DNA from: a virus
DNA length: 64,000 nt
Direction: 5' to 3' (one strand)
Virus record (IMG/VR): IMGVR_UViG_3300042348_000780
Positions within the stretch are counted from its first letter, which is position 1. The number at the start of each line of letters is the position of its first letter. A model generated the notes under the pieces. It had not been told where the DNA came from. It did no database searches and saw only the letters and a list, made by a program, of their open reading frames with translations. Positions 1 to 64,000 of the stretch are shown one piece after another. Position numbers and translations under genes: made by a program.

Positions 1-69
1 CACAAGTTATCCACAATGGTAATACTATCAACATGGCTAGGGCTTCGCCCTTATAGCCATGTTGATAGT
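1..69. repeat. Repeat unit 1 (truncated by window edge)
   Basis: TTATCCACA 7-15; ACTATCAACATGGCTA-GGGC-TTC-GCCC-TTA-TAGCCATGTTGATAGT 24-69. Confidence 0.95.
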
Positions 70-79
70 TGCAAAGACA

Positions 80-101
80 CCAGACCCCTTTCGGGGTCTG
101 G
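80..101 (-). terminator. Terminator-like hairpin after ORF 123-650
   Basis: Minus strand CCAGACCCC-GAAA-GGGGTCTGG then TGTCTTT (weak U-tract). Confidence 0.6.
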
Positions 102-122
102 CATCCTGCCCAATTTCATTCT

Positions 123-650
123 TTACTGTGATCGTCCACGGACGACGATCCAGATAAGAGCCTGCATTGCCGCAGGTTCCCAACCGTGCATCCGCGCAAC
201 TTCGCGCACGGATTCCGCGAGTTGCAGATATTGCGTCTTATTGACAATCTTCGATGGATGCTGAGCCGCTTTCAGCATCCACGTATCAATCACTACGGCT
301 TCCCCGTCGCCTGAAATTGCACGGGCGAAGTTATTCGTCTTCAAGCCGCGCAATGCACGGAAGCCTTCAGACCTTGCGGCTTCCGCGTTACGAATGGATG
401 TCCGAAGACACTTGACACTTTCGCCTGACACGAACGAACGTGCCAGTTGTACATTGCGGCTCCACGTCACACGTGGAGAGAATGCGGAAATCACACTTGC
501 GGCCTGCTCATATGAGAGCGAATTGTCGAGAAGTTTGAGTTTCGCGCATTCGGTATGAGCCAACTCATACCAACGACAGGCTTCCAGTTGCTGTCCGAGG
601 TTCGATGAAGATGCGAGATTGTGAAAGAGAGTTGTGGGGGAAGTAGCCAT
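123..650 (-). CDS. Phage protein, possibly HhH-GPD DNA glycosylase-like fold
   Basis: 175 aa with WY..AH, SAFSP..W..N, G.KT..F, VVIDTWM and MQALIW motifs; own promoter directly upstream. Confidence 0.6.
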   Translation of the reverse strand: MATSPTTLFHNLASSSNLGQQLEACRWYELAHTECAKLKLLDNSLSYEQAASVISAFSPRVTWSRNVQLARSFVSGESVKCLRTSIRNAEAARSEGFRALRGLKTNNFARAISGDGEAVVIDTWMLKAAQHPSKIVNKTQYLQLAESVREVARMHGWEPAAMQALIWIVVRGRSQ

Positions 651-656
651 ACGGGG

Positions 657-685
657 AATATATCAGAATCCGAAGCGGCTTGCAA
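657..685 (-). promoter_or_regulatory. sigma70-type promoter, leaderless
   Basis: TTGCAA-17-TATATT-6 nt-ATG(650). Confidence 0.75.
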
Positions 686-706
686 GTTGGTCGAAAGAAT
701 GGAGAG

Positions 707-780
707 TTATCCACAAGTTATCCACAATGGTAATACTATCAACATTTATAGGGCTTCGCCCTTATATAAATGTTGATAGT
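707..780. repeat. Repeat unit 2
   Basis: TTATCCACA at 707 and 718; ACTATCAACATTTATA-GGGC-TTC-GCCC-TTA-TATAAATGTTGATAGT 735-780. Confidence 0.95.
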
Positions 781-791
781 TACGCAAAGGT

Positions 792-817
792 CCACCCACG
801 GCTCCTACCGTGGGTGG
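792..817 (-). terminator. Terminator-like hairpin
   Basis: CCACCCACGG/CCGTGGGTGG 10-bp stem just past the stop at 843. Confidence 0.55.
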
Positions 818-842
818 TGTTTGGTTTTTGTTTGGAGTTTGT

Positions 843-1190
843 TTACCTACGTCGCGGTTCGATCATGGTGAGTCGGCACTCACCGTTCATATCTTTCCAG
901 CATCGGAAACGATGCGGGAAGCGATTGTTGAGCATTGGATCGGAGATCCACAATCGGCATCCGTCCCATTGAGGATTGGAACGGAACATACGCAGAGCCA
1001 ATACTGCGGGACTCTCATTCGAGAGAACTTTCAGCGTATTCACACATTCACCGAACGGTGAGCCGTCAAGAATGGCGATGGTATATTCGTCATTCTTGCC
1101 GTTCATATTGAGCGAGATACCGAACATACGAGAGAAGAGGTTGCGGACGGAGGATGCCTTGCGGCCCGATTGAATGGTGGAAGTGACCAT
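843..1190 (-). CDS. Hypothetical cassette protein (115 aa; start re-called to ATG 1190)
   Basis: The track start at 1229 lies upstream of the promoter; ATG 1190 is 6 nt after the -10 box. Confidence 0.7.
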   Translation of the reverse strand: MVTSTIQSGRKASSVRNLFSRMFGISLNMNGKNDEYTIAILDGSPFGECVNTLKVLSNESPAVLALRMFRSNPQWDGCRLWISDPMLNNRFPHRFRCWKDMNGECRLTMIEPRRR

Positions 1191-1196
1191 GCAGAC

Positions 1197-1224
1197 AGTA
1201 TAGCGTCCGTCCCGAAGAATGCAA
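1197..1224 (-). promoter_or_regulatory. sigma70-type promoter, leaderless
   Basis: TTGCAT-16-TATACT-6 nt-ATG(1190). Confidence 0.7.
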
Positions 1225-1239
1225 GCCACTTTCCAAGAT

Positions 1240-1309
1240 TCTGGATAGATTGTGGATAAGTCAAACTATCAACATTGGGGGCCAAAGGCCCAATACCAAT
1301 GTTGATAGT
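1240..1309. repeat. Repeat unit 3 (DnaA boxes in reverse orientation)
   Basis: TCTGGATAG 1240 and TGTGGATAA 1251; ACTATCAACATTGG-GGGCC-AAA-GGCCC-AATA-CCAATGTTGATAGT 1265-1309. Confidence 0.9.
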
Positions 1310-1321
1310 ATTTCAAAGAAT

Positions 1322-1350
1322 AACCAGAGAGTCACATAGACTCTCTGGTT
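1322..1350 (-). terminator. Terminator-like hairpin
   Basis: AACCAGAGAGTC/GACTCTCTGGTT 12-bp stem followed by ATTCTTT on the minus strand. Confidence 0.65.
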
Positions 1351-1372
1351 GATTGTCACGTTGTGAGAGACT

Positions 1373-1573
1373 TCAGAAGTCTCTCAACCGTCTTGCGAGT
1401 TCCTTCTCCTCCTCTGTCATTCGGGAGAAGTCCAATACCCAATGACCCCTCGAATTGAGGCAAGTTGGTAACAACAACTTGAACTCTGCCGCCAATTCGG
1501 GACGGCTCGTCTTGCGACAATTTCGGTCGGTAACTGCGGACGGGGGAAGTACGTTGTTGGAGTTGGTATCCAT
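1373..1573 (-). CDS. Hypothetical cassette protein (66 aa, MDTNSNNV...; start re-called)
   Basis: ATG 1573 lies 6 nt after TATAGT; the longer track ORF would run through the repeat element. Confidence 0.65.
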   Translation of the reverse strand: MDTNSNNVLPPSAVTDRNCRKTSRPELAAEFKLLLPTCLNSRGHWVLDFSRMTEEEKELARRLRDF

Positions 1574-1579
1574 GCCGTA

Positions 1580-1607
1580 ACTATAGCGACTGTCCTGAAG
1601 AGTGCAA
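1580..1607 (-). promoter_or_regulatory. sigma70-type promoter, leaderless
   Basis: TTGCAC-16-TATAGT-6 nt-ATG(1573). Confidence 0.7.
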
Positions 1608-1632
1608 GAGGGTAGGGAGAATCTAGCGAGAT

Positions 1633-1703
1633 TGTGGGTACATTGTGGATATCTCAAACTATCAACAACGGTTAACGGGCAAAGCCCTACCGTTGTTGAT
1701 AGT
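1633..1703. repeat. Repeat unit 4 (DnaA-like boxes reversed, bulge on left arm)
   Basis: TGTGGGTAC 1633, TGTGGATAT 1644; ACTATCAACAACGGT-TAAC-GGGC-AAA-GCCC-T-ACCGTTGTTGATAGT 1658-1703. Confidence 0.9.
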
Positions 1704-1716
1704 ATTTGAAAGCTTT

Positions 1717-1732
1717 GGGAGCCGAAGCTCCC
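1717..1732 (-). terminator. Terminator-like cUUCGg hairpin
   Basis: Minus strand GGGAGC-TTCG-GCTCCC just after the stop at 1743. Confidence 0.6.
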
Positions 1733-1742
1733 TATGTTTGTG

Positions 1743-2024
1743 TTATTTACATATTTGTTTCGCGTGAATAAACAACTCGTCCAATTGATTCTGCAACTGG
1801 TCGAGTTGTGGCCAACGAAGTGCAACTCTGTCGCGGGAAATTTCCCGACGAACCATAGGGTATACTTTCACCAATGCAATAAACAAACTTCGCTTACATT
1901 CAAGCGAAGTTTCGGCAAAGATGTCCTTCATGAGAATGATGCAAACTCTTGACATATCAAGAGTTTGTTCGGGATCCATTGACTCAATACGTGACGAGAG
2001 AGATGAGAGAGTGGAGTTGTGCAT
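1743..2024 (-). CDS. Hypothetical cassette protein (93 aa)
   Basis: ORF fills the interval between promoter and terminator. Confidence 0.75.
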   Translation of the reverse strand: MHNSTLSSLSSRIESMDPEQTLDMSRVCIILMKDIFAETSLECKRSLFIALVKVYPMVRREISRDRVALRWPQLDQLQNQLDELFIHAKQICK

Positions 2025-2030
2025 GATATG

Positions 2031-2059
2031 ACTCTACCCGATTGTCTTCAGACTGTCAA
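2031..2059 (-). promoter_or_regulatory. sigma70-type promoter, leaderless
   Basis: TTGACA-17-TAGAGT-6 nt-ATG(2024). Confidence 0.75.
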
Positions 2060-2070
2060 GCGACCTAGAG

Positions 2071-2143
2071 TTATCCACAGGGTATCCACAAGGCCAAACT
2101 ATCAACAGGGCTAGGGCTTCGCCCTTATAGCCCTGTTGATAGT
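2071..2143. repeat. Repeat unit 5
   Basis: TTATCCACA 2071, GTATCCACA 2082; ACTATCAACAGGGCTA-GGGC-TTC-GCCC-TTA-TAGCCCTGTTGATAGT 2098-2143. Confidence 0.95.
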
Positions 2144-2176
2144 ATTTGAAAGCCCCGTCGCATGGGGCAGAATTGT

Positions 2177-2500
2177 TTATTTTTCTCCAAGACACATCTT
2201 GTGATATTGTACAAGATATTGTTTGAATGATTCAGAGAATGATTCTGAATTGTTAATCGGGATACACAATCCCAATTGTTTGATAATTCTGTCCATTCGT
2301 GAGATATAGGGTTCAATTTCCTTGAATCCACCATTGTCGATACAATGTTTGGACGTATTGACACAATCAATCAATGCGGCTAACAGATCAATTGTGCGAT
2401 CGTGAGATGATTCTAACAACGAAACTGAATCCAAAGCAGATGACCACATTGTTTGGTTGGCCGTTCGAATTTCGGTGATGCGAGTCTGGAAGTCAATCAT
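2177..2500 (-). CDS. Hypothetical cassette protein (107 aa)
   Basis: ORF with GAAAGG SD-like motif; hairpin 2152-2168 after the stop. Confidence 0.75.
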   Translation of the reverse strand: MIDFQTRITEIRTANQTMWSSALDSVSLLESSHDRTIDLLAALIDCVNTSKHCIDNGGFKEIEPYISRMDRIIKQLGLCIPINNSESFSESFKQYLVQYHKMCLGEK

Positions 2501-2553
2501 TGTTAGCCTTTCGTTAGGGTATCTGTCTCGGTGCGAAGATGCCCGATTCTAGT

Positions 2554-2582
2554 ACCCTACCCGATTCTCTTGAGGGTGTCAA
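2554..2582 (-). promoter_or_regulatory. sigma70-type promoter
   Basis: TTGACA-17-TAGGGT, same layout at 3096-3124 and 3470-3498. Confidence 0.6.
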
Positions 2583-2593
2583 GCGACCTAGAG

Positions 2594-2666
2594 TTATCCA
2601 CAGGATATCCACAAGGCCAAACTATCAACATTGCTAGGCCAAAGGCCGTATAGCAATGTTGATAGT
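2594..2666. repeat. Repeat unit 6
   Basis: TTATCCACA 2594, ATATCCACA 2605; ACTATCAACATTGCTA-GGCC-AAA-GGCC-GTA-TAGCAATGTTGATAGT 2621-2666. Confidence 0.95.
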
Positions 2667-2702
2667 ATTTGAAAGCCCCGTCGCATGGGGCAAGGTTCTT
2701 GC

Positions 2703-3023
2703 TTATTCTTCGAGGTCGAAATAATCCATACCAGAGTCAGTATGTCGAACCTTATACCATTCAAGGCCCTTCGAATATTGACGAATTTGATCTACCGTCA
2801 ATTCGACACCGCGCAATTCGCGCGGAATATCCAACTCCAATGTAGCAACGGCATTCGCGTAGGCGGCAACGTGCAGAGGCACGTTGCCGATAATATTGCG
2901 ACTACGCGCATCCTCTTTCGAGATATGCTCGACTACCGTTCCCGTGATTCCGTATCTTTCCCGAAGATACGTAACAAGGGCGGCATGTCGAGTCACAATG
3001 AGAGTTTCGATGTAGTAGGACAT
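2703..3023 (-). CDS. Csx16 (Cas_VVA1548)-like protein, candidate cOA ring nuclease / anti-CRISPR
   Basis: VTRH near the N-terminus, IIGNVPLHVAA and LDIPRELRGVELT match the Csx16 pattern (vTRH...vIGtLPvhlAA...ldlp.elRG.EL). Confidence 0.75.
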   Translation of the reverse strand: MSYYIETLIVTRHAALVTYLRERYGITGTVVEHISKEDARSRNIIGNVPLHVAAYANAVATLELDIPRELRGVELTVDQIRQYSKGLEWYKVRHTDSGMDYFDLEE

Positions 3024-3095
3024 TTGTTAGCCTTCCGTTAGGATCTGTCGTGGGCCGAATTGCCCGTGCATCGGACGAAGTTGCCCGATTCTAGT

Positions 3096-3124
3096 ACCCT
3101 ACCCGATTGTCTTCAGACTGTCAA
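3096..3124 (-). promoter_or_regulatory. sigma70-type promoter
   Basis: TTGACA-17-TAGGGT. Confidence 0.6.
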
Positions 3125-3135
3125 GCGACCTAGAG

Positions 3136-3207
3136 TTATCCACAAGGTATCCACAAGGCCAAACTATCAACATTGGGGGCCAAAGGCCCAATACCAATGT
3201 TGATAGT
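3136..3207. repeat. Repeat unit 7
   Basis: TTATCCACA 3136, GTATCCACA 3147; palindrome 3163-3207 identical to that of unit 3. Confidence 0.95.
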
Positions 3208-3220
3208 ATTTGAAAGGCTT

Positions 3221-3238
3221 GGGAGGCCGAAGCCTCCC
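3221..3238 (-). terminator. Terminator-like cUUCGg hairpin
   Basis: Minus strand GGGAGGC-TTCG-GCCTCCC. Confidence 0.6.
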
Positions 3239-3245
3239 GTGAAGT

Positions 3246-3395
3246 TTAAGTGTATCCATCCATCGATCTAGTGATGCTCTCAATATTAGCAGCATCTTCA
3301 TCGATTTGTCTGGCAATTTCCTCTTCACAATCTTCATATGGGTCGAAGTCATCGCCCCACTCGTCGTCCGTCTCTGAACGTTTCTTCGGTTTCAT
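3246..3395 (-). CDS. Small acidic protein (49 aa), not in ORF track
   Basis: Manual translation MKPKKRSETDDEWGDDFDPYEDCEEEIARQIDEDAANIESITRSMDGYT*; GAAAGG upstream; stop falls just before the terminator hairpin. Confidence 0.7.
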   Translation of the reverse strand: MKPKKRSETDDEWGDDFDPYEDCEEEIARQIDEDAANIESITRSMDGYT

Positions 3396-3469
3396 GGTAG
3401 CCTAGCCTTTCGTTCGGTCTGAAGTGGGCCGAATTGCCCTTGCATCGGACGGAGTTACCCGATTCTAGT

Positions 3470-3498
3470 ACCCTACCCGATTCTATTGAGAGTGTCAA
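3470..3498 (-). promoter_or_regulatory. sigma70-type promoter
   Basis: TTGACA-17-TAGGGT. Confidence 0.6.
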
Positions 3499-3509
3499 GC
3501 GACCTAGAG

Positions 3510-3544
3510 TTATCCACAGGATATCCACATCGTACTATCAACAT
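3510..3544. repeat. Repeat unit 8 (terminal half-site)
   Basis: TTATCCACA 3510, ATATCCACA 3521, ACTATCAACAT 3534-3544 with no complementary arm. Confidence 0.9.
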
Positions 3545-3793
3545 CCAGCCTCGTTATATGGTCACGTTTCTAAACCACGTCACAGGACAGTGAAATTGAC
3601 AAAAGGGAACCCATCCCCTTTAGCCGCTTGCGAGTCCCAAAACCCTAACACACCCAAAATTCCTATTAAATTATAATGGGACTCCCAGACCTCAAAAATT
3701 TTTTCTGGGAAAAAAATGCTCTATTAGCGTTTTCTAAATATATTAAATGAAGCATTTAGCCTGATCTCCTACATTATAGAAAGGAAAATAAAT

Positions 3794-4159
3794 ATGACAC
3801 TCAAAGAATACTATAAGAATAGACTACAAGAAGCTGTTTTGTCGAATAAATTACGCCGAACTTTAGGCGCAGTCGGCCTAGCGTCTAGCCTTTTCGCTGG
3901 AGGAGGCGCAGCGGTCGGTGTGGCAGCTCCGTATATAAGAGATGCAAAAACTACTTTTCATAAAGCAATAGGAAATCCTGTTGGTGGAGAAGAAGTTAGT
4001 CGGGCAAGGGCAGAAGCCGCTAATAAGGTGGGTCTTGTTGGATCAACCGTTCCCGCTGGTAAAAGAGCCTTATATGGAGCAGGACTAGGTGTTGGACTTC
4101 TTGGTGCTGGTATGGCTGCTGAAGTCTTAAAAGGAAGAATAAAGGGAAGAAGAAAATAA
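3794..4159 (+). CDS. Putative internal virion protein with two Gly-rich hydrophobic segments
   Basis: MTLKEYYKNRLQE N-terminus; AGGA SD. Confidence 0.6.
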   Translation: MTLKEYYKNRLQEAVLSNKLRRTLGAVGLASSLFAGGGAAVGVAAPYIRDAKTTFHKAIGNPVGGEEVSRARAEAANKVGLVGSTVPAGKRALYGAGLGVGLLGAGMAAEVLKGRIKGRRK

Positions 4160-4168
4160 AAAGGCTCT

Positions 4169-4654
4169 ATGAAATCATTTAAGCATTATTTAATTGAAGT
4201 ATTAACTTTTAAAAATAATTCATCCTGGGCATATCATCCAGATACAGGTTTTGCTCATGAAAAAAGTGGAGCAAGAGAACATTTTGATGTTTTTCCTCAT
4301 CTAGAATTTATGGATCGAGGAAAGGAAGCAGACGAAAAACGTAGAATACCTCAACGTAAAAGAATTCCAGCACAATCTTGGGGAAGAGTAGATCACGATA
4401 ATCGTATTGTACATATAATTACTCAGAATGGTCAAATGGTTCCATCAAGTAGACTTACTGGAAAAAGACTTGAAGATGATGTATTTAATAGAATTACCGC
4501 AGTAAAACATATTCGACAACATTTTCCTGACTATAGAATTCATGTTAGTGGTCATCAACAACCTGGATATGGCGACAAAGTAACCACGGATATCACAACT
4601 CATAATTATGATGAACATCTAAAACATTTAACTGGTCTTTTGGCTGATAAATAA
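4169..4654 (+). CDS. Putative capsid-targeted internal protein
   Basis: N-terminus MKSFKHYLIE. Confidence 0.65.
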   Translation: MKSFKHYLIEVLTFKNNSSWAYHPDTGFAHEKSGAREHFDVFPHLEFMDRGKEADEKRRIPQRKRIPAQSWGRVDHDNRIVHIITQNGQMVPSSRLTGKRLEDDVFNRITAVKHIRQHFPDYRIHVSGHQQPGYGDKVTTDITTHNYDEHLKHLTGLLADK

Positions 4655-4659
4655 AATAC

Positions 4660-5214
4660 ATGAAATCCTTTAAGCAATATCTCTCAGAAGCAGGAAAGCT
4701 CTATAGGTTTGATGATAAAATACTCATCCCGAAAGCCCAGACTTATGCATTTTCTCCAGATGGTACAGGTTCTGGTAATGTAGAAAATAATGTTGGATGG
4801 GTTCCCCCAAAAGACTGGAAAGAAAAAAAAGGATTGTTTGCTGGTCAATATCACCATGTTCTTTCGTATGCTGTTCCTAGATCTACCAGGTGGCTCGTAA
4901 CGGGTAAGAGAACAAAAGAAGAGAAACCAACTATACATTTCACAGAAGATGACAGAGAGGCAATAAACGCCCATAGACCAACAATCTCTCAATATAATGT
5001 AAGACAAGGGTTTGAAAGATCTCAGGCTAATAGCGGTGAATATTTTGCTCAGGCTGATAAGGCTCCTTCTCCCATCTCACAAAAAACAATAGAAGATCCA
5101 ATAGAACATATTAAAAAACATTTTAATGTTAACTTTGTTCCAGATCTTGATCGTCATAAAAGAGATTTAGATGCACGGGGAATCAATTATAATGCAGAAG
5201 GAGATTTTAATTGA
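4660..5214 (+). CDS. Putative capsid-targeted internal protein
   Basis: N-terminus MKSFKQYLSE; GATAAATA late-promoter-like motif 6 nt before ATG. Confidence 0.65.
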   Translation: MKSFKQYLSEAGKLYRFDDKILIPKAQTYAFSPDGTGSGNVENNVGWVPPKDWKEKKGLFAGQYHHVLSYAVPRSTRWLVTGKRTKEEKPTIHFTEDDREAINAHRPTISQYNVRQGFERSQANSGEYFAQADKAPSPISQKTIEDPIEHIKKHFNVNFVPDLDRHKRDLDARGINYNAEGDFN

Positions 5215-5678
5215 AATCCTTTAAGCAATATCTCTCAGAAGCCAGACCAACAGGCCAAAAAAGATATCAAAGAGACATTTCTAAATTAGAAACTCGACTT
5301 GATAAAATGTATGCTGCTGGTGGTTCTCAGAAAAAAATAGACAGGGCCGAGATGAGACTTGCCAGGAAAACGAATGAAGGTGAATTTGACATTGATGATC
5401 AAAGACTTCCAAAACTAAAATCTACAGAATATCACCTTGAAGTCGAGGAACATCCAATGGCCATGTCTCTTGATGAATTAATGAGAGAAAAAGCCAAGAA
5501 AATTCATACTCATAATTATACACATGGCATGGTGGGTGCAGAGATTCGTTCAGGAATAACTGACTTAACATACAATCCTGGTCTGAAGGCAGATGTTACT
5601 GATGAGCAACTTGGACAAGAGGCTCATAGAATGTTCATGGCTCATGAGAATATGAAATCAAGAATTAAAAAGAAATAA
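5211..5678 (+). CDS. Putative capsid-targeted internal protein
   Basis: TTG start, MKSFKQYLSE; 31 nt identical to the start of the preceding gene. Confidence 0.65.
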   Translation: MKSFKQYLSEARPTGQKRYQRDISKLETRLDKMYAAGGSQKKIDRAEMRLARKTNEGEFDIDDQRLPKLKSTEYHLEVEEHPMAMSLDELMREKAKKIHTHNYTHGMVGAEIRSGITDLTYNPGLKADVTDEQLGQEAHRMFMAHENMKSRIKKK

Positions 5679-5698
5679 ATAATAATAAAGGATATTAT

Positions 5699-6235
5699 AT
5701 GGATTGCAATAAATCAAAAATGAAAAAGAAGAAGTACATGAAAGAAAATGAAGAGTTTATGGCTTTAAAAGATTATTATAAAAATATTTTATCAGAAGCC
5801 ACAAGAGCAATAGCTCAAAGAACCGACTTGATTGATTTTAATCCAAGAGATGTTCATGGTAATAAAAGAAATCCAATAGATTATCCATTTAAAAAAACAG
5901 GAGAAAGTAGAGGAATTTTAGGTTTTGTACAAGGTAAGCCAGCTCCACGATTCGTAAATCCAAAAGATACTGCAAGATCTAGACCTCCTAGAACTAAACC
6001 ATCAGTAGATAAAAAGGGAAGAGATAAAAGACTTAAATATAAAATTGCAACTCTTAGACCTAGAATGAATTATGATCCAGAAACAGGTCTTAATTTTGCT
6101 GCTGATGCACTAGAGCGTAGAGGTTTTGAAGTTCCACCAATAGATCCTAAAAATTTGCCGCCTTTTCATGAAATTGAACAAGCATACGATATACAACATT
6201 TCAATCGCGCAAGGGGAAATAAATACTTTAAATAA
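5699..6235 (+). CDS. Basic hypothetical protein, possible internal protein
   Basis: Internal MALKDYYKNILSE resembles the N-terminus of 3794-4159. Confidence 0.55.
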   Translation: MDCNKSKMKKKKYMKENEEFMALKDYYKNILSEATRAIAQRTDLIDFNPRDVHGNKRNPIDYPFKKTGESRGILGFVQGKPAPRFVNPKDTARSRPPRTKPSVDKKGRDKRLKYKIATLRPRMNYDPETGLNFAADALERRGFEVPPIDPKNLPPFHEIEQAYDIQHFNRARGNKYFK

Positions 6236-6257
6236 GTATTTTTAAACAAATAAAAAG

Positions 6258-6287
6258 AACAGTGTCTTCCATAGACACTGTTTTTTT
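6258..6287 (+). terminator. Rho-independent terminator
   Basis: AACAGTGTCT/AGACACTGTT stem followed by a T run. Confidence 0.8.
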
Positions 6288-6300
6288 CTAAATATACTAT

Positions 6301-6636
6301 ATGAAATCCTTTAAAATATATCTTCAAGAGGAATCAGAAAGGCAAATGCGTCTTGGTGATTTTGTCGAGGTTGGCACAAATGTGAAAGATCCTCATTTTT
6401 ATATTGTTCGTCGGGGTGCTGAACATGAAGTCGGTAAACCAACAAAAAAACCCAATCCACAGCATTTTGGTTTCAGAGTGATTAATACAGATAGTTTAGA
6501 TCCAAATTATGCTTTTTACATGATGCAACATATAGCAAATACTGGTCATTATAAACAATTTGCAACTGGTTCTACAAAACTTGTAAATATTCGAGCAAAT
6601 CATATTACAGATATTCCTCTGGGGATAAGACAATGA
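6301..6636 (+). CDS. Putative internal protein resembling a single type I R-M HsdS target-recognition domain
   Basis: MKSFKIYLQE tag, then MRLGDFVEV...LDPNYAFYMMQ...ATGSTKLVNIRANHITDIPL. Confidence 0.55.
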   Translation: MKSFKIYLQEESERQMRLGDFVEVGTNVKDPHFYIVRRGAEHEVGKPTKKPNPQHFGFRVINTDSLDPNYAFYMMQHIANTGHYKQFATGSTKLVNIRANHITDIPLGIRQ

Positions 6637-6836
6637 AATCATTTCAACAATATATCAAACCAGCATCAACTGGAATTGAAGAACCACTCCCTCGGGGTTT
6701 TAGTGTTATAACACCAACAGTTCCAAAACCAAAAGGTATTCCAATAAAGGCACAGCCAGCTCCTAAACAACAACCAAAACAACCATCTACATTTGCTGCC
6801 ATATTAGCCAGAGCCAGGGAACTCGCAAAGAAATGA
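6633..6836 (+). CDS. Small Pro-rich protein with internal-protein-like N-terminus
   Basis: MKSFQQYIK; ATGA overlaps at both ends. Confidence 0.55.
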   Translation: MKSFQQYIKPASTGIEEPLPRGFSVITPTVPKPKGIPIKAQPAPKQQPKQPSTFAAILARARELAKK

Positions 6837-7435
6837 AATCCTTTAAAGAATATCTTATAGAAAACCCTATATTAGAACCACCAAGGGATGAATTTGTTAG
6901 ACCAAATATACGAACAGAATTACCAAAGGCTCATTCAGATCTATATTCTTTGGGTTCTAGTGTAATCGATGGTAATGAATATCATTTTCATGGATATTCT
7001 TCAAACAAAGACTCACCCTTTACTCAAGAACGATTACACAGTGGCTATGTGACGATGAAAGATTCTCAAGGAACACATAAGGTTGTTGGTAATACTGATT
7101 TCTATCCTCATGATTCTGAGCATAATACTTATTATTCAAATTTTCCAAAATTAAATAAAGAACATACTGGTAAAGGATTGATGTCTGAACTCTATAAGAG
7201 ATGGGCAGATCATAACAAATATACATTGATTTCTGGGCGTGTTCATACTAGAGGTGGTAAGAATATATGGGCCGAGTTGTCTCAAAAAGGTACGGTCACG
7301 GCTCATGACACGAACAGAGAAGGTAGTCGCCCTATAGTGTATGATTCTAATAATCCAAAACATTATACTAAATTCTATACAGCTACAAGAACTTCAAATC
7401 CAATACGATGGTTATTCAAGTATAAAGGTAAATAA
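6833..7435 (+). CDS. Putative internal protein, GNAT-like
   Basis: MKSFKEYLIE; LNKEHTGKGLMSELY resembles GNAT motif A; T.GGKNIW. Confidence 0.55.
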   Translation: MKSFKEYLIENPILEPPRDEFVRPNIRTELPKAHSDLYSLGSSVIDGNEYHFHGYSSNKDSPFTQERLHSGYVTMKDSQGTHKVVGNTDFYPHDSEHNTYYSNFPKLNKEHTGKGLMSELYKRWADHNKYTLISGRVHTRGGKNIWAELSQKGTVTAHDTNREGSRPIVYDSNNPKHYTKFYTATRTSNPIRWLFKYKGK

Positions 7436-8232
7436 TGAAATCTTTTAAACAATATATTTCTGAAGATATATTAGGTGGATATGATCCAGAAGTAACACAT
7501 GATGAAAAACCACCAGAGAAAAACATTAAATCTTTAGATGAATTAGTCAAAAAGTTGGGTAATAATTATACACATGATCCAGAATCACAAAGAGTTGATT
7601 TGAATGATAAATTTCATATTCGTTATAAAAAATTCTCTGAGTCAGATTCGAGTGGATATACAAAGCATCATTTAAATGTTAATGTATTTTCAAATGCACC
7701 TGGTCATGAAAACACATCTTTAGCAACATATCGTCTTTCACATGATAACTACAGTGTTGTAAAAACACCAGATGGCAAAGAAATAAAAATGTTTTCTGGT
7801 AATCCACAGAAAAAAACAAGAGATGTAAAGAGTGGAGTATTTGAACTTCCACATAATTTCTTACATACTATAGCCAATGCTACAGGATATGGAATTATGA
7901 GTGGTGATATTCAGAGTCCTGGTTCAGTTCATATGTGGAGAAAAGCAGTACAACACGGACATGAAAATGATCATCATGTAGGAAAATTTATACACACTTC
8001 AGAAGAACCATCTAGACCTAGAAAATTTGGACAACCAAGAGTTATTAAATTACAATCACTTGGAAAGATAACACCGTCAACATTTCAGGATGCCTATACT
8101 GGAGATGTTTCAACTGATCGATCTGGAAATACATCAAAAGTTATTAAAAATAAATTTGATCTACCACATGGAGTAGATACTGAAGGAATGATAACAAGAG
8201 ATGAAACTCTCTTAGGAATATTACCAAAATGA
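7435..8232 (+). CDS. Putative internal protein, possibly degenerate GNAT-like
   Basis: MKSFKQYISE; IMSGDIQSPGSVHMW parallels LISGRVHTRGGKNIW in the preceding gene. Confidence 0.55.
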   Translation: MKSFKQYISEDILGGYDPEVTHDEKPPEKNIKSLDELVKKLGNNYTHDPESQRVDLNDKFHIRYKKFSESDSSGYTKHHLNVNVFSNAPGHENTSLATYRLSHDNYSVVKTPDGKEIKMFSGNPQKKTRDVKSGVFELPHNFLHTIANATGYGIMSGDIQSPGSVHMWRKAVQHGHENDHHVGKFIHTSEEPSRPRKFGQPRVIKLQSLGKITPSTFQDAYTGDVSTDRSGNTSKVIKNKFDLPHGVDTEGMITRDETLLGILPK

Positions 8233-8423
8233 AAACATTTAAACAATTGATGAGTGAGATGATCAATCCAATAAGACAATCTACACCATCTACACAAAAA
8301 GCAAAAGCAGAACCGAAGATACCACCAGTGAAGCCAGTGACAACAGACGGAGATACTTTTGAAAAGTCACCTCCACCAAAGCCTCGACCAACTTATACAA
8401 AACCATCAAGACCCAAACCGTAA
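8229..8423 (+). CDS. Small Pro/Lys-rich putative internal protein
   Basis: MKTFKQLMSE. Confidence 0.55.
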   Translation: MKTFKQLMSEMINPIRQSTPSTQKAKAEPKIPPVKPVTTDGDTFEKSPPPKPRPTYTKPSRPKP

Positions 8424-8879
8424 AGGTTTTGGATTTTTACTCAGAGGCATATTTGCTTCTTTTGGTGTACGATCACCCTTTTTACGATTACACTTCAAAC
8501 AACTTGTAACAACATTTTGCCATTCATGTCTTCCACCTTTTGATCTCGGAATGACATGATCTACTGTGGCATTTGTATATTCTAGTTTACAAGAACAGTA
8601 TTGGCAGATATAATCATCTCTCTTAAAAATATTCTTTCTGGAAGGACTTAAATCCCTAAAAGGAATATACACATACTTTTTAAGAGCAAGGTGAAGAGGT
8701 AATTTAAATATCCCACTTCCCGTTTTGATTTCTAAATATTCTTCTTCAGTACATGGAGCCACTTTATCATTGATAAGTAATACGACAGCATGTTTCCAAT
8801 CAATATCAATCAGCTTCTGATAAGACATATTATACAACGCAACAGTACTCATAGACATATTTATCCTTATACCAGACAA
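8406..8879 (-). CDS. HNH endonuclease (McrA-like)
   Basis: RDDYICQYC...TVDHVIPRSKGG..W.NVVTSC.KCN.KK; true start may be an internal Met near 8858. Confidence 0.9.
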   Translation of the reverse strand: MSGIRINMSMSTVALYNMSYQKLIDIDWKHAVVLLINDKVAPCTEEEYLEIKTGSGIFKLPLHLALKKYVYIPFRDLSPSRKNIFKRDDYICQYCSCKLEYTNATVDHVIPRSKGGRHEWQNVVTSCLKCNRKKGDRTPKEANMPLSKNPKPLRFGS

Positions 8880-8922
8880 AATTATTATAATTATTTTTCA
8901 TAATGTTGTCAAGTGGCAAAAA

Positions 8923-8930
8923 TATAAATA
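8923..8930 (+). promoter_or_regulatory. T4-type late promoter
   Basis: TATAAATA, 5 nt before ATG 8936. Confidence 0.65.
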
Positions 8931-8935
8931 TTTTT

Positions 8936-9154
8936 ATGAAAACATTTAAAGCACTAACCGAGGAAATATTTAAAAAGGGTGGACGTGAAGTTGAATATGC
9001 TCCTGGAGAAAAGAAAGCAGCTGATGCATTGCATAAAAGTGGTATTCGTCTTTCTAAACGTAGAAAAGGAATATCATCATTTAATTTAAAAAGAATAAGA
9101 AAACTTTCTAAGAAAGGTCATTCTGTTCATGGTGTTAAAAAGAAACGCAAGTAG
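8936..9154 (+). CDS. Basic putative internal protein (start re-called)
   Basis: MKTFKALTEE just after TATAAATA. Confidence 0.6.
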   Translation: MKTFKALTEEIFKKGGREVEYAPGEKKAADALHKSGIRLSKRRKGISSFNLKRIRKLSKKGHSVHGVKKKRK

Positions 9155-9419
9155 GACGATTCTTATAGAAGAATTATCTAAAGGTATATGTAAGGTAGTA
9201 TTTCGAAAAGCCACCAATGGAAGATTTCGAAGTATTTTTGGTACATTAAAACCAACATTGATACCTGGCAGATATCAAAATACAATTATGGAAATACACA
9301 AAGCCCAGGATGATCCAAATCTTTTACCATTTTATGACGTAAAAGAACAATCATGGAAAAGCTTTTACATTTATAATATTGAATCTTTCTATACTGAAGA
9401 AGAAATCAAAAAGAAATAA
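9129..9419 (+). CDS. SH3/Sm-like beta-barrel protein (WYL_2/DUF2693-like)
   Basis: VFRK..G.FR...GTL...IP ... FYDV....WKSF. Confidence 0.65.
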   Translation: MVLKRNASRTILIEELSKGICKVVFRKATNGRFRSIFGTLKPTLIPGRYQNTIMEIHKAQDDPNLLPFYDVKEQSWKSFYIYNIESFYTEEEIKKK

Positions 9420-9863
9420 TTAATTTAATCCTATTGACAATGTTTGTGTCACTGCGTCAGTTAATAGATTAGTTATTTCTAATCTTAGAGCTTTTAATGT
9501 TAATGTATAAGATATAGCATTACCAGGTTCTGTTGCTGTTATTGTTAAGACATCATTATTATTAAATTGTTCTGATAATAATCTATTTGTACCAATTCTT
9601 GAAGCAACAGTAAATGTATCAATTAATCTACTATTTTTAAAAAATTGTAGTGTATGATTTGCAGAAAAAGTTCCGTTTGATGTTGTAACTGCTAATGTTA
9701 CTGGAGAATTTACTCCACTTATTGTTGTTGATACAGATCCAGAAATAAGACCAGATATTGCTGTTGGAGAGAAAGTAATAGCACCAGGTGTTGCGTCTAT
9801 AGAAGTAAAAATATTTCTACTTGCATTTATAGATGGATTTACATATTTTCTTGAATTACGCAT
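9420..9863 (-). CDS. Hypothetical beta-rich, likely virion protein
   Basis: Ser/Thr-rich ORF coupled to the upstream gene by TAATG. Confidence 0.6.
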   Translation of the reverse strand: MRNSRKYVNPSINASRNIFTSIDATPGAITFSPTAISGLISGSVSTTISGVNSPVTLAVTTSNGTFSANHTLQFFKNSRLIDTFTVASRIGTNRLLSEQFNNNDVLTITATEPGNAISYTLTLKALRLEITNLLTDAVTQTLSIGLN

Positions 9864-10240
9864 TAGTATGCAATAAATCCTAATGTTATACCAACTACTG
9901 AAGAACCAGATGTTTTAAATACAACATCATTTAAATCATTCACTGGTAAGAACAATTCTGAGTTTGTTGCTAATAGGAATCCATCAGCGGTAGCACCAGA
10001 ACCAGGATAAGTACCAGCAGTTTTTCCTTCAATACTAATAACAGCATTGCTTACAGAACCAACATTTCTTATAAGAACGCCTTCTGATAATACTGTTGAT
10101 GATGGTTTTGTAAATGTACCACCTTGAAGATATACCCACGAAGTTGCAGTGTTGGCAACCAGACCAGTTGTAGTTTGAACTACTTTTGGATCATATACTT
10201 TAATGCTACGAATGTCTGTATTATTGAGTTTAAATGACAT
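9863..10240 (-). CDS. Hypothetical virion protein, similar to the C-terminus of 16606-17883
   Basis: GFLLATNSELFLPVNDLNDV vs GFPLDPGESIFFEIDNLNKV; TATAAATA upstream (10256-10263, minus). Confidence 0.6.
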   Translation of the reverse strand: MSFKLNNTDIRSIKVYDPKVVQTTTGLVANTATSWVYLQGGTFTKPSSTVLSEGVLIRNVGSVSNAVISIEGKTAGTYPGSGATADGFLLATNSELFLPVNDLNDVVFKTSGSSVVGITLGFIAY

Positions 10241-10311
10241 ATTATTTTCCTATATTATTTATAAACTTGACATTTTGAATATTTATGCTAATATAAAGCA
10301 AAGGAGCTTTT

Positions 10312-10476
10312 ATGCCAAATACAACAAATCGTGAGGCTAAGATTAAGCATCGAAAGAGGAAGAACCGTATTACTCGTCAGAATCAAGAAAACATTGCTAA
10401 GAATGCTAAGAAAAAGACATTGGAAAAATTACATAAGGAAGGTCGATTACCTAAAATCGCACTGGGAAGGCTCTGA
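10312..10476 (+). CDS. Small basic protein (54 aa), not in ORF track
   Basis: AAGGAG SD; TTGACA-16-TAATAT at 10267-10294; MPNTTNREAKIKHRKRKNR...; hairpin and T run at the end. Confidence 0.65.
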   Translation: MPNTTNREAKIKHRKRKNRITRQNQENIAKNAKKKTLEKLHKEGRLPKIALGRL

Positions 10477-10503
10477 GCCTTCTTTTTTTTTATAAATATT
10501 TTT

Positions 10504-10872
10504 ATGAAGAACTTTAAAGATTTTATTACGGAAAAAATGCGAAAAGATCCAAAACAAGAAGAGGCTCGTCTACTTTCTCGTTTAGAACGTATCAGATCAG
10601 AAATACCAACAATTACTCCTGATGAAAGTAAAATATTATATTCACAGGATCCATCTGTCAAGAAATCAACAGAAGCAAGAAAAATTAGTGGAAAATTATT
10701 TAAACAAGCTAGTAAGTCTGCTCAATTCAGAGATGTAGAAGCATCATTACAGGGTGTTGAGGATATCTCAAGAGGAGCCGTAGGAAAACAAACATCTGCT
10801 TTATCTAGAGGATTTGGTACACCAAGTCAAATTAGAGCCTATAAAACTTCCACTGGAAAATATACAAAATAA
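10504..10872 (+). CDS. Putative capsid-targeted internal protein
   Basis: MKNFKDFITE; TATAAATA at 10491, 5 nt before ATG. Confidence 0.65.
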   Translation: MKNFKDFITEKMRKDPKQEEARLLSRLERIRSEIPTITPDESKILYSQDPSVKKSTEARKISGKLFKQASKSAQFRDVEASLQGVEDISRGAVGKQTSALSRGFGTPSQIRAYKTSTGKYTK

Positions 10873-10877
10873 TTCCA

Positions 10878-11033
10878 ATGAAAAAATTTAAAACTCTTCT
10901 TGAAACTATAATTAAACGCGGAGACAAATATTTACTTATGAGTAAAAAAGGTAAAGTGCTTGGTACACATTCATCAGAGAAAAAAGCACGTAATCAAGAA
11001 GTGGCTATAAAGAAGAGCACTGGTGAATGGTGA
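10878..11033 (+). CDS. Small basic putative internal protein (51 aa), not in ORF track
   Basis: MKKFKTLLETIIKRGDKYLLMSKKGKVLGTHSSEKKARNQEVAIKKSTGEW*. Confidence 0.6.
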   Translation: MKKFKTLLETIIKRGDKYLLMSKKGKVLGTHSSEKKARNQEVAIKKSTGEW

Positions 11034-11035
11034 TC

Positions 11036-11063
11036 TTGACATCTGAATATATTCTGTTATAAT
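11036..11063 (+). promoter_or_regulatory. sigma70 promoter, leaderless
   Basis: TTGACA-16-TATAAT-6 nt-ATG(11070). Confidence 0.8.
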
Positions 11064-11069
11064 TGGGAC

Positions 11070-11585
11070 ATGAATATTTTTGCTGTGCATGAAAATCCTA
11101 TTATTGCAGCACGTTCTCTTTGCGACAAACACGTAGTTAAGATGATTGTAGAAGGCTGTCAGATGCTTTCTACAATTCATCGTTTAGGAGCATCACATAT
11201 TGTTCATGCTCCCGTTGAACTATACAAACAATCATTTGTCAATCACCCATGTACAATTTGGGCAAGAGAAACAATTGAAAATTATTTTTGGCTTGCCTAT
11301 CATACAAACGAACTTTCGGTAGAATATACTGAAAGATATAATAGAGAACATAAAGCACATCAGATGACTAAGTGGTTTTTGAAAGTTCCACCCATGAAAA
11401 TCCCATATGGCGATTTAACACCATTTGCTCAAGCAATGCCTGATAAATATAAAAACTCTGATTCGGTTCAAGCATATCGTGATTATTATATTCATGAAAA
11501 GTCAAGATTTGCTAAGTGGAAATTCACTGAACCGCCAGAATGGTATACACAAGGTGTAAACAATGTGCAAATGCAAGTATTGTGA
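11070..11585 (+). CDS. Pyrimidine-dimer DNA glycosylase / DenV-related family protein
   Basis: MNIF...AA..LCDKHVVKMIVE..QML...NHPCTIW...F.QAMP...AYR.YY..EK. Confidence 0.75.
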   Translation: MNIFAVHENPIIAARSLCDKHVVKMIVEGCQMLSTIHRLGASHIVHAPVELYKQSFVNHPCTIWARETIENYFWLAYHTNELSVEYTERYNREHKAHQMTKWFLKVPPMKIPYGDLTPFAQAMPDKYKNSDSVQAYRDYYIHEKSRFAKWKFTEPPEWYTQGVNNVQMQVL

Positions 11586-11907
11586 GCGAGAGTTCACTCA
11601 GAAAAATAAAAAGGGTTGTGTTGTTTGTCCTTCATGTAATACAACCAAAAGACGTTGGGAATCTAGAAAAGAATTAGTTGAAATGATGGGTGGTAAGTGT
11701 ACTAAGTGTGGATACTCTGGGAATCCAGCCACTCTTCAATTTCATCATTTAGATCCAAAAGAAAAGAAATATTCTTTGTACTCACGCAATCTTCTTCGTG
11801 CTGATCGTTATGAAGAAGTAAAGAAATGTGTAATTCTTTGTGCTAATTGTCATACTGTAGAACACACGAATCAAGAGTTACTTAAAAAGTTTGGTGTGAT
11901 CCCTTGA
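11563..11907 (+). CDS. HNH endonuclease with Zn-finger N-terminus
   Basis: GGKC.KCGY...LQFHH.DP.EK ... KC.ILCANCH..EH. Confidence 0.85.
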   Translation: MCKCKYCEREFTQKNKKGCVVCPSCNTTKRRWESRKELVEMMGGKCTKCGYSGNPATLQFHHLDPKEKKYSLYSRNLLRADRYEEVKKCVILCANCHTVEHTNQELLKKFGVIP

Positions 11908-11932
11908 CAAAGAAGAACCAATAGGGTACAAT
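11904..11932 (+). promoter_or_regulatory. sigma70 promoter for tRNA-Lys
   Basis: TTGACA-17-TACAAT. Confidence 0.75.
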
Positions 11933-11949
11933 CAAGCCTCACAAGTAAA

Positions 11950-12022
11950 GCCCCTATAACTCAGTTGGTAGAGTAGAAAACTTTTAATTTTAAGGTCGTA
12001 GGTTCGATCCCTACTGGGGGCA
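11950..12022 (+). tRNA. tRNA-Lys(UUU)
   Basis: GCCCCTA/TGGGGGC acceptor, ACTC/GAGT D stem, CT-TTT-AA loop, GTAGG-TTCGATC-CCTAC T arm; CCA not encoded. Confidence 0.9.
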
Positions 12023-12090
12023 TTCAATCGTTAGTCATCATGTAAGACTCGCCATGGTGATCAAAACAAGAGTCGTTTAGGAGATTTATT

Positions 12091-12372
12091 ATGGCAAATG
12101 TTATTTCGAAGAAGCGTCGTGTTATTAATTATTTGGCAGCTGGTCGTGGTATTACCGCAGCAGAGGCTCGTAGTCGATTTGGTGTAAAGAACCTTCGTGC
12201 TATGATGAGCGACATTCGTGTTCTCGTTGAGCGTTACGGTAATTGGGAAGTTGAAACTGAAGAGACTCGTTCTGGCAGCACACGCTACTTCATGCGCGAT
12301 ACTCACACAGGTCGTCGTAAGTTTAAGTTTGACGTTGATGGATCGCGTACTGCAATTGCAGCATCTCGCTAA
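12091..12372 (+). CDS. Winged helix-turn-helix protein
   Basis: VINYL..G.GITAAEA...FGV.NLRA..SDIR; AGGAG SD. Confidence 0.65.
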   Translation: MANVISKKRRVINYLAAGRGITAAEARSRFGVKNLRAMMSDIRVLVERYGNWEVETEETRSGSTRYFMRDTHTGRRKFKFDVDGSRTAIAASR

Positions 12373-12384
12373 TAATTAATTTTT

Positions 12385-12418
12385 GGGGAGAGACAATTAA
12401 TTTTGTCTCTTTCTTTTT
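12385..12418 (+). terminator. Rho-independent terminator
   Basis: GAGAGACAA/TTGTCTCTT stem plus T-rich tail. Confidence 0.6.
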
Positions 12419-12784
12419 ATGATTCCAGATGATGATCTTTTAAAGTTTGCGTTTCCTATGTGCCTTGGTATTCCACGGCAAAAGAAACACTTATCTTTAA
12501 TCTTTAATAAGAAGCGTTTGGTATCAGTGGGTGCGAATTATTTCAAGACACACCCAAAGGCTAAGAAGTTAGGTTATCTTTATAACGAAATGCATTCTGA
12601 ATTAGATGCATATCGAAAGGTTCCTAAGTATATGCGAGATAAGAAATTGACTCTTATTAATATTCGCATGAATGCTGATGGAGAACTAAGAATGTCTCGT
12701 CCGTGTGAAGTTTGTAGTGGTTGGTGTGTTGAAGTTTTTGATCGAATCTATTATACTGATAATGAGGGTTTTAAGCGTCTATGA
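12419..12784 (+). CDS. Zn-dependent cytidine/dCMP deaminase-fold protein
   Basis: HSE and RPCEVC motifs (HxE...PCxxC). Confidence 0.75.
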   Translation: MIPDDDLLKFAFPMCLGIPRQKKHLSLIFNKKRLVSVGANYFKTHPKAKKLGYLYNEMHSELDAYRKVPKYMRDKKLTLINIRMNADGELRMSRPCEVCSGWCVEVFDRIYYTDNEGFKRL

Positions 12785-13038
12785 GCCAGTATCGACTCCA
12801 TATTGATATTCCAATGCCATTCACTGAAGAAGAGGCTATGAAGGCTTCTGAACTGATTGTAGGGGCAATTAATAATGCCATTCTAATTGATCGTTGTAAT
12901 ATTACAGAGATTAATTATCGTCTTGGTCATGATGATGATCGTCAGAAAAGTAATTATTTTATCAAGAATGAAAATGGACATGTGAATAATAAAAAGTGTA
13001 AGATCCACTTGACAAAGAATGAAAGTATGGTAGAATAA
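12781..13038 (+). CDS. Hypothetical protein
   Basis: 85-aa ORF with ATGA overlap. Confidence 0.6.
   Translation: MSQYRLHIDIPMPFTEEEAMKASELIVGAINNAILIDRCNITEINYRLGHDDDRQKSNYFIKNENGHVNNKKCKIHLTKNESMVE
13009..13036 (+). promoter_or_regulatory. sigma70 promoter for tRNA-Ile
   Basis: TTGACA-16-TAGAAT with TG extension. Confidence 0.7.
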
Positions 13039-13045
13039 TACTAAC

Positions 13046-13120
13046 GCGCCGTGGGAGGTCTTGGTTATCTCAGTTCGACTTATAATCGAATAAGACTTGG
13101 TTCGATTCCAAGACGGCGTA
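13046..13120 (+). tRNA. tRNA-Ile(UAU)
   Basis: GCGCCGT/ACGGCGT acceptor, TTCGA/TCGAA stem with CT-TAT-AA loop, CTTGG-TTCGATT-CCAAG T arm; atypical D arm. Confidence 0.8.
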
Positions 13121-13122
13121 TT

Positions 13123-13308
13123 ATGGCAAAACGTAAATGGGATTCAATTGATGAAGAAGCGGAGAGGCAAGGCTCCGCTTTTAAAATTCAACTAACACAA
13201 ATTTCACGTGTTGGTTGGGGTAAGAAAATTATCAAACAACGTAAAATGCAAAAAGATGCTGATAAACGCATTGAATGTAAACTGATTAAAGAATCATACT
13301 CAAGATAA
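13123..13308 (+). CDS. Hypothetical basic protein (start re-called after the tRNA)
   Basis: MAKRKWDSIDEE...; the track ORF from 13051 overlaps the tRNA. Confidence 0.55.
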   Translation: MAKRKWDSIDEEAERQGSAFKIQLTQISRVGWGKKIIKQRKMQKDADKRIECKLIKESYSR

Positions 13309-13318
13309 ATATTTTACA

Positions 13319-13678
13319 ATGACAATTGAAGATATTATTAAAAATTATAAAGTTGTTGGTAGAAATAAAACCAAAACAGGTGAAGATAGATGTTTCTTTC
13401 TAAATGAGATAGATAATATCTTATATTGTTTTGGTCCTTCCAATTATGTTCGTCAAGCTTTTGATGAAAAAGATAAAGAAAAAATTTTAATAATTGAATA
13501 TGAAAATGGTCCATACCTACAAGTAGGTGATAATGTATATGGTGAAAAAATAATTCAAAAATTTGAATTATTTACTGATCATGGTATACCAATTACTGCA
13601 ATGCATCTTGCAGATAAACTACAACTTCAAACAAAGAAAAATAAACGAAAGAAAAAAGGGAATACAGGCGTAGTATAA
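13319..13678 (+). CDS. Hypothetical protein
   Basis: 119-aa ORF; GATAAATA upstream. Confidence 0.65.
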   Translation: MTIEDIIKNYKVVGRNKTKTGEDRCFFLNEIDNILYCFGPSNYVRQAFDEKDKEKILIIEYENGPYLQVGDNVYGEKIIQKFELFTDHGIPITAMHLADKLQLQTKKNKRKKKGNTGVV

Positions 13679-13808
13679 TATTACTATTCTGGTTTATATT
13701 TCATCGAGTCTCATTACGCTACATGTGTAAAACAGGACGAAATCTTAGGCCCGTCATAGGTTTGAATAGCAATATATATACTAGTAGGTTCAATTCCTAC
13801 TATTCCCA
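13658..13808 (+). ncRNA. tRNA-like structured ncRNA (acceptor stem + T arm + long stem)
   Basis: GGGAATA/TATTCCC-A acceptor; GTAGG-TTCAATT-CCTAC T arm; TAGTATA/TATACTA, ATATT/AATAT and CTATTC/GAATAG stacked helices. Confidence 0.7.
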
Positions 13809-13810
13809 TT

Positions 13811-14035
13811 ATGAAATCTAAAAATAAATTATTTTATACTAAAATCGAAGTCGATGGTAGATGTTTAGATTTACTTTTTACTGAAAAAGAAGTAATACGT
13901 GCATCAAATAGAACTATTGATCCAGTAAATTCAGATTTCATTCCTGATAATGTAAATACCTGTTGGCCAATTGAGCAACCGCCAAAATGCTCATTTTGGG
14001 ATAAAATTCTTGGCAATTGTAAATGTAAGGAATAA
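13811..14035 (+). CDS. Hypothetical protein
   Basis: 74-aa ORF. Confidence 0.55.
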   Translation: MKSKNKLFYTKIEVDGRCLDLLFTEKEVIRASNRTIDPVNSDFIPDNVNTCWPIEQPPKCSFWDKILGNCKCKE

Positions 14036-14037
14036 TT

Positions 14038-14367
14038 ATGAGTGATAATATTAAAATTTTGCGTTTGAATTCTGGTGAAGAAATTATTTGTTCATACACA
14101 GTCACAGAGACTAGTGAAAATATTTTTTATAATTTGATGAGTCCTGCGATTCTTATTCCAGGACCAGAAGGTAAACTTATGTTTGCTCGTTGGCTTCCAT
14201 ATGTAAAGCAAGAAAATGGAATCTCCATTCCAAAGAGTACAGTTGTATTCGAAGCAGAACCTATGGATGACCTTAAGGATCACTACACATCAGTAGTTGT
14301 GAATAATATCTTCATTCCCCAAAAGAAGATTGCTGGTCCTGGAGATCTCAAGTTAGCACTTGACTAA
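14038..14367 (+). CDS. Conserved T4-like phage protein (Sm-like fold)
   Basis: IKILRLNSGEEII...P...FARWLPY pattern common in T4-like phages. Confidence 0.65.
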   Translation: MSDNIKILRLNSGEEIICSYTVTETSENIFYNLMSPAILIPGPEGKLMFARWLPYVKQENGISIPKSTVVFEAEPMDDLKDHYTSVVVNNIFIPQKKIAGPGDLKLALD

Positions 14368-14829
14368 TTATATTTGAAATAAACCATGATCAAATTCCCA
14401 ATGACAATTTGGGCATAAAGCAATTAAATTTTGATCATGGTTTATTTCACTCAATAAAGTATCCTCTGGAAAAGAACTTATTGGTTTTATATGACAAGCT
14501 TCAATATGTTTATCATAACCACAATGTTCACATTTGAAAGATGATTTAATTTTATTTGTTGCTCTTGCTCTTGCTCTAACTAAAGCGAATGCAGATGATT
14601 TATGACCTTTATCATAAATTGCTTCTTTTAATGTTAAATCTTTAGCAGAATTAAATTCTATAAAACATTCTTTACAGTAAGTTCTACTAGATTGTATTTT
14701 ATTATTACATGTTTTGCATAATTTTTTAACTTTTCTTTTTGGATTTTTATTAGAAATTTTAGCAGAACAGGATCTTGAGCAAAATTTTGGGTTATTGGTA
14801 ATATTATTACAGTAAAGACATCTTGACAT
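14368..14829 (-). CDS. HNH endonuclease with Zn-finger N-terminus
   Basis: FCSRSC; CEHCGYDKHIEACHIKPI...NLIALCPNCHWEFD. Confidence 0.9.
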   Translation of the reverse strand: MSRCLYCNNITNNPKFCSRSCSAKISNKNPKRKVKKLCKTCNNKIQSSRTYCKECFIEFNSAKDLTLKEAIYDKGHKSSAFALVRARARATNKIKSSFKCEHCGYDKHIEACHIKPISSFPEDTLLSEINHDQNLIALCPNCHWEFDHGLFQI

Positions 14830-14850
14830 AATTGAACCTTTGTGTATAAT
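14823..14850 (+). promoter_or_regulatory. sigma70 promoter for tRNA-Arg
   Basis: TTGACA-16-TATAAT. Confidence 0.8.
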
Positions 14851-14874
14851 ATATAGATAAGTAGTTGTTTCGAT

Positions 14875-14949
14875 GCGGGTGTATCGGCTCTGCCTTCTAA
14901 GCAGAAGTACCGTAATTGGATGATGTAGGTTCGATCCCTATCACCCGTG
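14875..14949 (+). tRNA. Atypical tRNA-Arg(UCU) lacking a D arm
   Basis: GCGGGTG/CACCCGT-G acceptor; TCTGC-CT-TCT-AA-GCAGA; GTAGG-TTCGATC-CCTAT; only 7 nt between acceptor and anticodon stems. Confidence 0.7.
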
Positions 14950-14966
14950 CTTTAAAAGGAGAAAAT

Positions 14967-15314
14967 ATGCGTAATTCAAGTATTGTTCTATCTATCGTGG
15001 CATTGGCCGTTTTAGTTTTTAGTTTTATTGCTTCATATTACACAAAGAATACACAAGTAATACCTATAGGAAGTCTTGTTTGTGTAGGGCTTATTGCTGT
15101 CAGCACACTTCTTTGTTGTCTATCTACGCCGTCAGAGGCTAAGAAGCGTGATGAAGCTTATTCATTCAATGAAGAAATGCGATCTGTATGGGAACGATTC
15201 CGATTCATTGAAGATCAAATGAATGATTTGAATACTGATTCTAATCGTTTTTATGATCAGCAGATTCAAGAAGTACATAATCGTCTAGATAGTCTAGACT
15301 CAAAACGAAAGTAA
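14967..15314 (+). CDS. Membrane protein with two TM helices and coiled-coil tail (start re-called)
   Basis: AGGAGA SD before ATG 14967; two hydrophobic segments. Confidence 0.7.
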   Translation: MRNSSIVLSIVALAVLVFSFIASYYTKNTQVIPIGSLVCVGLIAVSTLLCCLSTPSEAKKRDEAYSFNEEMRSVWERFRFIEDQMNDLNTDSNRFYDQQIQEVHNRLDSLDSKRK

Positions 15315-15330
15315 ATTAATTTACTTTTCG

Positions 15331-15362
15331 AAACCCAGTTGAGAAATCAACTGGGTTTTTTT
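15331..15362 (+). terminator. Rho-independent terminator
   Basis: AAACCCAGTTGA-GAAA-TCAACTGGGTTT plus T run. Confidence 0.9.
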
Positions 15363-15380
15363 ATTTAAATAAATAATTTT

Positions 15381-15602
15381 ATGTATGAGTTATCATTTAG
15401 TTTCAACTTTACATTATTTGGCGGAAAGCCCAAAAGAGATGTAGAAAAAATTGAAGAATGTAAAGTTTCATCATATGATGTAAATAATGATGAAGTTTAC
15501 CTAAATGTTATTTGTGATTCACAGGCTACTGTTGATAAACTTAAGCAATACTTTGCCATAAGATATGAAATATTTCCAAAAAAAGAAATAAAGATATCTT
15601 AA
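15381..15602 (+). CDS. Hypothetical protein
   Basis: 73-aa ORF; AATAAATA 5 nt before ATG. Confidence 0.6.
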   Translation: MYELSFSFNFTLFGGKPKRDVEKIEECKVSSYDVNNDEVYLNVICDSQATVDKLKQYFAIRYEIFPKKEIKIS

Positions 15603-16609
15603 CGTATTCTTGATTGCGATAGCTGTGTTGTTACATTGTTTAAAATTGCTTTAGTGTCTCTAGCTATTATAGAGAGTTCTTCAATTGGTGTTGTTCGTTT
15701 CACCACCACATCAACGTCTGGACAATAAATTCCTTTTGTAAAAGTAGAAATTTCATTTAAATTTTTATTTTTTCTACATTCACATTGAAGTTCTGTTTGA
15801 TTATCGTAGCAGAAAGCAACACCTGATTTTGTAACATTACATTTTCCAGTAATTACATTATCGAAATCTGTTATATTTGTAAAGTTTTGATTTTTGATAT
15901 AAATCACAACATTGGTTAATGATGTTGTTAAATCTTGAATGCTTAAATCACCCAATATTTCAACAATCTCTTTTCCTTCTTCATCTATAAAAATATCAAT
16001 AATTTCAAATTTTTTAGACGATATTGATAAAGAAACATAGTCACCTATATTTGCCCCAAGATATGAGAAAGAATTTTTTGAATTTTTTCCAAGATGATTT
16101 ACTATATGGGAGATTGGAATATCATCTTGAGTTGTATTTACTAATATTGTAAAATTTGGAACATCTACAAAATACTTTTTATCATACCTCTTAATATTAG
16201 TTTCAAATTCTTCAACATCAACTACATTAGCAAATAAAATATTATTCTGAAAAACATTAATTGTATATGTTCCATTTAATGATATTTTATTTTTAAATAA
16301 TTCTGTATTAACCCATTCAGATTGCTCAACTGTAAAAGTTTGACCAGTTAAATTTAAAGTAAAAAATTCCTTTATCTGCTCATCCGTAGTAGAATTTTTA
16401 TAATCTGAAAAATCAATCATCACCTTAGTATCATTATCATAAAAATAAAAATTAGGAGAGGCAACAATTCCTCTTTTATATGATGATGCTTCTAGTATTT
16501 TTTTCTGAATTTTCAATCCATAAAAAGAACCACTTCGGACAGAAATAAAATCTTTTCCCTGTCCTTGTGGTCTATTATTTTGCTTGGATATATTAGACTT
16601 TGAAATCAT
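15599..16609 (-). CDS. Hypothetical protein, probably virion-associated
   Basis: 336-aa ORF coupled to the upstream gene. Confidence 0.7.
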   Translation of the reverse strand: MISKSNISKQNNRPQGQGKDFISVRSGSFYGLKIQKKILEASSYKRGIVASPNFYFYDNDTKVMIDFSDYKNSTTDEQIKEFFTLNLTGQTFTVEQSEWVNTELFKNKISLNGTYTINVFQNNILFANVVDVEEFETNIKRYDKKYFVDVPNFTILVNTTQDDIPISHIVNHLGKNSKNSFSYLGANIGDYVSLSISSKKFEIIDIFIDEEGKEIVEILGDLSIQDLTTSLTNVVIYIKNQNFTNITDFDNVITGKCNVTKSGVAFCYDNQTELQCECRKNKNLNEISTFTKGIYCPDVDVVVKRTTPIEELSIIARDTKAILNNVTTQLSQSRIR

Positions 16610-17883
16610 GAAGCAATGTAATTAATTTTTTGCCCTGAAGTTGCGGAAGAAGCATATACTTTATTTAAATTGTCTATTTCAAAGAAAATTGATTCACCTG
16701 GATCTAGAGGGAATCCAGACGTTGAAGATGTTGAAAGAGAACTACTTCCAACAAAAATTGTAGAAATATTTGTTAAAGGTGCTTTTATGTGTATACCACT
16801 CTTCAATGGAGTAGATGTAGAAACAATTATACTTGCAGTGGTTGTTAAATCTTTATAACCACTGTATAGTTTTGTTGGTTTAATTATTTCTGTAATTTTA
16901 GCTGTTATTGTACCAGCAGATAATTTATCATTGATAGTTGATATTACAGAGGTATTTGTTTTTATTGATGCTAAGTTTGATACTATCGGTTTTGATGTTG
17001 ATTCTAATGAATTTATAATGTCAGCATCATCGATTACAACTGTACCAGTTACACCTACAGGAAGAGCAGTCGTAGCAGTAACATCTATCGCACCACTTCC
17101 AATAGTACCTTTGACTAAAATTGGACTATCTGAAGTAACTCCACTTCCTATTACTTTTAGTGGTAAACCGTTTCCGTTGGTTACACCGACTACTGGATTT
17201 ATTGTGACTGTAGCACTAATACCAGCACCAATCACATTTACATTGAGAGCATCACCAGAATACCCTAAAGTGGCACCATCGCTCGCGTAGAGCTTCGTTA
17301 AGACTTTGCTTCCAGAATCAGAGCCATAGACTCTAACACTGTCTGTGGCCGCTGCAAGGCCAAATCCGCCGCATATACCGACGTATCCTGTTACGGTCAC
17401 GCTGTCTCTTGAACTTGATAATGGTCTTCCACCAGTAATACCTACAGCAACTCCACCACTTAAACCTTGTATAGTGACTGTATTTGCTATATTGACAGAA
17501 CCAGTAACTCCTAGTAAAATACCGTTTGTAGTACCCTGAATATGACCAGTTACTGGTACGCTTTGATAACCACTAATTGATCCACTCGGGCCACCTACAA
17601 CAAGATATGTTCCAGATCTATTACTTACAGAAACAGAACCAGTTATGGCTCCAAAGGTAACTCCAATAACATTAGATCCACCTGTTACTCCTAAAATACT
17701 AACAGGTAATGGCGTTGATTCGGTTACTCTGAAAGCCTGGGCATCTGAACCCCAGACAACTTTTTGTAATGGGATGTGTGCTAATGATAAGCCAGTACCA
17801 CTTGTACCATAATCGGTTCCAAGTATAGCTGTGGCATCATATGTTGTAATAATAATGTTACTACTTGTATCGGCTGTTGGCAT
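16606..17883 (-). CDS. Gly/Ser/Thr/Val-rich virion fibre-like protein
   Basis: Repeated VGVTG/GITG motifs. Confidence 0.65.
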   Translation of the reverse strand: MPTADTSSNIIITTYDATAILGTDYGTSGTGLSLAHIPLQKVVWGSDAQAFRVTESTPLPVSILGVTGGSNVIGVTFGAITGSVSVSNRSGTYLVVGGPSGSISGYQSVPVTGHIQGTTNGILLGVTGSVNIANTVTIQGLSGGVAVGITGGRPLSSSRDSVTVTGYVGICGGFGLAAATDSVRVYGSDSGSKVLTKLYASDGATLGYSGDALNVNVIGAGISATVTINPVVGVTNGNGLPLKVIGSGVTSDSPILVKGTIGSGAIDVTATTALPVGVTGTVVIDDADIINSLESTSKPIVSNLASIKTNTSVISTINDKLSAGTITAKITEIIKPTKLYSGYKDLTTTASIIVSTSTPLKSGIHIKAPLTNISTIFVGSSSLSTSSTSGFPLDPGESIFFEIDNLNKVYASSATSGQKINYIAS

Positions 17884-17917
17884 ATAAAACCCTTATAAAA
17901 TATATATAAAGATTACC

Positions 17918-18145
17918 ATGATATTTGATATTACAAAAGAAGAGTTCTCCCGTAAGGTTGAAGATACCGTTAAGCGTTACAAGTATTCATATATTGATGC
18001 TGTAATTCATAATCTAGAACAATCGTCAATTGACTTAACAGTGGCTCCAAAATTATTAACTAAACCTCTAATAGAAAAGATAGAAAAAGAGGGATTGGAA
18101 ATAAATTTAATTAGAAAGCCAAAAAATCGATTGCCGTTTGCTTGA
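17918..18145 (+). CDS. gp33: Late transcription coactivator gp33
   Basis: FS..VE..V.....SYIDAV...KLL.KPL.EKIE.E...IN...LP; adjacent to gp32. Confidence 0.85.
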   Translation: MIFDITKEEFSRKVEDTVKRYKYSYIDAVIHNLEQSSIDLTVAPKLLTKPLIEKIEKEGLEINLIRKPKNRLPFA

Positions 18146-18169
18146 CATATAACCTAAATATAGTATAAT
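18142..18169 (+). promoter_or_regulatory. sigma70 promoter for gp32
   Basis: TTGACA-16-TATAAT. Confidence 0.8.
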
Positions 18170-18236
18170 TCAGTGGTAGGGAGTTCCTACCTGTGTATAA
18201 AAGTCCGAAGGAGATCTTCGGGGAAAGTAAAAAAAT

Positions 18237-19130
18237 ATGAGTTCATTTAAAGATTTCAAGAACAAGTCAAAGAATAGTATTAGTGATCTTATGAAGAAGT
18301 TGGATGAATCATCCAAGAAGGATTACAAGGATGATCGTTTCTGGCGTTTGGAACAAGATAAGATGGGAAACGGATTCGCAGTGATTCGGTTTCTCCCAGA
18401 AATCAACGGTGAAGAATGCCCATGGGTGAAGCTTTTTTCACACGCATTCCAAGGACCAGGTGGTTGGTATATTGAAAATTCTCTTACAACCCTTAACCAA
18501 AAGGATCCAGTAAGTGAGTTGAATACTCAACTTTGGAACACTGGTTCTGAAGAAGATAAGAATATTGCACGAAATCGTAAGCGCAAGACAACATATATTT
18601 CCAATATCCTTGTAATTAAGGATGAAGCAAATCCTCAAAATGAAGGTAAGGTTTTCTTGTTTAAGTATGGCACAAAGATTTTTGATAAGATTCAAGAAAA
18701 GATGAAGCCAGAATTTAAGGATGAGGAACCAATTAATCCATTTGATTTTTGGGGTGGATGCAACTTCAAGTTGAAGATGCGTAAGATTGGTGGATATACA
18801 AATTATGATAAGTCTGAATTTGATTCACCAAGTCCTCTTTTTGGTGGGGATGATGCAAAGATTGAAACTATTTGGAATAAGCAAAATTCATTGAATGAAT
18901 TCATTGCTCCAAATAATTTCAAGTCTTATGATGATCTCAAGAAGCGTCTTTATGATGTTCTTGGTGGAGATATTCGAGGCAGTGCTGGTAATGAAAAGAC
19001 TGCTGAAGATCTTGATGAAAATGATTTCCAACAAAAACCATCAAGTCTTAAGCAAAAGCCAAAGGCAGAAGATTCTGCTGATGAAGAAATTGATGCATTA
19101 AGTTATTTTGAACAATTCAAAAACGCTTAA
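18237..19130 (+). CDS. gp32: Single-stranded DNA-binding protein gp32
   Basis: DDRFW...GNGFAVIRFLP...HAFQGPGGWYIENSLTTL...GCNFKLK...NYDKSEF; acidic tail. Confidence 0.97.
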   Translation: MSSFKDFKNKSKNSISDLMKKLDESSKKDYKDDRFWRLEQDKMGNGFAVIRFLPEINGEECPWVKLFSHAFQGPGGWYIENSLTTLNQKDPVSELNTQLWNTGSEEDKNIARNRKRKTTYISNILVIKDEANPQNEGKVFLFKYGTKIFDKIQEKMKPEFKDEEPINPFDFWGGCNFKLKMRKIGGYTNYDKSEFDSPSPLFGGDDAKIETIWNKQNSLNEFIAPNNFKSYDDLKKRLYDVLGGDIRGSAGNEKTAEDLDENDFQQKPSSLKQKPKAEDSADEEIDALSYFEQFKNA

Positions 19131-19147
19131 TCAATAAAATCCATTAA

Positions 19148-20482
19148 TTATCCGACAGTCGTTCTCCATTCTGGAGGCGACTGTTTTTTTATTGCTGAAC
19201 TAGTGAATAAAGGAGCATCTATTTTTTCTTTTATTAACAAATCTGGTTTATATAGTTCATCAATTTCTTTTACAGATATTTTATTAGATACTTCAGATTT
19301 TGTAATTTCATTCATAGGAATTAAAGGCTTGTCTGGATTATATCCTTCCTCTATTTCCATTTTATTTTTAGATTGTTCAGAATCTGATTCTAATGTGCTA
19401 GTTGGTTTATTTATTGAAAGATTCGTATTTGGTGTATTTTTCATCAATCGTTCAGAAAATGATTTAGATTCTTTTTGACTTAAAATAACTTCACCTTTAT
19501 GAATCTTACCTATACTTTCGGTTGTGGTAGGACCACCAGTACCTTCTTGGTAAGCTGGTAGTGCATATATTATTTTATTTTTTTCTATATTAGTTGGATT
19601 AAATTTAGAAAAATTTATTACATAATTTTTATTTTGAATTTGTTTATTTGAAATTAAGTTATTTTTATTCACATACGATGTATGATTTTCAATCTTTTGA
19701 ATATTTGATCTTTGAGATTCAATTTTATTTTTGTTTAATTTTACATTATTACTTTTTTCAATAACGGTTTTATTTAATTGTATATTATTACCTTTTTCAA
19801 TAACGGTTTTATTTAATTGTACATTATTTCCTTTTTTAAGATCGGCTTTATTTAATTTTACGTTTTTTTGTAATTTTTTAAGTTGTTCTTTAGAAGGAAT
19901 TGTTATTTTTTTCTCATCAATTTCAAACTCTTGATTGTAAATATTTTGTATATTTAAATTTTTAATTTGTTCAGGTTTTGTAATTAATTTTATATTATAA
20001 TTTTTGAATAACTCAAAAGTTTTATTTGTATTTTTTGAGTTATTGATATTTTTATTTAAAATAAATTTTGAACTTGAGCTTTCTGATTTATTTGGTTCTA
20101 GAGAAATTTTATCTAATTGATGTTTTTCTATATTTTTTTGATTATAACCAATATTTTTTGCGTTTTTCTTATCATATTCCAATTTAAGTGGTTGTTTTTT
20201 ATCAGATTTGCTAGAAATTGATGAATAAGTTATAATATTATTGATTTTTTCTATATTTTTTGGTTCAAAATTTTCATTTTTTATATTTTTTACAACAATA
20301 AAAGATTTATCTTTAGTATTAGCAACTACTTTATCAAATGTTTTTTCATTATTTTCTTCTGATGGAACATTTTTAATTAAATTAATAGAATTATTAAAAC
20401 TTTCGACTTGTATTAGTCTTTTAAAAAATAATTTTTTAAGTTTATTTTTTAGTTTTTCGAATTCTATTTTTTTATTTTTCAT
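19148..20482 (-). CDS. Lys/Asn-rich protein, possibly tape-measure/baseplate-hub related
   Basis: Follows gp51; LPAYQEG.GG...IHKGEVIL motif; 13-aa repeats. Confidence 0.45.
   Translation of the reverse strand: MKNKKIEFEKLKNKLKKLFFKRLIQVESFNNSINLIKNVPSEENNEKTFDKVVANTKDKSFIVVKNIKNENFEPKNIEKINNIITYSSISSKSDKKQPLKLEYDKKNAKNIGYNQKNIEKHQLDKISLEPNKSESSSSKFILNKNINNSKNTNKTFELFKNYNIKLITKPEQIKNLNIQNIYNQEFEIDEKKITIPSKEQLKKLQKNVKLNKADLKKGNNVQLNKTVIEKGNNIQLNKTVIEKSNNVKLNKNKIESQRSNIQKIENHTSYVNKNNLISNKQIQNKNYVINFSKFNPTNIEKNKIIYALPAYQEGTGGPTTTESIGKIHKGEVILSQKESKSFSERLMKNTPNTNLSINKPTSTLESDSEQSKNKMEIEEGYNPDKPLIPMNEITKSEVSNKISVKEIDELYKPDLLIKEKIDAPLFTSSAIKKQSPPEWRTTVG
19733..19870 (-). repeat. About 3.5 tandem 39-bp coding repeats
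   Basis: KNVKLNKADLKKG / NNVQLNKTVIEKG / NNIQLNKTVIEKS / NNVKLNK. Confidence 0.75.
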
Positions 20483-20661
20483 CTTACACCCTTAGATTTC
20501 TTATTTGCTGTCTCTTGTAATGTTTTTAAATTTTCATTTTCTATGTACTGCCTCAGTTGTTCAACATATATGTCTCTTTCCCATGGCATCATATATTCAA
20601 TTTCATTTAATGAATATTTGTGATGTTGCATCATTTGGAAATTTAAGTCAAAATATGACAT
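20479..20661 (-). CDS. gp51: Baseplate hub assembly catalyst gp51-like
   Basis: NFQMMQHHKYSL.EIE.MMPWERDIYV. Confidence 0.85.
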   Translation of the reverse strand: MSYFDLNFQMMQHHKYSLNEIEYMMPWERDIYVEQLRQYIENENLKTLQETANKKSKGVR

Positions 20662-20666
20662 TAGAC

Positions 20667-21386
20667 TTATATGACTGAGGCTAATGTGAAAAAATCGTCA
20701 ATACCCGATAAAACAATTTTTCTTTCTATATTATCTGAAGTCGTATAAGCAATTTCATACTCATATTTTGGTAGATTATCAAAATAATCTATAATTTTAC
20801 CAAATTGCTTCTGTGTCAATAACATAATACTGTTGATTTTATCTTCTTCAGTATAACTATTTGCATCAATTGATTCATCTTTTTTATGAATATTTGTTAA
20901 ACATCTAGCAGTTAATTTAATCATATCATCATAAGAAAAGTCTTTCTTTTCAAAATCTTCTATATCACTATATGAAGGTGGTTTAAATTCAAAAATTAAA
21001 TCGTCAGATATTTTTACTCTATTCGAATATTTTTCAAGACCTGTAATTTTAATATCATTTAAATTTAGATTTAAATTTATTTTTTCATTGGTTTCTGGAC
21101 ATATAAATTTAGCATCAATTATTTCACCTACAGATTTTGATCTTAGTTGTACATAAAAATAATCAAATTCATATGTAGGTAATGTTTCAATATTAATATC
21201 ATAATAACATGAACTTAATACTTCTGTTATTCCAGAAATAATATCATTTCTTGTGCCAAGTTCTTGGCACATAAGTAGTTTCTTTTCTTCCTTTACTAAT
21301 ATTGGTCTAAAATAAACTAATTTATTTGTAGTTGGTCTTTTAAAAGAAAAACGTGGTAAGCTGTCGATCAATGTTTTTTGAATCAT
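20667..21386 (-). CDS. gp26: Baseplate hub assembly protein gp26
   Basis: FRP.LVKEEK.LL...LRSKSVGE...CP...G..DFF. Confidence 0.9.
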   Translation of the reverse strand: MIQKTLIDSLPRFSFKRPTTNKLVYFRPILVKEEKKLLMCQELGTRNDIISGITEVLSSCYYDINIETLPTYEFDYFYVQLRSKSVGEIIDAKFICPETNEKINLNLNLNDIKITGLEKYSNRVKISDDLIFEFKPPSYSDIEDFEKKDFSYDDMIKLTARCLTNIHKKDESIDANSYTEEDKINSIMLLTQKQFGKIIDYFDNLPKYEYEIAYTTSDNIERKIVLSGIDDFFTLASVI

Positions 21387-21388
21387 AA

Positions 21389-21979
21389 TTACATGTCCCT
21401 ATTTTGATGTGTTGTCGCTGGTGTTATATTATTTATTTTATAATAACGATAACTAAAATTAACAGTAAAAATTGTATAACCAGAATTATCAGCACTAAAT
21501 GAAGTTGGAGTTATTAATAATGGATATGCATCAAAAAATGTAAATGCGCATAAAACATTTTCTTCTATTTTTTCTCTTGAATAAAATTCAAGTTGAATCG
21601 TTCTTAGTCGTTTGATTAAATCTTTTGGAAATATATCTGAAGATTGAACACCCGAATTTACTTTAGTATAAGGCATAACTGCATCCATCCAGGTTTCAAT
21701 ATATCCACGTTCAATCCAATCTTGGTATACAATAAAATTTACAGATAATTCATTATATTCTCTTCTCAGAGGTAGTGTAAATTCTGGACCATAATATGCA
21801 AATGGAGTGTTAATAAAATTTCTTCCAGGTAATAACACACTATCTGGATATAAAACCATAGTTGGAGAAGAACCAGAATTAGTTTCTCCTGGAGAAATTG
21901 TCATTCTGTAATTTGAAGGACTCTGAACAAATTTACGACTTTCAATATAATTTTTGTAGTCGCTTATTGTTAAAGGCAT
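21389..21979 (-). CDS. Tail tube initiator gp54-like
   Basis: Tail-tube-like motifs (V.LPGR...YGP...E.WMD...DAYP...V.FSYR); synteny. Confidence 0.7.
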   Translation of the reverse strand: MPLTISDYKNYIESRKFVQSPSNYRMTISPGETNSGSSPTMVLYPDSVLLPGRNFINTPFAYYGPEFTLPLRREYNELSVNFIVYQDWIERGYIETWMDAVMPYTKVNSGVQSSDIFPKDLIKRLRTIQLEFYSREKIEENVLCAFTFFDAYPLLITPTSFSADNSGYTIFTVNFSYRYYKINNITPATTHQNRDM

Positions 21980-22410
21980 TAGAATAAATCCTTTTCTGTT
22001 AAAATTTTAAACTTTATTCCATGATCTCTACAAAACTTATCAGCAGACTTCCATTTTTCTACATTTATGGCATATGTCATGGTTTCAGTAATCATGGTTT
22101 TTTTAGATTTTTTACCCTTTTCTGGAATTTTTGTTTGTTTTTCAGGTTTGATTTCAATCATTAGAGTGTCTATAGAACCATCTGCATTCTGCTTCTCTAC
22201 TAAAAAATCTGGTATATAGAAGTGAACTTGGTTATCTACTGGTGATAAATATGGTATTTTTAATGGTTCAGAAGCCCATCCAATGATATTTTTATTTTCA
22301 TCAAGATATTTACAAAACTTTCTTTCCCACAAAGAACGACACGTTATATTTTCGTGATTTCCTTTGTATTTGTTTTTATTTTTGGGTAAATATTTAGTTC
22401 TGTATGCCAT
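21979..22410 (-). CDS. gp4: Head completion nuclease gp4 (TnsA-like)
   Basis: KY.G....I..RSLWERKF..YLD.N..I..W.SE...IPY.SP.D...H.Y.PDF...EIKP. Confidence 0.92.
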   Translation of the reverse strand: MAYRTKYLPKNKNKYKGNHENITCRSLWERKFCKYLDENKNIIGWASEPLKIPYLSPVDNQVHFYIPDFLVEKQNADGSIDTLMIEIKPEKQTKIPEKGKKSKKTMITETMTYAINVEKWKSADKFCRDHGIKFKILTEKDLF

Positions 22411-22424
22411 AATATATATTTAGT

Positions 22425-23348
22425 ATGGCAACATCAGATCCATTAAAATTTAGTTCAGCAATGATTTATCCTACCAGTAGGTTGGTGAATTCTAACGAAG
22501 AGCAGAGAAATAAAACTATGTTTCTCAAGCTTTGTTGTAGACGTTGGCTAGATACTGTTACTTCTAGTGGTTATGGTTTAATAAACCCTAATGATGTATA
22601 TTCTGGTATGGATGAAAAAATAGCTACTATATTCGTTCCAGTACCAAAACAATTAGTAAGTTCAACGAATATAAAATACACAGACGACACAACAACTGTT
22701 ACATCACTTAAATCATTTGGTGTAGGTGCTCTTGAATTAATAACTGAAGGACTTGGTATAAAAAAGGCAGTTGCCACTCAAACAGAGGGTAGAAGAGATA
22801 TTGATAATACACAAACTCTTTTTTCAAATGCAGAAAAACGATCATTTAATTTAAGTTTTACACTTTTAGCGACAACTACAGAAGAAGCAAGAGAAGTAGC
22901 ACTTATCGCTAATACCTTTCATGCTCTAGCACTACCTACACTCAAAGTATCTTCAGCAGAATCTACTGGTTCTGTTTCTGCTTCTGCTGGTGGTGGTGCA
23001 GCGATTGGAGCTGTAGCTGGTCCAGTTGGTATTGTTATTGGTGCTGCTGTAGGAGCAGTTGGAAGTTTAATCAAAATTGATAAAGGTTATTCTCCACCAT
23101 TATGGAGATTTGGTGTTGGTATGGGATTAACTGGTAAGATAGATCCATCTTGGCTTGGTCAAATACAGCTATGTGTTTTAAAATCTGTAAGTATAAATAC
23201 AGCTGCTGGAGGAAGTCCATATTCAATAGAAGATAGCGGAAATATGCCAAAACCATTATTAACTAGCTTTTCATTATCATTTACAGAAGTAGATCCAGTT
23301 TATCGTCTTGAAGATGGCATTACAATAATTTCTAAGAACTCAGTCTAA
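22425..23348 (+). CDS. Baseplate tail tube cap gp48-like
   Basis: F....RSF.LSF.L......EA...CVL.SV.IN...LSF.E; lies between gp4 and gp53. Confidence 0.7.
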   Translation: MATSDPLKFSSAMIYPTSRLVNSNEEQRNKTMFLKLCCRRWLDTVTSSGYGLINPNDVYSGMDEKIATIFVPVPKQLVSSTNIKYTDDTTTVTSLKSFGVGALELITEGLGIKKAVATQTEGRRDIDNTQTLFSNAEKRSFNLSFTLLATTTEEAREVALIANTFHALALPTLKVSSAESTGSVSASAGGGAAIGAVAGPVGIVIGAAVGAVGSLIKIDKGYSPPLWRFGVGMGLTGKIDPSWLGQIQLCVLKSVSINTAAGGSPYSIEDSGNMPKPLLTSFSLSFTEVDPVYRLEDGITIISKNSV

Positions 23349-24289
23349 TGTACCTAGAAAAATTTCCATTATTAACATATACATTTAATAATACAGAATA
23401 TTCTCTTGTTGATATTTTTAGAAGAGTAAGCTTCAAACAAAGCACTCTGGAAAATACATCAGCATTTTTCACATATTATGTGCAAGATGATGATACACCT
23501 GAAAATATAGCAAGAAATTTTTATAAAGATTCTACATTATGGTGGTTAGTTTTATTACCAAATAATATTGTAAGTAATTTAGAGTTTCCAATATCTGAAA
23601 ATTATTTAACATCATTTATTGAAACAAAATATCCAGGAAAAGTTTTTTTCTTTAGTGAATATATGCCAGATTTAAAATCAGGAAATATAATAGCTGGAGT
23701 CACATTAAATGGTACTCAGACTGCTATACAAAATACTAGTAATGTAAATTATGCAGTTATAAATGAATACAACAAAACATTCAGATATGCAGTTGTAAAT
23801 GAAATATATGGAAATCTACAATCTAACAATATAGTTGGATTTTATGATTCGAATTCAAATGAATTACCACATTCTTATATTGCATCAGAAGATGAAGCAA
23901 TTAAAACAAAAACATGGGCAACAATAAAATCTATAAAAGATCAAAAAGATGCACCAGTTGAATTCTTAGATTTAAATTCTAATTTTGTGTCTCCATATAT
24001 CATAAACAATACAAATGATTCAAAATCAACAGCATTAGGAACATATACGACAAATGATTTGACAGATACAAATACAATAACGAATACTTCATTATTCAAG
24101 TATATGACATCTGTTTCTGACAATAATATTTCTACGATAAGAACAATTCAATCAAAGGCTATTTTGGATAATGAAAAATTTAGATCAATAAAATTGCTAA
24201 ATCCAAAATATGCTCCAACTGTAATAAATGAAATAATTTCACTTATTAATTCAAATAATAAATCTATATCAATAACGGTAAGTGTATAA
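23348..24289 (+). CDS. gp53: Baseplate wedge gp53
   Basis: Y.E.FP...Y...DIFRRV...Y.V.D.DTPE.IA..FY....LWWLVL..N. Confidence 0.85.
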   Translation: MYLEKFPLLTYTFNNTEYSLVDIFRRVSFKQSTLENTSAFFTYYVQDDDTPENIARNFYKDSTLWWLVLLPNNIVSNLEFPISENYLTSFIETKYPGKVFFFSEYMPDLKSGNIIAGVTLNGTQTAIQNTSNVNYAVINEYNKTFRYAVVNEIYGNLQSNNIVGFYDSNSNELPHSYIASEDEAIKTKTWATIKSIKDQKDAPVEFLDLNSNFVSPYIINNTNDSKSTALGTYTTNDLTDTNTITNTSLFKYMTSVSDNNISTIRTIQSKAILDNEKFRSIKLLNPKYAPTVINEIISLINSNNKSISITVSV

Positions 24290-27200
24290 TGGCTCTAACT
24301 AATTTAGCATCTATAGTACGAAAAATTCAAATAGTAAAAAATGATATCACATTTGATGTTCATCCATGGCAAGGTTTTGTAGCAAATCCACTGGAAGAAT
24401 TAAAAATTATTCAAGATATAAATTCAACTACAATTGGTGGTCATTTAATTATAAAAGATGCATTCAATTGGTCAGGGGATTTAAGTATTACTGGAACTGA
24501 AAAACTTATTGTAGAACTTTTTTCAGATATATCATATTCAACAACTAAAACAATTGAATTTAAAATCTTTTCTATTCAACAGATAACAAATACTGGCACA
24601 AATGTCAGTATGAATCAGTTTGAATATTTTAATGCAATTAAAATTGATTTTTCAACAGATAATATCTTATCAGAAAATTCTGAATATGATTTATTTAATC
24701 TAGGTGATGATTTTGTTGGTTATATTGCAACTGATGGGTCTGGAAATATTCCTGGTTTGATTAATGAAATTTTTAATAAATTTGGCTTTGAGGAGTATGA
24801 AATCGAACCATCATATAATGGTGTGTGGATTCGATCAAATGAACTAACATATCCATGGGCAAAAAGTAAAGGTCAAACAAGTTTAGAACGATTATTAAAA
24901 TATGTTACTTCCTATACTGTATCCAAAGATAATAAAAATGCAATAAATTATTTCTTATGGAGAGATATAGATGGTTATCATTTTAAATCAGTTGAAAAAA
25001 TGATAGCGGATTCTGCTGAAATTAAAAATTTTTATGTTTTCACAAATGAAACAACATATCCATTTGCTATAAAAACTGTATATGAAATGTCTGAAGCAAA
25101 TATATTAGAACTTTCAGATAATAATGTCTTTCAAAGTTTTTACGAAAAAATTACTCCTAATTATGATGAATATTATCTTGATTTTGTCGATAATAATTTA
25201 TCATTTAAACGAGAGACTATAGACTTCAATTATCATAGAGATTTTGAGACATGGACACCAATAGAAACCAATAAGATTTTACCAGATTCTACAACCACTT
25301 CAGTTTATTCTTCGAATGGAAAGAATATACTCCAAAGCCTAAGAACAGATGATACTGTTTATGGCTATTATAGTGATTCAAAATTAAATACACCATTTCC
25401 ACAAAAGTGGGATCATATAGGTAAAACAGGTGATTCAAGATGGAATGATATTGTTTTTATTCCTCAGTATGATATGACTGAATTGGATATACAAACATTT
25501 TATACAATTCACAAGAAAATACGTGAACCATTAAAAGCAAAAAGAGCTAAGTATTCATATCTCAAAAATTTAAAAAGGAAATGGGAAGTATATAGATGCT
25601 CTATATGCTGTTTATCAGATCGTCTTGGTGGTATACAGGATGAATTAGATATTGCAAGAATACGCGGTGTTACAAATCCTCAAGAAAATACAGAATTTAA
25701 ATTACTATTTGGTCCAACTGGTATATTTGGTGATCTTGGTGTAAATTATAAAGTTGCAGCAGCTGGATCATTTAGTGATGTTTATAACTATGATTCTGAT
25801 ACAACTAATAATAAAGGATTGAGTTTATCTTATGATTTAAATTCTGCACCATTTAATGAAACAATTGCTGATTTTTATCATTTAAATTCTGATTTTTCAA
25901 ATTATGAAAAACATATTTTTACAAATGGATTTAAAGAATATGATGATCTTATTGGAAAATATAATAAACAATTAATTATTGTAAATGAATTTTTAGAAAA
26001 AGCAGATGAGTATATTTCAGCTGCCGCTGAATTTCAAACTGAAAATTTTTTAGATTATGATTTTAATGATATCAAATTATATAGTAATGGAGCAAAATCT
26101 TTTCTTAATATTTTATTAAAACCACCAGAAGGAAAATATCAACGTTATCTTTATGCTGGATCAGCATTAATTGATGAACTTGGCAGATTTAAATTATCAG
26201 AAGTTATATTTGACTGCTCTAAACAAAAAATATTTGATACTGGTATTGTTGGTGTAGAAGAATATATTAGAGATTATGATGAAAATGGAGAACCCGTATT
26301 TGGATATAGTGCAGCTATTTTAGATTTTTTTCGAACATATGATTATTTAATGGAATATACAGACAATGAATTTAATTTCAAAGATTCTTTCAGAGAAAAT
26401 TCATATAATAATTTTTTATCTCTTGTAAATAACAAAAAAGCATTTTGTTTTTCATGTTTAAATAATCTTGGTTTGGAAATATTAAAAAGAACTTCACAAA
26501 AAAGGAAAGTATTTCTTGAACAGCAAATAAAGTTAATAACATTCTTTAAAAATACTATTTCTGAAAAGTTGTATGAAAAATGGAAAACCTCTAAAGAAGA
26601 ATATTTAAATAGAAAAGCATTTTTTATATCAAAAGAAGAAAGAAAAATTAAAAATGCTGATAATGAAATAGTCGCATCAAATCTTTCTTTATTTAATATT
26701 AAATCAATTAAAAGAAAACCAGTAAGGGGATCTCGCTATGAAATATTAGCTAGAACTAATGGAATAACTGGTAATCAAACTGGAGAATATCTATATAAAA
26801 TATTTTTTGATGATGAAGAAGTGGATATATCTGAGGATGGTAATCACCCATACTATGATCAAAAATATAAACAAGAAAATACTTTTTTAGGATCAGATAT
26901 TCCAACTAGATTGAAATTTAAAGATGAAATATTTAAATCAAATGATCCCCCTCTTGGTCAATATTCTCCAGATTCATTACCAAAATTAGGAGGATATTTT
27001 GAAGCTAGAAATTCTAATATTGTAAATAATCAAAATACAACCGATTTAGGTTATGGAAATAGAATGTTAGAATCTATAAGTACATTATATTCGGCAGATT
27101 TATCAAATTATGAAAATAAATTTAATATTTTTAAATCTGATATAATTGACAAAAAGCCACCAAATTTAAAAAGAGAAGAAATATCTTCATATATTAGAAT

Positions 27201-28944
27201 TGAATTTAAACAACCAATTGGAGTTGAATCATTGAGTGATTTTCCCAACGGTTTTGTGAGAAATGCTGGTTATGAATATTTTTTACCATATATTGTATCT
27301 TTAACAGCTGGACCAAATGGTAGACAAACAATTAATCAAAATGTTGTTGTTATTGGCATGGATCCATATGGATTTGATGTTGCAATGAAAAAAATACCAG
27401 ATCCACAATATAATGGTGAATATTATTGGTGGTCTTCTGGTATTCAATCTTCACAGATGGATTTATGGCCAGAAATTGCTTTTGAAACAAAATATCCTTA
27501 TTATGTGACATGTAATGACAGTTATATTTTATCTGAAAATACTGATAATGATTATTATAGCTTCTGGTTATATGGTGATTATTTCCAACAAATAGCTAAT
27601 CTTTATGAAAATGAATACGACAGACAGAATGGAAATGTTGCATTCAATACAAATACTAGAGTTTTAAACAGTTATAATGATAATAAAAATTCATATTATA
27701 CAAAAAATTTATCAAATTTAAATTTTGCATCTAATTTTTTAATTAATTCACATAAAGTTTTGAAAGCTTGTAGAAATTGGTGGTCTTTCCATATCCCAGA
27801 ATCAATTATAATTTTTCCTGGACTAAGTGAAATGTTCGGTGATCCATATCGAACATATGAAAATATTTTCTTTGATTCCAGGTCATACAGTGAACAATTT
27901 CGTTATCGAAATTTTGTCTATAATTTCTCCGTAGAAATTCCTTTAGCTAGTAATGAATATGACATTTTGAGATTGGATAAGACTAAAGATTTTAATGAAA
28001 TTTTAGATGCATATAATACAGCTGATATTGATTTTTATCATTATAAATATAATGATTATAACTATATAACAGTTTTTAAAGACAATGATACATTTTCAGA
28101 AATACATCCTGACATAAAAACTTACTTCAAAGAAATGACAAATTGGTGGTTATCTGGCGATCATGTCATTTACAGACCTGGATTGGTTACTGAGGATGTA
28201 TGGAAATATGATTTATCTGGAAATACAGATTATGGAATGGTATTTCCTCCTGTAAGACAAAATCATTGTGATATTTTTGATAATAATTTTGCTGCTCAAT
28301 TTGTTGTTTTTGCTAAGACAACAGATATTTGTACAAAATCTAATTTAAAATGTATTAATCCTAATGGCTTTGTTACTACGAGTGGTTGTACGGCTGGTAA
28401 TCCGTATTGCAATTGTCCAGCACAAAATAGAAAACCAACCGAAGCAGAGCCATCCTATCTTGAAATCTATAAATTAGAACAAGAAATAAAAGAATGTTCT
28501 TTAATTTCAGAACATCTTGGCAAGGATTGGTTAGGTTGTGTTTGGTCAAATCCAGACAGTACGTTTAGCTGTAATTGTCCAGAAATTGGTGATAAATTTA
28601 TGGATTATCTAGAATATAATCGCACATATGCTACATTCTGGAATACACCAGCTAAAACTCCATTGCTTAGAAATGCTCAAATCAATTTATTATTTAGTAC
28701 CAAACTTTCTATAAAAGTACAGGCAAATCCATCACTTAAGATTGGTGATATAATCTATATCTTACAGCCAAATACTGTTCCAAATGGAGAAAATCCATAT
28801 AAGAGATTCACTGGAAAATATCTGGTTACTTCTATAAACTACATCTTTAATGGAAATGCTGTAGATTATTATGAATTGACATTAAATAGAGATAGTTCTT
28901 TCTTAAATCCAAATGAAGGGTCTGAACCAATCGTAATTCAATAA
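24289..28944 (+). CDS. Large (1551 aa) baseplate hub-like protein, gp27-like ends with large insertion
   Basis: YFLWRD.DGYHFKS.E near the N-terminus; L.IGD.I...TGKYLVT.I...L.L.RD at the C-terminus; between gp53 and gp25. Confidence 0.6.
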   Translation: MALTNLASIVRKIQIVKNDITFDVHPWQGFVANPLEELKIIQDINSTTIGGHLIIKDAFNWSGDLSITGTEKLIVELFSDISYSTTKTIEFKIFSIQQITNTGTNVSMNQFEYFNAIKIDFSTDNILSENSEYDLFNLGDDFVGYIATDGSGNIPGLINEIFNKFGFEEYEIEPSYNGVWIRSNELTYPWAKSKGQTSLERLLKYVTSYTVSKDNKNAINYFLWRDIDGYHFKSVEKMIADSAEIKNFYVFTNETTYPFAIKTVYEMSEANILELSDNNVFQSFYEKITPNYDEYYLDFVDNNLSFKRETIDFNYHRDFETWTPIETNKILPDSTTTSVYSSNGKNILQSLRTDDTVYGYYSDSKLNTPFPQKWDHIGKTGDSRWNDIVFIPQYDMTELDIQTFYTIHKKIREPLKAKRAKYSYLKNLKRKWEVYRCSICCLSDRLGGIQDELDIARIRGVTNPQENTEFKLLFGPTGIFGDLGVNYKVAAAGSFSDVYNYDSDTTNNKGLSLSYDLNSAPFNETIADFYHLNSDFSNYEKHIFTNGFKEYDDLIGKYNKQLIIVNEFLEKADEYISAAAEFQTENFLDYDFNDIKLYSNGAKSFLNILLKPPEGKYQRYLYAGSALIDELGRFKLSEVIFDCSKQKIFDTGIVGVEEYIRDYDENGEPVFGYSAAILDFFRTYDYLMEYTDNEFNFKDSFRENSYNNFLSLVNNKKAFCFSCLNNLGLEILKRTSQKRKVFLEQQIKLITFFKNTISEKLYEKWKTSKEEYLNRKAFFISKEERKIKNADNEIVASNLSLFNIKSIKRKPVRGSRYEILARTNGITGNQTGEYLYKIFFDDEEVDISEDGNHPYYDQKYKQENTFLGSDIPTRLKFKDEIFKSNDPPLGQYSPDSLPKLGGYFEARNSNIVNNQNTTDLGYGNRMLESISTLYSADLSNYENKFNIFKSDIIDKKPPNLKREEISSYIRIEFKQPIGVESLSDFPNGFVRNAGYEYFLPYIVSLTAGPNGRQTINQNVVVIGMDPYGFDVAMKKIPDPQYNGEYYWWSSGIQSSQMDLWPEIAFETKYPYYVTCNDSYILSENTDNDYYSFWLYGDYFQQIANLYENEYDRQNGNVAFNTNTRVLNSYNDNKNSYYTKNLSNLNFASNFLINSHKVLKACRNWWSFHIPESIIIFPGLSEMFGDPYRTYENIFFDSRSYSEQFRYRNFVYNFSVEIPLASNEYDILRLDKTKDFNEILDAYNTADIDFYHYKYNDYNYITVFKDNDTFSEIHPDIKTYFKEMTNWWLSGDHVIYRPGLVTEDVWKYDLSGNTDYGMVFPPVRQNHCDIFDNNFAAQFVVFAKTTDICTKSNLKCINPNGFVTTSGCTAGNPYCNCPAQNRKPTEAEPSYLEIYKLEQEIKECSLISEHLGKDWLGCVWSNPDSTFSCNCPEIGDKFMDYLEYNRTYATFWNTPAKTPLLRNAQINLLFSTKLSIKVQANPSLKIGDIIYILQPNTVPNGENPYKRFTGKYLVTSINYIFNGNAVDYYELTLNRDSSFLNPNEGSEPIVIQ

Positions 28945-28956
28945 TAAATAAAATAT

Positions 28957-29340
28957 ATGGTATTACAAAAAAATCTATATTCCGATTTAAATTTTTTCAT
29001 TAGTAAAAATCCATTTACTAGTGATTTTGCCATACGAAAAGATAATAATGCTATTAAACAATCAATAAAAAATATTGTTTTAACAAATTTTGGAGAAAGA
29101 CCATTTTTAAGAAATTTTGGTACTGATATCTACAATTCTATTTTTGAACATCCAGAGCTAGTAGAATTTTATGTTGATCAAAATTTGCGCATAGCAATTA
29201 ATAAATATGAACCTAGAATAAAATTGATTGATATTGTATATACAACCTCTGATCAAAATGTAGATGTAGAGATATCTTATTCAATAACATCATTAAATAC
29301 AATAGATACATTTAAAATAGAAATAGCGAGAACAAGATAA
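28957..29340 (+). CDS. gp25: Baseplate wedge gp25
   Basis: AIKQSIKNIVLT..GERPF..NFG...FE...YEPRI. Confidence 0.92.
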   Translation: MVLQKNLYSDLNFFISKNPFTSDFAIRKDNNAIKQSIKNIVLTNFGERPFLRNFGTDIYNSIFEHPELVEFYVDQNLRIAINKYEPRIKLIDIVYTTSDQNVDVEISYSITSLNTIDTFKIEIARTR

Positions 29341-31076
29341 TGTCAAATAATATTAATTTGGGTTCTATTAGCTATGAACAAATAAAAAATAGTCTTACTG
29401 AATTTTTAAAAACCCAAGACACCCTTAAAGATTATAATTTTGAAGGATCTGTTTTACAATCTATTGTAAGTCTTCTTAGTTACAATACAATGTATTACGC
29501 ATTTTATTCCAATATGTTGGCAAATGAAATGTTTCTGGATTCAGCTCAAAGAGAAGAATCTATCATTTCTCTTTTAAAGCCATTAGGAGTGACAGTTCCA
29601 ACAAGAACATCTGCTAGAGCAAAAGTAAAAATGGGTGGATCACCAAATATTCCTCAATTTGCTCAATTTTCAGGAAAAAATGATTCTGGAATCATATACA
29701 ATTTTTATACTCTACAAGACTATGCGGCAGATGTAAATGCTGACGATTTCATCGATAATATATTAATTGTCGAAGGCCGTCAACTTGTAAAACATAAAAT
29801 TATAACGAATCTAATAGATTATACAAATCAAACATATTTTATTGCAGATAACACCGTTGATATTTCAACATTAATTGTTGAAATAGATGAAGGAGATGGT
29901 GTTTGGAGACAGTGGACTTTATTAGACAATATCGGAGATTCAACCGAAAATTTAAGTCAAACTAGTTATTTCGTTGAAAGATTTGAGACAGGATTTGAGA
30001 TACAGTTTGGTAAAGAAAATTCACTTGGAAATGAAGTTTTAGATTCATATAATACAAGAATTAGTTATTTGACATCTAATGGAACTGCTGCAAATAATAT
30101 AGTTAATTTTGAATATGTTGCAGAAACAAGCAATAATATTGAACTTATACAAACATCATCTGGTGGATTGAATGGTCCAGATATAGATTATTTAAAATTT
30201 ATTGGTCCTAAGTTTTTTGCTGCACAAAATAGAGCAATTACAAAAAATGACTTTTTAGCAATATCTACTGTATATTTAAGAAATAAAGGTTTTGATGTAT
30301 CTAAAGATAACTTCTCAATTTTTGGTGGCGATGAATTATTTCCACCAAAATATGGAAGAGTTTTTATTGCAACTGATTCTATTCCGACATCAGATGTATT
30401 AGATCTTATATCATATCTTAAGACAAAATGTGCTGTGACTATTCTTCCTGAATATGTTCAATCCACATCGGACAATCTTACTTATGATGTGCAATTGAAA
30501 TTCAATCCAGAGATTACATCATCATCTACAAAACAAAGAATAATTTCAAATATCAAAAATTATTTAATTTCAAATTATTCTATTATAAGTAAATATAATA
30601 TTACTTTTGATATAGCCCAAATAAAAACAAATATTTTAAATAATTTTTCAGATGTTCGATCTGTTGATATTATCATGAACTATAATAAGATATTTACAGA
30701 TGCACCAACAAATGGTGTAACTATAAATTTAGAAAATGAATTTAATATTTTAGTCGGCTCAACTAAATCAGTAACAGAATCTTTCTTAGATAAGAATAGT
30801 AGAACCGTACAATTAAGAGCAACAATTACAAATACTACTGAATTAGATACATTTGTACCACTTAAAACATTTGTAAGAACTTCTTCAGGTTCATATAATT
30901 ATAATTCATCATTAAATTATGGAAGAATTAATGTTAAAAAGGGTATTTTGGAAATATACAATATAGCATCTGGAAACATTCAAGTTGATTTAAATTTTGT
31001 AAATGATAAATTTATAACTTCTCAGAATACTAAATTTACAATTTTATCTAATAAGGTAATAGAGGCTGGTACATGA
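29340..31076 (+). CDS. gp6: Baseplate wedge gp6
   Basis: DYNFEGS...YNT.Y.AFY.NM.ANE.FLDSAQ; QNRAIT..D; PP.YGRVFI. Confidence 0.92.
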   Translation: MSNNINLGSISYEQIKNSLTEFLKTQDTLKDYNFEGSVLQSIVSLLSYNTMYYAFYSNMLANEMFLDSAQREESIISLLKPLGVTVPTRTSARAKVKMGGSPNIPQFAQFSGKNDSGIIYNFYTLQDYAADVNADDFIDNILIVEGRQLVKHKIITNLIDYTNQTYFIADNTVDISTLIVEIDEGDGVWRQWTLLDNIGDSTENLSQTSYFVERFETGFEIQFGKENSLGNEVLDSYNTRISYLTSNGTAANNIVNFEYVAETSNNIELIQTSSGGLNGPDIDYLKFIGPKFFAAQNRAITKNDFLAISTVYLRNKGFDVSKDNFSIFGGDELFPPKYGRVFIATDSIPTSDVLDLISYLKTKCAVTILPEYVQSTSDNLTYDVQLKFNPEITSSSTKQRIISNIKNYLISNYSIISKYNITFDIAQIKTNILNNFSDVRSVDIIMNYNKIFTDAPTNGVTINLENEFNILVGSTKSVTESFLDKNSRTVQLRATITNTTELDTFVPLKTFVRTSSGSYNYNSSLNYGRINVKKGILEIYNIASGNIQVDLNFVNDKFITSQNTKFTILSNKVIEAGT

Positions 31077-32266
31077 TACCATATCTTATACAAGACGCAG
31101 TATTAAATAATAATCATGCTGTAAATGCATTGATTGATTTGGTTATTCAAGAAATTGAATCAACTCAAAATAAATCATCATCTGCAACTCGTCTTGTTGA
31201 GAATGATCCTAGATTTAATACAAATAATACAGAAACTTGTGGTACTTTATTTGATATTACAAAATTTATTCCATTGTGGGTAATCAAAGAAAAAACAGAA
31301 CGTGAAGGTAATGGAGAAAGTGTTTTAACAATCTATGATTTTTTACAAAAATATTATGATTGGCTATATTGTGATAATTCATCTGGTGGACAATATGGGC
31401 TTTCTAAAAATATTTTAGATCTTATTGATGTAAGAAAAACAAAAGAAAATCTAATACAAAATTTGTATGCCGTATACGCAGAATCATTTACTGGAATATT
31501 TAATTCTACTTCATTAACAGTTGGAAGATCGGAATTAGAAAAATTCTTTATAGGAATAAGAAAAAACTTTTACCATCGAAAAGGAACAGAAGATGGTATT
31601 AGAAAGCTATTAACTACATTATTCGTAATTGATGAAGCTGATATTGAAATTGAAATACCCAAACAATTTATATTAAGACTAAATGGTGGTAAATTTGCTG
31701 ACTCAAATTTCACTTTTAGAACTGGAACAGGTGACACTGGTGGTTATCTTGAAAAGGGTGATCTATCTGGAAGTTATTTGAATTTTTCAAAACTTCATGA
31801 CACAACATGGTTTCATGATTACTCATATCTTGTATTTGTTGGATCATATTATAATGATAATGATGACCTGGAACAAGTTTATAGAGCTTCAAACCATCCA
31901 GCTGGAACACATTTAATATTTGGTAAACAATTATCAGATTTTCAGCCAGCAGAACCAGATGATGAGGTGGGAACTATTTGTGAATACCCAATGCTCTCAA
32001 ACTATGCCCCATATCGTCTTAACATAACATACGGTTCTTTGGGAACCATAAATGGATATACTTTCTATGGAATAACTTCATGTATAGGTTGTTGTGGAGC
32101 TAGTTACTCTGGATTTACTGGTCCTACACATCGATTCCCAAATTGGAATCAGCTAATCACCGAAGATACCTTTGGTAATATAAATATACAAGATTTTATT
32201 ATTTTATGTTATTCTGACGGTCTTACTAGCCCAAACGAAAATCTATCCTGTACTGGTTGCAACTAA
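31073..32266 (+). CDS. Baseplate wedge initiator gp7-like
   Basis: FL..YY.WL; FY..KGT...I..L...LF; HPAG; synteny. Confidence 0.7.
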   Translation: MIPYLIQDAVLNNNHAVNALIDLVIQEIESTQNKSSSATRLVENDPRFNTNNTETCGTLFDITKFIPLWVIKEKTEREGNGESVLTIYDFLQKYYDWLYCDNSSGGQYGLSKNILDLIDVRKTKENLIQNLYAVYAESFTGIFNSTSLTVGRSELEKFFIGIRKNFYHRKGTEDGIRKLLTTLFVIDEADIEIEIPKQFILRLNGGKFADSNFTFRTGTGDTGGYLEKGDLSGSYLNFSKLHDTTWFHDYSYLVFVGSYYNDNDDLEQVYRASNHPAGTHLIFGKQLSDFQPAEPDDEVGTICEYPMLSNYAPYRLNITYGSLGTINGYTFYGITSCIGCCGASYSGFTGPTHRFPNWNQLITEDTFGNINIQDFIILCYSDGLTSPNENLSCTGCN

Positions 32267-34056
32267 TGTTAAAAAAATCTAAAGATATTCAGTCATATAT
32301 TTCATCTATAGGAAAAACCGAACATTTACATGTTTTTGTCGGTCAATCAGATAGTGTTGCTGATGATACTTCTACAATATCTTCTATAGATTTGTGGAGA
32401 GATATGGCATTTAGTAAGAAAGTTAGTAAGGCTGACGTTATAGGTGTTATTAATAACAATCCCTGGTCATCTGGAAATATTTACTATCCTTGGAAATCAA
32501 ACAAACAAAATACAAATTCATATTATGCATGGAATAAAGAAAATGGAAATGTTTATCTTTGTATTCAAAATAATGCATATAATAGAATAGATCGTGAAGG
32601 ACAAAATGCTTCAACATATATTCCAAATCACAGTTATGGAATACAATCATATCCAGATGGTTATTCCTGGCTACCGATTTACAGAATAACAGGTGATTTG
32701 CTAAGATTTGTTAAGACTGAATGGATTCCTGTTATATCATTTGAAACTTTTGAAGAACAAACATTTTCTACAGAATATACTGCACAGACTGAATTTTGTT
32801 CAAACAATATAACAGCAACTGGATCGTGTGCTTTATATTTTAAAGATAATAATCAATTACCAATATCTGGTATAAGTTTTGAAAATTATTCTAAAGGAGA
32901 TTTATATACCTCCTTTATTAGTGATTGTTCTGAGTGTTATACACTTTTTACAGATAATCCTAAGTTTTACAATAAATTCTATCCAACTGGTACTAGTGTA
33001 AATTCAACTTATACAATTGAAGATAAGTTTGATTTGATTGGAAGATTGATTTCAGAAAATAAACTACCAGCTTCATCTCCATATTATGCATTATATGAAA
33101 TAGCAAACAATGGGCCAGATGATGGTTCTCTTATTTCTGCACAGTTAGATTTATCAGGAATAACTGGTGATGATTTAGTTGTTAGTATACAAAATCCTCA
33201 AATTACTATTACATCAGCAACTGGATCAGGAGCATCAATGAGATTCCTGACCTACACAAATATTGATGGAAAATATATTGTAGAAGGTGTAGAAGTTCAA
33301 TCAGGTGGAACCAATTACAGAGATATTAGTTTGAGTATATCTAATTCAATATTTACAAATACTAACATTGTTGATATTTTATTATCATCAATTAATGTTA
33401 ATTTTGATAATATTGATGGATTAAACATAGATCCATATGATGTATTGAATTGTAATAATGTTATGGTAGATACAAGAATAGATACAAATGAATTATATTC
33501 GAGTGCTGTAGCATTGCCAGAAACTATAAATTTATTTGGTTTAGTATCTAATCCTTTAGAAGAATTACCAAATGGTGATCTTGTTATTGCTGGAGCTGAA
33601 TTATCTCCATATAACAGTAAAGTAAAATCAGGTGGTTCTGTGGTTTCTGTTTATTATCCTGGTGACGAAACACTTGGAAATCCCACAACTATTCCAAGTA
33701 AAGGTAAAGGGTCTGCAAATTCTATTATATCTGGTGTAAATAAAAATACAAATACAGCCAGAATTTTACAGAATGTATCAAATGATCCACTTTATGTTTT
33801 TGATTATCCACAGTTACCTTACGAGTCTATAGTCACTGTTAGTGGAATAGATTATTCTAACTTGTCTTCTTTATCTGAAATTACAGATTCAAGTGACAAT
33901 GAATTCATTGTAAGTACCGTGATTTCATCACCATCATTCAAACAATATTCTGGTAAAGTATTACAAACAAAAAGAACTTCAAGAGATCTAAAGTTAACAA
34001 CAACATCTGGTACATTATCCAGAATAATAAGAATAAATATGATTAAGGGATTATAA
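32266..34056 (+). CDS. Baseplate wedge gp8-like
   Basis: W.SG.IY..W; NVY.C..N; DGY.W..IY...F...EWIPV; ATG 32266 via TAATG. Confidence 0.75.
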   Translation: MLKKSKDIQSYISSIGKTEHLHVFVGQSDSVADDTSTISSIDLWRDMAFSKKVSKADVIGVINNNPWSSGNIYYPWKSNKQNTNSYYAWNKENGNVYLCIQNNAYNRIDREGQNASTYIPNHSYGIQSYPDGYSWLPIYRITGDLLRFVKTEWIPVISFETFEEQTFSTEYTAQTEFCSNNITATGSCALYFKDNNQLPISGISFENYSKGDLYTSFISDCSECYTLFTDNPKFYNKFYPTGTSVNSTYTIEDKFDLIGRLISENKLPASSPYYALYEIANNGPDDGSLISAQLDLSGITGDDLVVSIQNPQITITSATGSGASMRFLTYTNIDGKYIVEGVEVQSGGTNYRDISLSISNSIFTNTNIVDILLSSINVNFDNIDGLNIDPYDVLNCNNVMVDTRIDTNELYSSAVALPETINLFGLVSNPLEELPNGDLVIAGAELSPYNSKVKSGGSVVSVYYPGDETLGNPTTIPSKGKGSANSIISGVNKNTNTARILQNVSNDPLYVFDYPQLPYESIVTVSGIDYSNLSSLSEITDSSDNEFIVSTVISSPSFKQYSGKVLQTKRTSRDLKLTTTSGTLSRIIRINMIKGL

Positions 34057-34706
34057 TGGCTAACGAAATATTTGGAGATATTACAAATCCATCATCCTTG
34101 AGTAGAAAACCATTCTACTCAAGATTTACTTCTTTTGAAACCACAGAAGATAATTATATATTGATCGGATTCACACCTGGGTTAGCATTACAAGCCGCTG
34201 AATTAAATGAAATTCAAGATATTTATCACAAAATAGATAAATTAAGTAATACTATGATGTCTAATTGGACATTATATGCATTACAAAATATTGCAGATAT
34301 ATCAGATTTCACTGGAATAATATGGGATGGAACAATTCCATTATCACCAGATATGATCACAGTATCTGGTGATTTTATAACATTTTCATCTGGATGGTAT
34401 TACTATAATCATTCAAGTGGTCTGAATCATTGGGTATATCTTACAGAAGATATTATCTATGATTCATCTTTAGATGCAGCAAGTGGTTTTATAGGTTTCA
34501 GTATATCAACATTAGATGTATTTTCCTCTTCAGATGATCGTTTATATGATAACTCTTCTGGAAGTGTTAACACTAATAGTCCTGGTGCATATAGAGTAAA
34601 TCATAATATAACAGGTGCTAATTTTAATACTAATGCCAATAATACAAAAGTAATAATAAGAAAAACAAATAATGTTTATACTTATTTTAATGGAATGCCA
34701 ATTTAA
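34056..34706 (+). CDS. Virion structural protein (VrlC/DUF4815 N-terminal-like)
   Basis: F.PG.ALQA.ELNEIQ; LYDNS.G..N...PGA.R. Confidence 0.65.
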   Translation: MANEIFGDITNPSSLSRKPFYSRFTSFETTEDNYILIGFTPGLALQAAELNEIQDIYHKIDKLSNTMMSNWTLYALQNIADISDFTGIIWDGTIPLSPDMITVSGDFITFSSGWYYYNHSSGLNHWVYLTEDIIYDSSLDAASGFIGFSISTLDVFSSSDDRLYDNSSGSVNTNSPGAYRVNHNITGANFNTNANNTKVIIRKTNNVYTYFNGMPI

Positions 34707-34718
34707 TAAAGGTTAAAG

Positions 34719-37037
34719 ATGCCAGTTACAAATAACACATATACTATTTCTACATTAGGAGCTACGGCTACTTTTTATGATTGGTTTAATAAAGAAAATA
34801 ATGATATTATTGCTAAATTAAACTTACTTAAGGTATATGGAGCCACAAGTGGTGATGGCATTTTAGCATCAACAAATACTAGTGGTCAATTATCACTATC
34901 AATAGGTGGTACATCTGGAATAATTCAAGCTCCTTTAACATTTAATAACACAATTACTTTTAATAGTAATGTAAATATTCCAAATATTAATATTCAGACA
35001 ACTGGTATTACATCTGGAACTTCTGGTTATACATTTGGTACACCAGTTAGAATTTACTTAGACTCAATAACACAGGCATTAGGTTTAACAGCATCAAGAG
35101 CAAATACTCCAGAAAATGCTGAAATATTAGGATTATTATCTTCAAGAGGAATCACATCATCAACTATAACCATTGCTGGTAAAATTACTGGAGATTTTTC
35201 TGGAATTTATGGTAAAGGTCTTAGTGCTGGTTGCATCTATTTTTTAGATAGCATAAATGCTGGAAAAATTGATGATGATGAACCACAAACTACTGGTACT
35301 GTTTCTAAACCAATAGTGATGGGTTTAACTCTAAATGAAGGTATAGTTTTAAGTTATCGTGGTAATTATTTAAATTACGATCTCACAAGTTATGGTTCTT
35401 CTGGCTCAAATCAAATAGTATTTTCTCTTAATACTGCACTTTATTCATCAGCAAACTCAGAAATATTGCTTGGTGATGTGTTGTCATTTTCTCCGTCTTA
35501 TGCAACTTCAATAAATGATGTCGATGCTTTAGGTAATAGAAAAAATTATGGAGGTTGGTTCCATAGTAGAGCTGGAAATGATGAAGAAGTTTATATTGTT
35601 GGTGTTGTGATTGAAAAATTTATAGTTGGTTCAAATCTTTATATTACTTTACAATTATCTGGATATACATCAGTATTACCTGGTGTTGGTGGTTCATATT
35701 TAAATGATGAGTTTGATCTTTCAGATAGGTCTGATAATCCTCAATTAATTTCAGCCACGACAAGACCAGGTACTCTTCCTCTTATTGCTATTAATTATGA
35801 TGTATCATCTGGTTATTCAGTAATTGATATACAAAAACCTTATACTACTTCATCAACAACTGATCTTCGTTCTACCTCTCTTCGTTCTACCTCATCGTCA
35901 TCAGCAGGAACTCCAAATGTTCTTATAAATGGTAATTTTGAAGTATGGCAGAGATCAAATATTGGTAGAGATGTGCCTTATACATCAACTGGGAATGTTA
36001 TATTTGCTGATCTATGGAGAAGACACGATGGTGTCACTGGTGGAGATAGTTTCAAGAACTTTTATATAACTAGACAATCATTTAGTGATTATCAGACAGA
36101 AATAGAAGGAAGTCCAAATTATTATGTCGATATAAAGGCTTTAGGTTCATCAGCAGCATCTTATGCTGGAATCACTACTGCTAGTTACCCTGGATATACT
36201 TTCTTCGATCATATGATGGTTGGTCATGTTATTCCAGATGCAAAAGCAGTCGATAAGAAAAATGTAACAGTTAGTTTCTATGCTAAGACATCACATTCAA
36301 ATTATAATACTGCTATAGTATATCTCTCAAGATATAATGGAACTTCTTTGTTAGATTATAAAGTATTGGGAACTGTAAATTTAACTACTAACTGGGCAAA
36401 ATATAATATAACAACTTATGTTGATGAAGTATCTTCGTCGGTTACACCATTGGCGAATGATTATTCTGAAATTGGACTTGATTTAATCCCTTTAATTACT
36501 CAAGCAAATGAAGCATCTGAATCAATTTCAACAAATGTTTATGTATCTTTAGCTTCATTCAATGCTTCATATGGAACATCATCTATATCTAATCATCATT
36601 TTATTCCATATGGCCAACAATTAGATTATTGCCAACAATATTATTATACAACATATGCAAGGGAAGAAAGAATAGGAACACCAACATTAGTTTCAAGATT
36701 CATAACATCAGAAACTACTCCATATCTTGTAACTCTTCCAAATTATTCATCAGTTGTTCATGAATTACCAATTCACATGAGAACAACACCTACTATAACA
36801 TTATACTCACCATACAGTGGATCTTCAAATGAAGCATATAATCAAACAGAGACAAGAGAATTAAGGTCCACAAATGGTACTGTTGGATATGCTGGAGGAA
36901 TACGAAGTGCATCTGGTGGTATAGCAATAAATGCCACACCAAGAATAAATACTATTAAAATAAATGTGAGTGAAGGATATACTTCATACGATCAAATTTA
37001 TTACCATTTCATTGCTGATGCTGACTATCCAATTTAA
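34719..37037 (+). CDS. Tail fibre/receptor-binding-like protein
   Basis: TFYDW..K.N N-terminus; LINGNFEVWQR...CQQYY...MRTTPTITLY pattern of phage tail proteins. Confidence 0.65.
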   Translation: MPVTNNTYTISTLGATATFYDWFNKENNDIIAKLNLLKVYGATSGDGILASTNTSGQLSLSIGGTSGIIQAPLTFNNTITFNSNVNIPNINIQTTGITSGTSGYTFGTPVRIYLDSITQALGLTASRANTPENAEILGLLSSRGITSSTITIAGKITGDFSGIYGKGLSAGCIYFLDSINAGKIDDDEPQTTGTVSKPIVMGLTLNEGIVLSYRGNYLNYDLTSYGSSGSNQIVFSLNTALYSSANSEILLGDVLSFSPSYATSINDVDALGNRKNYGGWFHSRAGNDEEVYIVGVVIEKFIVGSNLYITLQLSGYTSVLPGVGGSYLNDEFDLSDRSDNPQLISATTRPGTLPLIAINYDVSSGYSVIDIQKPYTTSSTTDLRSTSLRSTSSSSAGTPNVLINGNFEVWQRSNIGRDVPYTSTGNVIFADLWRRHDGVTGGDSFKNFYITRQSFSDYQTEIEGSPNYYVDIKALGSSAASYAGITTASYPGYTFFDHMMVGHVIPDAKAVDKKNVTVSFYAKTSHSNYNTAIVYLSRYNGTSLLDYKVLGTVNLTTNWAKYNITTYVDEVSSSVTPLANDYSEIGLDLIPLITQANEASESISTNVYVSLASFNASYGTSSISNHHFIPYGQQLDYCQQYYYTTYAREERIGTPTLVSRFITSETTPYLVTLPNYSSVVHELPIHMRTTPTITLYSPYSGSSNEAYNQTETRELRSTNGTVGYAGGIRSASGGIAINATPRINTIKINVSEGYTSYDQIYYHFIADADYPI

Positions 37038-37047
37038 GGAATAACAT

Positions 37048-37524
37048 ATGGCTACATCAATTAGTTCAAATATACGAGCAGCAAATACAGTAGTAAATTT
37101 ATCATCTGAGGGTGGTAATAGATTGATGGTACAGATAGGATCTGCACAAATTGCACCTCCAGGCTTATCTGCTGGTGATGCAATATTTTATAGTATATCA
37201 TCATCAAAGTATCAGAGATCAAAAGCAGATTCACCAAATACTGCTGAAGTTTTCGGAATAGTAGAAAGTGTTGATATTTCTGGAAATGCGAATGTTGTAT
37301 TGTATGGATCAATCGGTTTAACTGGATATATTAATATTGATGATGGTGGTGAAGGTGGTCATGATATTTACTTCCTTAGCGATTTAACTGCTGGAAAATT
37401 ACAGTCATTGGCTCCAACCAATCAAAATCATATTGTAAAACCAGTATATCAAGTAGCACCACACGGTAATTTTACAGGAACAGTAGTAAACTACATTGGT
37501 TATAAAGTACCAGTAAGTGAATAA
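37048..37524 (+). CDS. Virion structural protein similar to an internal domain of 34719-37037
   Basis: SKADSPNTAEVFGIV...YFLS....GKL vs SRANTPENAEILGLL...YFLD...AGKI. Confidence 0.65.
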   Translation: MATSISSNIRAANTVVNLSSEGGNRLMVQIGSAQIAPPGLSAGDAIFYSISSSKYQRSKADSPNTAEVFGIVESVDISGNANVVLYGSIGLTGYINIDDGGEGGHDIYFLSDLTAGKLQSLAPTNQNHIVKPVYQVAPHGNFTGTVVNYIGYKVPVSE

Positions 37525-37526
37525 TT

Positions 37527-40241
37527 ATGGGAAGTACTGGAAGCAGTTATGTTTATTCTTTAGAAATCGAATCCTATAGATCAGGATTAACTGGTATTAC
37601 AGGTAATACTGGTGCTACTGGTTCAATTGGAGCAACTGGTAATAGTATTATTGGACCTACAGGAAACACTGGAGGCAATTTAGTAAATATTACTATTGCA
37701 GAAGATAAAACATTTGTTTTTCATTATAGTGATGGAAAAACTATTTCTTCCATTGCACGTATTATTGGTGCTAATGGTTATTCAAAAATAAAATTACTTG
37801 GTGTAAGTCTTTTTAATTTTAGTCCATTAAATAATTCATTAACAAATCAAACGTATGATTCTCAATTTCCTGTTGATATATTAACATTTAAAGGTATATC
37901 ATCAGCGAGTTCTCCATACGTAAGAGTAAATTATATCAATAATAACACAATTCGTGTTGATTTTGATGCAATCAATATTGGATTTATTGGTATAAGTGGT
38001 GGAACTTTAGGAAATATTTTACAAAATCTTCCAGGACAAAAACAGGCTGGAATTACTTCTACCAAATATAATGAAGATGAAGCATCTATATTAATACAAC
38101 ATAAAAATATACATGAAAGTCTTGTAATTTGCAAACCCAATGTTGTAAGTTCATCATTAGTTTATTGGAAAATAGATCCATCACAAGGATCTATATTTCA
38201 CATCAATCCATATACAAATACTTTAAATACAAATAATGAAATAAATGGATATGTGTTCTTTATAAAAGAACCACAATATGGTACTTTATCTAAAGGTATC
38301 ACAATTCAATTTCCAAATACATTTACATTAAATTCAAATAAAATATATTATGTAATTTATGATAATGATGCTGATATTGATTCTGGAATTACATTAGGTG
38401 ATAATTTCTATAATAGATTTGATGTTGCTGGTATAGAATGGCAAAATAATTCATATTTTTGCCCAGATTCATCATTTAATGCTCTCAATCTAATTTCAAT
38501 TGGTGGAAGATATCTTGCATATCCTGTACAATATCAACAAAATAGTGCAAGTTCAAATACTTCTATTGATTCAGAAAGTTTAAGTGTAACATGCTACCCA
38601 TATTCAGAAAGATTGCCATCACAAGAATTTTTTACTGGTGGTTTATGCTGTCCAGGCAATTGTACTTCTTCCGCTTATGAAAGCATAAGTGGTGGGTGTA
38701 CTGGCTATTTCATTCCAACAAAAAGAATATCAAATTCATCATTGTGTACTAGAAAAGGTAGTTGTTGTATTAAAACAGCAGAAAATACCTTTACACCAAG
38801 TGAATTAACTTATTGTGAATGTGCTACTAGTGCTGGAGAGAATGAATTTATTTTTCACCCATTTGAGGGGCTAAAGAGTACATTAGAATGGTTTTTATGT
38901 GATGATACATGTTTTCGTAATGTTCCATCAGGTTCTTGTTGTGATGGACTTGGTAACTGTTTAGATTCTAGTATTATTACTTGCAATGAACTAGGTCACT
39001 TTTTTCAAGGCATTGGTGTTAAATGTAAACCTAATAATGCCTCGCAATTAAACATATGTTCTGGTGGTAGTGGTGGATGTTGTGATTCTGGTATGACTTG
39101 TGTTAATGGATATACAGGATCACAGTGTATTTCTGAAAGTAAATCATATCTAGGTGATCAAAAATATTGTCAATCATTTAATTGTTCACCAGATTCTATT
39201 GCATGTTCACAGACTATTCCAGGTATATCAGAATTAAAACAGGGTGATGAATATGCTGGAGGTATTGTTGTTGGAATATTTGATTTGAATACTTCTAAAA
39301 TTTTCGGTAATGATATTTTTAATGATATTAGTGCAGTTTCTAATTTCTTTGACATTGATACTATAAATTCTGATAGATCTTCAGTGCCTTTTACTATTAA
39401 ATACGATTTTAATGGATATGGTTTTGATAAATCTTTTGCATCTAGAACTTCTAGAGAAGATAAGTTTATATTAATTATTTCTAAACAAGATTTAGAATAT
39501 CGAAATACTTCACATTTCATTTGGTCTAAAAATCAAATTGCTTGGGGATATATATACAATCCAATAACAAATAATATAGAAGAGATCACATCAAAATCTG
39601 TATTTAATTTAGGTGAAGGTGTTGTATCTTTGACAAGTTTATCAAGCAATACCTTTGCATTACCAACTATAAGAACTAGTGGTAGTTCTTTACAATGGCT
39701 TTTCGATCAATCATCTTCTGGATATACTGGTAAATGGAGAAGAAATTATGGTTTATATAATACTCATAGACTATTGACATCTAAGCTGTTATATAATGAA
39801 GATATATCATTAACTACTCCAACAATCTACCAGGCAATTAAACAATACAATATTGACAATCCTCCTACAACAGAAAGAGAATCAAGTTGGTTTATTCCAT
39901 CACACGATGAACTTGGTTTTATTTCATATCTAACACAGCAGACAACAGATTTTAATATAAATGTTTCATTACTGTTGTCTGGTTATGATCAATTAAATGG
40001 AATTTACTGGACATCAACTGGAGCACACACCACAGCAGATGCACAAGCATCCTCTACTAAAGGATCAAATGCTTGGATTCATAATATTGATGCAGAAAAT
40101 CCAGAAAACAATTATTCTATAACTGCGAATAGAATAGAAAATACATATAAAGTTAGGCCAATTAAATTAATAAGATGTGATGGATCGTATCCTTCAGTAA
40201 GTGATGAAACATACAAACTATGGCGTTTGCCATTAATCTAA
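37527..40241 (+). CDS. Collagen-like, Cys-rich fibre protein with DUF1566-like C-terminus
   Basis: G-X-T triplets; GSCC/GGCC repeats; WFIPS.DEL...YWTST...VRPIK. Confidence 0.7.
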   Translation: MGSTGSSYVYSLEIESYRSGLTGITGNTGATGSIGATGNSIIGPTGNTGGNLVNITIAEDKTFVFHYSDGKTISSIARIIGANGYSKIKLLGVSLFNFSPLNNSLTNQTYDSQFPVDILTFKGISSASSPYVRVNYINNNTIRVDFDAINIGFIGISGGTLGNILQNLPGQKQAGITSTKYNEDEASILIQHKNIHESLVICKPNVVSSSLVYWKIDPSQGSIFHINPYTNTLNTNNEINGYVFFIKEPQYGTLSKGITIQFPNTFTLNSNKIYYVIYDNDADIDSGITLGDNFYNRFDVAGIEWQNNSYFCPDSSFNALNLISIGGRYLAYPVQYQQNSASSNTSIDSESLSVTCYPYSERLPSQEFFTGGLCCPGNCTSSAYESISGGCTGYFIPTKRISNSSLCTRKGSCCIKTAENTFTPSELTYCECATSAGENEFIFHPFEGLKSTLEWFLCDDTCFRNVPSGSCCDGLGNCLDSSIITCNELGHFFQGIGVKCKPNNASQLNICSGGSGGCCDSGMTCVNGYTGSQCISESKSYLGDQKYCQSFNCSPDSIACSQTIPGISELKQGDEYAGGIVVGIFDLNTSKIFGNDIFNDISAVSNFFDIDTINSDRSSVPFTIKYDFNGYGFDKSFASRTSREDKFILIISKQDLEYRNTSHFIWSKNQIAWGYIYNPITNNIEEITSKSVFNLGEGVVSLTSLSSNTFALPTIRTSGSSLQWLFDQSSSGYTGKWRRNYGLYNTHRLLTSKLLYNEDISLTTPTIYQAIKQYNIDNPPTTERESSWFIPSHDELGFISYLTQQTTDFNINVSLLLSGYDQLNGIYWTSTGAHTTADAQASSTKGSNAWIHNIDAENPENNYSITANRIENTYKVRPIKLIRCDGSYPSVSDETYKLWRLPLI

Positions 40242-40242
40242 C

Positions 40243-43230
40243 ATGACTATAGGAAGCTCATTTTTACCTTATATAAGCAATATTGTTGGTTCAACAGGTC
40301 CAACAGGTCCAACTGGTCCAACTGGTCCAACTGGAATTACTGGACCACTTATTGCTGGTCCAACTGGGGCATCTGGTTTAGGTATTACTGGCTTTACATA
40401 TATTTCTGGAAAAAATCTTACAATTTATATTGGAGGAACTGGTTCAGTTTCTTTAAATATACAAGGAAATACATCTGCTTATAGTAATGAATTTTCTATT
40501 TTAAAGGGAAATACTACAAATGGTATTTCTGTTATTGTTCATGAACCAGAAGATTTGAGAGATTTAAATATACAATTACTTACTGAAGGAGCCACATTAG
40601 CCCTTAAAGGTATAACATTTAAATCTTCTACAAATTCTTTTAGTTCAATTTCTGTAGATGTGAATAAAATATCAGTAGCTGGTAAAACATACACAGTTTA
40701 TCCTGTAGGCGACACTGGTAATATAGCATTTATATACAGTGCCACAAAAGCAAAAGGAGTTCCTAATAGTTATTGGGATAATGGTATTTCTATGTTGGAT
40801 TTACCATTAGCATCAGAGAGACACGCAATACACAATAATATAAATTATGGAAGTTCTATATCATTTACTCAAAATATAGTAGGATTTAGTGGTGCTACTG
40901 GTATTGCTGATACATTATTTAATTTTAATCCATCATATGCTATTAATCCAAACTTTTCTAGATATCAAGTAAATTTTGATGTATATAATAAGATTGAATT
41001 AAATCAAACATTGTATATTGGTTCAAGTGGTGCAAGTAATTTTAATATTTCATTTTTGAAAAACACATACAATCGTGGATATTCGTTTACTCCACAATTA
41101 ATAACCAGTGAAAATGTTGGATCTTGTTGTTTATGTGAATTAAATGAAACAGATTCTGACATAAAATGTCTTGATTATGTTAATAAAGAATATTGTTTGG
41201 CTATGGGTGGTAGTTTTAGAACTTCAGCTTGTTCTTCTAGACTAATAAATGGTGATTGTTTTTCCGAGGGAGCTTGTTGTGTTAATGGAAAGTGCGTAAA
41301 TACTTCCCAAGAATTATGTTTGAAATATGGTGGTATATTTAATCCACTTCAGGTATGTAATAATACAGAAGGTAGTGATGAATATTTTACATGCTTAACA
41401 TCATGTCCAAATGACGTAGTTACTGGAAAATGTTGTATTAATGGTAAATGCTTTGATAATTTTACAAATTTTGAATGTATTTCTATAGAAAATTCAACAT
41501 TCCATGCTGGTCAATCATGTCTGGGTGATTGTGATGCTACGTGCAAGGAAACATCAAAGGGTGGATGTTGTTTAGCAGATGGAAATATTATTGAAACCTT
41601 TGCAGACGAGTGTAATGGTGTATTTTTAGGACCAGGTGTATTTTCTGGTAGATGTTGTACATCTGAACTTAGTGTAGGTTATTTTTCATCAACAAATACA
41701 TCATGTAGAGCAACAATTAATATTCCATGTTTGGATATAGGAACAAAAGTAGCTGGTGGATATTTAGTTGGTATTGTTGGGCATCCATCTCCATGTAATA
41801 ATTTTTCCACACCATTATTGGCAAGAGGACAAGTTTTAGGTTGTAGATATTATCCAAGAGGCTTTGTAAATAATTCATCAAATTATAATTATAAAAATTG
41901 CTTTGGTGAATCAGGTATTACTTTTGGCACTGATGATTTGCCAGCTTCTAAATTAAATATTGATTATTTTATAAGAACATATCCTACAATTCTACCACAA
42001 GAAGCAAAAGAAAACCAGTGCTTATTTAAAGGTGGAATACCACATATAATTCAAACGTATGATGGATTTGTTAGATCAACTTCAACTTCAGAAGATGAAA
42101 TACAATGGCCATCATCAAGTATGTTTGAAGGTAATTCAAATGCATCTCAATTAGCATTCTCAAATCAAGATTTATCTGACGTTATGTTATTTGAGGGTCT
42201 TGGGTTAAATGGTTCATCTAAATATAAAAGATTAGCATATCAATTTTATGAATCTACTGGAATGCCTTTATTATGGGCATTAATAATCTCCCCAGATGAC
42301 ATTGAGATCAACGAAGGTGATAATTTATTAAAATGGGGTATGTCTGAGGGAAGAGTTAAGGGATTAAATAATTACAATCTTGAACCAATTAGCACATGCC
42401 CACTTGATGGTTTCATGACAACAAGAATGTTTGATGAAACATCAAAAGAAAACACATATTTTTGGTTTAGATCTATAAACTTAACGCCAGGACAAGTTGG
42501 AAATTCAAATAGTGATCAATATGCATTTGATCGTTTCTGTTTTTATGATGGTAGTATTTCTGGTAAAAAGAATTGGTCTGATACTGTAAATGAAACAACT
42601 ATTGAAAATGATATAACACAATTTGCAGTAAAATATGCAGAAATGTGGGATAGTAATAATCCAACAGATTCTTGTACAAAGCAGATATCTATTGTAAATC
42701 AAACAGGAATTAATGGATATACAGATTGGTATATTCCAAGCATTATTGAATTAAATTATATTTACGCAAATATGGTTGATTTAAATAATTCACTATTAAT
42801 TAATGGTGATAATCCATTAAATGATGAACTTAACTATTGGTCATCAACAAGTCTTTGTACCCTACATTCATGGAATAATAATAATCCTGATGATAAATCA
42901 TTTTATACAATATACGAAACACCAAATAATTCACATAATAGTAAATTTAGATTTACAAAATCGGATTTTAATTTAAATGAAAATGATTTATATAAATTAA
43001 GTATGAATACATGTGCTGGTGAAACAATGTTGGTGCAAAATTTCTCAGATGGATTTGTACAATCAAAACCAAGAAATACTAAATCTGCCGCGTTGCGTCC
43101 AGTAAGAAGAATACCAATCGTAAAAACAAATAATCCTTTATGTTATTGGATTTCTGAAGTTTATGAAAACCATGATTATGAATCTTGTCCTTCATGTCCC
43201 TCTGGTGCATCATATGGATGTGCTGAATAA
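40243..43230 (+). CDS. Collagen-like, Cys-rich fibre protein with DUF1566-like C-terminus
   Basis: (GPT)n; GSCC/GACC/GKCC repeats; DWYIPSI.EL...YWSST...LRPVRR. Confidence 0.7.
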   Translation: MTIGSSFLPYISNIVGSTGPTGPTGPTGPTGITGPLIAGPTGASGLGITGFTYISGKNLTIYIGGTGSVSLNIQGNTSAYSNEFSILKGNTTNGISVIVHEPEDLRDLNIQLLTEGATLALKGITFKSSTNSFSSISVDVNKISVAGKTYTVYPVGDTGNIAFIYSATKAKGVPNSYWDNGISMLDLPLASERHAIHNNINYGSSISFTQNIVGFSGATGIADTLFNFNPSYAINPNFSRYQVNFDVYNKIELNQTLYIGSSGASNFNISFLKNTYNRGYSFTPQLITSENVGSCCLCELNETDSDIKCLDYVNKEYCLAMGGSFRTSACSSRLINGDCFSEGACCVNGKCVNTSQELCLKYGGIFNPLQVCNNTEGSDEYFTCLTSCPNDVVTGKCCINGKCFDNFTNFECISIENSTFHAGQSCLGDCDATCKETSKGGCCLADGNIIETFADECNGVFLGPGVFSGRCCTSELSVGYFSSTNTSCRATINIPCLDIGTKVAGGYLVGIVGHPSPCNNFSTPLLARGQVLGCRYYPRGFVNNSSNYNYKNCFGESGITFGTDDLPASKLNIDYFIRTYPTILPQEAKENQCLFKGGIPHIIQTYDGFVRSTSTSEDEIQWPSSSMFEGNSNASQLAFSNQDLSDVMLFEGLGLNGSSKYKRLAYQFYESTGMPLLWALIISPDDIEINEGDNLLKWGMSEGRVKGLNNYNLEPISTCPLDGFMTTRMFDETSKENTYFWFRSINLTPGQVGNSNSDQYAFDRFCFYDGSISGKKNWSDTVNETTIENDITQFAVKYAEMWDSNNPTDSCTKQISIVNQTGINGYTDWYIPSIIELNYIYANMVDLNNSLLINGDNPLNDELNYWSSTSLCTLHSWNNNNPDDKSFYTIYETPNNSHNSKFRFTKSDFNLNENDLYKLSMNTCAGETMLVQNFSDGFVQSKPRNTKSAALRPVRRIPIVKTNNPLCYWISEVYENHDYESCPSCPSGASYGCAE

Positions 43231-43246
43231 ATAAAATTGGAATATT

Positions 43247-46200
43247 ATGTCAAAAAGTACTATAGGAACATACGTTATAAGAGGGCCACAGGGTCCAATT
43301 GGTCAATTAGGAGCCACAGGAAATACTGGACAAACGGGAAATACTGGCCCTACAGGACCAACTGGTGATTATGGTGTGTATATTCAATCTATACAAGCCT
43401 ACACTAATAGTATAATATTGACATTATCCAATGGTTCAACCCAAGAAGTAACTGGAAATTTCCGTGGTGCTACGAGTGAATTTTATATTGGTGGCACAAC
43501 AAGTCCAGAAGATTCTTATAGTTTTATATCATCATATGATTCAGGAACACAGACTGTTTCAATACGTGGAATGACATTCACTGGTTCTTTATATTTAACT
43601 GAAGATTCAGATTATATCTATATTCATACAAATATATCAGAAGCACCATCAGAACTTGATATAGCAAATTTAAATCAAAATACATTAGTATATTTGAAAA
43701 CAAATAGTCAAATATCTAGCACTTCTATTGGCGTATCTTATGATGCAAATTACTATAATGGAACACTCGTATATAATGATACTGGTTCTGGAAATGGTAG
43801 AGCAAAATTAAATGCTTCCTCTAAGATAAAATATGTTGGTCCAATTACTAGAGATGATGATTTAATCTATCTAAATGCTGATGATGCAGGAACATTTTAC
43901 TTAGCAACACCAATTGGTATCGCAGGAATTACTGGTACATTTAGAGCAAATGAATCAATATCTTTAACATTGATTCCAGAAAATGAAAATATATGGCATT
44001 TCCCAGAAAATATTTATTTTGAATCTGGTGAAAATTATTTAACATGTGGTAAATCAATTATTAATATAACTTCAACTGATCAAGGCGAAACATGGTTGGC
44101 CACAGTTGCTGCTAGAGGTTTTGATGTTGATGTTAATTCCTGTGTATTATCAAATACATTGGGATCATGTTGTTATAGTGCTGAAAATTTTGAAACAAAA
44201 TGCAAAGATTACATAACAAAAGAAGCATGTGAATCACTGTTTGGAACATTTTATCCATTGAGATCATGCAAAGATGCTTGTGGATCAACTGGAATTTGTT
44301 GTACAAATGGTAGATGTATAGAAGATACAACACCATCTGAATGTGAAGCCTTCGGTGGTAGTTATTATTCTGGAATTACCTGTGGTGCGTATAATAATAA
44401 TCCAGATGATACTAATTTCGGATCTAGATTATGTCCTAATAATTGTGAACAAGATGGTTTAGTTTCTTGTTGTAAAGATGGTGTATGTTTGGGCGATAAC
44501 TTTACAAAATTATTATGCGAACAAGTTCTTGGTGGAAAAGCCGTTGAAGGTTCATGTTCAGAAGCAAACTGTTGTGATCAGTTGGTTGGACCTGGACCTT
44601 GTTGTACTATAGGTGGTTGTTTAGAATTAAATAAAGTTGAATGTGATGCTGTTGGTGGAATTTTCATGGGAGAAGGTTTACCGTGTAATCAAATCAATTG
44701 TGAATGTTTAGATATAAATTCACAGAATGATCCATTCGGAGCTTGTTGTGAAAATGGAGTTTGTTCACAAAAATATCAATCTCAATGTAAGGGTAGTTTT
44801 ATTGGTGGTGAATGTGATATTAATACATGTCTAATACCATCTGGAGCTTGTTGTAAAGATTGTGATTGTACACAAGTTAGCCAAACTGTATGTCAGTCTC
44901 AAGGTGGTCAATATAATGGTGATGGTACTTCATGCCCAGGTAATTGTAGTTCATCTCCAGAATGCGCATGTTCTAGTGGAGGATTTACTGAATTATTTGA
45001 TTGTACTGAGCCGACATCAATGGATTGTCTTACATCCATAAAAATGTATCCAAAGGAAAATTTAGAATCATCTGAAATTACATCACATTTTACAAGTGGT
45101 ATAGCATTTTTTCAATATCACGAAAAATTTGGTAATGATCAAATTCGTTATATTTTTAGACAAGGAATGGCTGTAAAAGATTTATTTATTCCAGTTGAAA
45201 GTAATAACATAGCTGATTTTAATGCTGGAGTAAATATAATAAAAATAGATGAAGATGGCACTGGTCGAGTATGTTTAAAATTAAACATAGCAAATGTTCA
45301 ATCCATGTCTTCTGATCAATTTAAATCATTAAGATTTTATCTATTAAGAACTAATTATCCAAGACATTACTCACAAAATTTAGCTGCATTACGAGGAATA
45401 ACAAATTCATACGGAACAGATACCATTGATTCCATTAATCCATTATCACAAACAAGTGAAGATACAGATGGAAATGGAGATATACAGACGATAGACGCTA
45501 ATGTATTTATGCCAGGAACTGATAAATTACGTAGACAATTAAATGGACCTTTATATGGAGGTATAAGAAAAAATAGTGTATCAGAAATTTTCGAAGGCCA
45601 ACTTAGACCTTTAGCTTATAATACTAATGATTATAAAAATCATTTTTTAAATATGGGTCTTAATACATTTGGTATAACTGGAATATATGATATCGTAAGA
45701 ATGTCTCACAACATTGGAAATAATCAACCTGGACAGGGTTTTAGAGTTATACATAGAGCAAATGAAGGTTCAGTTATAAGTTCTGAGTGTAGAAATGCAA
45801 ATTTTACAACAACATATGCTGATCCACGAATAGGACCATTGGTTAATGGTTCTTCATTAAATACAAATTTATTTTCAATACCATCTAAACAAGATGAAAC
45901 TATATTTTATATTGCTTCAACAAATATGGAATATAATACTAATATTCCTCCACTAAATTATTTATATTATGCACTTATAGATGAACAATGTAAATTTTTA
46001 AAATTGGATCATATAGTTACTAGTAATGACTTTTTACAACCTTTCGTAGATTCTGGATATCTTATTCCCTGTGTAAAATCAACCACATTTATTCCAAACT
46101 ATCCTACATCATCTTTACCATATATTCCATATGGTATGCTTTTAGTTGGTTATCACGCACATGGATATAATAAAATAATAAATCCACAAACTGCTTCTGG

Positions 46201-47779
46201 TATTCCAAGCAATACAATACAATCGTATTATAAATTATTATCTAAATTATCAATGAATTTTTCAAATAGATTTTTTAATCTTAGTAATTTAGCTAATGAA
46301 TATTTAAATTATTCGGTAGGATTAAATGATCCAGGTCATCCATGGATTGTTGATTTAGTAGACCCACAATATAATTATAAATATGAACAATTTAATCAAA
46401 ATCTATCTTTAGATTGTAAAAAATATAAAACTAGAGATGATGCCATTATATTTGATTCTGGTGCTATAAAGATAAAATCAACAGCAACAATTGAAAATGG
46501 AAATAGATATTATCATGAATTTTTGATTGATAACATTCCACGTGATTTTGATAATAATAATTTAATTTTCATTCCAGATACTTCAAGCGATATAAATCTA
46601 CATCAATTTTCATATGCAATAAATCGATCGCAATATATTTATAAAAATTCAAATGCTATTGCTGATCCATTTTATGAGAATAAAAGAACGTATCCTAAAG
46701 GCAATTTAGTTATTCCTGAATTTTTAAATCAAGATGGAAGTATTGATGTAATTTGTTGCATCACAATTCCAAATATAAGATCATACATGCCATCATTTGA
46801 TGATATTCAAAATGATACTACACATAACGATCCTTATGATGATGGTTATTATCTTAAATCATTTGCAGATACACTTAGATTGGTAATTTTTACTGATATA
46901 ATTTCACCAGATAATACTGTAAATCAAAAATCAGATGGAAATATTACAGATATAACATTATCAACGAATTGTTTTGGACAAGGATGTAATTTTGAACCAT
47001 CTGGTGAATTATTATCTTGTCATGTTTGTGATGGTGACTTTTTTACTGGTGATCGTTGTCCTTCATATAATTTTATGGTATGCAATAAATTGAGAGCTGG
47101 ATTTGGTGAGCAATGTGGTAATGAAGATCCATCAATAGAATGTTACCCAGATTGCCCTGATACTGGAAGTAATTCTTGTTGTATTCAGGCAGGAAGTCTA
47201 AATTGTGATGATTCCTATTTTTATGCAAGTGGTACAGTTTCAATAAATGAAAATTTATCATGTAATAAAGTTAATGTTGAGGTAAGTCTTTCATGTGGCT
47301 TAATTGATGAACCACCAGTATCTGCTTGTGGTAGTTATTTATATGATGGCTGTGGTTTTCCAAATGCAATCAATGCATTTCAATGTGCCACTGATGTTGG
47401 AACTCCTTGTGTGGGAAACACTGTAGTGTGGCCCACTTGTGGTAATCCTGGAATACCATACTTTATAAATAGTCGTAAACAAAGAGTTTGTTTTGCTTTA
47501 CCAGTAGTCATTGATGATCCATATGATATAGGTGAAAATTGTAGTTTATGGTCTGAATTAATAAGAACATTATATGCTGCATGTTTTGCCAATGGTGGTA
47601 GTGGTTGTAATGATTGTCTTGGAAGTATACCTGAATTTTCATGTACATCTTCAGGATTTGCTGGAGATCTCAGATTAATTAATAAGAAAATATATGTAAA
47701 TCAAACAGATTCTATCTGTGTTCCAATGGATCCTTCTAATTTAAATATTCTAAATACTTTTGAGGATTGTGATACATGA
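43247..47779 (+). CDS. Large collagen-like, Cys-rich (GACC-repeat) fibre protein
   Basis: GPQGP/GPTG N-terminus; at least 6 GxCC...C...GG...G..C repeats. Confidence 0.7.
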   Translation: MSKSTIGTYVIRGPQGPIGQLGATGNTGQTGNTGPTGPTGDYGVYIQSIQAYTNSIILTLSNGSTQEVTGNFRGATSEFYIGGTTSPEDSYSFISSYDSGTQTVSIRGMTFTGSLYLTEDSDYIYIHTNISEAPSELDIANLNQNTLVYLKTNSQISSTSIGVSYDANYYNGTLVYNDTGSGNGRAKLNASSKIKYVGPITRDDDLIYLNADDAGTFYLATPIGIAGITGTFRANESISLTLIPENENIWHFPENIYFESGENYLTCGKSIINITSTDQGETWLATVAARGFDVDVNSCVLSNTLGSCCYSAENFETKCKDYITKEACESLFGTFYPLRSCKDACGSTGICCTNGRCIEDTTPSECEAFGGSYYSGITCGAYNNNPDDTNFGSRLCPNNCEQDGLVSCCKDGVCLGDNFTKLLCEQVLGGKAVEGSCSEANCCDQLVGPGPCCTIGGCLELNKVECDAVGGIFMGEGLPCNQINCECLDINSQNDPFGACCENGVCSQKYQSQCKGSFIGGECDINTCLIPSGACCKDCDCTQVSQTVCQSQGGQYNGDGTSCPGNCSSSPECACSSGGFTELFDCTEPTSMDCLTSIKMYPKENLESSEITSHFTSGIAFFQYHEKFGNDQIRYIFRQGMAVKDLFIPVESNNIADFNAGVNIIKIDEDGTGRVCLKLNIANVQSMSSDQFKSLRFYLLRTNYPRHYSQNLAALRGITNSYGTDTIDSINPLSQTSEDTDGNGDIQTIDANVFMPGTDKLRRQLNGPLYGGIRKNSVSEIFEGQLRPLAYNTNDYKNHFLNMGLNTFGITGIYDIVRMSHNIGNNQPGQGFRVIHRANEGSVISSECRNANFTTTYADPRIGPLVNGSSLNTNLFSIPSKQDETIFYIASTNMEYNTNIPPLNYLYYALIDEQCKFLKLDHIVTSNDFLQPFVDSGYLIPCVKSTTFIPNYPTSSLPYIPYGMLLVGYHAHGYNKIINPQTASGIPSNTIQSYYKLLSKLSMNFSNRFFNLSNLANEYLNYSVGLNDPGHPWIVDLVDPQYNYKYEQFNQNLSLDCKKYKTRDDAIIFDSGAIKIKSTATIENGNRYYHEFLIDNIPRDFDNNNLIFIPDTSSDINLHQFSYAINRSQYIYKNSNAIADPFYENKRTYPKGNLVIPEFLNQDGSIDVICCITIPNIRSYMPSFDDIQNDTTHNDPYDDGYYLKSFADTLRLVIFTDIISPDNTVNQKSDGNITDITLSTNCFGQGCNFEPSGELLSCHVCDGDFFTGDRCPSYNFMVCNKLRAGFGEQCGNEDPSIECYPDCPDTGSNSCCIQAGSLNCDDSYFYASGTVSINENLSCNKVNVEVSLSCGLIDEPPVSACGSYLYDGCGFPNAINAFQCATDVGTPCVGNTVVWPTCGNPGIPYFINSRKQRVCFALPVVIDDPYDIGENCSLWSELIRTLYAACFANGGSGCNDCLGSIPEFSCTSSGFAGDLRLINKKIYVNQTDSICVPMDPSNLNILNTFEDCDT

Positions 47780-49233
47780 GTACGCAATTTAGATCTAGAG
47801 TTAAATCTGTCGTAAATTTTGGATCAGATTTAAAGGCTATTGGTACTTGTTGTTTTACAAATGGTACTAGTGAAGAATTGTCATTTTACGAATGTTTTAT
47901 AAAAAATGGCACATTTATTGCTGGTACAAATGCAGAATGCCCAAATCAAGGTGAATTAGTAAGTTGTTATGCTTGCTCTTATCTTACACCTTCACAAAAA
48001 ATAGCAGTAATTAATGATTCTTCTATTTTAACAAACAATAATACTATAGGTGTAAAGCAAGTAACTTTATGTGAATGTACACGAATAGGTGGTAATATTT
48101 CAGCTCAGGATCCAAATAATCCTGGAAGAGATATAAGAATTCCAAAAGCATGTTGTTATATGGATTATGATGGTGCTGGTTTTCCTATAGGAATAACATG
48201 CGAAAATGTATGTTCAGAAAAAGAATGCTCTTTAAAGGGTATAACATTTGAAAATGGACAATTGAAAAATACTCCATTGTTTACATCAAATTCTTTATGT
48301 TCTGAGGTTGAATGTGAACCGAATGCAATAACTTCTAATAACTTTGCTAAAATAGCTACTGGAAAAGAATCAAATTCTATTTTTGATATTGGCACTTGTT
48401 ATACATTAACAAGAAATGATTCAGGTTTTAGTTATTCTTGTGAAATTAACATGCTTCATAATTGCAATGGATATTGGATTTCATCAAGTTATGGTGAAAA
48501 TAATACAATATTTTGTGGAAATTCTTATGCTCCACAATTACCTATAGTAGAAACTGCTAGAGTTATAGAACCCGAATCCATGTCAGAAGCAGCATTTGAT
48601 GCTCTAAATATACAAATAGGTGATTCATATAAAGGCGGCATCTACATTGGAAAATATATTCCAAGTTCATCTTTATGTAAAGTTTATGGTTCACTGAATT
48701 TACAATCTCCAGAAGAAAAATATTATGATGATTCTACTCCTAGAGATGGAAATCAAACTTGTGCTTTGATTGTAGATATTAATAATATAAATACAAATCT
48801 TTTAACAACTGAAGAGATATCTTCATCAGTCCCCCAAACATCTTTATCAGATGGCTTCTATAATACATATGGTAATAAGACAGACTTTTTTGGTTTAGAT
48901 TTTGTAACTGTGAATACAATCAAAGGCAGAATACGTACTGGATTTGCTGATTACTATATTCCAAGTATATTAGAATTGGCATTTTTGGCTAATTCTATTC
49001 GAAATAATTCATCATTGCTTGATAAATTAGACATTACAAATTCATTATCATCATCTTCTATATTTTTTGAAGATATTACTTCAAGTAAAACAAATAAATT
49101 TAATTTCAGTAATATAATTTTTAGTTATGGTCAGATAATAAATAGTAATGCATTTGAATTTGGACAAATGCTATTAGTTCCTGGAACTAATAAATCAGAT
49201 ATAAGATTGTTCAGAAAGGTGATATTAACATGA
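47776..49233 (+). CDS. Cys-rich virion protein with DUF1566-like C-terminus
   Basis: GTCC, ACC; GGIYIG...DG..NT...DYYIPS..EL. Confidence 0.65.
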   Translation: MSTQFRSRVKSVVNFGSDLKAIGTCCFTNGTSEELSFYECFIKNGTFIAGTNAECPNQGELVSCYACSYLTPSQKIAVINDSSILTNNNTIGVKQVTLCECTRIGGNISAQDPNNPGRDIRIPKACCYMDYDGAGFPIGITCENVCSEKECSLKGITFENGQLKNTPLFTSNSLCSEVECEPNAITSNNFAKIATGKESNSIFDIGTCYTLTRNDSGFSYSCEINMLHNCNGYWISSSYGENNTIFCGNSYAPQLPIVETARVIEPESMSEAAFDALNIQIGDSYKGGIYIGKYIPSSSLCKVYGSLNLQSPEEKYYDDSTPRDGNQTCALIVDINNINTNLLTTEEISSSVPQTSLSDGFYNTYGNKTDFFGLDFVTVNTIKGRIRTGFADYYIPSILELAFLANSIRNNSSLLDKLDITNSLSSSSIFFEDITSSKTNKFNFSNIIFSYGQIINSNAFEFGQMLLVPGTNKSDIRLFRKVILT

Positions 49234-49730
49234 GTTGCAATTGTGGAAAAAACAAAGATAATGAAAAATTCAGAACAGAAGAAATAAAAAAAGAAAATAC
49301 AGTATCAGAAAAAATATCAATGGTGCAAAATTTTGCATCTGCTATTGCTTCTAGAGGTATTTCAAATGAAAAAGTTTCTAAAGCAGTAAAACAATTAAGA
49401 GTTTTATCTTGTTTTGGTAATATGAGAGAGGGTGGAGAACTTCCTCCATGCGAACATTTAAAACCAAGCACAACAACAGGTAAATTCTTTTGTGGAGGTT
49501 GTGGTTGTGGTGACAGAAAAGGAACTTGGCTTGTTTCTAATGGTGAAGAATATTCTAAGTTAGATTATCCAAAATTATCATGTCCTTTACAAATGCCAGG
49601 TTTTTCTAATTATAAAAAATCAGATCCATCCGAAGCAGAAGAACCAGTTACAAGAAGATATTATATTGAAAAGAATATCACATATAAGGATCTGGAAAAA
49701 ATAGCTGTAAATGTTCCAGATAAAAAATAA
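49230..49730 (+). CDS. Cys-rich hypothetical protein
   Basis: CNCG, CGGCGCGD, CPL motifs. Confidence 0.65.
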   Translation: MSCNCGKNKDNEKFRTEEIKKENTVSEKISMVQNFASAIASRGISNEKVSKAVKQLRVLSCFGNMREGGELPPCEHLKPSTTTGKFFCGGCGCGDRKGTWLVSNGEEYSKLDYPKLSCPLQMPGFSNYKKSDPSEAEEPVTRRYYIEKNITYKDLEKIAVNVPDKK

Positions 49731-49742
49731 ATAATATCTCCA

Positions 49743-49750
49743 TATAAATA
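49743..49750 (+). promoter_or_regulatory. T4-type late promoter
   Basis: TATAAATA before gp13. Confidence 0.7.
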
Positions 49751-49764
49751 AAATAGGAGATTTT

Positions 49765-50568
49765 ATGGCAGCACCTAATTCAAGAGATTCAATTATTGAT
49801 TATGCATTAAGAACTCTTGGTAGTCCAGTAATAGAAATAAATGTGGATAGAGAACAATGTGAAGATCGTCTAGACGAAGCTTTACAATTCTTTACTGAAC
49901 GTCATTTTGATGGTGTTGACAAAGTATTTTTTAAATATCAAGTAACACAAACGGATAAAACCAACAAATATATTGATATTAATAATATCGGCGGTTGGAA
50001 TGGAAATGCAAATGCAAGACCAAACGGTTCTGATATTATCTCTGTTGTAAAATTATTTCAATTTGGTAATTTTGCTAATATTGATATGTTTGATTTAAAA
50101 TATCAATTAGCTCTTGTTGACTATTTCGGAATCAATAGAGGAATGAATGGTGGTGGATCTATGGGTCTTGCCTCATATCATTCAACAAAACAATATATTA
50201 AATTAATTGAGGATTTCTTTCAAGGTGAAAAGGCAATTAGATTCAGTAAAGTCACGAATAGAATTCATATTGATGGATCTTTGTCCGATATTATTGTCGG
50301 TGACTATATTGTTTTTGAAACATATGCAGCACTTGATCCAGAAGAATACACAAAAATATTTAATGATAGACTTTTGAAAAAATATTTAACAGCCTTAATT
50401 AAACGTCAATGGGGGGCGAATATGGCCAAATATGATGGTGTTCAGCTACCTGGTGGTATAGTAATGAAAGGCGGTCAGATCTACGCTGAGGCAGTAAGCG
50501 AGATCGCTGCGATTGAAATTGAGTTTATTACTTCACACGAATTGCCAGTAAATTTCTTTGTAGGTTAA
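49765..50568 (+). CDS. gp13: Neck protein gp13
   Basis: LGSPVIEINV..EQ..DR.DEALQ.F...HFDG; KRQWG.N..KY.GVQLPGG. Confidence 0.95.
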   Translation: MAAPNSRDSIIDYALRTLGSPVIEINVDREQCEDRLDEALQFFTERHFDGVDKVFFKYQVTQTDKTNKYIDINNIGGWNGNANARPNGSDIISVVKLFQFGNFANIDMFDLKYQLALVDYFGINRGMNGGGSMGLASYHSTKQYIKLIEDFFQGEKAIRFSKVTNRIHIDGSLSDIIVGDYIVFETYAALDPEEYTKIFNDRLLKKYLTALIKRQWGANMAKYDGVQLPGGIVMKGGQIYAEAVSEIAAIEIEFITSHELPVNFFVG

Positions 50569-50569
50569 T

Positions 50570-51451
50570 ATGGCAACAAATCCATTTTTCAAATATTCAA
50601 ATCTAGATCAAAAGTTAATAGATGATCTCACTATAGAAACTATTAAAGTTACTGGTATTGATATTCTTTATATACCAAGAGAATATTTTAAATTGGATAA
50701 TATTTTGGGTGAAGATATTCAATCCAAATTTACAAAAGCATATCAATTGGAATGTTATGTTCAAACTGTATTATCATTCGATGGTCAAGCAGATGTAATT
50801 AGTAAATTCGGCGTTATGATCACCGATAGAATGACTATTCAAGTATCCAAGACACGATTCAAACAAGAAATATATTCTAAAGATTCACTGATTGTAAGAC
50901 CGAGAGAAGGTGATTTAATATATTTTCCTTTATCTGGTACTATATTTGAAATTAATAAACTAGAGGACGAGATTCCATTCTATCAGTTAGGTGCATTGAC
51001 AACATATACTCTAACACTAGAAGCCTTTGTATATTCACACGAAGAGTTTAATACTGGCATTGATATTCTTGATAATGCCACGAAGGATAGAAAGTCGTAT
51101 GTTTCAAGAATTCTTCTCAAAGGTATACAAGGTGGAAATTATTTACCTGGGGAATATGTGAATCATTCTGGATATACCGCAACTGTACAGCAATTTACCA
51201 AAGGTTTCAGCTATTCATATATGTACGTATTTGATGAAGTTGGTACATATGTAAATGGTATCACACTTTCTGGTGCATTGTCTGGTGCTGGATATACAGG
51301 ATTCAATAGATCCGTAACTACAACTATTATACCTACTGATCCTGTTAAGGATCGTAGTGATGGTGATAATGTTGATTTTGACAATGAAAGAGCTAAAAAG
51401 GATTTATTTGATTTCACAGAAACTGATCCATTCAGTGAAGGGAAATATTAA
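50570..51451 (+). CDS. gp14: Neck protein gp14
   Basis: YIPR; SKFG; RPREGDLIYFPL; PFYQLG; DFTE..PF. Confidence 0.95.
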   Translation: MATNPFFKYSNLDQKLIDDLTIETIKVTGIDILYIPREYFKLDNILGEDIQSKFTKAYQLECYVQTVLSFDGQADVISKFGVMITDRMTIQVSKTRFKQEIYSKDSLIVRPREGDLIYFPLSGTIFEINKLEDEIPFYQLGALTTYTLTLEAFVYSHEEFNTGIDILDNATKDRKSYVSRILLKGIQGGNYLPGEYVNHSGYTATVQQFTKGFSYSYMYVFDEVGTYVNGITLSGALSGAGYTGFNRSVTTTIIPTDPVKDRSDGDNVDFDNERAKKDLFDFTETDPFSEGKY

Positions 51452-52200
51452 TGTTTGGAGAAAATGTATCATTTTATAATGAAACTATTCGTAAAAATAT
51501 AGTTGCATTTGGAACTTTATTTAATCAAATAACTATATTACGAAAAGATAGCAATGATAATATTACAAATAGGATAAAAGTTCCTATTTTATATGGTCCT
51601 AAAGAAAAGTTTATTTATAGATTAACAACAGAAACTGGTGTTACGGATAATACACATATTCAATCGACATTTCCAAAAATGGGATTTGAAATAATTAATA
51701 TTCTTTATGATCCAACAAGAAAATTGAATAGAATTTATAAGAAAAAGAGTTCTGTTTCTGGATATAACGAAAGTACATTTACTGAAATACCATATAATAT
51801 TAATTTAAATTTATACTCTTTCACTAGAAATTTAGAAGATAATTTACAAATTATAGAACAAATCGTTCCGTTCTTTGCGCCAGATTTTACCGTAACGATA
51901 AATTATAATTCATTAAATGAAAAAGTTGATGTTCCGATTGTATTAAATGATGTTAGTACATCTGAAGACTACGAAGGTGATTTTAGTACAAGAAGAAGTG
52001 TTACAAGTGTTTTTAATTTTACTATGAAATCTTATGTTTATGGAAACATTAAGAGAGATATTGGAGGAATCATAGAAAATGCACGTGTAAATATTTACAA
52101 TGGAATGACTATGCAATCAGCTCCTTCAAATCTTGTTTCAAGCCCAGGATATACTGGAAATGCAGAAACAGGAAGTATTACTTATTATGATGGTGTTTAA
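51451..52200 (+). CDS. gp15: Tail terminator / sheath stabilizer gp15
   Basis: AFGTLFN; VPI.YGPKEKF; YDP.RKL; QI.EQI.P.F.P; DYEGDF..RR. Confidence 0.95.
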   Translation: MFGENVSFYNETIRKNIVAFGTLFNQITILRKDSNDNITNRIKVPILYGPKEKFIYRLTTETGVTDNTHIQSTFPKMGFEIINILYDPTRKLNRIYKKKSSVSGYNESTFTEIPYNINLNLYSFTRNLEDNLQIIEQIVPFFAPDFTVTINYNSLNEKVDVPIVLNDVSTSEDYEGDFSTRRSVTSVFNFTMKSYVYGNIKRDIGGIIENARVNIYNGMTMQSAPSNLVSSPGYTGNAETGSITYYDGV

Positions 52201-52202
52201 TT

Positions 52203-52634
52203 ATGTCAAAAGATCCATTTGAAAATATATCAAAAGCTTTAGAAACTACATTTGAAAAAAATCCTGAAAAGAAAGATATTCAAATTGTAAAAGAAATCAA
52301 GAGATCTAAAGAAGAAGTTCTTGAGGCTGATTTTAATTCAGCAAGAACTAATATGAAAGAACTTATTAATAATGGCATGGATGCGTTAGATGGAATTATG
52401 AAAGTTGCCTCTGCAAGTGATTCTCCAAGAGCGTATGAAGTTGCAGCATTATTATTAAAAACATTATCTGATATGAATAAAGATCTAATGGTTGTTCATG
52501 AAAAATCAGAAAATATTCAAAAAGAAAAAGTTACAAATATTACTAATAATTCAATATATGTCGGATCTACAACAGATTTACAGAATCTGATTAATAAATC
52601 ACGATCTCAAGCTAAGGAATTACCTGATGTCTAG
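52203..52634 (+). CDS. gp16: Terminase small subunit gp16
   Basis: A..SDSPRAYEV; NNSIYVGST.DLQ. Confidence 0.92.
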   Translation: MSKDPFENISKALETTFEKNPEKKDIQIVKEIKRSKEEVLEADFNSARTNMKELINNGMDALDGIMKVASASDSPRAYEVAALLLKTLSDMNKDLMVVHEKSENIQKEKVTNITNNSIYVGSTTDLQNLINKSRSQAKELPDV

Positions 52635-54339
52635 TCAATATCAGAAAAAACCTGGTTATCTTGGAAATGCCAATCTAAAACCCATTGGTGTTAAGATTGA
52701 CTTTACAAAAGAGCAAGTAGAAGAATATGTGAAATGTGCTGGTGATCCTGTATATTTTGCTAGAAAATATGTCAAAGTAGTTACATTAGATAAAGGTATA
52801 ACAGACTTTGATCTATATGATTACCAAGAAAGACTTATTCGTACTTTAGAAAAAAATAGATTCGTTATTGGTAAACTTGCTCGGCAGGCTGGAAAAACAA
52901 CTACCGTTGGTTGTTGTTATCTTTTACATAAAGTTTTATTTAATCAAAATATGAATGTCTGTATTCTTGCAAATAAATTGAATACAGCTAGAGATATTCT
53001 TGCAAGAATTCGTGAAGCATATGAATATTTACCAAACTGGCTTCAACAAGGTATTGTTGAGTGGAATAAAGGATCTATTGTTTTAGAGAATGGTTCTAAA
53101 ATATTAGCAGCAGCAACGTCATCATCTGCTGTTCGTGGTGGAAGTTACAATATAATTTTTTTGGATGAATTTGCGTTCGTTCCAACTACAGTAGCCGAAG
53201 AATTCTTTTCATCTGTGTATCCAACAATTACTGCTGGTCAAAGTACTCAAATGATTATCATTTCAACGCCTAAAGGGTTGAATATGTATTATCAGCTATG
53301 GAAAGCTGCTATATCAAAACAAAATGAATATGTTCCATTTGAAGTTAATTGGAAAGAGATTCCACAATATCCAGGCGGTCCACTACGTGATGATGCATGG
53401 AAAGAACAGCAAATCAAAAATACTTCTGAAAGGCAATTTGATGCGGAATTTAATTGCTCATTCATAGGTTCTGCTAATACTCTTATAGATGCTAATAAAT
53501 TAAATCAATTAAGTTATGGTAAACCAAGACATAGAAATGGTGAAGGTTTATTGGTTTATGAAGATCCAATAAAAGGGACGGATGAAAAAGAAAATCCAGA
53601 TCATCAGTATTTCATAACCGTGGATGTGGCTAGAGGGCAAGGAAAAGATAACAGTGCATTCGTAGTAGTTGATATTACTACAATGCCTTATAGAGTCGTA
53701 GCTAGATTTAAAAGCAATGTAGTATCTCCATTACTTCTTCCATCTTATATACGTGCAGTTGGTAAAAAATATAATAATGCATATGTTTTAGTAGAAGTAA
53801 ATGATATTGGCTCACAGGTTGCCGACATCTTGCATAATGATTTAGAATATGAAAATTTGATTAAATCTAATTTCAAAGGAACTAAGGGTCAGACAATCAC
53901 TGAAATGGGTGGTGGTAATAGACTTCTGTTAGGAGTCAGAACAACAAATCCTGTCAAGAAGTTAGGTTGTGCGATACTCAAGAATCTTATAGAACAAGAT
54001 AAAATCGTTGTTGAGGATTCAGATACAATTGATGAATTAACAACTTTTATTGCAGATGGTGTTTCTTTCAGAGCAGATGATGGTCATACAGACGATCTTG
54101 TTATGTGTTTAGTTTTATTTTCTTGGGCAACACGTCAAGACTTTTTTGAAACATTAACAAATAAAGATATACGTGTTGAGATGTTCAATGAGGAAATAGA
54201 AAAAATAGAGGCTGAGATAGTTCCGTTTGGATTTATTGAGGACGGAAGAGGTGATATTGGTGAAGTCTTGAACAATGATGTCTGGTTTGATCGTAATGAT
54301 CGTAAAAATAATATTTCCACTCAATTCTGGGTTTTTTAG
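52627..54339 (+). CDS. gp17: Terminase large subunit gp17
   Basis: RQAGKTT Walker A, IFLDEFAF Walker B, IISTPKG, DVARG.G.D, DDLVM. Confidence 0.97.
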   Translation: MSSQYQKKPGYLGNANLKPIGVKIDFTKEQVEEYVKCAGDPVYFARKYVKVVTLDKGITDFDLYDYQERLIRTLEKNRFVIGKLARQAGKTTTVGCCYLLHKVLFNQNMNVCILANKLNTARDILARIREAYEYLPNWLQQGIVEWNKGSIVLENGSKILAAATSSSAVRGGSYNIIFLDEFAFVPTTVAEEFFSSVYPTITAGQSTQMIIISTPKGLNMYYQLWKAAISKQNEYVPFEVNWKEIPQYPGGPLRDDAWKEQQIKNTSERQFDAEFNCSFIGSANTLIDANKLNQLSYGKPRHRNGEGLLVYEDPIKGTDEKENPDHQYFITVDVARGQGKDNSAFVVVDITTMPYRVVARFKSNVVSPLLLPSYIRAVGKKYNNAYVLVEVNDIGSQVADILHNDLEYENLIKSNFKGTKGQTITEMGGGNRLLLGVRTTNPVKKLGCAILKNLIEQDKIVVEDSDTIDELTTFIADGVSFRADDGHTDDLVMCLVLFSWATRQDFFETLTNKDIRVEMFNEEIEKIEAEIVPFGFIEDGRGDIGEVLNNDVWFDRNDRKNNISTQFWVF

Positions 54340-54384
54340 TCAAAAAAGCTAAAAAAATATATATTATTAGAATAGGAGAAAATT

Positions 54385-55572
54385 ATGAGCAGCTACCCAG
54401 GAGTAACTGTAAGAATACTTGATGAATCGTTAACAAGAAGCACATCTGAACTAAATTCACCAGCAGTTGGTGCAATGTTGGGTCAGGGTGGAACTTACTC
54501 TATGAAATTATTTTCTAAGAGTGCTACCGAGACAGCTCAAGGATATTACTACGTAGAAAATTTAAATGATTGGTTCAATAGATTAACTTATTTTTACAAT
54601 ACATATTATCCAGGATTTTCAGCAACCAATGGTACAACACTTGCTGCTAGAGATTTAGCGACCAACGGTGTAACTGGTTGGACTGATGAATGGTATCACG
54701 TTCATAACTTCTTGCAATACGGAGCACCATGTTATGTCTCATGGCAAGATTCTGGAGGTTCTGGTGATTTCTATATGCAAGATTTTGATGTAGTTTTCCA
54801 AGGTGGTACTGCCAGTACAAATCAAAGTTTTGTAAACAATGTTGTAAGTGCCAGAGCGGATGGTCCACTTCCAGTATTTGGTGTTTTAGGTGTAAATTCG
54901 AGTACTGCTCCACCAGCAGTAACTGCACCAACAGCAACATACGGTGAAAATACTTGTGCAGTTTATGGAGAAAAGAAGCACTTTAATGTCGCTGGTGATC
55001 CAACAAATCTCATAATTTCATCACTAGCTCCTGACGTAGCAGGATGTATTATAAGAACTGATAGAGATTCATTCCCGTGGTTCTCTCCAGCAGGGGCAAG
55101 AAGAGGTAGAATTAACAATGTCGCTGGACTTACAAAAGTTCTTTCAGAAGCAGATAAGGGATCTCTTTACACAAATAAAGTAAATCCAGTATTTAATGTT
55201 CCAGGAGAAGGTACACTTCTATTTGGTGATAAGTCATTGTATTCAGGCACTTCAACATTGGGATCAATAAATGTTGCAAGATTGTTTATCTATCTTAAGA
55301 GAACACTTGGTCCACTTGCAAGAGGTGTGTTATTTGAACAAAATGATGCTACTACTAGAGAAACATTTGCATCAGCAGCAGATAGTGTGCTTAGAGAAGT
55401 ACAGGCTGGTAGAGGAATTTCCGAATATAGAGTTATTTGTGATGAAACAAATAACACTGCCGAAATTATAGAGGCTAAGAATTTCGTAGCAGATATTTTA
55501 GTTAAGCCAATTCCATCAATAAACTTTGTAAGACTTACTCTTACAAATAAGGATTTAAGTTCGACCCTTTAA
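54385..55572 (+). CDS. gp18: Tail sheath protein gp18 (compact, 395 aa)
   Basis: PWFSPAG..RG; LFGDK; INV.RLF; FE.ND..TR; CDETNNT. Confidence 0.93.
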   Translation: MSSYPGVTVRILDESLTRSTSELNSPAVGAMLGQGGTYSMKLFSKSATETAQGYYYVENLNDWFNRLTYFYNTYYPGFSATNGTTLAARDLATNGVTGWTDEWYHVHNFLQYGAPCYVSWQDSGGSGDFYMQDFDVVFQGGTASTNQSFVNNVVSARADGPLPVFGVLGVNSSTAPPAVTAPTATYGENTCAVYGEKKHFNVAGDPTNLIISSLAPDVAGCIIRTDRDSFPWFSPAGARRGRINNVAGLTKVLSEADKGSLYTNKVNPVFNVPGEGTLLFGDKSLYSGTSTLGSINVARLFIYLKRTLGPLARGVLFEQNDATTRETFASAADSVLREVQAGRGISEYRVICDETNNTAEIIEAKNFVADILVKPIPSINFVRLTLTNKDLSSTL

Positions 55573-55586
55573 TCTAGGAGATAATA

Positions 55587-56093
55587 ATGGGAAAGATAGA
55601 TATTTTCAGACAATCTTTTAAGGGTGTAAGAGCAAATAGATTTGAAATTTTTGGTAAAACACCAGTTAATGTTGATATTCCAGATTTTAAAATCTATGCT
55701 AAGGCAGGATCTGTGCCTGGTTCAAGTATAGGAATCATTCCAGTTGGTTTCAAAGGAAGACCTGTGAAATTCTCAGGTGAAAGAACATATACTGATTGGG
55801 CAGTACAGGTATATGATTCATCAAAAACTGACCTTCGTAAAGTTATTGAAGACTGGATCGATAAAATGGATAGTAGATCAGATCACGAAGTAAATTATGA
55901 TTACACTGCTGATTGGGAAGTTCATTATCAGGACATGACAAATACATCATCTACCCCATTATACAAACGTAAAATTAAACTGGTTCATTGTTTTCCAGTA
56001 GACATTTCACCTGTAGATTTGAGCTATGATGCACCAGATACATTCGCTGAATTCACTTTAACACTCACTTACGATTATTGGCAATATATCTAA
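55587..56093 (+). CDS. gp19: Tail tube protein gp19
   Basis: R.N.FE; V.F.GR.VK..G.RT..DW...FP..IS...L.YD...EF..TL.YDYW. Confidence 0.9.
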   Translation: MGKIDIFRQSFKGVRANRFEIFGKTPVNVDIPDFKIYAKAGSVPGSSIGIIPVGFKGRPVKFSGERTYTDWAVQVYDSSKTDLRKVIEDWIDKMDSRSDHEVNYDYTADWEVHYQDMTNTSSTPLYKRKIKLVHCFPVDISPVDLSYDAPDTFAEFTLTLTYDYWQYI

Positions 56094-56635
56094 TGGGTAA
56101 AATAGATGATTTTAGAAAATATTTCGTAGGAGTAAAGTCCAACAGATTTAAAGTAACTGGTGGCATTCCATCTTCATTAAGATCACAAATCAATTCAAGT
56201 GTCTTTAACCAGGCACTTGAAATTTATTGCAAAGCAACTCAATTTCCAGGTTCTAGTGTTGGTTCTATAAATCTAAATTATAGAGGTAGACCTGTGAAAT
56301 TCCCAGCAGAAAGATCAGCAGCTGATTGGGCAATACAGGTATATTCATCAGAACACCAATCAGAAGATTTAAGAACTTTTTTCCAAAGATGGATTGATTT
56401 CATCAACAGTGGTAATCATGACAAGATGAATTGGAAAGCCTATGCTGCAGAATGGGTAGTTTCCTATAACGATATGACTGCTGCTCAATCCAACTCTAAA
56501 TATAAAACTTTTTGTTCTTTAATTAACGTATTTCCTATTGATATTTCTCCAATAGAATTGACAAACGATGCCACTGATGTTTTTGCAGAATTTACTGTGA
56601 CATTGAGTTATGATTATTCTGTATTTTATCCCTAA
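56093..56635 (+). CDS. gp19: Second tail tube protein gp19 paralog
   Basis: Same motifs; MGKIDDFR vs MGKIDIFR; ATG 56093 via TAATG. Confidence 0.85.
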   Translation: MGKIDDFRKYFVGVKSNRFKVTGGIPSSLRSQINSSVFNQALEIYCKATQFPGSSVGSINLNYRGRPVKFPAERSAADWAIQVYSSEHQSEDLRTFFQRWIDFINSGNHDKMNWKAYAAEWVVSYNDMTAAQSNSKYKTFCSLINVFPIDISPIELTNDATDVFAEFTVTLSYDYSVFYP

Positions 56636-56643
56636 ATAGTATT

Positions 56644-58215
56644 ATGGCTAACAATTTTTTTGGTTTTTTATTCGGAAAAAATAATAATAATGAACTATCT
56701 CCAATAACTCAAGAGGTAGGCAATCAACCATCATTTGCTGCACCAGATGATTATGACGGAACAATAACCGCAGAATCTGGTGGTTTCTTCTCTACAGTTT
56801 ATGATTTCGGTGGTTCTATACGAGATGACAATACACAATTATCTCATTATAGATCTATGTCATTGTATCCAGAAGTGGATATGGCAATTGAAGATATTAT
56901 TAATGAAACTATTGTATATGATGAAGATCATAATGCAGTTTTCTTAGATCTTTCAAACGTAGATAATTTATCTCCACAGATCAAGGATAAAATTCATAAA
57001 GAATTTAAGGGTATTCTTAAATTATTAAAATTTAATCATCAAGGTTGCGATATTTTTAGAAAATGGTATATCGATGGAAGATTATATTATCATACGATTA
57101 TTGATGTAACCAGACCAGAAAAGGGTATACAGGAACTTCGTTTAATTGATCCATTAAAGATTAAGAAGGTTCGTAAAGTAGATAAAGAAATTAAAAATAT
57201 TAATGGTATTCAGACAAATCTAATTAAGAATATCGAAGAATATTTTGTTTATACAGATCTGGATCCTGATGCAATCATGCAAACCAGTTCTTCTGGCCTT
57301 AAAATCGCATTAGATTCGATAACGTATGTTCACTCTGGTTTGATTGATTTAAATTCAAAACGTGTTATAGGCTATCTACATAAGGCTATTCGCCCTCTTA
57401 ATATGTTACGTCAAATTGAAGATGCAGTTGTCATCTACAGAATGACAAGAGCACCCGAAAGACGTATTTTTTATATTGATGTTGGTAATTTACCAAAAAA
57501 TAAAGCCGAACAATATATGCGTGAGTTAATGAATCGATATAGAAATCGATTAGTTTACGATCAAAAAACTGGTGAAGTTAAAGATGATCGTGCTCATTTA
57601 ACAATGCTTGAGGATTATTGGATTCCACGAAGAGAAGGTGGTCGTGGTACTGAAATATCTACTTTAGATGGCGGTCAAAATTTAGGCCAAATGGAAGATG
57701 TCGAATATCTTCAAAGAAAATTATATAGAGCATTGAATGTTCCCATATCAAGACTTGAAACAACAACTGGTTTTAATATGGGTAGATCCAGCGAAATAAG
57801 CCGCGATGAAGTAAAATTCTTTAAATTTATTGAAAGATTACGAGCAAAATTTGCCATGTTGTTCTTAGATCTTTTAAAGAAACAATTAATTCTTAAAGGC
57901 ATCTGTACATTAAATGATTGGGAAAAGATATACCAAGATATAAACTTCACTTTCACTAAAGATTCATATTTCACAGAATTAAAGGAAAATGAAATTCTTA
58001 GAGAAAAAGTGGATATGTTAAATATATTGGCTTCTTATGAAGGTAAATATTTCTCTTCTAAGTATATTCGTAAGCATATTTTACGACAATCCGATGAAAT
58101 GATGCGTCAAATTGATGTAGAAATATCATCAGAACAAGCACTTGCTGCACAGGCACAAGCACAACAACAAATGATGCAAGGTCCACCGCAACAAGAGGAA
58201 GAACCTAAAAAATGA
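56644..58215 (+). CDS. gp20: Portal protein gp20
   Basis: WYIDGR; RAPERRIFYIDVGNLPK.KAEQY; EDYW.PRREGGRGTEI.TL.GGQNL. Confidence 0.98.
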   Translation: MANNFFGFLFGKNNNNELSPITQEVGNQPSFAAPDDYDGTITAESGGFFSTVYDFGGSIRDDNTQLSHYRSMSLYPEVDMAIEDIINETIVYDEDHNAVFLDLSNVDNLSPQIKDKIHKEFKGILKLLKFNHQGCDIFRKWYIDGRLYYHTIIDVTRPEKGIQELRLIDPLKIKKVRKVDKEIKNINGIQTNLIKNIEEYFVYTDLDPDAIMQTSSSGLKIALDSITYVHSGLIDLNSKRVIGYLHKAIRPLNMLRQIEDAVVIYRMTRAPERRIFYIDVGNLPKNKAEQYMRELMNRYRNRLVYDQKTGEVKDDRAHLTMLEDYWIPRREGGRGTEISTLDGGQNLGQMEDVEYLQRKLYRALNVPISRLETTTGFNMGRSSEISRDEVKFFKFIERLRAKFAMLFLDLLKKQLILKGICTLNDWEKIYQDINFTFTKDSYFTELKENEILREKVDMLNILASYEGKYFSSKYIRKHILRQSDEMMRQIDVEISSEQALAAQAQAQQQMMQGPPQQEEEPKK

Positions 58216-58481
58216 GATATTATTATCATGAAAAGGAAAGATTGGTTAAATTATTCAATTCATCAAAAAAGTTAAAATTGCCAGTTACAATTTATTTAAG
58301 AGATAGAAACACAATAATTTTAAATCCACCTCAAGTACAAATGATTCAATCTTTTGTGAATAGTGATAATAAAAAATTAAAAATGCTGTTATCGGATAAA
58401 AAAACCATAAATAATTTTCTTGGACATTTTACAGAAAATCTTAAAAAAATAAATAATAAAAGAACTAGGAGCAAACAATGA
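58212..58481 (+). CDS. Hypothetical protein
   Basis: 89-aa ORF with ATGA overlaps. Confidence 0.55.
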   Translation: MRYYYHEKERLVKLFNSSKKLKLPVTIYLRDRNTIILNPPQVQMIQSFVNSDNKKLKMLLSDKKTINNFLGHFTENLKKINNKRTRSKQ

Positions 58482-58996
58482 ATAATTTTTCTGATCTTAT
58501 ACCCCTTATAATGGAAAATAAGTTATCACAAGCTAAAGATATATTAAATGAACGCCTTTACACTAAACTTGGTGTAATGCTTGAGCAACGTCTAGAAGAC
58601 TACGCACCAACTGTGTTCATGACACAAGAAGAGTTGGAAATTCATGAAGCTAAGAAAAAAATGGAAGAAGATGATAAAGAAGACAGTGAAGATGAAATAG
58701 ATTATGAAGACGAAGATAATGATGGTGATATTGATGAAGATGGTGATAAAGACGATAGTGATGAGTATTTAAAAAATAGATCTGAGAAAATTAAAAAAAA
58801 TACAAATGAAGAAATAGATTCTGATGATGACGATATCATTGAAGAAGAATTTATGACAGAATTGACTGCCATTGTCGAAGAAATAGAAGCAGAACTTGGT
58901 GAAGAACTAACAGAAGAAGAAATAGCCGAAATAGCAGAAGAATTACTTTCAGAAGAAGAAATTTGCGAAGACTGTGAAGAAGAAACCCAAGAATAA
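58478..58996 (+). CDS. Highly acidic prohead core protein (gp67-like)
   Basis: Asp/Glu-rich; between portal and protease. Confidence 0.6.
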   Translation: MNNFSDLIPLIMENKLSQAKDILNERLYTKLGVMLEQRLEDYAPTVFMTQEELEIHEAKKKMEEDDKEDSEDEIDYEDEDNDGDIDEDGDKDDSDEYLKNRSEKIKKNTNEEIDSDDDDIIEEEFMTELTAIVEEIEAELGEELTEEEIAEIAEELLSEEEICEDCEEETQE

Positions 58997-59004
58997 GGAA
59001 TTCC

Positions 59005-59646
59005 ATGAAGTTAATCACAGAAACAATTGAAAACGTAAAAACTCTTGTAGAGTCTACCGACAATGGTAAAAATTATTATATTGAAGGTATTATGATGCAA
59101 GGTGAAACTGTGAATCGTAATGGAAGAAAATATAGCATTAATATTCTTGAAAACGAGTGTGGCCGTTATGTCAAGGAATACGTTGATAAAAAACGTGCTC
59201 TAGGTGAATTAAATCACCCATCTGGTCCATCTGTAAATCTAGATCGTGTCTCACACATGATTGTAGAATTAAATCAAGAAGGTAATAATTTCATCGGTAA
59301 AGCTAAAATATTAGATACACCGATGGGTAAAATTGTTAAATCATTGATTGATGAAGGTGCTTTATTGGGTGTTTCTTCAAGAGGTATGGGAACATTAAAA
59401 AGAGTAAACGAAATTAATGAAGTTCAATCAGACTTTACTTTAAGTGCTATTGATATTGTTGCTGATCCATCAGCTCCAGATGCCTTTGTAAATGGTATTC
59501 TGGAAGGAAAAGAGTGGGTATGGCACAATGGATTACTTAGAGAAAAAGAATTGTCTGAAATGAAAAAACAATTGCAAAAGACCAGTAAAAAAGATATGGA
59601 AAAAAAAGCCATAAAAATGTTTGAAAACTTTTTGAGGAAGTTATGA
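59005..59646 (+). CDS. gp21: Prohead protease gp21
   Basis: NRNGR.Y; ALGEL.HP; GVSSRG.G; DIVADPSAPDAFV. Confidence 0.97.
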   Translation: MKLITETIENVKTLVESTDNGKNYYIEGIMMQGETVNRNGRKYSINILENECGRYVKEYVDKKRALGELNHPSGPSVNLDRVSHMIVELNQEGNNFIGKAKILDTPMGKIVKSLIDEGALLGVSSRGMGTLKRVNEINEVQSDFTLSAIDIVADPSAPDAFVNGILEGKEWVWHNGLLREKELSEMKKQLQKTSKKDMEKKAIKMFENFLRKL

Positions 59647-60401
59647 AAAACGAAACAAATATTTCATCAAGCATATCTTGCAGAAATGCAAGATATGCTA
59701 TTTACTGTAAAGTTCATAATGATTTAAAAGAAAATAATAGTATAAAACAAATCAATGAAAAATTCTTTAGTGGTGGTACTCCACTATTTCAGAAATTAGG
59801 TAGTAGATTAGCACTTGCTGCCAGAAAAGGATTGAGAACTGTTAGGGGTCCAATAACAACTGGTCAATATAGTCAAAAAATGGGTGCATTGCCTGTACAA
59901 AAACCATCTATTATGGCGGCTGCTTTACCTAAACTCGCCACAATGGGATTAAGAGCTGCTATATCTAGTGGTTTAAATTTTCCAACCGCACGTGGTAATG
60001 TAACTAATCCTTTAAAGGGAGTAACAAACTTAGGTAGTGTTTTGAGAGCTGGCAGAGCTGTATCAAATGCTTTTAGAACAAATCAACCTCAAGAACCACA
60101 AACATCTACATCTCCAGTAACAGCTAGATCTGGTCCAAAACCATTAATGACTGCTGCTCAATTAGCATCACAGATAAGATCAACACAACAAGAATTAGCG
60201 AGAAGATCTACTCAAGAAATAGATTTATTACCAAGATCATCTAGAATAAGTCGTATTGCTGCATTGAGAGCAACAGAACAAAGATTAAAAGATCTTCAAG
60301 CACAAAATACAGGTATATTGGGATTTAAATATGATGAGGATGATGTATATCCCAAACCAAATTTATACAAACCACCAAATAATCCAGACCCTACGAATTA
60401 G
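59643..60401 (+). CDS. Basic hypothetical protein inserted between gp21 and gp22
   Basis: 252-aa ORF with ATGA overlap. Confidence 0.6.
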   Translation: MKNETNISSSISCRNARYAIYCKVHNDLKENNSIKQINEKFFSGGTPLFQKLGSRLALAARKGLRTVRGPITTGQYSQKMGALPVQKPSIMAAALPKLATMGLRAAISSGLNFPTARGNVTNPLKGVTNLGSVLRAGRAVSNAFRTNQPQEPQTSTSPVTARSGPKPLMTAAQLASQIRSTQQELARRSTQEIDLLPRSSRISRIAALRATEQRLKDLQAQNTGILGFKYDEDDVYPKPNLYKPPNNPDPTN

Positions 60402-60444
60402 TCCAACAATAGACGTTACATATCGTTATGTAAATAATAAAAAA

Positions 60445-60452
60445 TATAAATA
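60445..60452 (+). promoter_or_regulatory. T4-type late promoter
   Basis: TATAAATA before gp22. Confidence 0.7.
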
Positions 60453-60473
60453 ATATTACTTACGGAGAAAATT

Positions 60474-61409
60474 ATGAATCAAGGTCAAGATGTACAAGAT
60501 GCAACAGGAAAGGGAACTTTCGCCTCGAATGGCGTAACTCCTATGTTTGCTAAACCAATTGCAAAAGACGGTTTAGCAAAAGCAAACATGGCTTCACTTT
60601 CACCTCAAGGTGGTGCAGCACCAAAGCAAAACACCACAGAAGAACCAGAAGATGATATGGAAGAAACCAAAGAATCAGTACAATTAGATATTACTGATTA
60701 TGTTGATGCACTTTTTGAAGGACAAGATCTTTCAGATGAATTCAAAGCAAAGGCTGCAACCTTGTTTGAAGCTGCTTTGAATGAAAAAGTAGCAATCATC
60801 GAACAAGCAATTTTACAAGCATCACAAGAAGTAATTGAGGAAGAAGTATCCGCAGTAGCATCTACTCTCACTGAGCAAGTAGACGGTTATCTTGGATATG
60901 TTCTCAATGAATGGATGGAAGAAAATCGTCTTCAAGTCGAGCAAGGTTTCCGTACCGAGATTGCCGAAAACTTTATCCAAGGACTCAAAGAGTTGTTTGA
61001 AAATAACTATATTGAAGTTCCAGAAGAAAAGGTCGATCTCGTTGATGAATTATTTGCCGAGAATCGTCAACTTGAAGAAAATCTTAATCAACTCATGAAA
61101 CAGCACATGGAATTACAAGAGAAAAATATTGTAAATGAATGTGCTAATGTTTTCATGGAACTTTCATCAGATCTTGCAGATACAGAAGTTGAAAAACTTG
61201 CTTCACTCTGCGAGTCTATTGAATTCAATTCAGTTGATCAATACAAAGAAAAAGTAAAAATACTCAAAGAGTCATATTTTAATGGTAAGTCACCTGAAGC
61301 AGAAAGCCTCACCGAAGAAACTACTACTTCATCTAAACCATTTATCAATGAAGATATGAATGTTTATGTCAATTCAATCAGTAAGCATCTCAAAGCCATA
61401 AAAGGTTAA
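60474..61409 (+). CDS. gp22: Prohead core scaffold gp22
   Basis: LS.EFK.KA.T.FEAA; VD.YL.YV..EWM.EN; LKESYF. Confidence 0.93.
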   Translation: MNQGQDVQDATGKGTFASNGVTPMFAKPIAKDGLAKANMASLSPQGGAAPKQNTTEEPEDDMEETKESVQLDITDYVDALFEGQDLSDEFKAKAATLFEAALNEKVAIIEQAILQASQEVIEEEVSAVASTLTEQVDGYLGYVLNEWMEENRLQVEQGFRTEIAENFIQGLKELFENNYIEVPEEKVDLVDELFAENRQLEENLNQLMKQHMELQEKNIVNECANVFMELSSDLADTEVEKLASLCESIEFNSVDQYKEKVKILKESYFNGKSPEAESLTEETTTSSKPFINEDMNVYVNSISKHLKAIKG

Positions 61410-61438
61410 TTTAACAAAAAGAAAATAGGAGAAATAAA

Positions 61439-62866
61439 ATGGATTTTAATGGAATAACCCCTTATGACCAACTTCTTGAGAAGTGGTCCCCAATCATTGA
61501 TCACCCAGAATTAGACAAGATCAATGACATTCAACGTCGTCGTAATACCGCAGTTCTTCTTGAGAATCAAAAGAAGGCACTCAGAGAAGGTGCAAGTGAT
61601 TTCCTCACAGAAGCACCTGTAAATGCTATGGGTGGCAATTTTGCCAATAATCAAGTAGCTCAAGGTGGCGCATCAACATCAGCTCTCGCTGGTTATGATC
61701 CAATCCTAATCAGCCTTGTTCGTCGTGCAATGCCTAACGTCGTTGCTTATGATGTAGCAAGCGTTCAACCAATGTCAGCACCAACTGGTCTTATCTTTGC
61801 ATTCCGTTCAAGATACGACAATCAAGCTGGTCTTGAGGCAATGTATGATGAACCAATCGCATCCTTCGCTGGTGCTCTTGGATCAACTGGTGTTGGTGCT
61901 GGTGCTACTGGCTTTACTTATACCAACCCATTTGGTCTAGGTGCTTCATCTGGTAGCTGGAATGCTTCACCAGATCGTAAAGATTTGTTTAATTCATTCC
62001 GTGGTTTCCTTACACAAAATGCAGAATCACTCGGTGAAGCTGGCAACCCATTCAAGGAAATGTCATTCAGCATTGAACGTGTCGCAGTACAAGCTCGTAC
62101 ACGCGCACTCAAGGCAGAATACACAACTGAACTTGCACAAGATCTCAAGGCTGTTCACGGTCTTGATGCTGAGGCGGAACTCGCAAATATTCTTTCAACT
62201 GAAATCTTGAACGAAATCAACCGCGAAATTCTCCGTGCAGTTTACACCATTGCCAAGACAGGTTCACAACAAAGAGATCTTTCATACTCTGGTTCATACG
62301 ATCTCTCAACAGATTCTGACGGTCGTTGGTCAGCTGAAAGATATCGTGGCCTCATGTTCCAAATCGAACGTGAAGCAAACGTCATTGCGAAAGAAACTCG
62401 TAGAGGCAAGGGTAACTTCATTCTTTGCAGCGCAGATGTTGCTTCTGCTCTCGCAATGGGTGGATTCCTTAATCTCTCACCAGCACTCAACGTCAATATG
62501 AATGTTGATGATACTGGTAACGTCTTCGCAGGCGTTCTCAACGGCAAGTACAAGGTCTTCATCGATCCATTCGTTCCTGCTGGTGTTGACTTCTTCATGG
62601 TTGGTTATAAGGGTCAATCCCCATATGACGCTGGTATGTTCTACTGCCCATACGTTCCGCTACAAATGGTACGTGCAGTCGGTCAAGATACCTTCCAACC
62701 CAAGATTGGCTTCAAGACTCGTTACGGCATGGTCGCAAATCCATTCGCCAAGGGTCGTGATGTAATCAGCGCAAACGCTGAAGGTTTGGATGCTAATAGC
62801 AACGTCTATTACAGACTTACTCGCGTAGTCAATCTCCATGGTCTTGATTCAGGCTTCAATACCTGA
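61439..62866 (+). CDS. gp23: Major capsid protein gp23
   Basis: LISLVRR.MP; VQPM..PTGLIFA; ELAQDLKAVHGLDAE.EL; YCPYVPLQM; FQPKIGFKTRYG. Confidence 0.99.
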   Translation: MDFNGITPYDQLLEKWSPIIDHPELDKINDIQRRRNTAVLLENQKKALREGASDFLTEAPVNAMGGNFANNQVAQGGASTSALAGYDPILISLVRRAMPNVVAYDVASVQPMSAPTGLIFAFRSRYDNQAGLEAMYDEPIASFAGALGSTGVGAGATGFTYTNPFGLGASSGSWNASPDRKDLFNSFRGFLTQNAESLGEAGNPFKEMSFSIERVAVQARTRALKAEYTTELAQDLKAVHGLDAEAELANILSTEILNEINREILRAVYTIAKTGSQQRDLSYSGSYDLSTDSDGRWSAERYRGLMFQIEREANVIAKETRRGKGNFILCSADVASALAMGGFLNLSPALNVNMNVDDTGNVFAGVLNGKYKVFIDPFVPAGVDFFMVGYKGQSPYDAGMFYCPYVPLQMVRAVGQDTFQPKIGFKTRYGMVANPFAKGRDVISANAEGLDANSNVYYRLTRVVNLHGLDSGFNT

Positions 62867-62890
62867 TAATAACCCGTAAGGTTTATAAGG

Positions 62891-62917
62891 AAAAGGGTGG
62901 CGAAAGCCACCCTTTTT
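62891..62917 (+). terminator. Rho-independent terminator after gp23
   Basis: AAAAGGGTGGC-GAAA-GCCACCCTTTTT. Confidence 0.92.
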
Positions 62918-62935
62918 CATTGCATAAATAATAGT

Positions 62936-63502
62936 ATGTTTAATCCAGCAAATATACCAGCTTCTGTGAAGGCAAATTTGCCTGGTGATTTTTATTCATC
63001 AAATCCATCTATACCAGTAAATACAAACTTTCTTCTACAGAATAGATTTGTATTTACATTGAGTAGATGCCCAACAATGAGTTATTTTCTTCAACGAGTA
63101 AATTTACCTTCTTTGAGTATTGGTATATCACCGCAGTCTAACCCAACACCAATAGATATACGTCTAGCTGGAAATAGATTTCAATTCGAAGATTTACAGG
63201 TTAGTTTTCCAGTTGATGAATATATGATGAATTATAAAGAATTGTTCGATTGGATGAAGGGTTTGGCCCCATACACAGATAATGTAGAGGAATTAAAGGA
63301 TATACATAAAACATCTGATGCTACATTGGTTATTTTGAACAGTCAATATAATCCAATTATCACATATAAGTTTTATAATATATTTCCTAGTTTTTTATCT
63401 GGATTAGATTTTGATGTTACTTTAAATGATACTGATGTTGTGATTGCCTCGGCAGTATTTACATATACACACTTTGATATTTTTGAAGATAAGACTTTAT
63501 AA
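62936..63502 (+). CDS. gp3: Tail tube terminator / completion protein gp3 (start re-called)
   Basis: NFL...F.F...R.P...YF.Q.VNLP; F.VDE.M.NY.E...W; SDATL.ILNS; CATAAATA 5 nt before ATG 62936. Confidence 0.88.
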   Translation: MFNPANIPASVKANLPGDFYSSNPSIPVNTNFLLQNRFVFTLSRCPTMSYFLQRVNLPSLSIGISPQSNPTPIDIRLAGNRFQFEDLQVSFPVDEYMMNYKELFDWMKGLAPYTDNVEELKDIHKTSDATLVILNSQYNPIITYKFYNIFPSFLSGLDFDVTLNDTDVVIASAVFTYTHFDIFEDKTL

Positions 63503-63503
63503 T

Positions 63504-63938
63504 ATGACACTAAATGATATTAAAAAAATGGTAGAGGATGATGTCCTCATTGATAATACAAGTTTAGATCACGAAGCCTCGGTTGTTCCTCAACAACATA
63601 ACAAATATCTTTGTATATTGTCTGATGAAAAACTAGTATTGGCTAAGTTTGAAACAGATTTAAATGTTCTAAAAAGAAATAAATGGCTATATTACTCTGG
63701 AAAATTGAGTGAAGAACAACTGCACGATTTAGGTTGGGAACCATTTGAATTAGCACTAATACGTCAAGATTTAGATAAATTTATTGACAGCGATAAAGAT
63801 GTAATTCAACTTGAATTAAAGGTAACTATGCAAAAAGAAAAAGTCAATTATCTAGAAAGTGTAGTTAAAATTATTTCAAACAAAATTTGGTCTATTCGAG
63901 CATCAATCGAATGGATTAAATTTACTCAAGGTGTATAA
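63504..63938 (+). CDS. uvsY: Recombination mediator UvsY (start re-called)
   Basis: LD.E...P..H.KY; KW.YYSGK; V.YLE...K.I....W.I...IEW.KF..G. Confidence 0.9.
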   Translation: MTLNDIKKMVEDDVLIDNTSLDHEASVVPQQHNKYLCILSDEKLVLAKFETDLNVLKRNKWLYYSGKLSEEQLHDLGWEPFELALIRQDLDKFIDSDKDVIQLELKVTMQKEKVNYLESVVKIISNKIWSIRASIEWIKFTQGV

Positions 63939-64000
63939 TGTTAAAGATTCATAAGGTCGATGAAGTATATTTGAAAATCGACTGTGAGCCTTCGATTGCG
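63938..64000 (+). CDS. uvsW: UvsW helicase, 5' fragment (truncated by window)
   Basis: MLKIHKVDEVYLKIDCEPSIA; TAATG coupling; gp3-uvsY-uvsW synteny. Confidence 0.75.
   Translation, partial: MLKIHKVDEVYLKIDCEPSIA

What the first reader, a model, noticed from the sequence alone, without database searches (positions are those of the whole stretch)
1..3544. Integron-like array of self-contained single-gene cassettes delimited by DnaA-box / bulged-hairpin elements
Seen: seven unrelated small minus-strand genes. Each has the same layout read on the minus strand: [45-46-nt palindrome][two DnaA boxes][sigma70 promoter][ORF][terminator-like hairpin]. Eight repeat units occur about 370-710 bp apart, and the array runs off the left window edge. 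The region is visibly GC-richer than the rest of the window. One cargo gene resembles Csx16. Known parallel: T4-like phages have promoter-early stem-loop (PeSL) cassettes shuffled by recombination, but I know of none combining DnaA boxes with bulged palindromes. Inference: a modular early-expressed anti-defence or host-takeover cassette system whose repeats act as acquisition or shuffling sites. No recombinase is visible in this window.
Basis: partly seen in the sequence, partly recalled or inferred. Interest (0 to 1): 0.93.

Follow-up and report, generated by a model that had tools for sequence, protein, structure and literature searches.

The report
Repeat-flanked early gene cassettes in phage
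A T4-like freshwater or marine phage carries a row of small genes, each with its own promoter, terminator, DNA hairpin and pair of host DnaA-protein sites; related phages have swapped genes at these repeats, as in the known PeSL cassettes of T4-type phages and not as in an integron.

Summary
Window 1-3544 (minus strand) holds seven single-gene cassettes separated by eight copies of one module. The module is a terminator hairpin, a 45-46-nt palindrome with invariant ACTATCAACA arms, two DnaA-box consensus 9-mers 11 bp apart, and a sigma70-type promoter.

The rest of the window is a T4-like myovirus. Independent metagenome assemblies carry the same junction with phage DNA, so this is not a chimera. 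The window edge is an assembly break; the full array has 10 units.

Close relatives fall into at least two haplotypes that differ by whole cassettes, with one crossover inside the shared box/promoter segment. Three more distant lineages keep the ACTATCA-armed inverted repeat, the paired DnaA boxes, an 11 or 21-22 bp box-to-promoter gap, and an ATG 6 nt after the -10. The module is therefore under selection.

No integrase was found. Every cassette has its own promoter, and the hairpin's bulge flips strand between relatives, so the integron features tested were not met.

Best reading: a PeSL-type hyperplastic early-gene array with a new composite upstream module. One cargo is a Csx16-family protein, a family shown to be ring nucleases. 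The scan's index shows look-alikes only in this same window.

The parts
3470..3543 (-). Unit 8, the array start. It has a lone half-site TGTTGATAGT (3534-3543), two DnaA-box 9-mers (3521-3529, 3510-3518) and the promoter TTGACA-17-TAGGGT (3470-3498). It sits at the AT-rich to GC-rich switch and is divergent from the plus-strand genes that begin at 3794.
   Evidence: the same junction occurs in independent assemblies
3246..3395 (-). Cassette 1: an acidic 49-aa ORF with a leader and a Shine-Dalgarno-like AAAGG.
   Evidence: no family; called as a gene in L061, L062, L201, L203 and L205
3096..3238 (-). Unit 7: terminator hairpin 3221-3238, palindrome 3163-3207, boxes 3147-3155 and 3136-3144, promoter 3096-3124.
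2703..3023 (-). Cassette 2: a 106-aa Csx16-family (Cas_VVA1548) protein.
   Evidence: PF09652, E 7.8e-16, above cut-off; TIGR02620 below cut-off
2554..2691 (-). Unit 6: terminator hairpin 2675-2691, palindrome 2621-2666, boxes 2605-2613 and 2594-2602, promoter 2554-2582.
2177..2500 (-). Cassette 3: a 107-aa ORF. Haplotype B carries a 140-aa allele that is 24% identical.
2031..2168 (-). Unit 5: terminator 2152-2168, palindrome 2098-2143, boxes 2082-2090 and 2071-2079, promoter TTGACA-17-TAGAGT (2031-2059). An ATG follows 6 nt after the -10.
1743..2024 (-). Cassette 4: a 93-aa ORF whose start would be leaderless.
1580..1732 (-). Unit 4: terminator 1717-1732, palindrome 1658-1703 with the bulge on the 3' side, boxes in inverted orientation (1644-1652, 1633-1641), promoter 1580-1607.
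1373..1571 (-). Cassette 5: a 66-aa ORF whose start would be leaderless.
1197..1350 (-). Unit 3: terminator 1322-1350, palindrome 1265-1309 (identical to the unit 7 palindrome), inverted boxes 1251-1259 and 1240-1248, promoter 1197-1224.
843..1190 (-). Cassette 6: a 115-aa ORF, a distant paralogue of the 114-aa cassette 8 that lies beyond the window edge.
657..817 (-). Unit 2: terminator 792-817, palindrome 735-780, two perfect boxes 718-726 and 707-715, promoter TTGCAA-17-TATATT (657-685).
123..650 (-). Cassette 7: a 175-aa DUF7178 protein, paralogue (53%) of the 185-aa cassette 9 beyond the window edge.
1..101 (-). Unit 1, cut by the window edge: terminator 80-101, palindrome 24-69, box 7-15, and a second box truncated at base 1.

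Best explanation
This is a hyperplastic early-gene region of a T4-like myovirus, built like the PeSL (promoter-early stem-loop) arrays of T4-type phages. It is a row of autonomous, moron-like expression cassettes, each insulated by a terminator and driven by its own host-sigma70-type promoter.

The roughly 150-200-bp regulatory modules are similar enough to act as substrates for the phage's general homologous recombination. That recombination deletes, replaces and duplicates whole cassettes without disturbing their neighbours.

What is new is an upstream module conserved across lineages. It has an inverted repeat with ACTATCA(AC) outer arms and a freely covarying interior. Next to it sit two (rarely three) DnaA-box 9-mers at an 11-bp period, held an integral number of helical turns (11 or 21-22 bp) from the -35 element.

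Inferred, not shown: host DnaA binds the box pair and tunes or times firing of the early promoters. The palindrome is a DNA-level site, a cruciform or a factor-binding site, that belongs to the promoter module. Most cassettes are probably translated from leaderless mRNAs. At least one cargo, the Csx16-like protein, probably counters type III CRISPR signalling.
For: Anatomy. Each unit has a terminator, palindrome, box pair and promoter.

Phage identity. The window encodes a T4-type portal, gp23, scaffold, gp6, TerL and gp32. The capsid protein is 57-59% identical to those of cyanomyoviruses and the Methylophilales phage Melnitz.

Not chimeric. The array lies inside a 93.6-kb contig, and the same junction appears in many JGI, ENA and Logan assemblies.

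Cassette turnover.
- Haplotype B lacks the 49-aa, Csx16 and 93-aa cassettes and has a divergent allele of cassette 3. It recurs in at least 10 assemblies.
- Its left crossover lies inside the shared box/promoter/5' segment of units 8 and 6.
- Haplotype C carries a novel 116-aa cassette, seen in two samples.
- Cassettes 6+7 and 8+9 form a duplicated two-cassette block.
- Flanks are about 98% identical while shared cassettes are 82-92% identical.

Selection on the module.
- Three further lineages have the module: L242-244 and L246, whose DUF7178 proteins are 55-58% identical to the window's, and L248, which was found by a DNA pattern and shares no detectable flank proteins with the window.
- They keep ACTATCA-armed inverted repeats, paired boxes and a 21-nt gap to the -35, although the palindrome interior differs. 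In L242-244 and L246 an ATG follows 6 nt after the -10 (7 nt in L248).

Hairpin covariation. Eight stem variants give 44 of 44 Watson-Crick pairs at the variable positions. The official count is 99.2% paired with 5 pairs changed on both sides, and no shuffle of 500 reaches the covariation score. DNA-fold z-scores are -7.7 to -11.

Phasing. The gap from box to -35 is 11 bp in 4 units and 21-22 bp in 4 units.

Literature. PeSLs are defined as stem-loop terminators plus strong sigma70-like promoters in T4-type hyperplastic regions. They mediate indels, and crossovers map between the -10, the Shine-Dalgarno sequence and the ATG (PMC2839356, PMC4122927).
Against: - No expression data exist, so promoter, terminator and leaderless status are sequence inference.
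- The -10 of units 6-8 (TAGGGT) is weak, and the generic scan listed only two of the array's promoters.
- PeSLs as described have neither DnaA boxes nor a second long palindrome.
- Passive homology does not explain why palindrome arms and box phasing are conserved across lineages, so the module must have a function that this explanation only guesses at.
- In one unit the ATG 6 nt after the -10 is not the start of the conserved gene. Substitutions by codon position are 1/1/20 for the downstream frame and 0/8/0 for the frame opened by that ATG.
- The haplotype C gene order rests on one 1.1-kb contig. Fold-back contig ends at palindromes (L076, L242, L243) show that assemblers mishandle these repeats.
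- DnaA binding is untested and the host is unknown.
Confidence: 0.6

Rival explanations
1. An active cassette-mobilisation system, integron-like in function. The palindrome would be a structured recombination site, as a cruciform or ssDNA hairpin, cut and rejoined by a dedicated recombinase or a structure-specific nuclease encoded elsewhere in the genome. Cassettes would be captured and excised as circles.
For: - Hairpin covariation with invariant outer arms.
- Palindrome centres are exact reverse complements between relatives at two orthologous units, so DNA transactions do occur inside the palindromes.
- The array starts with a lone half-site in two lineages.
- ACTATCAAC copies also sit at the far edge of the GC-rich block.
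- In haplotype C a palindrome identical to those of units 3 and 7 is followed by a unit 6/8-type box-promoter segment. That is the junction a circle or a duplication formed between such units would leave.
- HNH and TnsA-like endonuclease genes lie in the window.
Against: - No integrase, serine recombinase or HUH enzyme was seen among the window ORFs scanned or in about 34 kb of a related contig.
- Every cassette has its own promoter.
- The bulge is not strand-fixed and is missing in other lineages.
- The one crossover mapped precisely lies in the box/promoter segment, not in the palindrome.
- Most assemblies share one cassette order.
Confidence: 0.12
2. The hairpin plus DnaA-box modules would serve DNA metabolism more than transcription. 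They could be DnaA-dependent priming or origin-like sites, or a multi-copy sink that captures host DnaA. That resembles the function proposed for the DnaA-box and inverted-repeat region of phage T5. On this reading the promoters merely lie adjacent.
For: - About 21 boxes lie in 10 units and none elsewhere in the 20-kb block.
- The 11-bp head-to-tail pairing is the arrangement that favours cooperative DnaA binding (own knowledge of oriC).
- Box position is fixed relative to the palindrome, starting 4-8 nt after the right arm in nine of ten units.
- The same box pair occurs in at least 119 IMG/VR contigs, far more than chance would give.
- T5-like phages have paired DnaA boxes tied to inverted repeats (bioRxiv 10.1101/866236).
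- Hairpin loops GAA and GCA closed by C-G are of the kind known for stable DNA mini-hairpins (own knowledge).
Against: - The box-to-promoter gap keeps helical phase in 8 of 10 units here and is 21 nt in the L242/L243 and L246 units read. This ties the boxes to the promoters.
- An eleventh palindrome has a promoter but no boxes.
- T4-type phages are not known to use DnaA for replication (own knowledge).
- The T5 model is itself an untested proposal.
Confidence: 0.12
3. Artefact or foreign DNA: a chimeric assembly joining a GC-rich fragment from another organism to a phage contig end.
For: - There is a sharp switch in GC and in codon use, with GC3 of 0.50-0.60 against 0.12-0.24.
- The array touches the window edge.
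- Cassette families such as DUF7178 are otherwise typical of actinobacteriophages.
Against: - Both junctions of the GC-rich block are spanned by many independent assemblies from different samples and pipelines.
- The block also holds cyanomyovirus-type genes.
- No bacterial genome in the species collection carries the element.
Confidence: 0.02

Closest known systems
PeSL (promoter-early stem-loop) cassettes of T4-type phages (Arbiol et al. 2010, PMC2839356; Comeau et al. 2014, PMC4122927)
   Same: - The host is a T4-type myovirus.
- Small non-core ORFs are each bracketed by a composite terminator stem-loop plus sigma70-like promoter motif, repeated many times.
- Close relatives differ by whole-ORF indels and replacements.
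- The mapped crossover lies in the promoter-proximal part of the motif.
   Different: - The module here is three to four times longer.
- It adds a second, 31-59-nt inverted repeat with conserved ACTATCA arms and a phased pair of DnaA-box 9-mers.
- Most genes appear leaderless.
- The array sits in a GC-rich block.
- There is no DNA similarity to any record of the phage collection.
- Mini-circles could not be tested.
Morons of lambdoid phages (own knowledge: Juhala/Hendrix)
   Same: Single accessory genes that carry their own promoter and terminator.
   Different: Morons are scattered single insertions without a shared repeated module. Here ten units share one conserved module in tandem.
Integron cassette arrays (IntI, attI, Pc, attC)
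   Same: Tandem single-gene units separated by imperfect palindromes, with gene content that varies between relatives.
   Different: - No integrase was found.
- Each cassette has its own promoter and terminator.
- The palindrome arms are invariant in sequence and do not fit the attC core (own comparison from memory).
- The unpaired bases change strand or are absent.
DnaA-box pairs with inverted repeats in the first-step-transfer region of T5-like phages (Davison, bioRxiv 10.1101/866236)
   Same: A phage region of early genes in which consensus DnaA boxes occur in close pairs bound to inverted repeats and palindromes. T5's variant box TTATCAACA resembles the palindrome arm here (CTATCAACA).
   Different: - In T5 there are eight boxes in a non-coding part of the terminal repeat, separated by 3 bp.
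- Their proposed (untested) role is to stop DNA injection.
- Here there are pairs with a 2-bp spacer upstream of every promoter in a T4-like phage.
Csx16 (Cas_VVA1548) ring nucleases (bioRxiv 10.1101/2024.09.24.614671)
   Same: Cassette 2 matches the family profile over its whole length.
   Different: It stands alone in a phage with no cas genes nearby. It is divergent, falling below the NCBIfam cut-off. That paper found Csx16 in only 2 of 28,114 phage genomes.

Membership tests
PeSL array of T4-type phages | Lies in a T4-type myovirus genome among small non-core ORFs | tested here: met
   T4 portal, gp23, scaffold, gp6, TerL and gp32 in the window. Only two of the seven cassette proteins in the window match any family.
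PeSL array of T4-type phages | Composite motif of a stem-loop terminator followed by a sigma70-like promoter between ORFs, repeated with sequence similarity | tested here: met
   By sequence only. Function as promoter or terminator was not assayed.
PeSL array of T4-type phages | Indels or replacements between close relatives have breakpoints in the motifs | tested here: met
   Haplotype A versus B, with the crossover in the shared segment of units 8 and 6. Haplotype C carries a novel cassette between units.
PeSL array of T4-type phages | Formation of mini-circles by recombination between neighbouring motifs | not testable with these tools
Integron | Tyrosine recombinase IntI next to the array | tested here: not met
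   No recombinase family was seen among the window ORFs scanned or in about 34 kb of the related contig. The rest of the genome could not be searched.
Integron | Promoterless cassettes read from one common promoter | tested here: not met
   Each unit has its own -35/-10 pair, and a terminator hairpin precedes each palindrome.
Integron | attC sites with strand-specific extrahelical bases | tested here: not met
   The bulge lies on either strand at orthologous units. It is absent in L242-L244, and L246 has an unpaired centre.
DnaA box (TTATCCACA) | 9-mer consensus, clustered head to tail at about an 11-bp period | tested here: met
   Binding by DnaA is not testable here.
Csx16 / Cas_VVA1548 | Profile match above the curated cut-off | tested here: inconclusive
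   Pfam PF09652 scores 58.5 bits against a cut-off of 25. TIGR02620 scores 19.9 bits against 46.35. Ring nuclease activity was not tested.
T5-type DnaA-box/inverted-repeat region | Non-coding block in the terminal repeat with eight boxes in four pairs on two inverted repeats | tested here: not met
   The boxes here are spread over ten promoter units inside a coding array. No terminal repeat is known for this genome.

The most novel reading that the evidence does not exclude
The conserved module, an ACTATCA-armed hairpin plus a phased DnaA-box pair, would be an active DNA element. Host DnaA bound at the boxes would help the palindrome extrude as a cruciform or hairpin. That would both switch on the adjacent early promoter and create a structure-specific break or priming site. 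Each promoter-equipped cassette would then be a self-mobilising unit: a recombinase-free functional analogue of integron cassettes in T4-like phages that depends on a host replication initiator.
Probability: 0.12. Interest if true: 0.85.

Novelty: new variant of a known kind. Interest (0 to 1): 0.62.

Why it matters
PeSL arrays are the accepted route by which T4-type phages swap small accessory genes, many of which are now suspected counter-defence genes. Until now the motif has been seen only as a terminator plus a promoter.

Here the same architecture carries an extra module that is conserved across lineages whose proteins have diverged to 55-58% identity. That module pairs a host-initiator (DnaA) binding motif with a structure-forming palindrome, in fixed helical phase with the promoter.

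If DnaA really controls these promoters, a T4-like phage would be coupling expression of its accessory early genes to the host's replication state. If the palindrome promotes breaks, it would explain why such regions are hyperplastic.

The array is also a ready list of about a dozen small early proteins to test for counter-defence activity. One of them is a rare phage-borne Csx16-family protein.

Tried and rejected
- The window's own genome is not held. The nearest record, G001, has no part of the array or its flanks.
- blastn of window 1-3700 against 50,697 phage records gave no match.
- The strict palindrome pattern in IMG/VR gave only two chance hits inside coding sequence. The palindrome-plus-box pattern gave none.
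- The metagenome scan returned 52 loci, of which 47 are unrelated palindromes that share the 10-mer arms.
- The genome-collection scan returned 28 single hits in unrelated taxa. The two at contig starts (L216, L233) were checked and are unrelated.
- Rfam gave nothing near any gathering score.
- A search for a relative that lacks the GC-rich block (an empty site) found none.
- L207, L245 and L247 carry DUF7178 homologues at 47-53% identity but lack the module.
- The apparent bidirectional, mirror-image unit in L242 was rejected as an assembly fold-back. It is a near-perfect mirror with 2 mismatches. Similar fold-backs occur at the ends of L243 and L076.
- MAFFT could not place the 45-48-nt palindromes in one structural register. 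The official pair count therefore used the six 46-nt forms, and a script covered all forms.
- An IHF-site or attC-core reading of the arms was considered from memory and does not fit.

Full report
**1. Is it there?**

Yes. On the minus strand of window 1-3544, seven ORFs are separated by a recurring module. The ORFs are 49, 106, 107, 93, 66, 115 and 175 aa.

- The 10-mer ACTATCAACA and its complement occur 15 times, all inside the array, against 0.36 expected. They form seven palindromes of 45-46 nt and one lone half-site at 3534-3543.
- Directly after each right arm come two 9-mers that fit the DnaA-box consensus, 11 bp apart. There are five exact paired matches against none expected. Eight of the nine perfect 9-mers in the whole 64-kb window lie in the array.
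- In two units the boxes are on the opposite strand.
- A -35/-10 pair follows in every unit except the one cut by the window edge.
- A short GC-rich hairpin with a modest T-tract precedes each palindrome.
- The generic scanner is stricter. It listed only two of the promoters and one minus-strand terminator. These labels are therefore sequence-level calls.
- GC is 45-50% here against about 30% in the rest of the window.
- Only two cassettes match a family: DUF7178 and Cas_VVA1548/Csx16.

**2. Context**

The rest of the window encodes T4-type proteins: portal, major capsid, scaffold, gp6, large terminase, sheath, gp32 and baseplate proteins. The capsid protein is 57-59% identical to those of cyanomyoviruses and the Methylophilales phage Melnitz. 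The setting is therefore a T4-like aquatic myovirus. The window's own genome is not held.

**3. Relatives**

One metagenome pattern scan returned five true relatives. Look-ups by exact protein then gave about 40 further loci from JGI, ENA and Logan assemblies.

- In a 93.6-kb contig the array lies in the interior. It has one half-site plus nine palindromes, ten units over about 4.9 kb, followed by a small operon.
- The AT-rich flank is the same as window 3545 onward, at about 98% identity. The junction is spanned in many independent assemblies. This excludes a chimera.
- Many contigs, like the window, begin about 33 nt before a right arm. The "run off the edge" is therefore an assembler break at the repeat.

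**4. Do relatives differ in cassettes?**

Yes, but modestly.

- Haplotype A (the window, L061-L067, L201-L206) has cassettes of 49 aa, Csx16, 107, 93, 66, 115, DUF7178-175, 114 and DUF7178-185 aa.
- Haplotype B (L013, L026, L069-L078) was recovered from at least ten assemblies. It lacks the 49-aa, Csx16 and 93-aa cassettes and carries a 140-aa allele of the 107-aa gene that is only 24% identical.
- An alignment shows that B follows unit 8 through the boxes, the promoter and the first transcribed bases, then switches to the 5' leader of unit 6. The crossover therefore lies in the shared promoter-proximal segment. This is the position reported for PeSL exchanges.
- Haplotype C (L006, L068) has a novel 116-aa cassette, and in L006 a different neighbour order. 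That order rests on a single 1.1-kb contig.
- Cassettes 6+7 and 8+9 are a duplicated two-gene block.
- Between haplotypes, shared cassettes are 82-92% identical while the flank is about 98% identical. This fits exchange with diverged lineages.

**5. The palindrome**

- Eleven sequence forms occur in this lineage. Each has a 14-16-bp outer stem, of which the outer 10 bp are invariant. Inside is a 3-4-nt A/T-rich bulge, a 4-5-bp GC stem and a 3-4-nt loop.
- Stem positions 11-14 take eight different sequences and pair in 44 of 44 cases. Shuffled partners average 19.9.
- On the six 46-nt forms, 99.2% of cells pair and five pairs change on both sides. No shuffle of 500 reaches the covariation score.
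- As single-stranded DNA the palindromes fold at -16.5 to -20.5 kcal/mol, with z-scores of -7.7 to -11.
- At two orthologous units the centre is the exact reverse complement in different relatives, and a third unit shows the bulge moved to the other side. The asymmetry is therefore not strand-fixed. This argues against an attC-like strand marker, but it shows that inversions happen inside the palindromes.

**6. Conservation at depth**

A protein search with the DUF7178 cassette found intermediate relatives.

- L242-L244 have a DUF7178 protein 58% identical to the window's. L246 is 55% identical and syntenic with the DUF7249 and WYL_2 genes. L248 was found by a DNA pattern and has an unrelated flank.
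- All carry the same module: terminator, an inverted repeat with ACTATCA outer arms, two DnaA boxes at 11 bp, 21 nt to the -35, and a TANNNT -10. The ATG follows after 6 nt in L242-L244 and L246, and after 7 nt in L248.
- The interior differs. It is a perfect 31-33-nt hairpin without a bulge in L242-244, and a 14-15-bp stem round an unpaired centre of about 16-18 nt in L246.
- Arm variants change on both sides (ACTATCAT/ATGATAGT, ACTATCAG/CTGATAGT).
- In L248 the array again begins with a lone half-site at an AT-to-GC switch, with divergent transcription.
- Homologues at 47-53% identity (L207, L245, L247) lack the module. L207, from a 93-kb phage with terminal repeats, instead has more than 20 copies of a different promoter repeat, which is another PeSL-like array.

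The arms, the box pair and their phase are therefore under selection. The bulged inner hairpin is specific to this lineage.

**7. Boxes and promoter**

In the complete array the gap from the last box to the -35 is 11 bp in four units and 21-22 bp in four units. The two inverted-box units differ. L242/L243 and L246 show 21 nt. Integral helical turns tie the boxes to the promoter.

The same box pair occurs in at least 119 IMG/VR contigs, so paired DnaA boxes are a common phage motif. What is unusual is one pair per promoter. T5-like phages offer the nearest published parallel for boxes tied to inverted repeats.

**8. Leaderless starts**

In seven of ten units an ATG lies exactly 6 nt after the -10. 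In six of them it opens the cassette gene. In one, codon-position counts (1/1/20 against 0/8/0) show that the real gene starts 44 nt downstream.

**9. Recombinase**

None was found among the window ORFs scanned or in about 34 kb of the related contig. Two HNH endonucleases and a TnsA-like endonuclease are present in the window. The rest of the genome could not be searched.

**10. Wider block**

- The GC-rich stretch is about 20 kb, from L198 about 3200 to window about 3544. GC3 is 0.50-0.60 against 0.12-0.24 in flank genes.
- It mixes actinophage-type families (DUF7178, DUF7249, Phage_L5_gp82) with a cyanomyovirus-type pair, an AAA_5 ATPase and a 'peptidase'.
- Its far edge carries three direct ACTATCAAC copies beside a terminator.
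- An eleventh palindrome without boxes, plus loose half-sites, lie near a WYL_2 gene.
- No relative lacking the block was found.

**11. Verdict**

The anatomy and the cassette turnover match the PeSL concept (PMC2839356, PMC4122927). The integron features that could be tested are not met. The added, conserved hairpin and DnaA-box module is new for this kind of element, and its function is inferred only.

The Csx16 family has been shown to be cA4 ring nucleases and is rare in phages. This gives one plausible counter-defence cargo.

The earlier notes of this scan on the same stretch (compensatory palindromes, 11-bp box pairs, half-site end) agree with what I measured. The index shows no look-alike on other DNA.

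Noticed in passing
L198:3000-20162 plus L061:7000-10000 (left of window base 1, up to window ~3544): The GC-rich region is a block of about 20 kb (45-53% GC; GC3 0.50-0.60 against 0.12-0.24 in flanking genes) inside a phage of about 30% GC. It mixes actinophage-type families with cyanomyovirus-type genes (AAA_5 ATPase plus a 697-aa 'peptidase'). No relative without the block was found.
   Followed up: partly
L198:3174-3224: Three direct copies of ACTATCAAC sit next to an intrinsic terminator exactly at the far AT/GC boundary of the block. They have the same orientation as the lone half-site at window 3534-3543.
   Followed up: partly
L061:13155-13213 and 13594-13710: An eleventh, longer palindrome has ACTATCAAC arms, a terminator before it and a promoter after it, but no DnaA boxes. 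Three loose half-sites lie in an AT-rich spacer next to a WYL_2 gene.
   Followed up: partly
window 735-780 versus L026:4088-4133; L026:6121-6168 versus L056:1824-1871: Palindrome centres are exact reverse complements between relatives at the same unit, so the bulge changes strand.
   Followed up: yes
window 4692-5211: The 184-aa MKSFKQYLSE gene is absent from haplotype B (L026). The deletion endpoints lie in the N-terminal coding sequence shared by neighbouring MKSFK-family genes, which is a second kind of repeat-mediated gene loss.
   Followed up: partly
window 843-1190 and 123-650; L061:10757-11101 and 11277-11834: The cassette pairs 115 aa + DUF7178-175 and 114 aa + DUF7178-185 are paralogous (23% and 53% identity), so a two-cassette block was duplicated.
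   Followed up: yes
L061:10618-11210: In this unit the ATG 6 nt after the -10 opens a 72-codon frame, but substitutions among nine relatives fall on third positions of the downstream 114-aa frame (1/1/20 against 0/8/0).
   Followed up: yes
IMG/VR loci L079-L197: The box pair TGTGGATA-N3-TGTGGATAAC occurs in at least 119 viral contigs of all GC contents, often in clusters and often at contig ends. None has an ACTATCA palindrome beside it.
   Followed up: partly
L207:1-12504 (complete 92.9-kb phage with terminal repeats): More than 20 copies of a different repeated promoter module (AAATGTCTG ... TATAAT, preceded by GGGGTCGGGC hairpins) lie between small genes, one of them a DUF7178 homologue. 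This is another PeSL-like array, in a phage whose type was not determined here (the gp23 search found nothing but was uninformative).
   Followed up: partly
L076:1787-2055, L243:1788-1887, L242:1-200: These contig ends fold back on themselves at the palindromes. They are most likely assembly artefacts and should not be read as divergent units.
   Followed up: yes
window 8406-8879, 14368-14829, 21979-22410, 11070-11585: Two HNH endonucleases, a TnsA-like endonuclease and a DenV-type pyrimidine dimer glycosylase lie in the AT-rich part of the window.
   Followed up: no
all palindrome arms, for example window 24-33: The arm CTATCAACA matches the DnaA box TTATCCACA at 7 of 9 positions. It differs by one base from TTATCAACA, which the T5 literature treats as a variant DnaA box.
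   Followed up: no

Follow-up and report, generated by a model that had tools for sequence, protein, structure and literature searches.

The early region of an uncultured freshwater T4-like myovirus contains a conserved palindrome, which forms the third module (terminator, palindrome, promoter) of the PeSL-type cassettes tiling this hyperplastic region. We favor a putative DNA-level, hairpin- or cruciform-prone protein recognition site at cassette boundaries over an RNA element, and give this reading a probability of roughly 0.4. The window, which is the whole 64-kb stretch of DNA that was analysed, encodes the T4-type portal, major capsid protein, terminase, gp32 and baseplate wedge proteins, and the palindromes are located among its small early genes.

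Cassette layout and anatomy of the palindromes

Seven full palindromes of 45-46 nt each and one lone arm at 3534 were found in the window, within the following arrangement.

123-3395, minus strand: seven single-gene cassettes, g1-g7
123-650, minus strand: g1, DUF7178
843-1190, minus strand: g2, single-gene cassette
1373-1573, minus strand: g3, single-gene cassette
1743-2024, minus strand: g4, single-gene cassette
2177-2500, minus strand: g5, single-gene cassette
2703-3023, minus strand: g6, Cas_VVA1548-like
3246-3395, minus strand: g7, single-gene cassette
24-69: P1, inner stem TGGCTA, cap GGGC-TTC-GCCC, bulge TTA on the plus strand
735-780: P2, inner stem TTTATA; centre inverted in strains L029/L040
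1265-1309: P3, inner stem TTGG, cap GGGCC-AAA-GGCCC, bulge AATA
1658-1703: P4, inner stem ACGGT, opposite-arm bulge; in L022 bulge on the other side, same loop
2098-2143: P5, inner stem GGGCTA
2621-2666: P6, inner stem TTGCTA, cap GGCC-AAA-GGCC, bulge GTA
3163-3207: P7, inner stem TTGG, sequence of P3; flanks differ on both sides
3534-3543: lone promoter-side arm without partner arm (eighth unit), at the array head in a divergent intergenic region
80-101, minus strand: separate terminator hairpin, gene upstream of P1 (left of the window edge)
792-817, 1322-1350, 1717-1732, 2152-2168, 2676-2692 and 3221-3238, minus strand: equivalent terminator hairpins
704-728, minus strand: pair of DnaA-box-like 9-mers with 11-bp period, between palindrome and -35
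Ending near 15, 1258, 1651, 2090, 2613, 3155 and 3529: equivalent DnaA-box-like pairs
1239-1262 and 1632-1655: inverted DnaA-box-like pairs
657-685, minus strand: sigma70-like g1 promoter, TTGCAA-17-TATATT, ATG 6 nt past the -10
1197-1224, 1580-1607, 2031-2059, 2554-2582, 3096-3124 and 3470-3498, minus strand: equivalent sigma70-like promoters

Read along the minus strand, a unit consists of a stop codon, a GC hairpin with T-rich tail, the palindrome, two TGTGGATAW boxes, TTGACA-17-TAnnnT and the gene; each palindrome has the terminator of a small minus-strand gene ahead of it and the next gene's promoter behind it. An earlier note on this DNA had placed the element upstream of each promoter and beyond a separate terminator-like hairpin, and this position was borne out: following transcription along the minus strand, each palindrome of the window is preceded at 8-16 nt by a distinct GC-rich terminator hairpin and followed at 38-50 nt by a sigma70-like promoter. 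Terminators with good T-tracts precede the palindrome in the related L281, L289 and G007, where the -35 box comes after it. Because of this placement, after good terminators and before the -35 box, the palindrome is predicted to lie in DNA that is not transcribed. The array runs on beyond window position 1 with two more full palindromes and a 59-nt variant, as seen in locus L068.

The outer arms ACTATCAACA/TGTTGATAGT were exact in 7/7 palindromes of the window, and the inner stems differed between copies yet were perfectly complemented in each, both in agreement with what the earlier note had described. The GC cap with a 3-nt loop was likewise found, not only as GGGC-TTC-GCCC and GGCC-AAA-GGCC but also as GGGCC-AAA-GGCCC and GGGC-AAA-GCCC. 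The TTC-loop copies indeed contain GCGAAGC on the minus strand, an exceptionally stable DNA mini-hairpin (PMC13037366). The reported extrahelical bases TTA, AATA and GTA are present on the 3' side of the plus strand; copy 4 instead has TAAC on the 5' side, facing a single T. Folded as ssDNA, either strand reached -16.5 to -19.8 kcal/mol (z-scores -7.6 to -12). The 9-mer ACTATCAAC occurs 15 times in the 64-kb window against 0.65 times expected, and all occurrences fall inside 24-3542.

Covariation across related lineages

The same element was found at the same cassette position in five further related lineages (L281/L282, L284, L285, L289 and G007, the last being L290), with a total length of 26-59 nt across the family. 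In a family-wide set of 26 distinct copies the basal 7 bp ACTATCA/TGATAGT (columns 1-7) were invariant on both arms, and columns 8-13 were Watson-Crick in 138/138 cells (shuffles: mean 61.6, maximum 86; 0/2000 matched the observed value). The outer 10 pairs were 100% paired, with 26 double-change cells compared to 5.3 in shuffles (0/500). The covariation on which the earlier note had made its structural claim depend was thus strongly present in the larger alignment. The GC cap with its tight loop also recurs and has its own compensatory change (GGGC/GCCC versus GGCC/GGCC). Covariation alone does not prove selection on structure, because compensatory change in inverted repeats can arise mutationally by template switching, a process that homogenises inverted-repeat arms and inverts spacers (PMC8604942). 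G.T pairs made up 1/427 palindrome pairs, compared to 42/446 in the terminator regions next to them. The two strands can thus fold equally well, which is expected of DNA but not of RNA.

Other parts of the element vary more widely. The gap between the conserved 7-mers is 12-45 bp in the family and, within a single genome, 31-34 bp in nine array copies and 45 bp in the variant; the G007 form has 10-bp arms and a 6-7 bp spacer. The 3-4 nt bulge that had been called conserved proved to be confined to one lineage, as the five relatives have plain loops of 3-16 nt, and its side flips between strains and copies. Clusters of isolated arms fill a convergent intergenic region in L068 and L285, and single arm sites occur in G019. 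These single sites show that the arm sequence, a predicted recognition sequence, is recognised independently of pairing.

Comparison of strains showed that in L029/L040, whose P2 flanks are identical to those of the window, the 14-nt P2 centre has the opposite orientation, and that in P4 the 3'-side GTT is swapped for a 5'-side AAC in comparison to L022, with an unchanged loop. Identical palindromes occurred with different flanks on either side, as did different palindromes between near-identical flanks, the palindromes shifting as modules relative to both flanks. In L029/L040 one gene replaces four window cassettes with its junction at P4, and breakpoints of cassette swaps were located at both arms. 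Additionally, three contigs (L072, L281 and L282) fold back exactly at a palindrome.

Proposed role and alternative explanations

A role at the DNA level is favored over one in RNA because the stems are Watson-Crick only while the adjacent terminators tolerate G.T, because the element sits after bona fide terminators and before the -35 box, because the lone arm is situated in untranscribed divergent DNA, and because the centre inverts between strains. To this extent the structure-selected DNA role proposed in the earlier note stands, whereas the attC, REP or HUH features that it had invoked were not found.

We propose that the basal 7-10 bp ACTATCA(ACA)/(TGT)TGATAGT would be a sequence-specific recognition site, and that in the remaining stem it would suffice that the arms can pair within a strand for a hairpin or cruciform to emerge from the duplex. 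Extrusion may start from the GC mini-hairpin and its tight 3-nt loop; the AT-rich tail of the terminator would favour it from one side, and negative supercoiling generated behind the strong early promoter from the other. However long the top is, the extruded arms would present the same short duplex beside a four-way junction, at which a junction- or hairpin-binding protein could act; candidates are a T4-type endonuclease VII, assumed to be present in this phage, or some early protein. The endonuclease VII Pfam domain was detected in two distantly related contigs. The palindrome may also insulate neighbouring transcription units. In the early promoters of coliphage N4, physiological supercoiling is enough to extrude small hairpins with loops of this kind, and a protein reads conserved stem bases while the others need only pair (PMC4496689). 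The extrusion proposal is weakened because a GC-rich centre makes ordinary cruciform extrusion kinetically harder, and because template switching yields perfect arms and inverted centres without selection (PMC8604942). Similarly, the boundary role is weakened because ordinary homologous recombination, acting on the 13-19 nt that are identical around the arms, could account for the breakpoints, and the recombination-proficient T4-type replication system provides the context for it (PMC2839356).

Hairpin formation is also made less certain because the G007 form resembles an ordinary operator and the single half-sites in G019 cannot form hairpins. An ordinary double-stranded operator, in which the 7-10 bp arms serve as the half-sites where a phage- or host-encoded protein binds to control or insulate all early promoters, and extrusion plays no functional part, is an explanation we consider rather unlikely. 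The inner-stem complementarity and the flips would then be by-products of template switching between inverted arms, for which arm homogenisation and spacer inversion are known (PMC8604942). It fits the arms as the sole invariant part, the constant location upstream of a promoter, the lone arms that precede promoters in G019 and at the array head, and the classic 10-6/7-10 inverted repeat of G007. However, a rigid dimer on B-DNA cannot span 7-mer gaps of 12-45 bp (31-34 to 45 bp in one genome), and the -35 box follows at 25-60 nt without any phasing. Mutation alone is not expected to keep stems of 13-20 bp perfect in 26 diverged copies, palindromes being deletion-prone, and the tight-loop GC cap recurs with compensatory change.

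An RNA element appears improbable. Read-through transcripts would fold into a 20-bp bulged hairpin that serves as backup terminator, 3'-end stabiliser or RNase III site; such sites lie between the early genes of T7, and the 20-bp stem, with its asymmetric bulge, is similar to RNase III substrates. The hairpins would be very stable as RNA (-23.7 to -32.6 kcal/mol), and the short terminator T-tracts in this lineage (TTTCAAAT) make read-through plausible. Yet the stems are without G.U-compatible pairs although the neighbouring terminators have them, no T-run follows the palindrome and 0/7 in the window were called terminator-like, and strong terminators stand in front of it in related lineages. 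The lone arm in untranscribed DNA, the centre flip, which alters loop and bulge side on RNA, the G007 stem of just 10 bp, too short for RNase III, and the lack of a matching Rfam family all argue against it as well.

It is very unlikely that the palindromes are dedicated recombination sites, read as a folded strand by a specialised recombinase or transposase encoded elsewhere in phage or host that moves the cassettes. The conserved outer core, variable paired interior, unpaired bases, exchanges breaking at the site and modular movement relative to both flanks would suit such a site, but no integrase, HUH or transposase domain was found among the 40 window ORFs scanned or in the Pfam table of the 20-kb L068 locus. 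Each cassette has its own promoter and terminator, the core mismatches RYYYAAC/GTTRRRY, and the bulge is missing from the related lineages and changes sides within that of the window, which argues against bulge-directed, strand-selective recognition of the attC kind. Moreover, T4-type recombination machinery already accounts for PeSL exchange (PMC2839356). Least probable is that the palindrome has no function of its own and was left behind by fold-back (snap-back) replication, or by an inverted duplication at a site upstream of a promoter, and then spread passively as cassettes multiplied. The three fold-back contigs and the promoter-side arm alone in G019 and at the array head are consistent with it, but the cassette position is constant in six lineages, the basal 7 bp are invariant on both arms, and the inner sequence has turned over fully with perfect pairing.

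Comparison with known systems

REP/BIME elements with RAYT (HUH) transposases are dispersed over bacterial chromosomes and have a GTAG-type head, mismatches and a RAYT gene. Like the palindromes, they are intergenic, about 35-45 nt long and just past terminators, with a conserved head at the stem base and compensatory stem variation; here, however, a single phage early array contains all the copies, and scanning of the proteins revealed no HUH gene. Integron attC sites share the cassette boundaries, conserved outer core, variable paired interior, unpaired bases and variable top, and are recognised as folded DNA (PMC2727003, PMC5027507), as we propose for the palindromes. In contrast to attC, whose stems are imperfect, the stems here are perfect, the unpaired bases are neither conserved across relatives nor strand-fixed, the core has another sequence, each cassette brings its own promoter and terminator, and no integron integrase was found. 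The hairpin promoters of N4 resemble the palindromes as small DNA hairpins in phage early DNA with a GC-rich top and 3-nt loop, some stem bases being conserved and others free if paired, and in the contacting of the conserved bases and supercoiling-driven extrusion, both of which are proposed here (PMC4496689). The stems of N4 hairpins, however, are 5-7 bp long and centre on -11 relative to the start site, and their use requires a giant injected polymerase together with SSB (PMC4496689), whereas here stems of 10-20 bp lie 25-60 nt upstream of an ordinary sigma70-type promoter, in a T4-like phage with no such polymerase seen in the window. An attC, REP or N4-type site was thus rejected on its defining features, with no integrase, HUH protein or phage RNA polymerase among the proteins scanned, and the attC or REP-HUH kinship suggested by the extrahelical bases does not hold. 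Template switching, or quasipalindrome correction, predicts both perfect arms and inverted spacers, as seen between strains (PMC8604942, PMC7202029), but is a mutational process and not a function, and leaves the invariant basal 7 bp, the fixed position and the persistence across lineages unexplained.

The closest likeness is to the PeSL (promoter-early stem-loop) cassettes of the T4-type phages RB49/phi1, T4/PST and KVP40/nt-1 (Arbiol 2010, PMC2839356; Comeau 2014, PMC4122927). Both systems have a hyperplastic region of small ORFs in a T4-type phage, where every ORF has a stem-loop terminator on one side and a sigma70-like early promoter on the other, and close relatives that differ by whole cassettes with breakpoints in repeated control DNA. 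Differences are the extra invariant-armed palindrome between terminator and promoter, distinct from the terminator stem-loop and found in six lineages, its flip-flopping centre and, in some lineages, the paired DnaA-box-like 9-mers after it; the two PeSL papers describe no palindrome, cruciform or such conserved site (PMC2839356, PMC4122927). The element would mark cassette boundaries and act as a crossover point for the gain, loss and swapping of cassettes. What is new is a conserved palindrome module within the already known promoter/terminator cassettes by which such phages swap genes.

Layout of the cassettes and palindromes

The window carries T4-like myovirus genes, including gp20 portal, gp23 capsid protein, gp17 terminase and gp32, together with gp6/gp7/gp53-type baseplate proteins and neck and sheath proteins. 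Its T4-type proteins show only ~30% identity to any annotated phage, and megablast of window 1-6000 found no match in annotated phages. Positions 1-3400 hold small minus-strand genes, with seven ORFs of 49-175 aa (g1-g7), mostly without a known family. One of them, at 2703-3023 (-), encodes a 106-aa stand-alone protein matching Cas_VVA1548 (Csx16-like; Pfam E 8e-16), in its own early cassette and with no cas genes nearby. Seven full palindromes of 45-46 nt and one lone arm were located in window 1-3600.

Start positions of the palindromes and of the lone arm in window 1-3600, with the DnaA-box-like pair beside each
24, full palindrome P1; pair at 5-15
735, full palindrome P2; pair at 704-728
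1265, full palindrome P3; pair at 1239-1262
1658, full palindrome P4; pair at 1632-1655
2098, full palindrome P5; pair at 2068-2091
2621, full palindrome P6; pair at 2591-2614
3163, full palindrome P7; pair at 3133-3156
3534, lone arm in the untranscribed divergent region; pair at 3507-3529

Read along the minus strand, each unit runs from a stop codon through a GC-rich hairpin with a T-rich tail and an 8-16 nt spacer to the palindrome, and from there through two DnaA-box-like 9-mers with an 11-bp period to the promoter and the gene. The earlier note had placed the element upstream of each promoter and beyond a separate terminator-like hairpin, and we found this order in every unit. The promoter 3' of every palindrome is sigma70-like (TTGACA/TTGCAn, a 16-17 nt spacer, TAnnnT). 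In four cassettes (650-662, 1190-1202, 1573-1585, 2024-2036) the -10 box ends 6 nt before the ATG and a Shine-Dalgarno sequence is absent, so that their mRNAs look leaderless from the sequence; g5-g7 instead have a common conserved leader of 53-74 nt. The 6-nt spacing was also found in the related loci L281, L284 and L285.

The space from each palindrome to the -35 box holds the paired 9-mers (TTATCCACA or a near match to it), which are inverted in two cassettes, and 13 of the 16 window copies of TATCCACA fall within these pairs. The pair is kept in L281, L284 and L285, whereas lineages G007 and G019 lack it. When the paired motif was scanned for, >119 viral contigs matched, unrelated ones included, indicating that tandem boxes are common in phages; none of these contigs has the palindrome.

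Conserved arms and paired stems

The arms ACTATCAACA/TGTTGATAGT match exactly in all seven copies, and the 9-mer ACTATCAAC occurs 15 times, against 0.65 expected in 64 kb, with every copy inside 24-3543. The inner stems, GC caps, 3-nt loops and 3-4 unpaired bases agree with their earlier description, as does the reading GCGAAGC on the minus strand. Each strand of the DNA was predicted to fold with -16.5 to -19.8 kcal/mol.

The compensatory stem changes proposed in the earlier note, for which covariation in a larger alignment had been named as the decisive test, were borne out. Among 26 distinct copies stem columns 1-7 showed no variation, and columns 8-13 held Watson-Crick pairs in 138/138 cells with 3-4 pair types per column; shuffles of these columns averaged 61.6 and peaked at 86, and 0/2000 equalled the observed value. 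The outer ten pairs of a MAFFT alignment were 100% paired, with 26 double-change cells compared to 5.3 in shuffles (0/500), and pairing dropped to 22-68% in slid controls. Compensatory change alone is however no proof of selection, because template switching by the polymerase, or recombination of one inverted arm with the other, can also produce it (PMC8604942, PMC7202029).

Palindromes in related phages

Strains that are near-identical or ~88-93% identical (L022, L029, L031, L040, L060, L068-L076) were obtained by a metagenome scan and identical-protein look-ups. The scan gave 49 matches, mostly unrelated hairpins with the same 10-mer, and relatives only in L022, L029, L031, L040 and L060. 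The array in L068 begins at the lone arm and contains nine full palindromes; further on, the locus carries a 59-nt variant as well as isolated arms grouped in a cluster. This cluster has three sites, GTTGATAGT and, ~110 nt further, ACTATCAAC-N11-ACTATCAAC, and is conserved in two lineages (L068 15391-15619, L285 2371-2451) in a convergent intergenic region next to a small WYL_2 (PF10902) gene, at its 3' end.

Five more distant lineages, traced via homologues of the DUF7178 gene (g1), a gp32 search and one motif scan, have the same layout as the cassettes of the window.

Palindromes in the five more distant lineages
L281/L282: 31-33 nt, no bulge
L284: 33-34 nt, loops of 7-8 nt
L285: 46 nt, 16-nt loops
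L289: 33-36 nt
G007 (= L290): 26-27 nt, 10-bp arms, 6-7 nt spacer

The cassettes of G007 (L290 6300-8584) have CTATAT(T) in the place of the -35 box, 17 nt before TAnAAT, and no DnaA boxes, and they possibly represent a different promoter class depending on a phage factor. In G019, a further relative, the arm occurs solely as single sites upstream of promoters. The TTGATA of the arm seems, by its position, to serve as -35 at one G019 site only; in the cassettes of the window no -10 box lies at 16-18 nt from it, and the arm was rejected there as a -35 box.

No such palindromes were present in L277, L279, L286 and L287, whose DUF7178 homologues are more distant, and enrichment of the arm 9-mer was absent in 23/24 related gp32-bearing records, a result of little weight since most of these are fragments. 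When viral contigs were scanned for the full arm pair, the only matches were lone, unrelated inverted repeats, in many of which 15 nt of non-palindromic spacer separate the arms; a 19-mer of arm plus flank gave one chance match, which was intragenic. One site, ACTATCAACATACAATCGACTAGCATGTTGATAGT, is common to nine unrelated viral contigs (L004, L005, L007-L009, L011, L013, L014, L016); it has 10-bp arms as in the window and a non-palindromic 15-nt spacer, and adjoins a GGGCCCC hairpin. Judged from the sequence, it could be a coincidence or reflect a shared binding specificity.

The bulge of 3-4 unpaired bases, thought earlier to be conserved, adjoins a 4-5 bp GC cap in 9/9 copies of the window's lineage, so that the claim stands for this lineage. 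Its unpaired bases are on the 5' side (direction of transcription) in 8/9 of these copies, and the related lineages have plain loops of 3-16 nt without a bulge. As the bulge is missing from five lineages and changes side within the window's own, it does not define the family, and it is unlikely to direct strand choice like the extrahelical bases of attC (PMC2727003). What marks the family out is that its ACTATCA arms never vary, that the stem varies freely yet always pairs perfectly, that length differs between copies and that the centre shows flip-flop.

Rearrangements at the palindromes

In strains L029 and L040 the 14-nt centre of P2 (GGGC-TTC-GCCC-TTA) is exactly inverted, while 35 nt on each side are identical but for one base. 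P4 in L022 lacks GTT on the 3' side and carries the complement AAC on the 5' side, while its loop stays the same. When cassette modules were compared, one palindrome turned up in four combinations of flanks, near-identical flanks were found to enclose either of two different palindromes, and P4 was found with two different terminator sides; L022 and L075 contain hybrid units. The four cassettes of window 1713-3450 are replaced by a single gene in L029 and L040, with the junction at P4. This shuffling and the P4 junction place crossovers at both arms. Inversions and exchanges of this kind are the expected products of template switching or of recombination involving the inverted arms (PMC8604942, PMC7202029), and they show that intrastrand pairing or arm-arm exchange occurs at the palindromes.

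At L075 1887-2302, P3 is followed not by g2 but by a further copy of g5 and its promoter with 94% identity, which represents either a duplicated-cassette strain or a chimeric assembly. Three independent contigs (L072 2635-2720, L281 117-315, L282 3' end) fold back exactly at a palindrome, the sequence past it being the reverse complement of the sequence before; these could be assembly artefacts at palindromes or real snap-back molecules.

Action at the DNA or RNA level

The role at the DNA level suggested by the earlier note is favoured by five results. G.T pairs account for 1/427 predicted pairs in the palindromes compared to 42/446 in the adjacent terminator regions, the latter count taking in some spurious helices of energy-minimised folds. 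Equal pairing ability of both strands is expected of a constraint on DNA, whereas selection on RNA has no need for it, which favours DNA. The preceding terminators in L281, L289 and G007 have long T-tracts, and the palindrome thus occupies the only part of the cassette where no transcription is expected. A T-run follows the palindrome in none of the copies, Rfam gave no match at gathering score (two chance-level matches, E 0.18 and 0.95), and the lone arm at 3534 is in untranscribed DNA. An RNA hairpin is therefore improbable, the rarity of G.T, the missing T-run and Rfam match and the lone arm all speaking against it. An intrinsic terminator was likewise rejected, as 0/7 palindromes were among the terminator-like sites and the separate upstream hairpins were.

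Comparison with known systems

PeSL cassettes (promoter-early stem-loop cassettes of T4-type phages) are already known. Their features recur here: a strong sigma70-like early promoter in each unit, a stem-loop terminator directly upstream of it (GC-rich hairpin, T-rich tail), a hyperplastic region of small ORFs in a T4-type phage, and indels or replacements between close relatives that break within the repeated units. On sequence grounds, the units of the window are assigned to the PeSL architecture (PMC2839356, PMC4122927) with one extra module, the palindrome.

Integron attC sites and REP/HUH substrates, which the earlier note had cited as recognised in the form of folded ssDNA with extrahelical bases, differ from this module in defining features. 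Neither an integron integrase (IntI tyrosine recombinase) nor any other recombinase domain was detected by Pfam/PHROG in 40 window ORFs, which include 37/46 of those >=150 aa, and the Pfam table of the 20-kb L068 locus contained no recombinase domain. The attC core RYYYAAC ... GTTRRRY does not fit the purine/pyrimidine positions of TATCAAC ... GTTGATA. Integron cassettes are promoterless and expressed from a common Pc, whereas each cassette here has its own promoter and terminator, and the extrahelical bases of attC are conserved on one strand, whereas here they are absent in five lineages and flip or move between strains and copies. A HUH Y1 transposase (RAYT) domain was found neither among the scanned window ORFs nor in the L068 locus, and unlike REP, with its dispersed genomic copies, the arm has all 15 of its copies inside window 24-3543.

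N4 early promoters are closer in working, although not in membership: some of their stem bases are conserved and contacted and others need only pair, and they extrude at physiological supercoiling, aided by a stable tri-loop (PMC4496689, PMC13037366). Our palindromes share the conserved stem bases combined with free bases that need only to pair. However, the N4 hairpin has a 5-7 bp stem and a 3-nt loop and is centred at -11 relative to the start, whereas here the stems measure 10-20 bp and are separated by 25-60 nt from the sigma70-type promoter downstream; N4 has a giant virion RNA polymerase, whereas the largest window ORFs are tail proteins. Thus attC, REP/RAYT, N4 promoter, intrinsic terminator and Rfam family each fail on defining features. 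An IHF site was also rejected, as WATCAA is present in the arm but the TTR part of WATCAANNNNTTR was, by eye, absent from every copy. The likeness to tetO (CTATCA/TGATAG) was set aside, since the half-site spacing is presumably wrong.

Interpretation

We tentatively favour, at a probability of about 40%, a recognition site that works at the DNA level, is able to form a hairpin or cruciform, marks the limits of PeSL-type cassettes and is the preferred place for crossovers. A plain operator whose symmetry is mutationally maintained is possible but rather doubtful: the exchange between inverted arms that makes covariation ambiguous would suit it, but across the family the conserved 7-mers are anywhere from 12 to 45 bp apart, which opposes a rigid dimer on B-DNA. 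The distance from arm to -35 box was 25, 35, 38, 40, 45, 49, 50, 56-58 or 60 nt, a spread that rules out fixed helical phasing with the promoter. Together, the variable gap and unphased distance, both read from sequence, speak against such a dimer and against a stereospecific activator; the variable geometry fits recognition of the stem-base duplex, which is the same whatever sits on top, a mode of recognition for which N4 early promoters set the precedent. A dedicated site-specific recombination site would account for the breakpoints but is very unlikely, given that no recombinase domain was found among the 40 window ORFs or in the L068 locus, and we give a functionless relic the least credence.

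A more speculative extension of the favoured reading, and a long shot, would make the palindrome a cruciform site gated by supercoiling, an 'attC' for which T4-like phages need no integrase. The cruciform would be driven out by transcription that starts at the neighbouring early promoter, and a junction-specific phage protein (endonuclease VII or a novel early protein) would read the invariant ACTATCA duplex and then cut or exchange strands at the junction. In this way the phages would excise, take up and rearrange self-expressed cassettes at a defined position, and not by diffuse homologous recombination.

PeSL cassettes are the accepted account of accessory-gene shuffling in T4-type phages, and their discoverers did not decide between a targeted exchange and one that arises as a by-product of homologous recombination (PMC2839356). 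With the palindrome family comes a discrete site of conserved sequence, able to form a hairpin and placed right at the cassette boundary, together with natural flip-flop variants and breakpoints at both arms, and this makes the question testable with oligos and plasmids, for which the identity of the host is not needed. If the folded form is functional, this would be the second phage system after N4 to use extruded DNA hairpins as protein signals. If the palindrome is an ordinary operator, it would point to a regulator of the whole early regulon in a widespread freshwater phage clade.

Follow-up and report, generated by a model that had tools for sequence, protein, structure and literature searches.

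The 64-kb stretch of DNA analyzed here, referred to as the window, belongs to a bacterial T4-like phage from water and carries a conserved Csx16-type gene on its minus strand. This gene is a mobile-element variant of Csx16 whose product, by analogy with characterized ring nucleases, probably dampens type III CRISPR signaling by cleaving cA4 as a dimer and without a metal. It is an intact 106-codon open reading frame at 2703-3023 (-), with the ATG at 3023-3021 and the TAA at 2705-2703, and its 106-aa product contains the Cas_VVA1548 domain at residues 9-92. The initial annotation had proposed a candidate anti-CRISPR ring nuclease, and this was the best-supported reading, because the gene is viral, stands alone, is under purifying selection and has kept the invariant polar residues of its family. 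As in the AcrIII class, the gene is encoded by a mobile element, here a T4-like myovirus, and the clade to which it belongs consists mostly of IMG/VR contigs.

At the sequence level, membership of the Pfam Cas_VVA1548 domain family is secure. The PF09652 profile, which has a gathering cut-off of 25 bits, matched the 106-aa protein with 58.5 bits and an E-value of 7.8e-16 over profile positions 2-90 of 91. In PADLOC, three Csx16 models and one Csx1-Csx16 fusion model were matched, with E-values of 3.9e-15 and 6.5e-10 for Csx16 models. All three motifs that had originally been quoted as the Csx16/Cas_VVA1548 pattern were found in the protein, VTRH at residues 10-13, IGNVPLHVAA at 45-54 and LDIPRELRGVELT at 64-76. 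The residues that are invariant in the family (R12, H13, H33, G46, P49, R71, G72, E74 and L75) are all present, and across 78 aligned viral, plasmid and type III-linked members the T/S-R-H motif, H33, G46, P49 and R71-G72-x-E74-L75 are invariant or nearly so. No family for this protein was found in PHROGs. The comparison with Csx16 profile HMMs was nevertheless divided, since PF09652 and the PADLOC models supported the assignment, but the narrower Csx16 model of NCBIfam, TIGR02620, scored the protein at 19.9 bits, below its curated cut-off of 46.35. The window protein thus falls outside this CRISPR-associated equivalog, both by score and by genomic context. As Pfam membership is secure and membership of TIGR02620 fails, the gene is described here as a mobile-element variant of Csx16.

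The phage origin of the DNA, which had been assumed at the outset, was confirmed by a set of T4-type genes. These include a Gp20-type portal, Gp23 capsid, gp19 tube, gp15, gp32 and UvsY, together with a late-transcription coactivator, a terminase, a sheath and a baseplate wedge. The capsid protein showed no more than 59% identity to its counterparts in T4-like Synechococcus phages and the Methylophilales phage Melnitz. No close DNA relative of the window was found in the deposited phage collection, and a search by DNA with the region was likewise empty. In the nearest related record (G001) the family was absent, the region of the Csx16 gene lying outside the coverage of that record. The earlier statement that there are no cas genes nearby was borne out for all 76 open reading frames of the 64-kb window, amongst which the Csx16-like gene was the only match to a cas family. 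Weak matches to Cas9, PtuB and REase all came from one HNH-domain protein.

Genuine type III-linked copies of Csx16 were available for comparison from a scan of GTDB genomes, which gave eight loci. The gene is located between Cas10, RAMP and a Csx1-CARF gene in L017, between Cas10, RAMP and Card1 in L019, and adjoining Cas_NE0113 in L021, so that all three are bona fide type III-linked copies. Their identity to the window protein is 26-31%, and R12, H13, H33, G46, P67, R71, G72, E74 and L75 of the window protein are present in every one of them. The window protein also resembles CRISPR-associated Csx16 in its small size, in having the whole domain of ~90 residues, and in its T/S-R-H, H, GxxP and R-G-x-E-L motifs, but the gene differs in being phage-encoded, with no cas genes in 64 kb. 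A profile-profile comparison of the two Csx16 groups with hhalign gave a probability of 99.5% and an E-value of 4e-22 over 98 columns.

A maximum-likelihood tree of 78 sequences separated two clades with 100% SH-aLRT support. The CRISPR-type clade has six members (the three type III-linked copies, two other cellular copies and one IMG/VR contig) and the other has 72 (59 from IMG/VR, 10 from metagenomes, two from MAGs, and the window), proportions that mean little because the sampling was biased by the search patterns. Members of the CRISPR-type clade have a 4-residue insert after the position of window residue 56, which is absent from the window protein, and score 75-118 bits with TIGR02620, compared with 18-36 bits for the sampled members of the other clade. 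The split of Csx16 into two clades was robust, and the distribution of the clade of 72 on phages and plasmids makes 'mobile-element branch of Csx16' the most fitting name for it. One IMG/VR contig, of 111 kb, encodes at L080:9908-10291 a Csx16 of the CRISPR type, which has the insert and scores 89.8 bits with TIGR02620; this may be a phage copy or host DNA in a viral bin.

When phmmer was run exhaustively against 1.84 billion cluster representatives, it returned 1037 matches at E<=1e-3 and 244 at E<=1e-10, counts that include a few spurious ankyrin-repeat proteins. Several of the homologues among the matches listed have the domain in duplicate or are extended by further sequence, and natural tandem-duplicated homologues of ~200 aa exist, which fits a two-domain working unit. 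The larger contigs with relatives at 39-52% identity to the window protein were phage-like. One of these (L012) encodes a holin, an M15 endolysin, Bro-N, pRha, Thy1 and PolA, with the Csx16-like gene heading a rightward block of small genes, while L006 is made up of 25 successive small genes in one orientation, almost none of which has a Pfam match. Topoisomerase, HNH and TnpB genes were found on L008/L009, which also encode a relative. On L010/L011, a Macro-domain gene (L010:6551-7398, L011:2100-2947) is located immediately upstream of the Csx16-like gene and a NADAR gene 4 kb downstream, a grouping on a large, phage-like contig that may represent a counter-defense cluster.

A scan of IMG/VR with the window protein as the single query detected no close relative, and a scan with two peptide patterns taken from a narrower alignment identified 65 viral loci. 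According to Pfam, the 149 nearest open reading frames of 37 viral loci are of kinds usual in phages, among them Cro/CI-type HTH, small terminase, lysozyme, integrase and methylase genes; these 149 neighbors contained no cas family except one further Cas_VVA1548 copy, and no recurrent anti-defense partner. Amongst 50,697 deposited phage records, tblastn with three mobile-element-clade queries, one of them the window protein, found nothing, and a CRISPR-type Csx16 query of the same records found only Methanobacterium virus Drs3 and PhiF3, at 32-38% identity. A published survey of 28,114 phage genomes recorded Csx16 in 2, Csx20 in 4 and AcrIII-1 in 36 (PMC12409355), and its two Csx16 genomes are probably those of Drs3 and PhiF3. 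Their Csx16 is virus-encoded like the window gene, but Drs3 and PhiF3 are archaeal viruses and were detected by the CRISPR-type query.

In PLSDB, the window protein matched three plasmids. The copy on Deinococcus proteolyticus pDEIPR02 (L088, positions 19115-19399 of the record) is without the 4-residue insert and belongs to a long row of small genes that all point the same way, most of them hypothetical but including two SSB genes and a DUF4326 gene. The plasmid is conjugative, of type MPF_T. No cas genes are annotated within 9 kb of it. The surroundings of this copy resemble the anti-defense-rich leading regions of conjugative plasmids.

Four near-identical relatives of the window protein, at 79-95% identity, were all metagenomic. 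The dN/dS of the window gene was 0.08 against the L001 orthologue (dS 0.75) and 0.05 against the L003 orthologue (dS 0.40), indicating strong purifying selection. The L001 orthologue is located on a 7.8-kb contig that has its cassette units, its GC contrast and its DUF7178 genes in common with the window; the units of L001 flank partly different genes. At 1335-1721 of this contig, the gene encodes 128 aa because the final ~25 codons of a 49-aa open reading frame have been joined in frame to its 3' end; in the window, that open reading frame precedes the Csx16-like gene at 3246-3395 (-). This in-frame C-terminal fusion provides direct evidence of inter-cassette recombination. The residues at the fusion junction are acidic, EE(E).

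An AlphaFold2 model of the window protein, built on a 42-sequence alignment (pLDDT 91.7, pTM 0.79), consists of alternating strands and helices. Its best structural neighbors were AcrIII-1/Crn2 proteins (DUF1874), and CARF proteins (Cad1-CARF, Can1) ranked lower. Foldseek comparison of the model with the PDB and BFVD gave no significant match, and sequence and profile searches of the PDB found no Csx16 structure, only designed ankyrin proteins through one short motif. DUF1874 is also the nearest solved fold of the published Csx16 (PMC12409355), and the model agrees with an earlier remark that Csx16 resembles DUF1874 in part (PMC8284326). The initial annotation had placed the protein in a different family from AcrIII-1. 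By sequence this holds, but the best structural neighbors of the model are AcrIII-1 and Crn2 themselves, and for this reason the folds of the Csx16-like protein and AcrIII-1 may be distantly related.

The link between Csx16 and cOA degradation, which the initial annotation had mentioned, is now experimental. Ring-nuclease activity was predicted for Csx16 and Csx20 in 2020, and both proved active on cA4 in vitro in 2025 (Hoikkala et al. 2025, PMC12409355); the assayed Csx16, of the CRISPR type, was strictly cA4-specific and Csx20 also cut cA3. AcrIII-1 is the established viral ring-nuclease anti-CRISPR, with a dimer that buries cA4 and His47 as the general acid. An anti-CRISPR role has also been proposed for copies of Crn4 on phages and plasmids. 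Crn4 and Csx20 are thus, like the window gene, CRISPR ring-nuclease families with mobile-element copies proposed as anti-CRISPRs, but their folds are unrelated or only distantly related to that of the window protein, and Crn4 has a broad cOA specificity.

Following these precedents, the phage would produce a stand-alone ring nuclease of the Csx16 fold that destroys cA4, the second messenger of type III complexes sensing phage RNA. We infer that the window protein dimerizes, takes cA4 as its substrate and acts on it catalytically, early in infection and in a host with a type III system. By analogy with Csx16 and AcrIII-1, the homodimer would bind one cA4 molecule across a face lined by R12-H13, H33 and R71-G-x-E74. 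Cleavage would proceed by metal-independent in-line attack of the ribose 2'-OH, with a conserved histidine as the putative general acid, and would convert the ring into linear A2 products. Once cA4 had been destroyed, the effectors that it activates (Csm6/Csx1, Can1/2, Card1) would stay off.

The nearest alternative is that the protein binds cOA as a sponge with little turnover, or prefers another substrate such as cA3, cA6 or a CBASS-type or other defense signal, which we consider unlikely. The mobile-element clade does differ from the assayed CRISPR-type Csx16, by the 4-residue indel near a conserved loop and by TIGR02620 scores of 18-36 bits, and small CARF-like proteins related to it vary in activity, as illustrated by Csx15, which binds cA4 well yet works very slowly as a nuclease (PMC13148439), and by Csx20 (PMC12409355). 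However, in the viral clade the two histidines and the R-G-x-E motif hardly vary, a pattern more in keeping with retained catalysis than with binding alone. It has also been argued that a sponge is ill-suited to the large amounts of cOA made by type III systems (PMC13148439), and the one Csx16 assayed accepted cA4 only (PMC12409355). A role outside defense signaling, on another RNA or nucleotide substrate or in the modulation of a host protein, would reduce the Csx16 fold to a matter of ancestry, and is improbable in our judgment. A precedent comes from the AcrIII-1 homologue SIRV2 gp37, which in a study of the native system was reportedly expressed too late for anti-CRISPR function, inhibited a host lysine methyltransferase and lacked native anti-CRISPR activity; moreover, the host of the window phage may be without type III CRISPR, and the neighbors of the gene in its cassette are uncharacterized. 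Against such a role, none of the residues invariant in the type III-linked enzymes has been lost from the window protein. Members of the clade are also found repeatedly in the early or accessory regions of many phages that are unrelated to one another, as well as in a stretch of plasmid resembling a leading region, and such a distribution is expected of counter-defense genes.

The designed ankyrin repeat proteins found with phmmer and with the family profile, at E-values down to 4e-6 when summed over repeats, raise a further reading, in which the gene encodes an ankyrin-repeat-like protein or is a chance open reading frame. The matching segment is D-x-R-x-R-N-I-I-G-N-V-P-L-H-V-A-A, and the JGI name of one orthologue (P0002) is 'ankyrin repeat protein'. 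This likeness is, however, confined to one motif of ~27 residues, with no Pfam Ank match, whereas Cas_VVA1548 spans the whole protein, and the model has a beta-strand followed by a short helix at this place instead of the ankyrin helix pair. A chance open reading frame is contradicted by the dN/dS values of 0.05-0.08 and by hundreds of homologues. On the basis of Pfam coverage, the model and dN/dS, both identities were rejected as extremely improbable, and the ankyrin matches in the PDB were judged to be convergent. Within residues 37-64, G-x-(L/V)-P-L-H-(L/V)-A-A mimics the ankyrin consensus T-P-L-H-L-A-A so closely that both designed ankyrin proteins and large ankyrin-repeat proteins appear among phmmer matches, which is a trap for automatic annotation.

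The setting of the gene would allow its exchange between related phages as a cassette. Bases 1 to ~3700 of the window have a GC content of 45-48%, compared with ~30% for the genome. Here at least seven small genes, all on the minus strand, form an array in which neighboring genes have conserved units of 110-160 nt between them. The array runs past the left edge of the window. Ahead of every gene come a conserved palindrome, a pair of DnaA-box-like 9-mers and a promoter-like module (TTGACA/TAGGGT). Upstream of the Csx16-like gene, the cassette boundary is marked by the palindrome, a stem-loop with a 14-bp stem at 3160-3216 (-; predicted RNA fold, -28.1 kcal/mol). The two DnaA-box-like 9-mers, TTATCCACA (a perfect site) and GTATCCACA, are at 3136-3155 (+), directly upstream of the -35 element. 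The sigma-70-like promoter spans 3096-3124 (-), with the -35 TTGACA at 3124-3119, a 17-nt spacer and the -10 TAGGGT at 3101-3096, and a Shine-Dalgarno-like GGAAGG at 3031-3036 (-) is placed 7 nt 5' of the ATG. On the other side of the gene, a short G+C hairpin resembling a terminator (2675-2691, -; ~-10 kcal/mol) starts 11 nt past the stop codon and is followed by the conserved palindrome of the next cassette boundary at 2619-2675 (-; -31.4 kcal/mol for 2615-2680).

Conservation of the regulatory module was evident from its repetition. The promoter module is kept in four cassettes, and a 26-mer across the second DnaA-like box and the -35 is identical in all four, when 0 would be expected by chance. 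In addition, 8 of the 9 perfect TTATCCACA sites of the 64-kb window are located in its first 3.5 kb, compared with 1.26 expected for the whole window. The -35 of the Csx16-like gene is good and the -10 weak, and the promoter was not called by a consensus scan because the -10 fits the consensus at 3 of 6 positions only. At the sequence level, the gene does have the promoter of its own that had been ascribed to it, and this putative promoter, with its weak -10, may be of the early type.

The array has the hallmark of the PeSL (promoter-early stem-loop) cassettes, with a composite stem-loop and an early-type promoter flanking small variable open reading frames in a T4-like genome. In T4-type phages, PeSL cassettes mediate gene shuffling (PMC2839356, PMC4122927). 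The window array is similar to these in that small accessory genes are flanked by such elements in a hyperplastic region of a T4-like genome, and in that it, too, contains evidence of shuffling. It differs in having longer units (~110-160 nt) with two DnaA-box-like 9-mers each, and in its GC content of 45-48% inside a genome of 30% GC. As a self-contained unit of the PeSL type (stem-loop, two DnaA-box-like sites, sigma-70-like promoter, ribosome-binding site, open reading frame and hairpin), the cassette would allow early expression by the host RNA polymerase and the swapping of genes among related phages. Searches of the neighboring cassette genes in Pfam, PHROGs and the ESM Atlas identified only DUF7178/phrog_3842 and uninformative structural neighbors, and gave no support by association. 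The array repeatedly carries DUF7178 (PF23802, phrog_3842; no assigned function), at 123-650 (-) of the window and at 3029-3553 and 4297-4854 of L001, and no mention of this domain was found in the literature searched.

Type III CRISPR systems are among the few defenses that still work against phages with modified or shielded DNA and, as a consequence, phage countermeasures to the cA4 signal shape who wins. To our knowledge, only a few viral ring-nuclease families are documented. The idea of a phage Csx16 as an anti-CRISPR is already published in outline, given the 2025 proof of ring-nuclease activity, the two phage genomes, and the standing of viral ring nucleases as an established anti-CRISPR class. 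What is new is a large phage and plasmid branch of Csx16 set apart by a split with 100% support, the 4-residue indel and sub-threshold TIGR02620 scores. The gain is incremental, since the mechanism and the concept were published before. Together with the IMG/VR and plasmid matches, the window gene shows a separate mobile-element branch of Csx16 to be common in uncultivated viruses. Should its members prove active, the branch would rank beside AcrIII-1 among the major classes of enzymes directed against type III systems and would be a useful marker of phage exposure to cOA signaling. A bolder proposal, to which we give little weight, is that the phage and plasmid clade is a distinct and very widespread counter-defense family missed by studies of isolate genomes, with a substrate range of its own (for example, broader cOA or non-CRISPR cyclic nucleotides), and that in aquatic T4-like phages it is carried in the GC-rich DnaA-box cassette array as a platform for exchanging anti-defense genes.

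Other features of the window were also observed. At 4169-8232 (+), seven consecutive low-GC genes, starting at 4169, 4660, 5211, 6301, 6633, 6833 and 7435, share the near-identical N-terminus M-K-S-F-(K/Q)-x-Y-(L/I) and then diverge, and no known family was found in any member scanned. Calls of tRNA genes disagree at 11950-12022, 13046-13120 and 14875-14949. ARAGORN reported tRNA-Lys(ttt) and, at 13046-13120, tRNA-Ile(tat), while Rfam, at its gathering threshold, reported the first of the ARAGORN tRNAs and a different tRNA at 14875-14949.

Follow-up and report, generated by a model that had tools for sequence, protein, structure and literature searches.

The internal proteins of T-even phages and their capsid targeting sequence were reportedly described by Mullaney and Black in 1996 and by Repoila et al. 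in 1994. In the T4 genome (NC_000866), we read the leader of ipII and ipIII as M-K-T-Y-Q-E-F-I-A-E, exactly as an earlier note on this DNA had given it, and that of ipI as a 19-residue sequence opening M-K-T-F-K-E-F and ending I-T-E. The leader sequence, its removal and the basic nature of the T4 internal proteins have been described (PMC8442874), and amber-suppressor mutagenesis assigned targeting to leader residues 4 and 7 and processing to residues 8 and 10 (PMC9026906). T4 Ip1-3 each inhibit a specific restriction enzyme, the targets being GmrSD variants (Silas et al. 2025, PMC12373910). The ejection proteins of phiKZ and SPN3US and the Dar proteins of P1 are likewise head-packaged with protease-removed N-terminal propeptides cut after Glu, and some of them have anti-restriction roles (PMC5694885); their propeptides, however, are at least 100 residues long and use the motif A/S-x-E, and they share neither leader nor locus with the array described here.

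Enzymes behind the T4-type leader also occur in the virions of cultured cyanophages. The T4-GC190 cytidylyltransferase was found in S-SM1 virions (PMC3037559), and it opens with the leader in S-SM1, P-SSM2, P-SSM4 and Syn9. Virion proteins of S-CREM2 include a SAM hydrolase, a kinase, a cytidylyltransferase and gp13 (PMC10665884); all four start M-K-x-(F/L)-x-x-F-L-x-E, and only one gene (gp11) separates S-CREM2 gp12-15 from the denV gene downstream of them. The virions were CsCl-purified in both studies, neither of which links the proteins to a targeting leader, and the terms 'capsid targeting' and 'N-terminal' are absent from the S-CREM2 text (PMC3037559, PMC10665884).

The DNA analysed here (the window) is a 64,000-nt stretch of an uncultured T4-like water phage, IMGVR_UViG_3300042348_000780, in which 13 tagged plus-strand genes occupy positions 3794-11033. 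Genes 2-4 and 6-13, eleven in all, encode a 10-residue leader, M-K-(S/T)-F-K-x-Y-(L/I)-x-E, and the other two carry a 13-residue variant. About 13 tagged proteins had been claimed beforehand, and both that count and every quoted N-terminus were confirmed. The array and its immediate surroundings are as follows.

3794..4159, plus strand: tagged gene 1, 121 aa; 13-residue variant leader ending L-Q-E followed by A; basic Gly/Ala-rich body with two hydrophobic stretches
4169..4654, plus strand: tagged gene 2, 161 aa; leader ending L-I-E followed by V; 49% identical tagged homolog in relative L126
4660..5214, plus strand: tagged gene 3, 184 aa; leader ending L-S-E followed by A; ATG start
5211..5678, plus strand: tagged gene 4, 155 aa; TTG start overlapping the gene 3 stop; homolog in relative L125
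5759..6235, plus strand: tagged gene 5, 158 aa when read from an ATG inside the ORF opening at 5699; variant leader ending L-S-E followed by A
6258..6282: terminator-like hairpin, 10-bp stem with T runs on both sides, dividing genes 1-5 from genes 6-10
6301..6636, plus strand: tagged gene 6, 111 aa; DUF6943 body
6633..6836, plus strand: tagged gene 7, 67 aa; Pro/Lys-rich, pI 11.8; no Glu at position 10
6833..7435, plus strand: tagged gene 8 (g6833), 200 aa; predicted GNAT acetyltransferase fold
7435..8232, plus strand: tagged gene 9 (g7435), 265 aa; conserved family
8229..8423, plus strand: tagged gene 10, 64 aa; Pro/Lys-rich, basic
8406..8879, minus strand: HNH endonuclease gene; perfect sigma-70-type promoter; splits the array but does not belong to the tagged set
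8936..9154, plus strand: tagged gene 11, 72 aa; 35% Lys+Arg
10464-10484: terminator-like hairpin preceding tagged gene 12
10504..10872, plus strand: tagged gene 12, 122 aa; basic
10878..11033, plus strand: tagged gene 13, 51 aa; basic; leader one residue shorter, with L-L-E at 7-9
11070..11585, plus strand: denV homolog (pyrimidine dimer glycosylase), a positional anchor common with T4; perfect sigma-70-type promoter

Taken together, the sequence and the analogy with T4 make it probable that this region is an enlarged T4 ipIII/ipII internal-protein locus, whose cargoes would be packaged and injected by way of the leader. The kind of system is already known from the T-even internal proteins; here it is enlarged and sits in a distant lineage. 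Every sequence-level prediction tried for the capsid-targeting reading put forward in the earlier note came out positive, namely the leaders, the key residues, the synteny with denV, the gp21, gp22 and gp23-site set and the virions of relatives.

Beyond chance, the leader is confined to the array. A strict search of the 64 kb in all six frames for M-K-x-F-(K/Q) returned the array and otherwise only two trivial ORFs of 8 and 20 codons. A looser pattern recovered 12 array genes and 3 strays, against 2.3 expected from shuffled N-termini (925 candidate starts); outside the array the motif occurs no more often than by chance in the 64 kb.

Position by position, the 11 array leaders agree with those of T4 IPI, IPII and IPIII, sharing the critical positions and the (L/I)-x-E cleavage motif. 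All 11 have F at position 4; at position 7, 8/11 have Y or F and the other three L. In eight genes the cleavage motif occupies positions 8-10, opening with L or I (M in 8229); in the two variant leaders it occupies 11-13, in 10878 7-9 and in 6633 15-17. Three genes deviate at the cleavage position: 6633 lacks Glu10, 10878 has Glu9, and 8936 has T-E-E at 8-10; in 6633, the I-E-E at 15-17 is a possible cleavage site that would resemble a long IPI-type leader. A profile of 30 tags gave M1 100%, K2 97%, F4 100%, K5 90%, I/L8 90% and E10 87%. Synonymous codons vary within the leaders (Ser3 TCC/TCT/TCA, Lys5 AAA/AAG, Tyr7 TAT/TAC), and homologs of g7435 are only 41-57% identical, yet M1, K2, S3, F4 and E10 are invariant among them; these two observations indicate selection on the leader peptide rather than on its DNA. 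The leader by itself may be no proof of packaging, since T4 gp61.1 has a near-perfect one and its annotation is just that of a hypothetical protein.

The proteins behind the leaders range from 51 to 265 aa, and the predicted mature forms are basic in 13/13 (pI 8.05-11.8). Their bodies had been called unrelated. This largely stands, as all-against-all BLASTP with the first 14 residues removed gave a best E of 0.046 between tagged bodies, but it needs one qualification: the families of g6833 and g7435 have a 40-column motif block in common (hhalign probability 87.5%, E 3.6e-6), which points to a possible distant relationship between the two. The first 32 nt of genes 3 and 4 are identical except for the first base of the start codon (ATG vs TTG). 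The variant leader of gene 5 recurs at a true N-terminus in L126:537, and L126 also has a 395-aa tagged protein with the DUF6943 domain of gene 6 at its C-terminus.

The array ends at 11033, 37 nt before the denV homolog. T4 has the order e-ipIII-ipII-denV, then the rnaC/tRNA region and then ipI; the window has the array, denV and then tRNA genes. The window also encodes gp20 and the head-assembly proteins listed here.

58478-58996: acidic core protein with a leader-like start
59005..59646, plus strand: gp21-type prohead protease (Peptidase_S77, E 4.4e-40), the expected leader-removing enzyme
60474..61409, plus strand: gp22-type scaffolding core protein (T4_CASP, E 5.4e-62), the expected docking partner of the leader
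61439..62866, plus strand: gp23 major capsid protein; residues 54-58 (F-L-T-E and the A after it) align with the T4 cleavage site between E65 and A66

In this alignment the gp23 maturation site, F-L-T-E before A, is identical to that of T4. The locus thus resembles that of the T-even internal proteins in lying upstream of denV, in the accompanying protease and scaffold genes, in its non-homologous basic bodies and in being hypervariable between relatives. It differs in scale and content: T4 has two genes (ipII and ipIII) plus ipI elsewhere, whereas this phage has 13 in one locus, including a GNAT-fold cargo, a DUF6943 domain and a second, 13-residue leader class. The phage itself belongs to a distant aquatic lineage, with a gp23 less than 60% identical to that of any cultured phage. 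The T4-like cyanophages are the wider group with the closest capsid-protein matches to it and use the same leader, but S-SM1 and S-CREM2 have one to few leader genes, scattered, in contrast to the 13 in tandem here.

Related genomes repeat this arrangement with other contents. Relatives L125 and L126 have 10-13 tagged genes upstream of denV with largely different cargo, and a 117.8-kb record (G011) has 7/7 strict matches on one strand within its first 15.2 kb, with none for a reversed control pattern. The leader pattern matched at least 120 IMG/VR contigs and opens an ORF of at least 40 aa in 116/120. A T4-type hallmark gene is present in 9/13 leader-bearing records of at least 58 kb; the 4/13 without one are all 21-43% complete. 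Because relatives carry different cargo behind the same leader, the shared leader DNA appears to act as a crossover point. Directly upstream of the array, at 1-3700, lie PeSL cassettes; in such cassettes of T4-type phages, single genes likewise appear to be exchanged by recombination at a short conserved sequence at gene boundaries (Arbiol et al. 2010, PMC2839356). In the array, by contrast, the repeated element is coding (the leader), and the genes lie on the other strand and may be late rather than early.

Prohead loading requires late expression. Late-type motifs stand just upstream of 4-6 array genes: 8936 and 10504 each have TATAAATA 5 nt ahead of the ATG, and CTAAATAT stands 6 nt ahead of 6301 and 53 nt ahead of 3794. 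The late-promoter-like motifs reported earlier are therefore present, but the plus strand of the window has just 10 copies of TATAAATA, which does not exceed the expectation from base composition. As such motifs are not enriched overall, the argument from them is weak, and they give only a hint that the array may be expressed late. No tagged gene has a strong sigma-70-type promoter, whereas the untagged neighbours denV and HNH have perfect ones.

Among the cargoes, g6833 gave an AF2 model (pLDDT 80.9) whose top Foldseek matches were all GNATs (best E 1.5e-4). Against HAT1, VIA gave a Z of 10.4 with an rmsd of 3.4 A over 130 residues, and Atlas neighbours carry Acetyltransf_1. In the model, residues 4-10 of the leader are helical, and a linker of low confidence (11-22) comes next. 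No Pfam or NCBIfam profile matched g6833 at E 0.1 or better, and the canonical acetyl-CoA loop Q/R-x-x-G-x-G/A was not found: the invariant G-K-G-L-M-S-E-L-Y contains G-x-G with no Q/R three residues earlier. For these two reasons, the protein is named only as having a predicted GNAT-like fold. A precedent for such a cargo is T4 Alt, an enzyme of about 70 kDa processed at both ends (PMC9026906), which travels in the head behind a propeptide that is cleaved off and is injected along with the DNA; Alt differs in being an ADP-ribosyltransferase, which catalyses another reaction, and no Alt homolog was seen in the window. None of the 13 cargoes matched a known anti-defence family. Enzyme cargoes behind the same leader elsewhere comprise a SAM lyase, Acb1 and kinases.

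The basic character of all 13 proteins, five of them short, low-complexity and Lys/Pro-rich, would also suit a reading in which the leader loads the prohead but the proteins are mainly structural or physical, as degraded core or scaffold accessories or as basic DNA-condensing counter-ions, and not injected effectors. T4 internal proteins contact DNA phosphates via lysines (PMC3012670), and the acidic core protein at 58478-58996 likewise starts like a leader. We nevertheless regard this as unlikely: a counter-ion role sits badly with folded proteins like the GNAT-fold cargo, the same leader precedes the enzymes just named, each of T4 Ip1-3 has its specific restriction enzyme to inhibit (PMC12373910), and an arms race accounts better for the high turnover of cargo from one relative to the next.

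The shared start could instead be an element acting at the RNA or translation level, such as an AT-rich initiation region, a translational repressor site or a coupling device supplying the upstream stop codon. The leader codons are indeed AT-rich, few array genes have a clear Shine-Dalgarno sequence, some tags are identical in DNA over 32-39 nt, and the genes at 6633, 6833, 8229 and 5211 (TTGA) overlap the preceding stop via ATGA/TTGA, that at 7435 by one base. Yet residues are fixed while synonymous positions vary freely, conservation reaches Glu10, ten codons in, and mean tag DNA identity is the same within and between genomes (0.69 vs 0.68); moreover, some 60 other window genes of the same composition lack the motif, which matches an experimentally defined peptide signal position by position. 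We give such an element very little chance. It is also highly improbable that the leader is a sorting or docking signal for another destination (membrane, phage chaperone or host factor) and merely resembles the T4 signal. The gp61.1 protein of T4, with its leader and no known virion association, would fit that idea, but the leader has the charged, amphipathic character that a hydrophobic secretion signal lacks, the locus corresponds in position to the T4 ip genes, and leader-bearing cyanophage proteins are in CsCl-purified virions.

With 13 T4-tagged genes at the T4 internal-protein position, the phage probably packs and injects an unusually large protein set. On the model of an enlarged internal-protein locus, each array gene would encode a cargo protein that starts with a capsid-targeting leader of 9-17 residues. 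With T4 as the guide, this leader would bind the gp22 scaffolding core during prohead building, and a gp21-type protease would cut behind the Glu of the (L/I)-x-E motif; the basic cargo so released would remain in the head with the DNA and enter the next host with it, before any phage gene expression. For these 13 proteins, packaging, cleavage, injection and a role as anti-defence effectors are all inferred. One or two GNAT-fold cargoes would probably be enzymes modifying a host target, the DUF6943 domain would be one element of a mixed cargo set, and several small, very basic Pro/Lys-rich peptides may mainly neutralise DNA charge. Cargoes of unknown fold would most plausibly be host-defence inhibitors, like T4 Ip1-3.

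A broader and more tentative proposal, which we think possible but would not favour, is that the aquatic T4-like phages as a whole have kept the T4 leader as a universal address label that can be read from sequence. The leader's DNA would then be a crossover site swapping cargo between phages, inhibitors as well as enzymes such as GNATs, SAM lyases, Acb1 and kinases; the 13-gene array would be among the largest depots, and its orphan proteins would for the most part counter host defences in the first minutes of infection. If this is true, the genome of any such phage would be enough to list the proteins that it injects.

A common start peptide heads 13 plus-strand genes between 3794 and 11033 (the array; each tagged gene is named here by its start coordinate), which bears out the earlier note's proposal of about 13 otherwise unrelated proteins sharing an internal-protein-like tag. 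Eleven of the 13 leaders conform to M-K-(S/T/N/K)-F-(K/Q)-x-(Y/F/L)-(L/I/M/T)-x-E, and the other two belong to a second leader class, a 13-residue relative, M-x-L-K-x-Y-Y-K-N-x-L-x-E, which is rare (four IMG/VR matches, two of them from one phage). When the whole window was scanned, only two ORFs outside the array, 8 and 20 codons long, carried the strict motif; a loose leader pattern applied to 925 candidate starts recovered 12 array genes and three strays, with 2.3 matches predicted from shuffled N-termini. The description of the bodies as unrelated also held: the leaderless proteins showed no mutual similarity (best E 0.046), with the exception of a 40-column motif block common to the g6833 and g7435 families (hhalign probability 87.5%). 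A megablast search with the array found no match among 50,697 phage records, and G001, the closest record, is a fragment of 25.9 kb that leaves out the array.

The leaders were compared with those of T4's own genes (NC_000866). There, ipII and ipIII start M-K-T-Y-Q-E-F-I-A-E, and ipI starts M-K-T-F-K-E-F in a 19-residue leader that ends I-T-E, removal of which yields the known 76-residue IPI*. Position by position, the window leaders are conservative variants of the T4 ip leaders. Mutagenesis of the IPIII leader assigned targeting to residues 4 and 7 and processing to residues 8 and 10 (PMC9026906); across 30 leaders from the window phage and two relatives, position 4 was F in 100%, position 7 was Y or F in 70% (most others being L or I), position 8 was I or L in 90% and position 10 was E in 87%. 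In T4, changing E10 to D prevents processing. The conserved residues are encoded by freely varying synonymous codons, and M1, K2, S3, F4 and E10 are invariant in the g7435 family, whose homologs are just 41–57% identical overall, indicating that selection acts on the leader peptide. In the AlphaFold model of g6833, the leader forms a short helix (residues 4–10), followed by a low-confidence linker (residues 11–22) and a folded domain, a predicted shape that is the one expected of a detachable tag. T4 gene 61.1 (NC_000866, 18966–19130; locus L133:467–631, minus strand), which lies next to the primase gene and encodes a hypothetical protein of 54 aa, also carries a near-perfect capsid-targeting leader, M-K-T-F-K-E-F-I-K-E; to our knowledge, its product is absent from T4 virion protein lists.

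The genomic setting is that of a T4-like myovirus, with genes for a T4-type portal, a gp21-type prohead protease (59005–59646), a gp22-type scaffold, a gp23 major capsid protein, the large terminase, a tail sheath protein and a baseplate protein. The window gp23 is at most 59% identical to the capsid protein of any cultured phage, the closest relatives being those of marine cyanomyoviruses and Methylophilales phage Melnitz. Gene order in T4 runs e, ipIII, ipII, denV, the stable-RNA/tRNA region and ipI; in the window, the array ends at 11033, a denV homolog starts at 11070 and tRNA genes follow, so that the array occupies the ipIII/ipII position. Both machinery genes are encoded in the window: the gp21-type protease that would cut the leaders and the gp22-type scaffold that they would bind. 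The T4 gp23 maturation site, S-F-L-T-E65|A, aligns with D-F-L-T-E58|A in the window gp23, which argues for conserved protease specificity.

Several other features of the window were recorded. A very acidic 172-aa protein (58478–58996), encoded between the portal and protease genes in the place of T4 genes 67/68, has a leader-like start, M-N-N-F-S-D-L-I...I-M-E, so a related peptide may serve in docking of the core proteins. A tRNA-Ile(tat) at 13046–13120 was called by ARAGORN and not by Rfam, and a tRNA at 14875–14949 by Rfam and not by ARAGORN. Positions 1–3700 have a higher G+C content (45–48%) and contain repeated units of ~400–700 bp (mostly ~520–540), each with a long palindrome; the units border small genes on the minus strand and are similar to PeSL cassettes.

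Virion proteomics of cultured cyanophages provides direct evidence that leader-bearing proteins enter virions of this phage group, evidence that covers presence in the virion alone. The leader pattern occurs once or twice per genome in Syn9, P-SSM2, P-SSM4, S-SM1 and S-CREM2, and in the first four of these it heads the cytidylyltransferase cluster T4-GC190, which Sullivan et al. detected in purified S-SM1 virions and classed as a structural protein (PMC3037559). The S-CREM2 virion proteome contained six 'non-structural' proteins, of whose true packaging the authors were unsure (PMC10665884). Four virion-detected S-CREM2 proteins start with the leader: a SAM hydrolase, an APH-like kinase, a cytidylyltransferase and the small gp13; in the Cas9-like gp12, residues 18–25 form a leader-like stretch. 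The S-CREM2 ip-like locus is also in the T4 position, and neither this position nor capsid targeting is mentioned in the S-CREM2 paper (PMC10665884). Its genes gp12–gp15 (OR473000, 7704–13331; locus L151), whose products were detected in virions and for the most part bear the leader, lie just upstream of denV, with gp11 alone between.

A 30-nt degenerate leader pattern searched against IMG/VR matched at least 120 contigs, and it opened an ORF of at least 40 aa in 116 of the 120 contigs listed. Among the matches listed, nine of the 13 tag-bearing records of at least 58 kb carried gp21, gp23 or gp32, and the remaining four are 21–43% complete; a Portal_T4 search of long hallmark-negative records returned nothing, though its own control was also silent. 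The gp21 protease was found in one of 50 further tag-bearing records, a rate that carries no information because nearly all are fragments under 50 kb and the array lies ~50 kb from the head genes. The 95 non-redundant leader proteins from the matches listed fell into 54 unrelated clusters. Pfam cargo behind the leader included S-AdoMet lyase, the anti-CBASS enzyme Acb1, Zeta-toxin/AAA_33 kinases, adenylate kinase, NUDIX, cytidylyltransferase-like proteins, lysozymes and DUF6267, and the cargo domain began after residue 13–37 in all mapped cases, indicating that the leader is a modular add-on. The commonest cargo in this sample was a ~200-aa family accounting for 15 of the 95 proteins (loci L004, L007, L008, L041, L102, L113 and nine others); its representative, L004:2044–2658, had no Pfam match.

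Two related lineages, represented by IMG/VR loci L125 and L126 (the latter near-identical to L127, the two records being one phage), carry 10–13 leader genes in the same place, upstream of denV, with denV 63–68% identical in these lineages. The order of leader genes differs between the window and both loci, and only four of the 13 window cargo proteins have homologs there:

Window cargo genes with homologs in the related phage loci
L125: g5211, g6301, g7435
L126: g4169, g6301, g7435

The cargo of g6301 (6301–6636; 111 aa) is a DUF6943 domain, which recurs at the C-terminal end of a leader protein of 395 aa in L126 (4584–5771); cargo domains have therefore been reshuffled, besides whole swaps. 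In the 117.8-kb record holding L126, all seven strict DNA matches to the leader share one strand and fall in the first 15.2 kb, and a reversed control pattern gave zero matches in this record and in all 18 records searched. Some leader pairs are identical in DNA over 32–39 nt, from the ATG (at most 1 nt upstream), with unrelated flanks, which points to recombination within the leader in those pairs. Concerted evolution of the tag DNA as a general process within genomes was rejected, mean identity being 0.69 within and 0.68 between genomes.

The array genes are tightly packed, five overlapping the preceding stop codon, and terminator-like hairpins at 6258–6282, 8443–8460 and 10464–10484 split them into approximately four units. 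The late-promoter-like motifs reported in the earlier note are present: TATAAATA or CTAAATAT lies 5–6 nt 5' of the ATG of 6301, 8936 and 10504, and 53 nt 5' of 3794. Their frequency, however, does not exceed the composition expectation, and enrichment of TATAAATA was rejected as late-promoter evidence, its 10 plus-strand occurrences being approximately what base composition predicts. The scaffold gene is also preceded by TATAAATA. Perfect sigma-70-type promoters were found on the untagged neighbours denV and HNH and on none of the tagged genes. Late expression of the array is plausible.

For 11 of the 13 cargo proteins, no usable match came from Pfam, PHROGs or NCBIfam. Structure prediction and comparison assigned a GNAT fold to g6833 (6833–7435), which had no profile match and lacks the canonical acetyl-CoA loop; on its model, it is a candidate acetyltransferase of GNAT-like fold. 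Related-locus search found no relatives of it in IMG/VR, although 13 are present in the protein database. The g7435 product (7435–8232) belongs to a conserved family with no known fold assigned, its model giving no PDB match at E ≤ 0.001. The products of g6633, g8229, g8936, g10504 and g10878 are short, very basic and partly Pro/Lys-rich, and that of g3794 is Gly/Ala-rich with hydrophobic stretches; the predicted mature forms of all 13 are basic (pI 8.05–11.8). Assignment of g4169 as a metallo-beta-lactamase was rejected, its weak matches scoring far under curated cut-offs.

Untagged genes also lie within the array. An HNH endonuclease gene (8406–8879, minus strand) has a perfect TTGACA-17-TATAAT promoter and a probable homolog at the equivalent place in L126 (9597–10052), judged solely by similar N-terminal residues. 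A leaderless WYL_2 (Sm-like SH3) protein (9129–9419), conserved in L125, follows the eleventh tagged gene, and two ORFs on the minus strand, 147 and 125 aa long and without a family match (9420–10240), separate it from the twelfth.

In T-even phages, internal proteins are non-homologous, of at least 10 reported types encoded at two hypervariable loci, with the packaging leader as their only common feature, and T4 Ip1, Ip2 and Ip3 each inhibit a distinct GmrSD-type restriction enzyme (PMC12373910, PMC9391042, PMC3012670). In the literature searched, the leader was not found described for phages beyond the T-even group, and Petrov et al. (2010) make no mention of internal proteins. The window locus represents the same system, but enlarged to 13 genes in a distant aquatic lineage, with enzyme-like cargo and a second leader class; the principle being already established for T-even phages, the locus extends it and adds no new one. 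Taken together, homology, synteny and proteomics of relatives make the capsid-targeting reading of the leader well supported, and we infer an anti-defence role for the window cargo. Proteins injected with phage DNA act ahead of any phage gene expression, which makes them leading candidates for countering restriction and other first-response defences. Should the leader prove a reliable label, the window yields 13 candidates at once from a lineage without a cultured member, and metagenomes yield at least 54 unrelated cargo families behind the same leader, known counter-defence enzymes included. It would also offer a simple explanation of why cytidylyltransferases, kinases and a SAM hydrolase recur in purified cyanophage virions.
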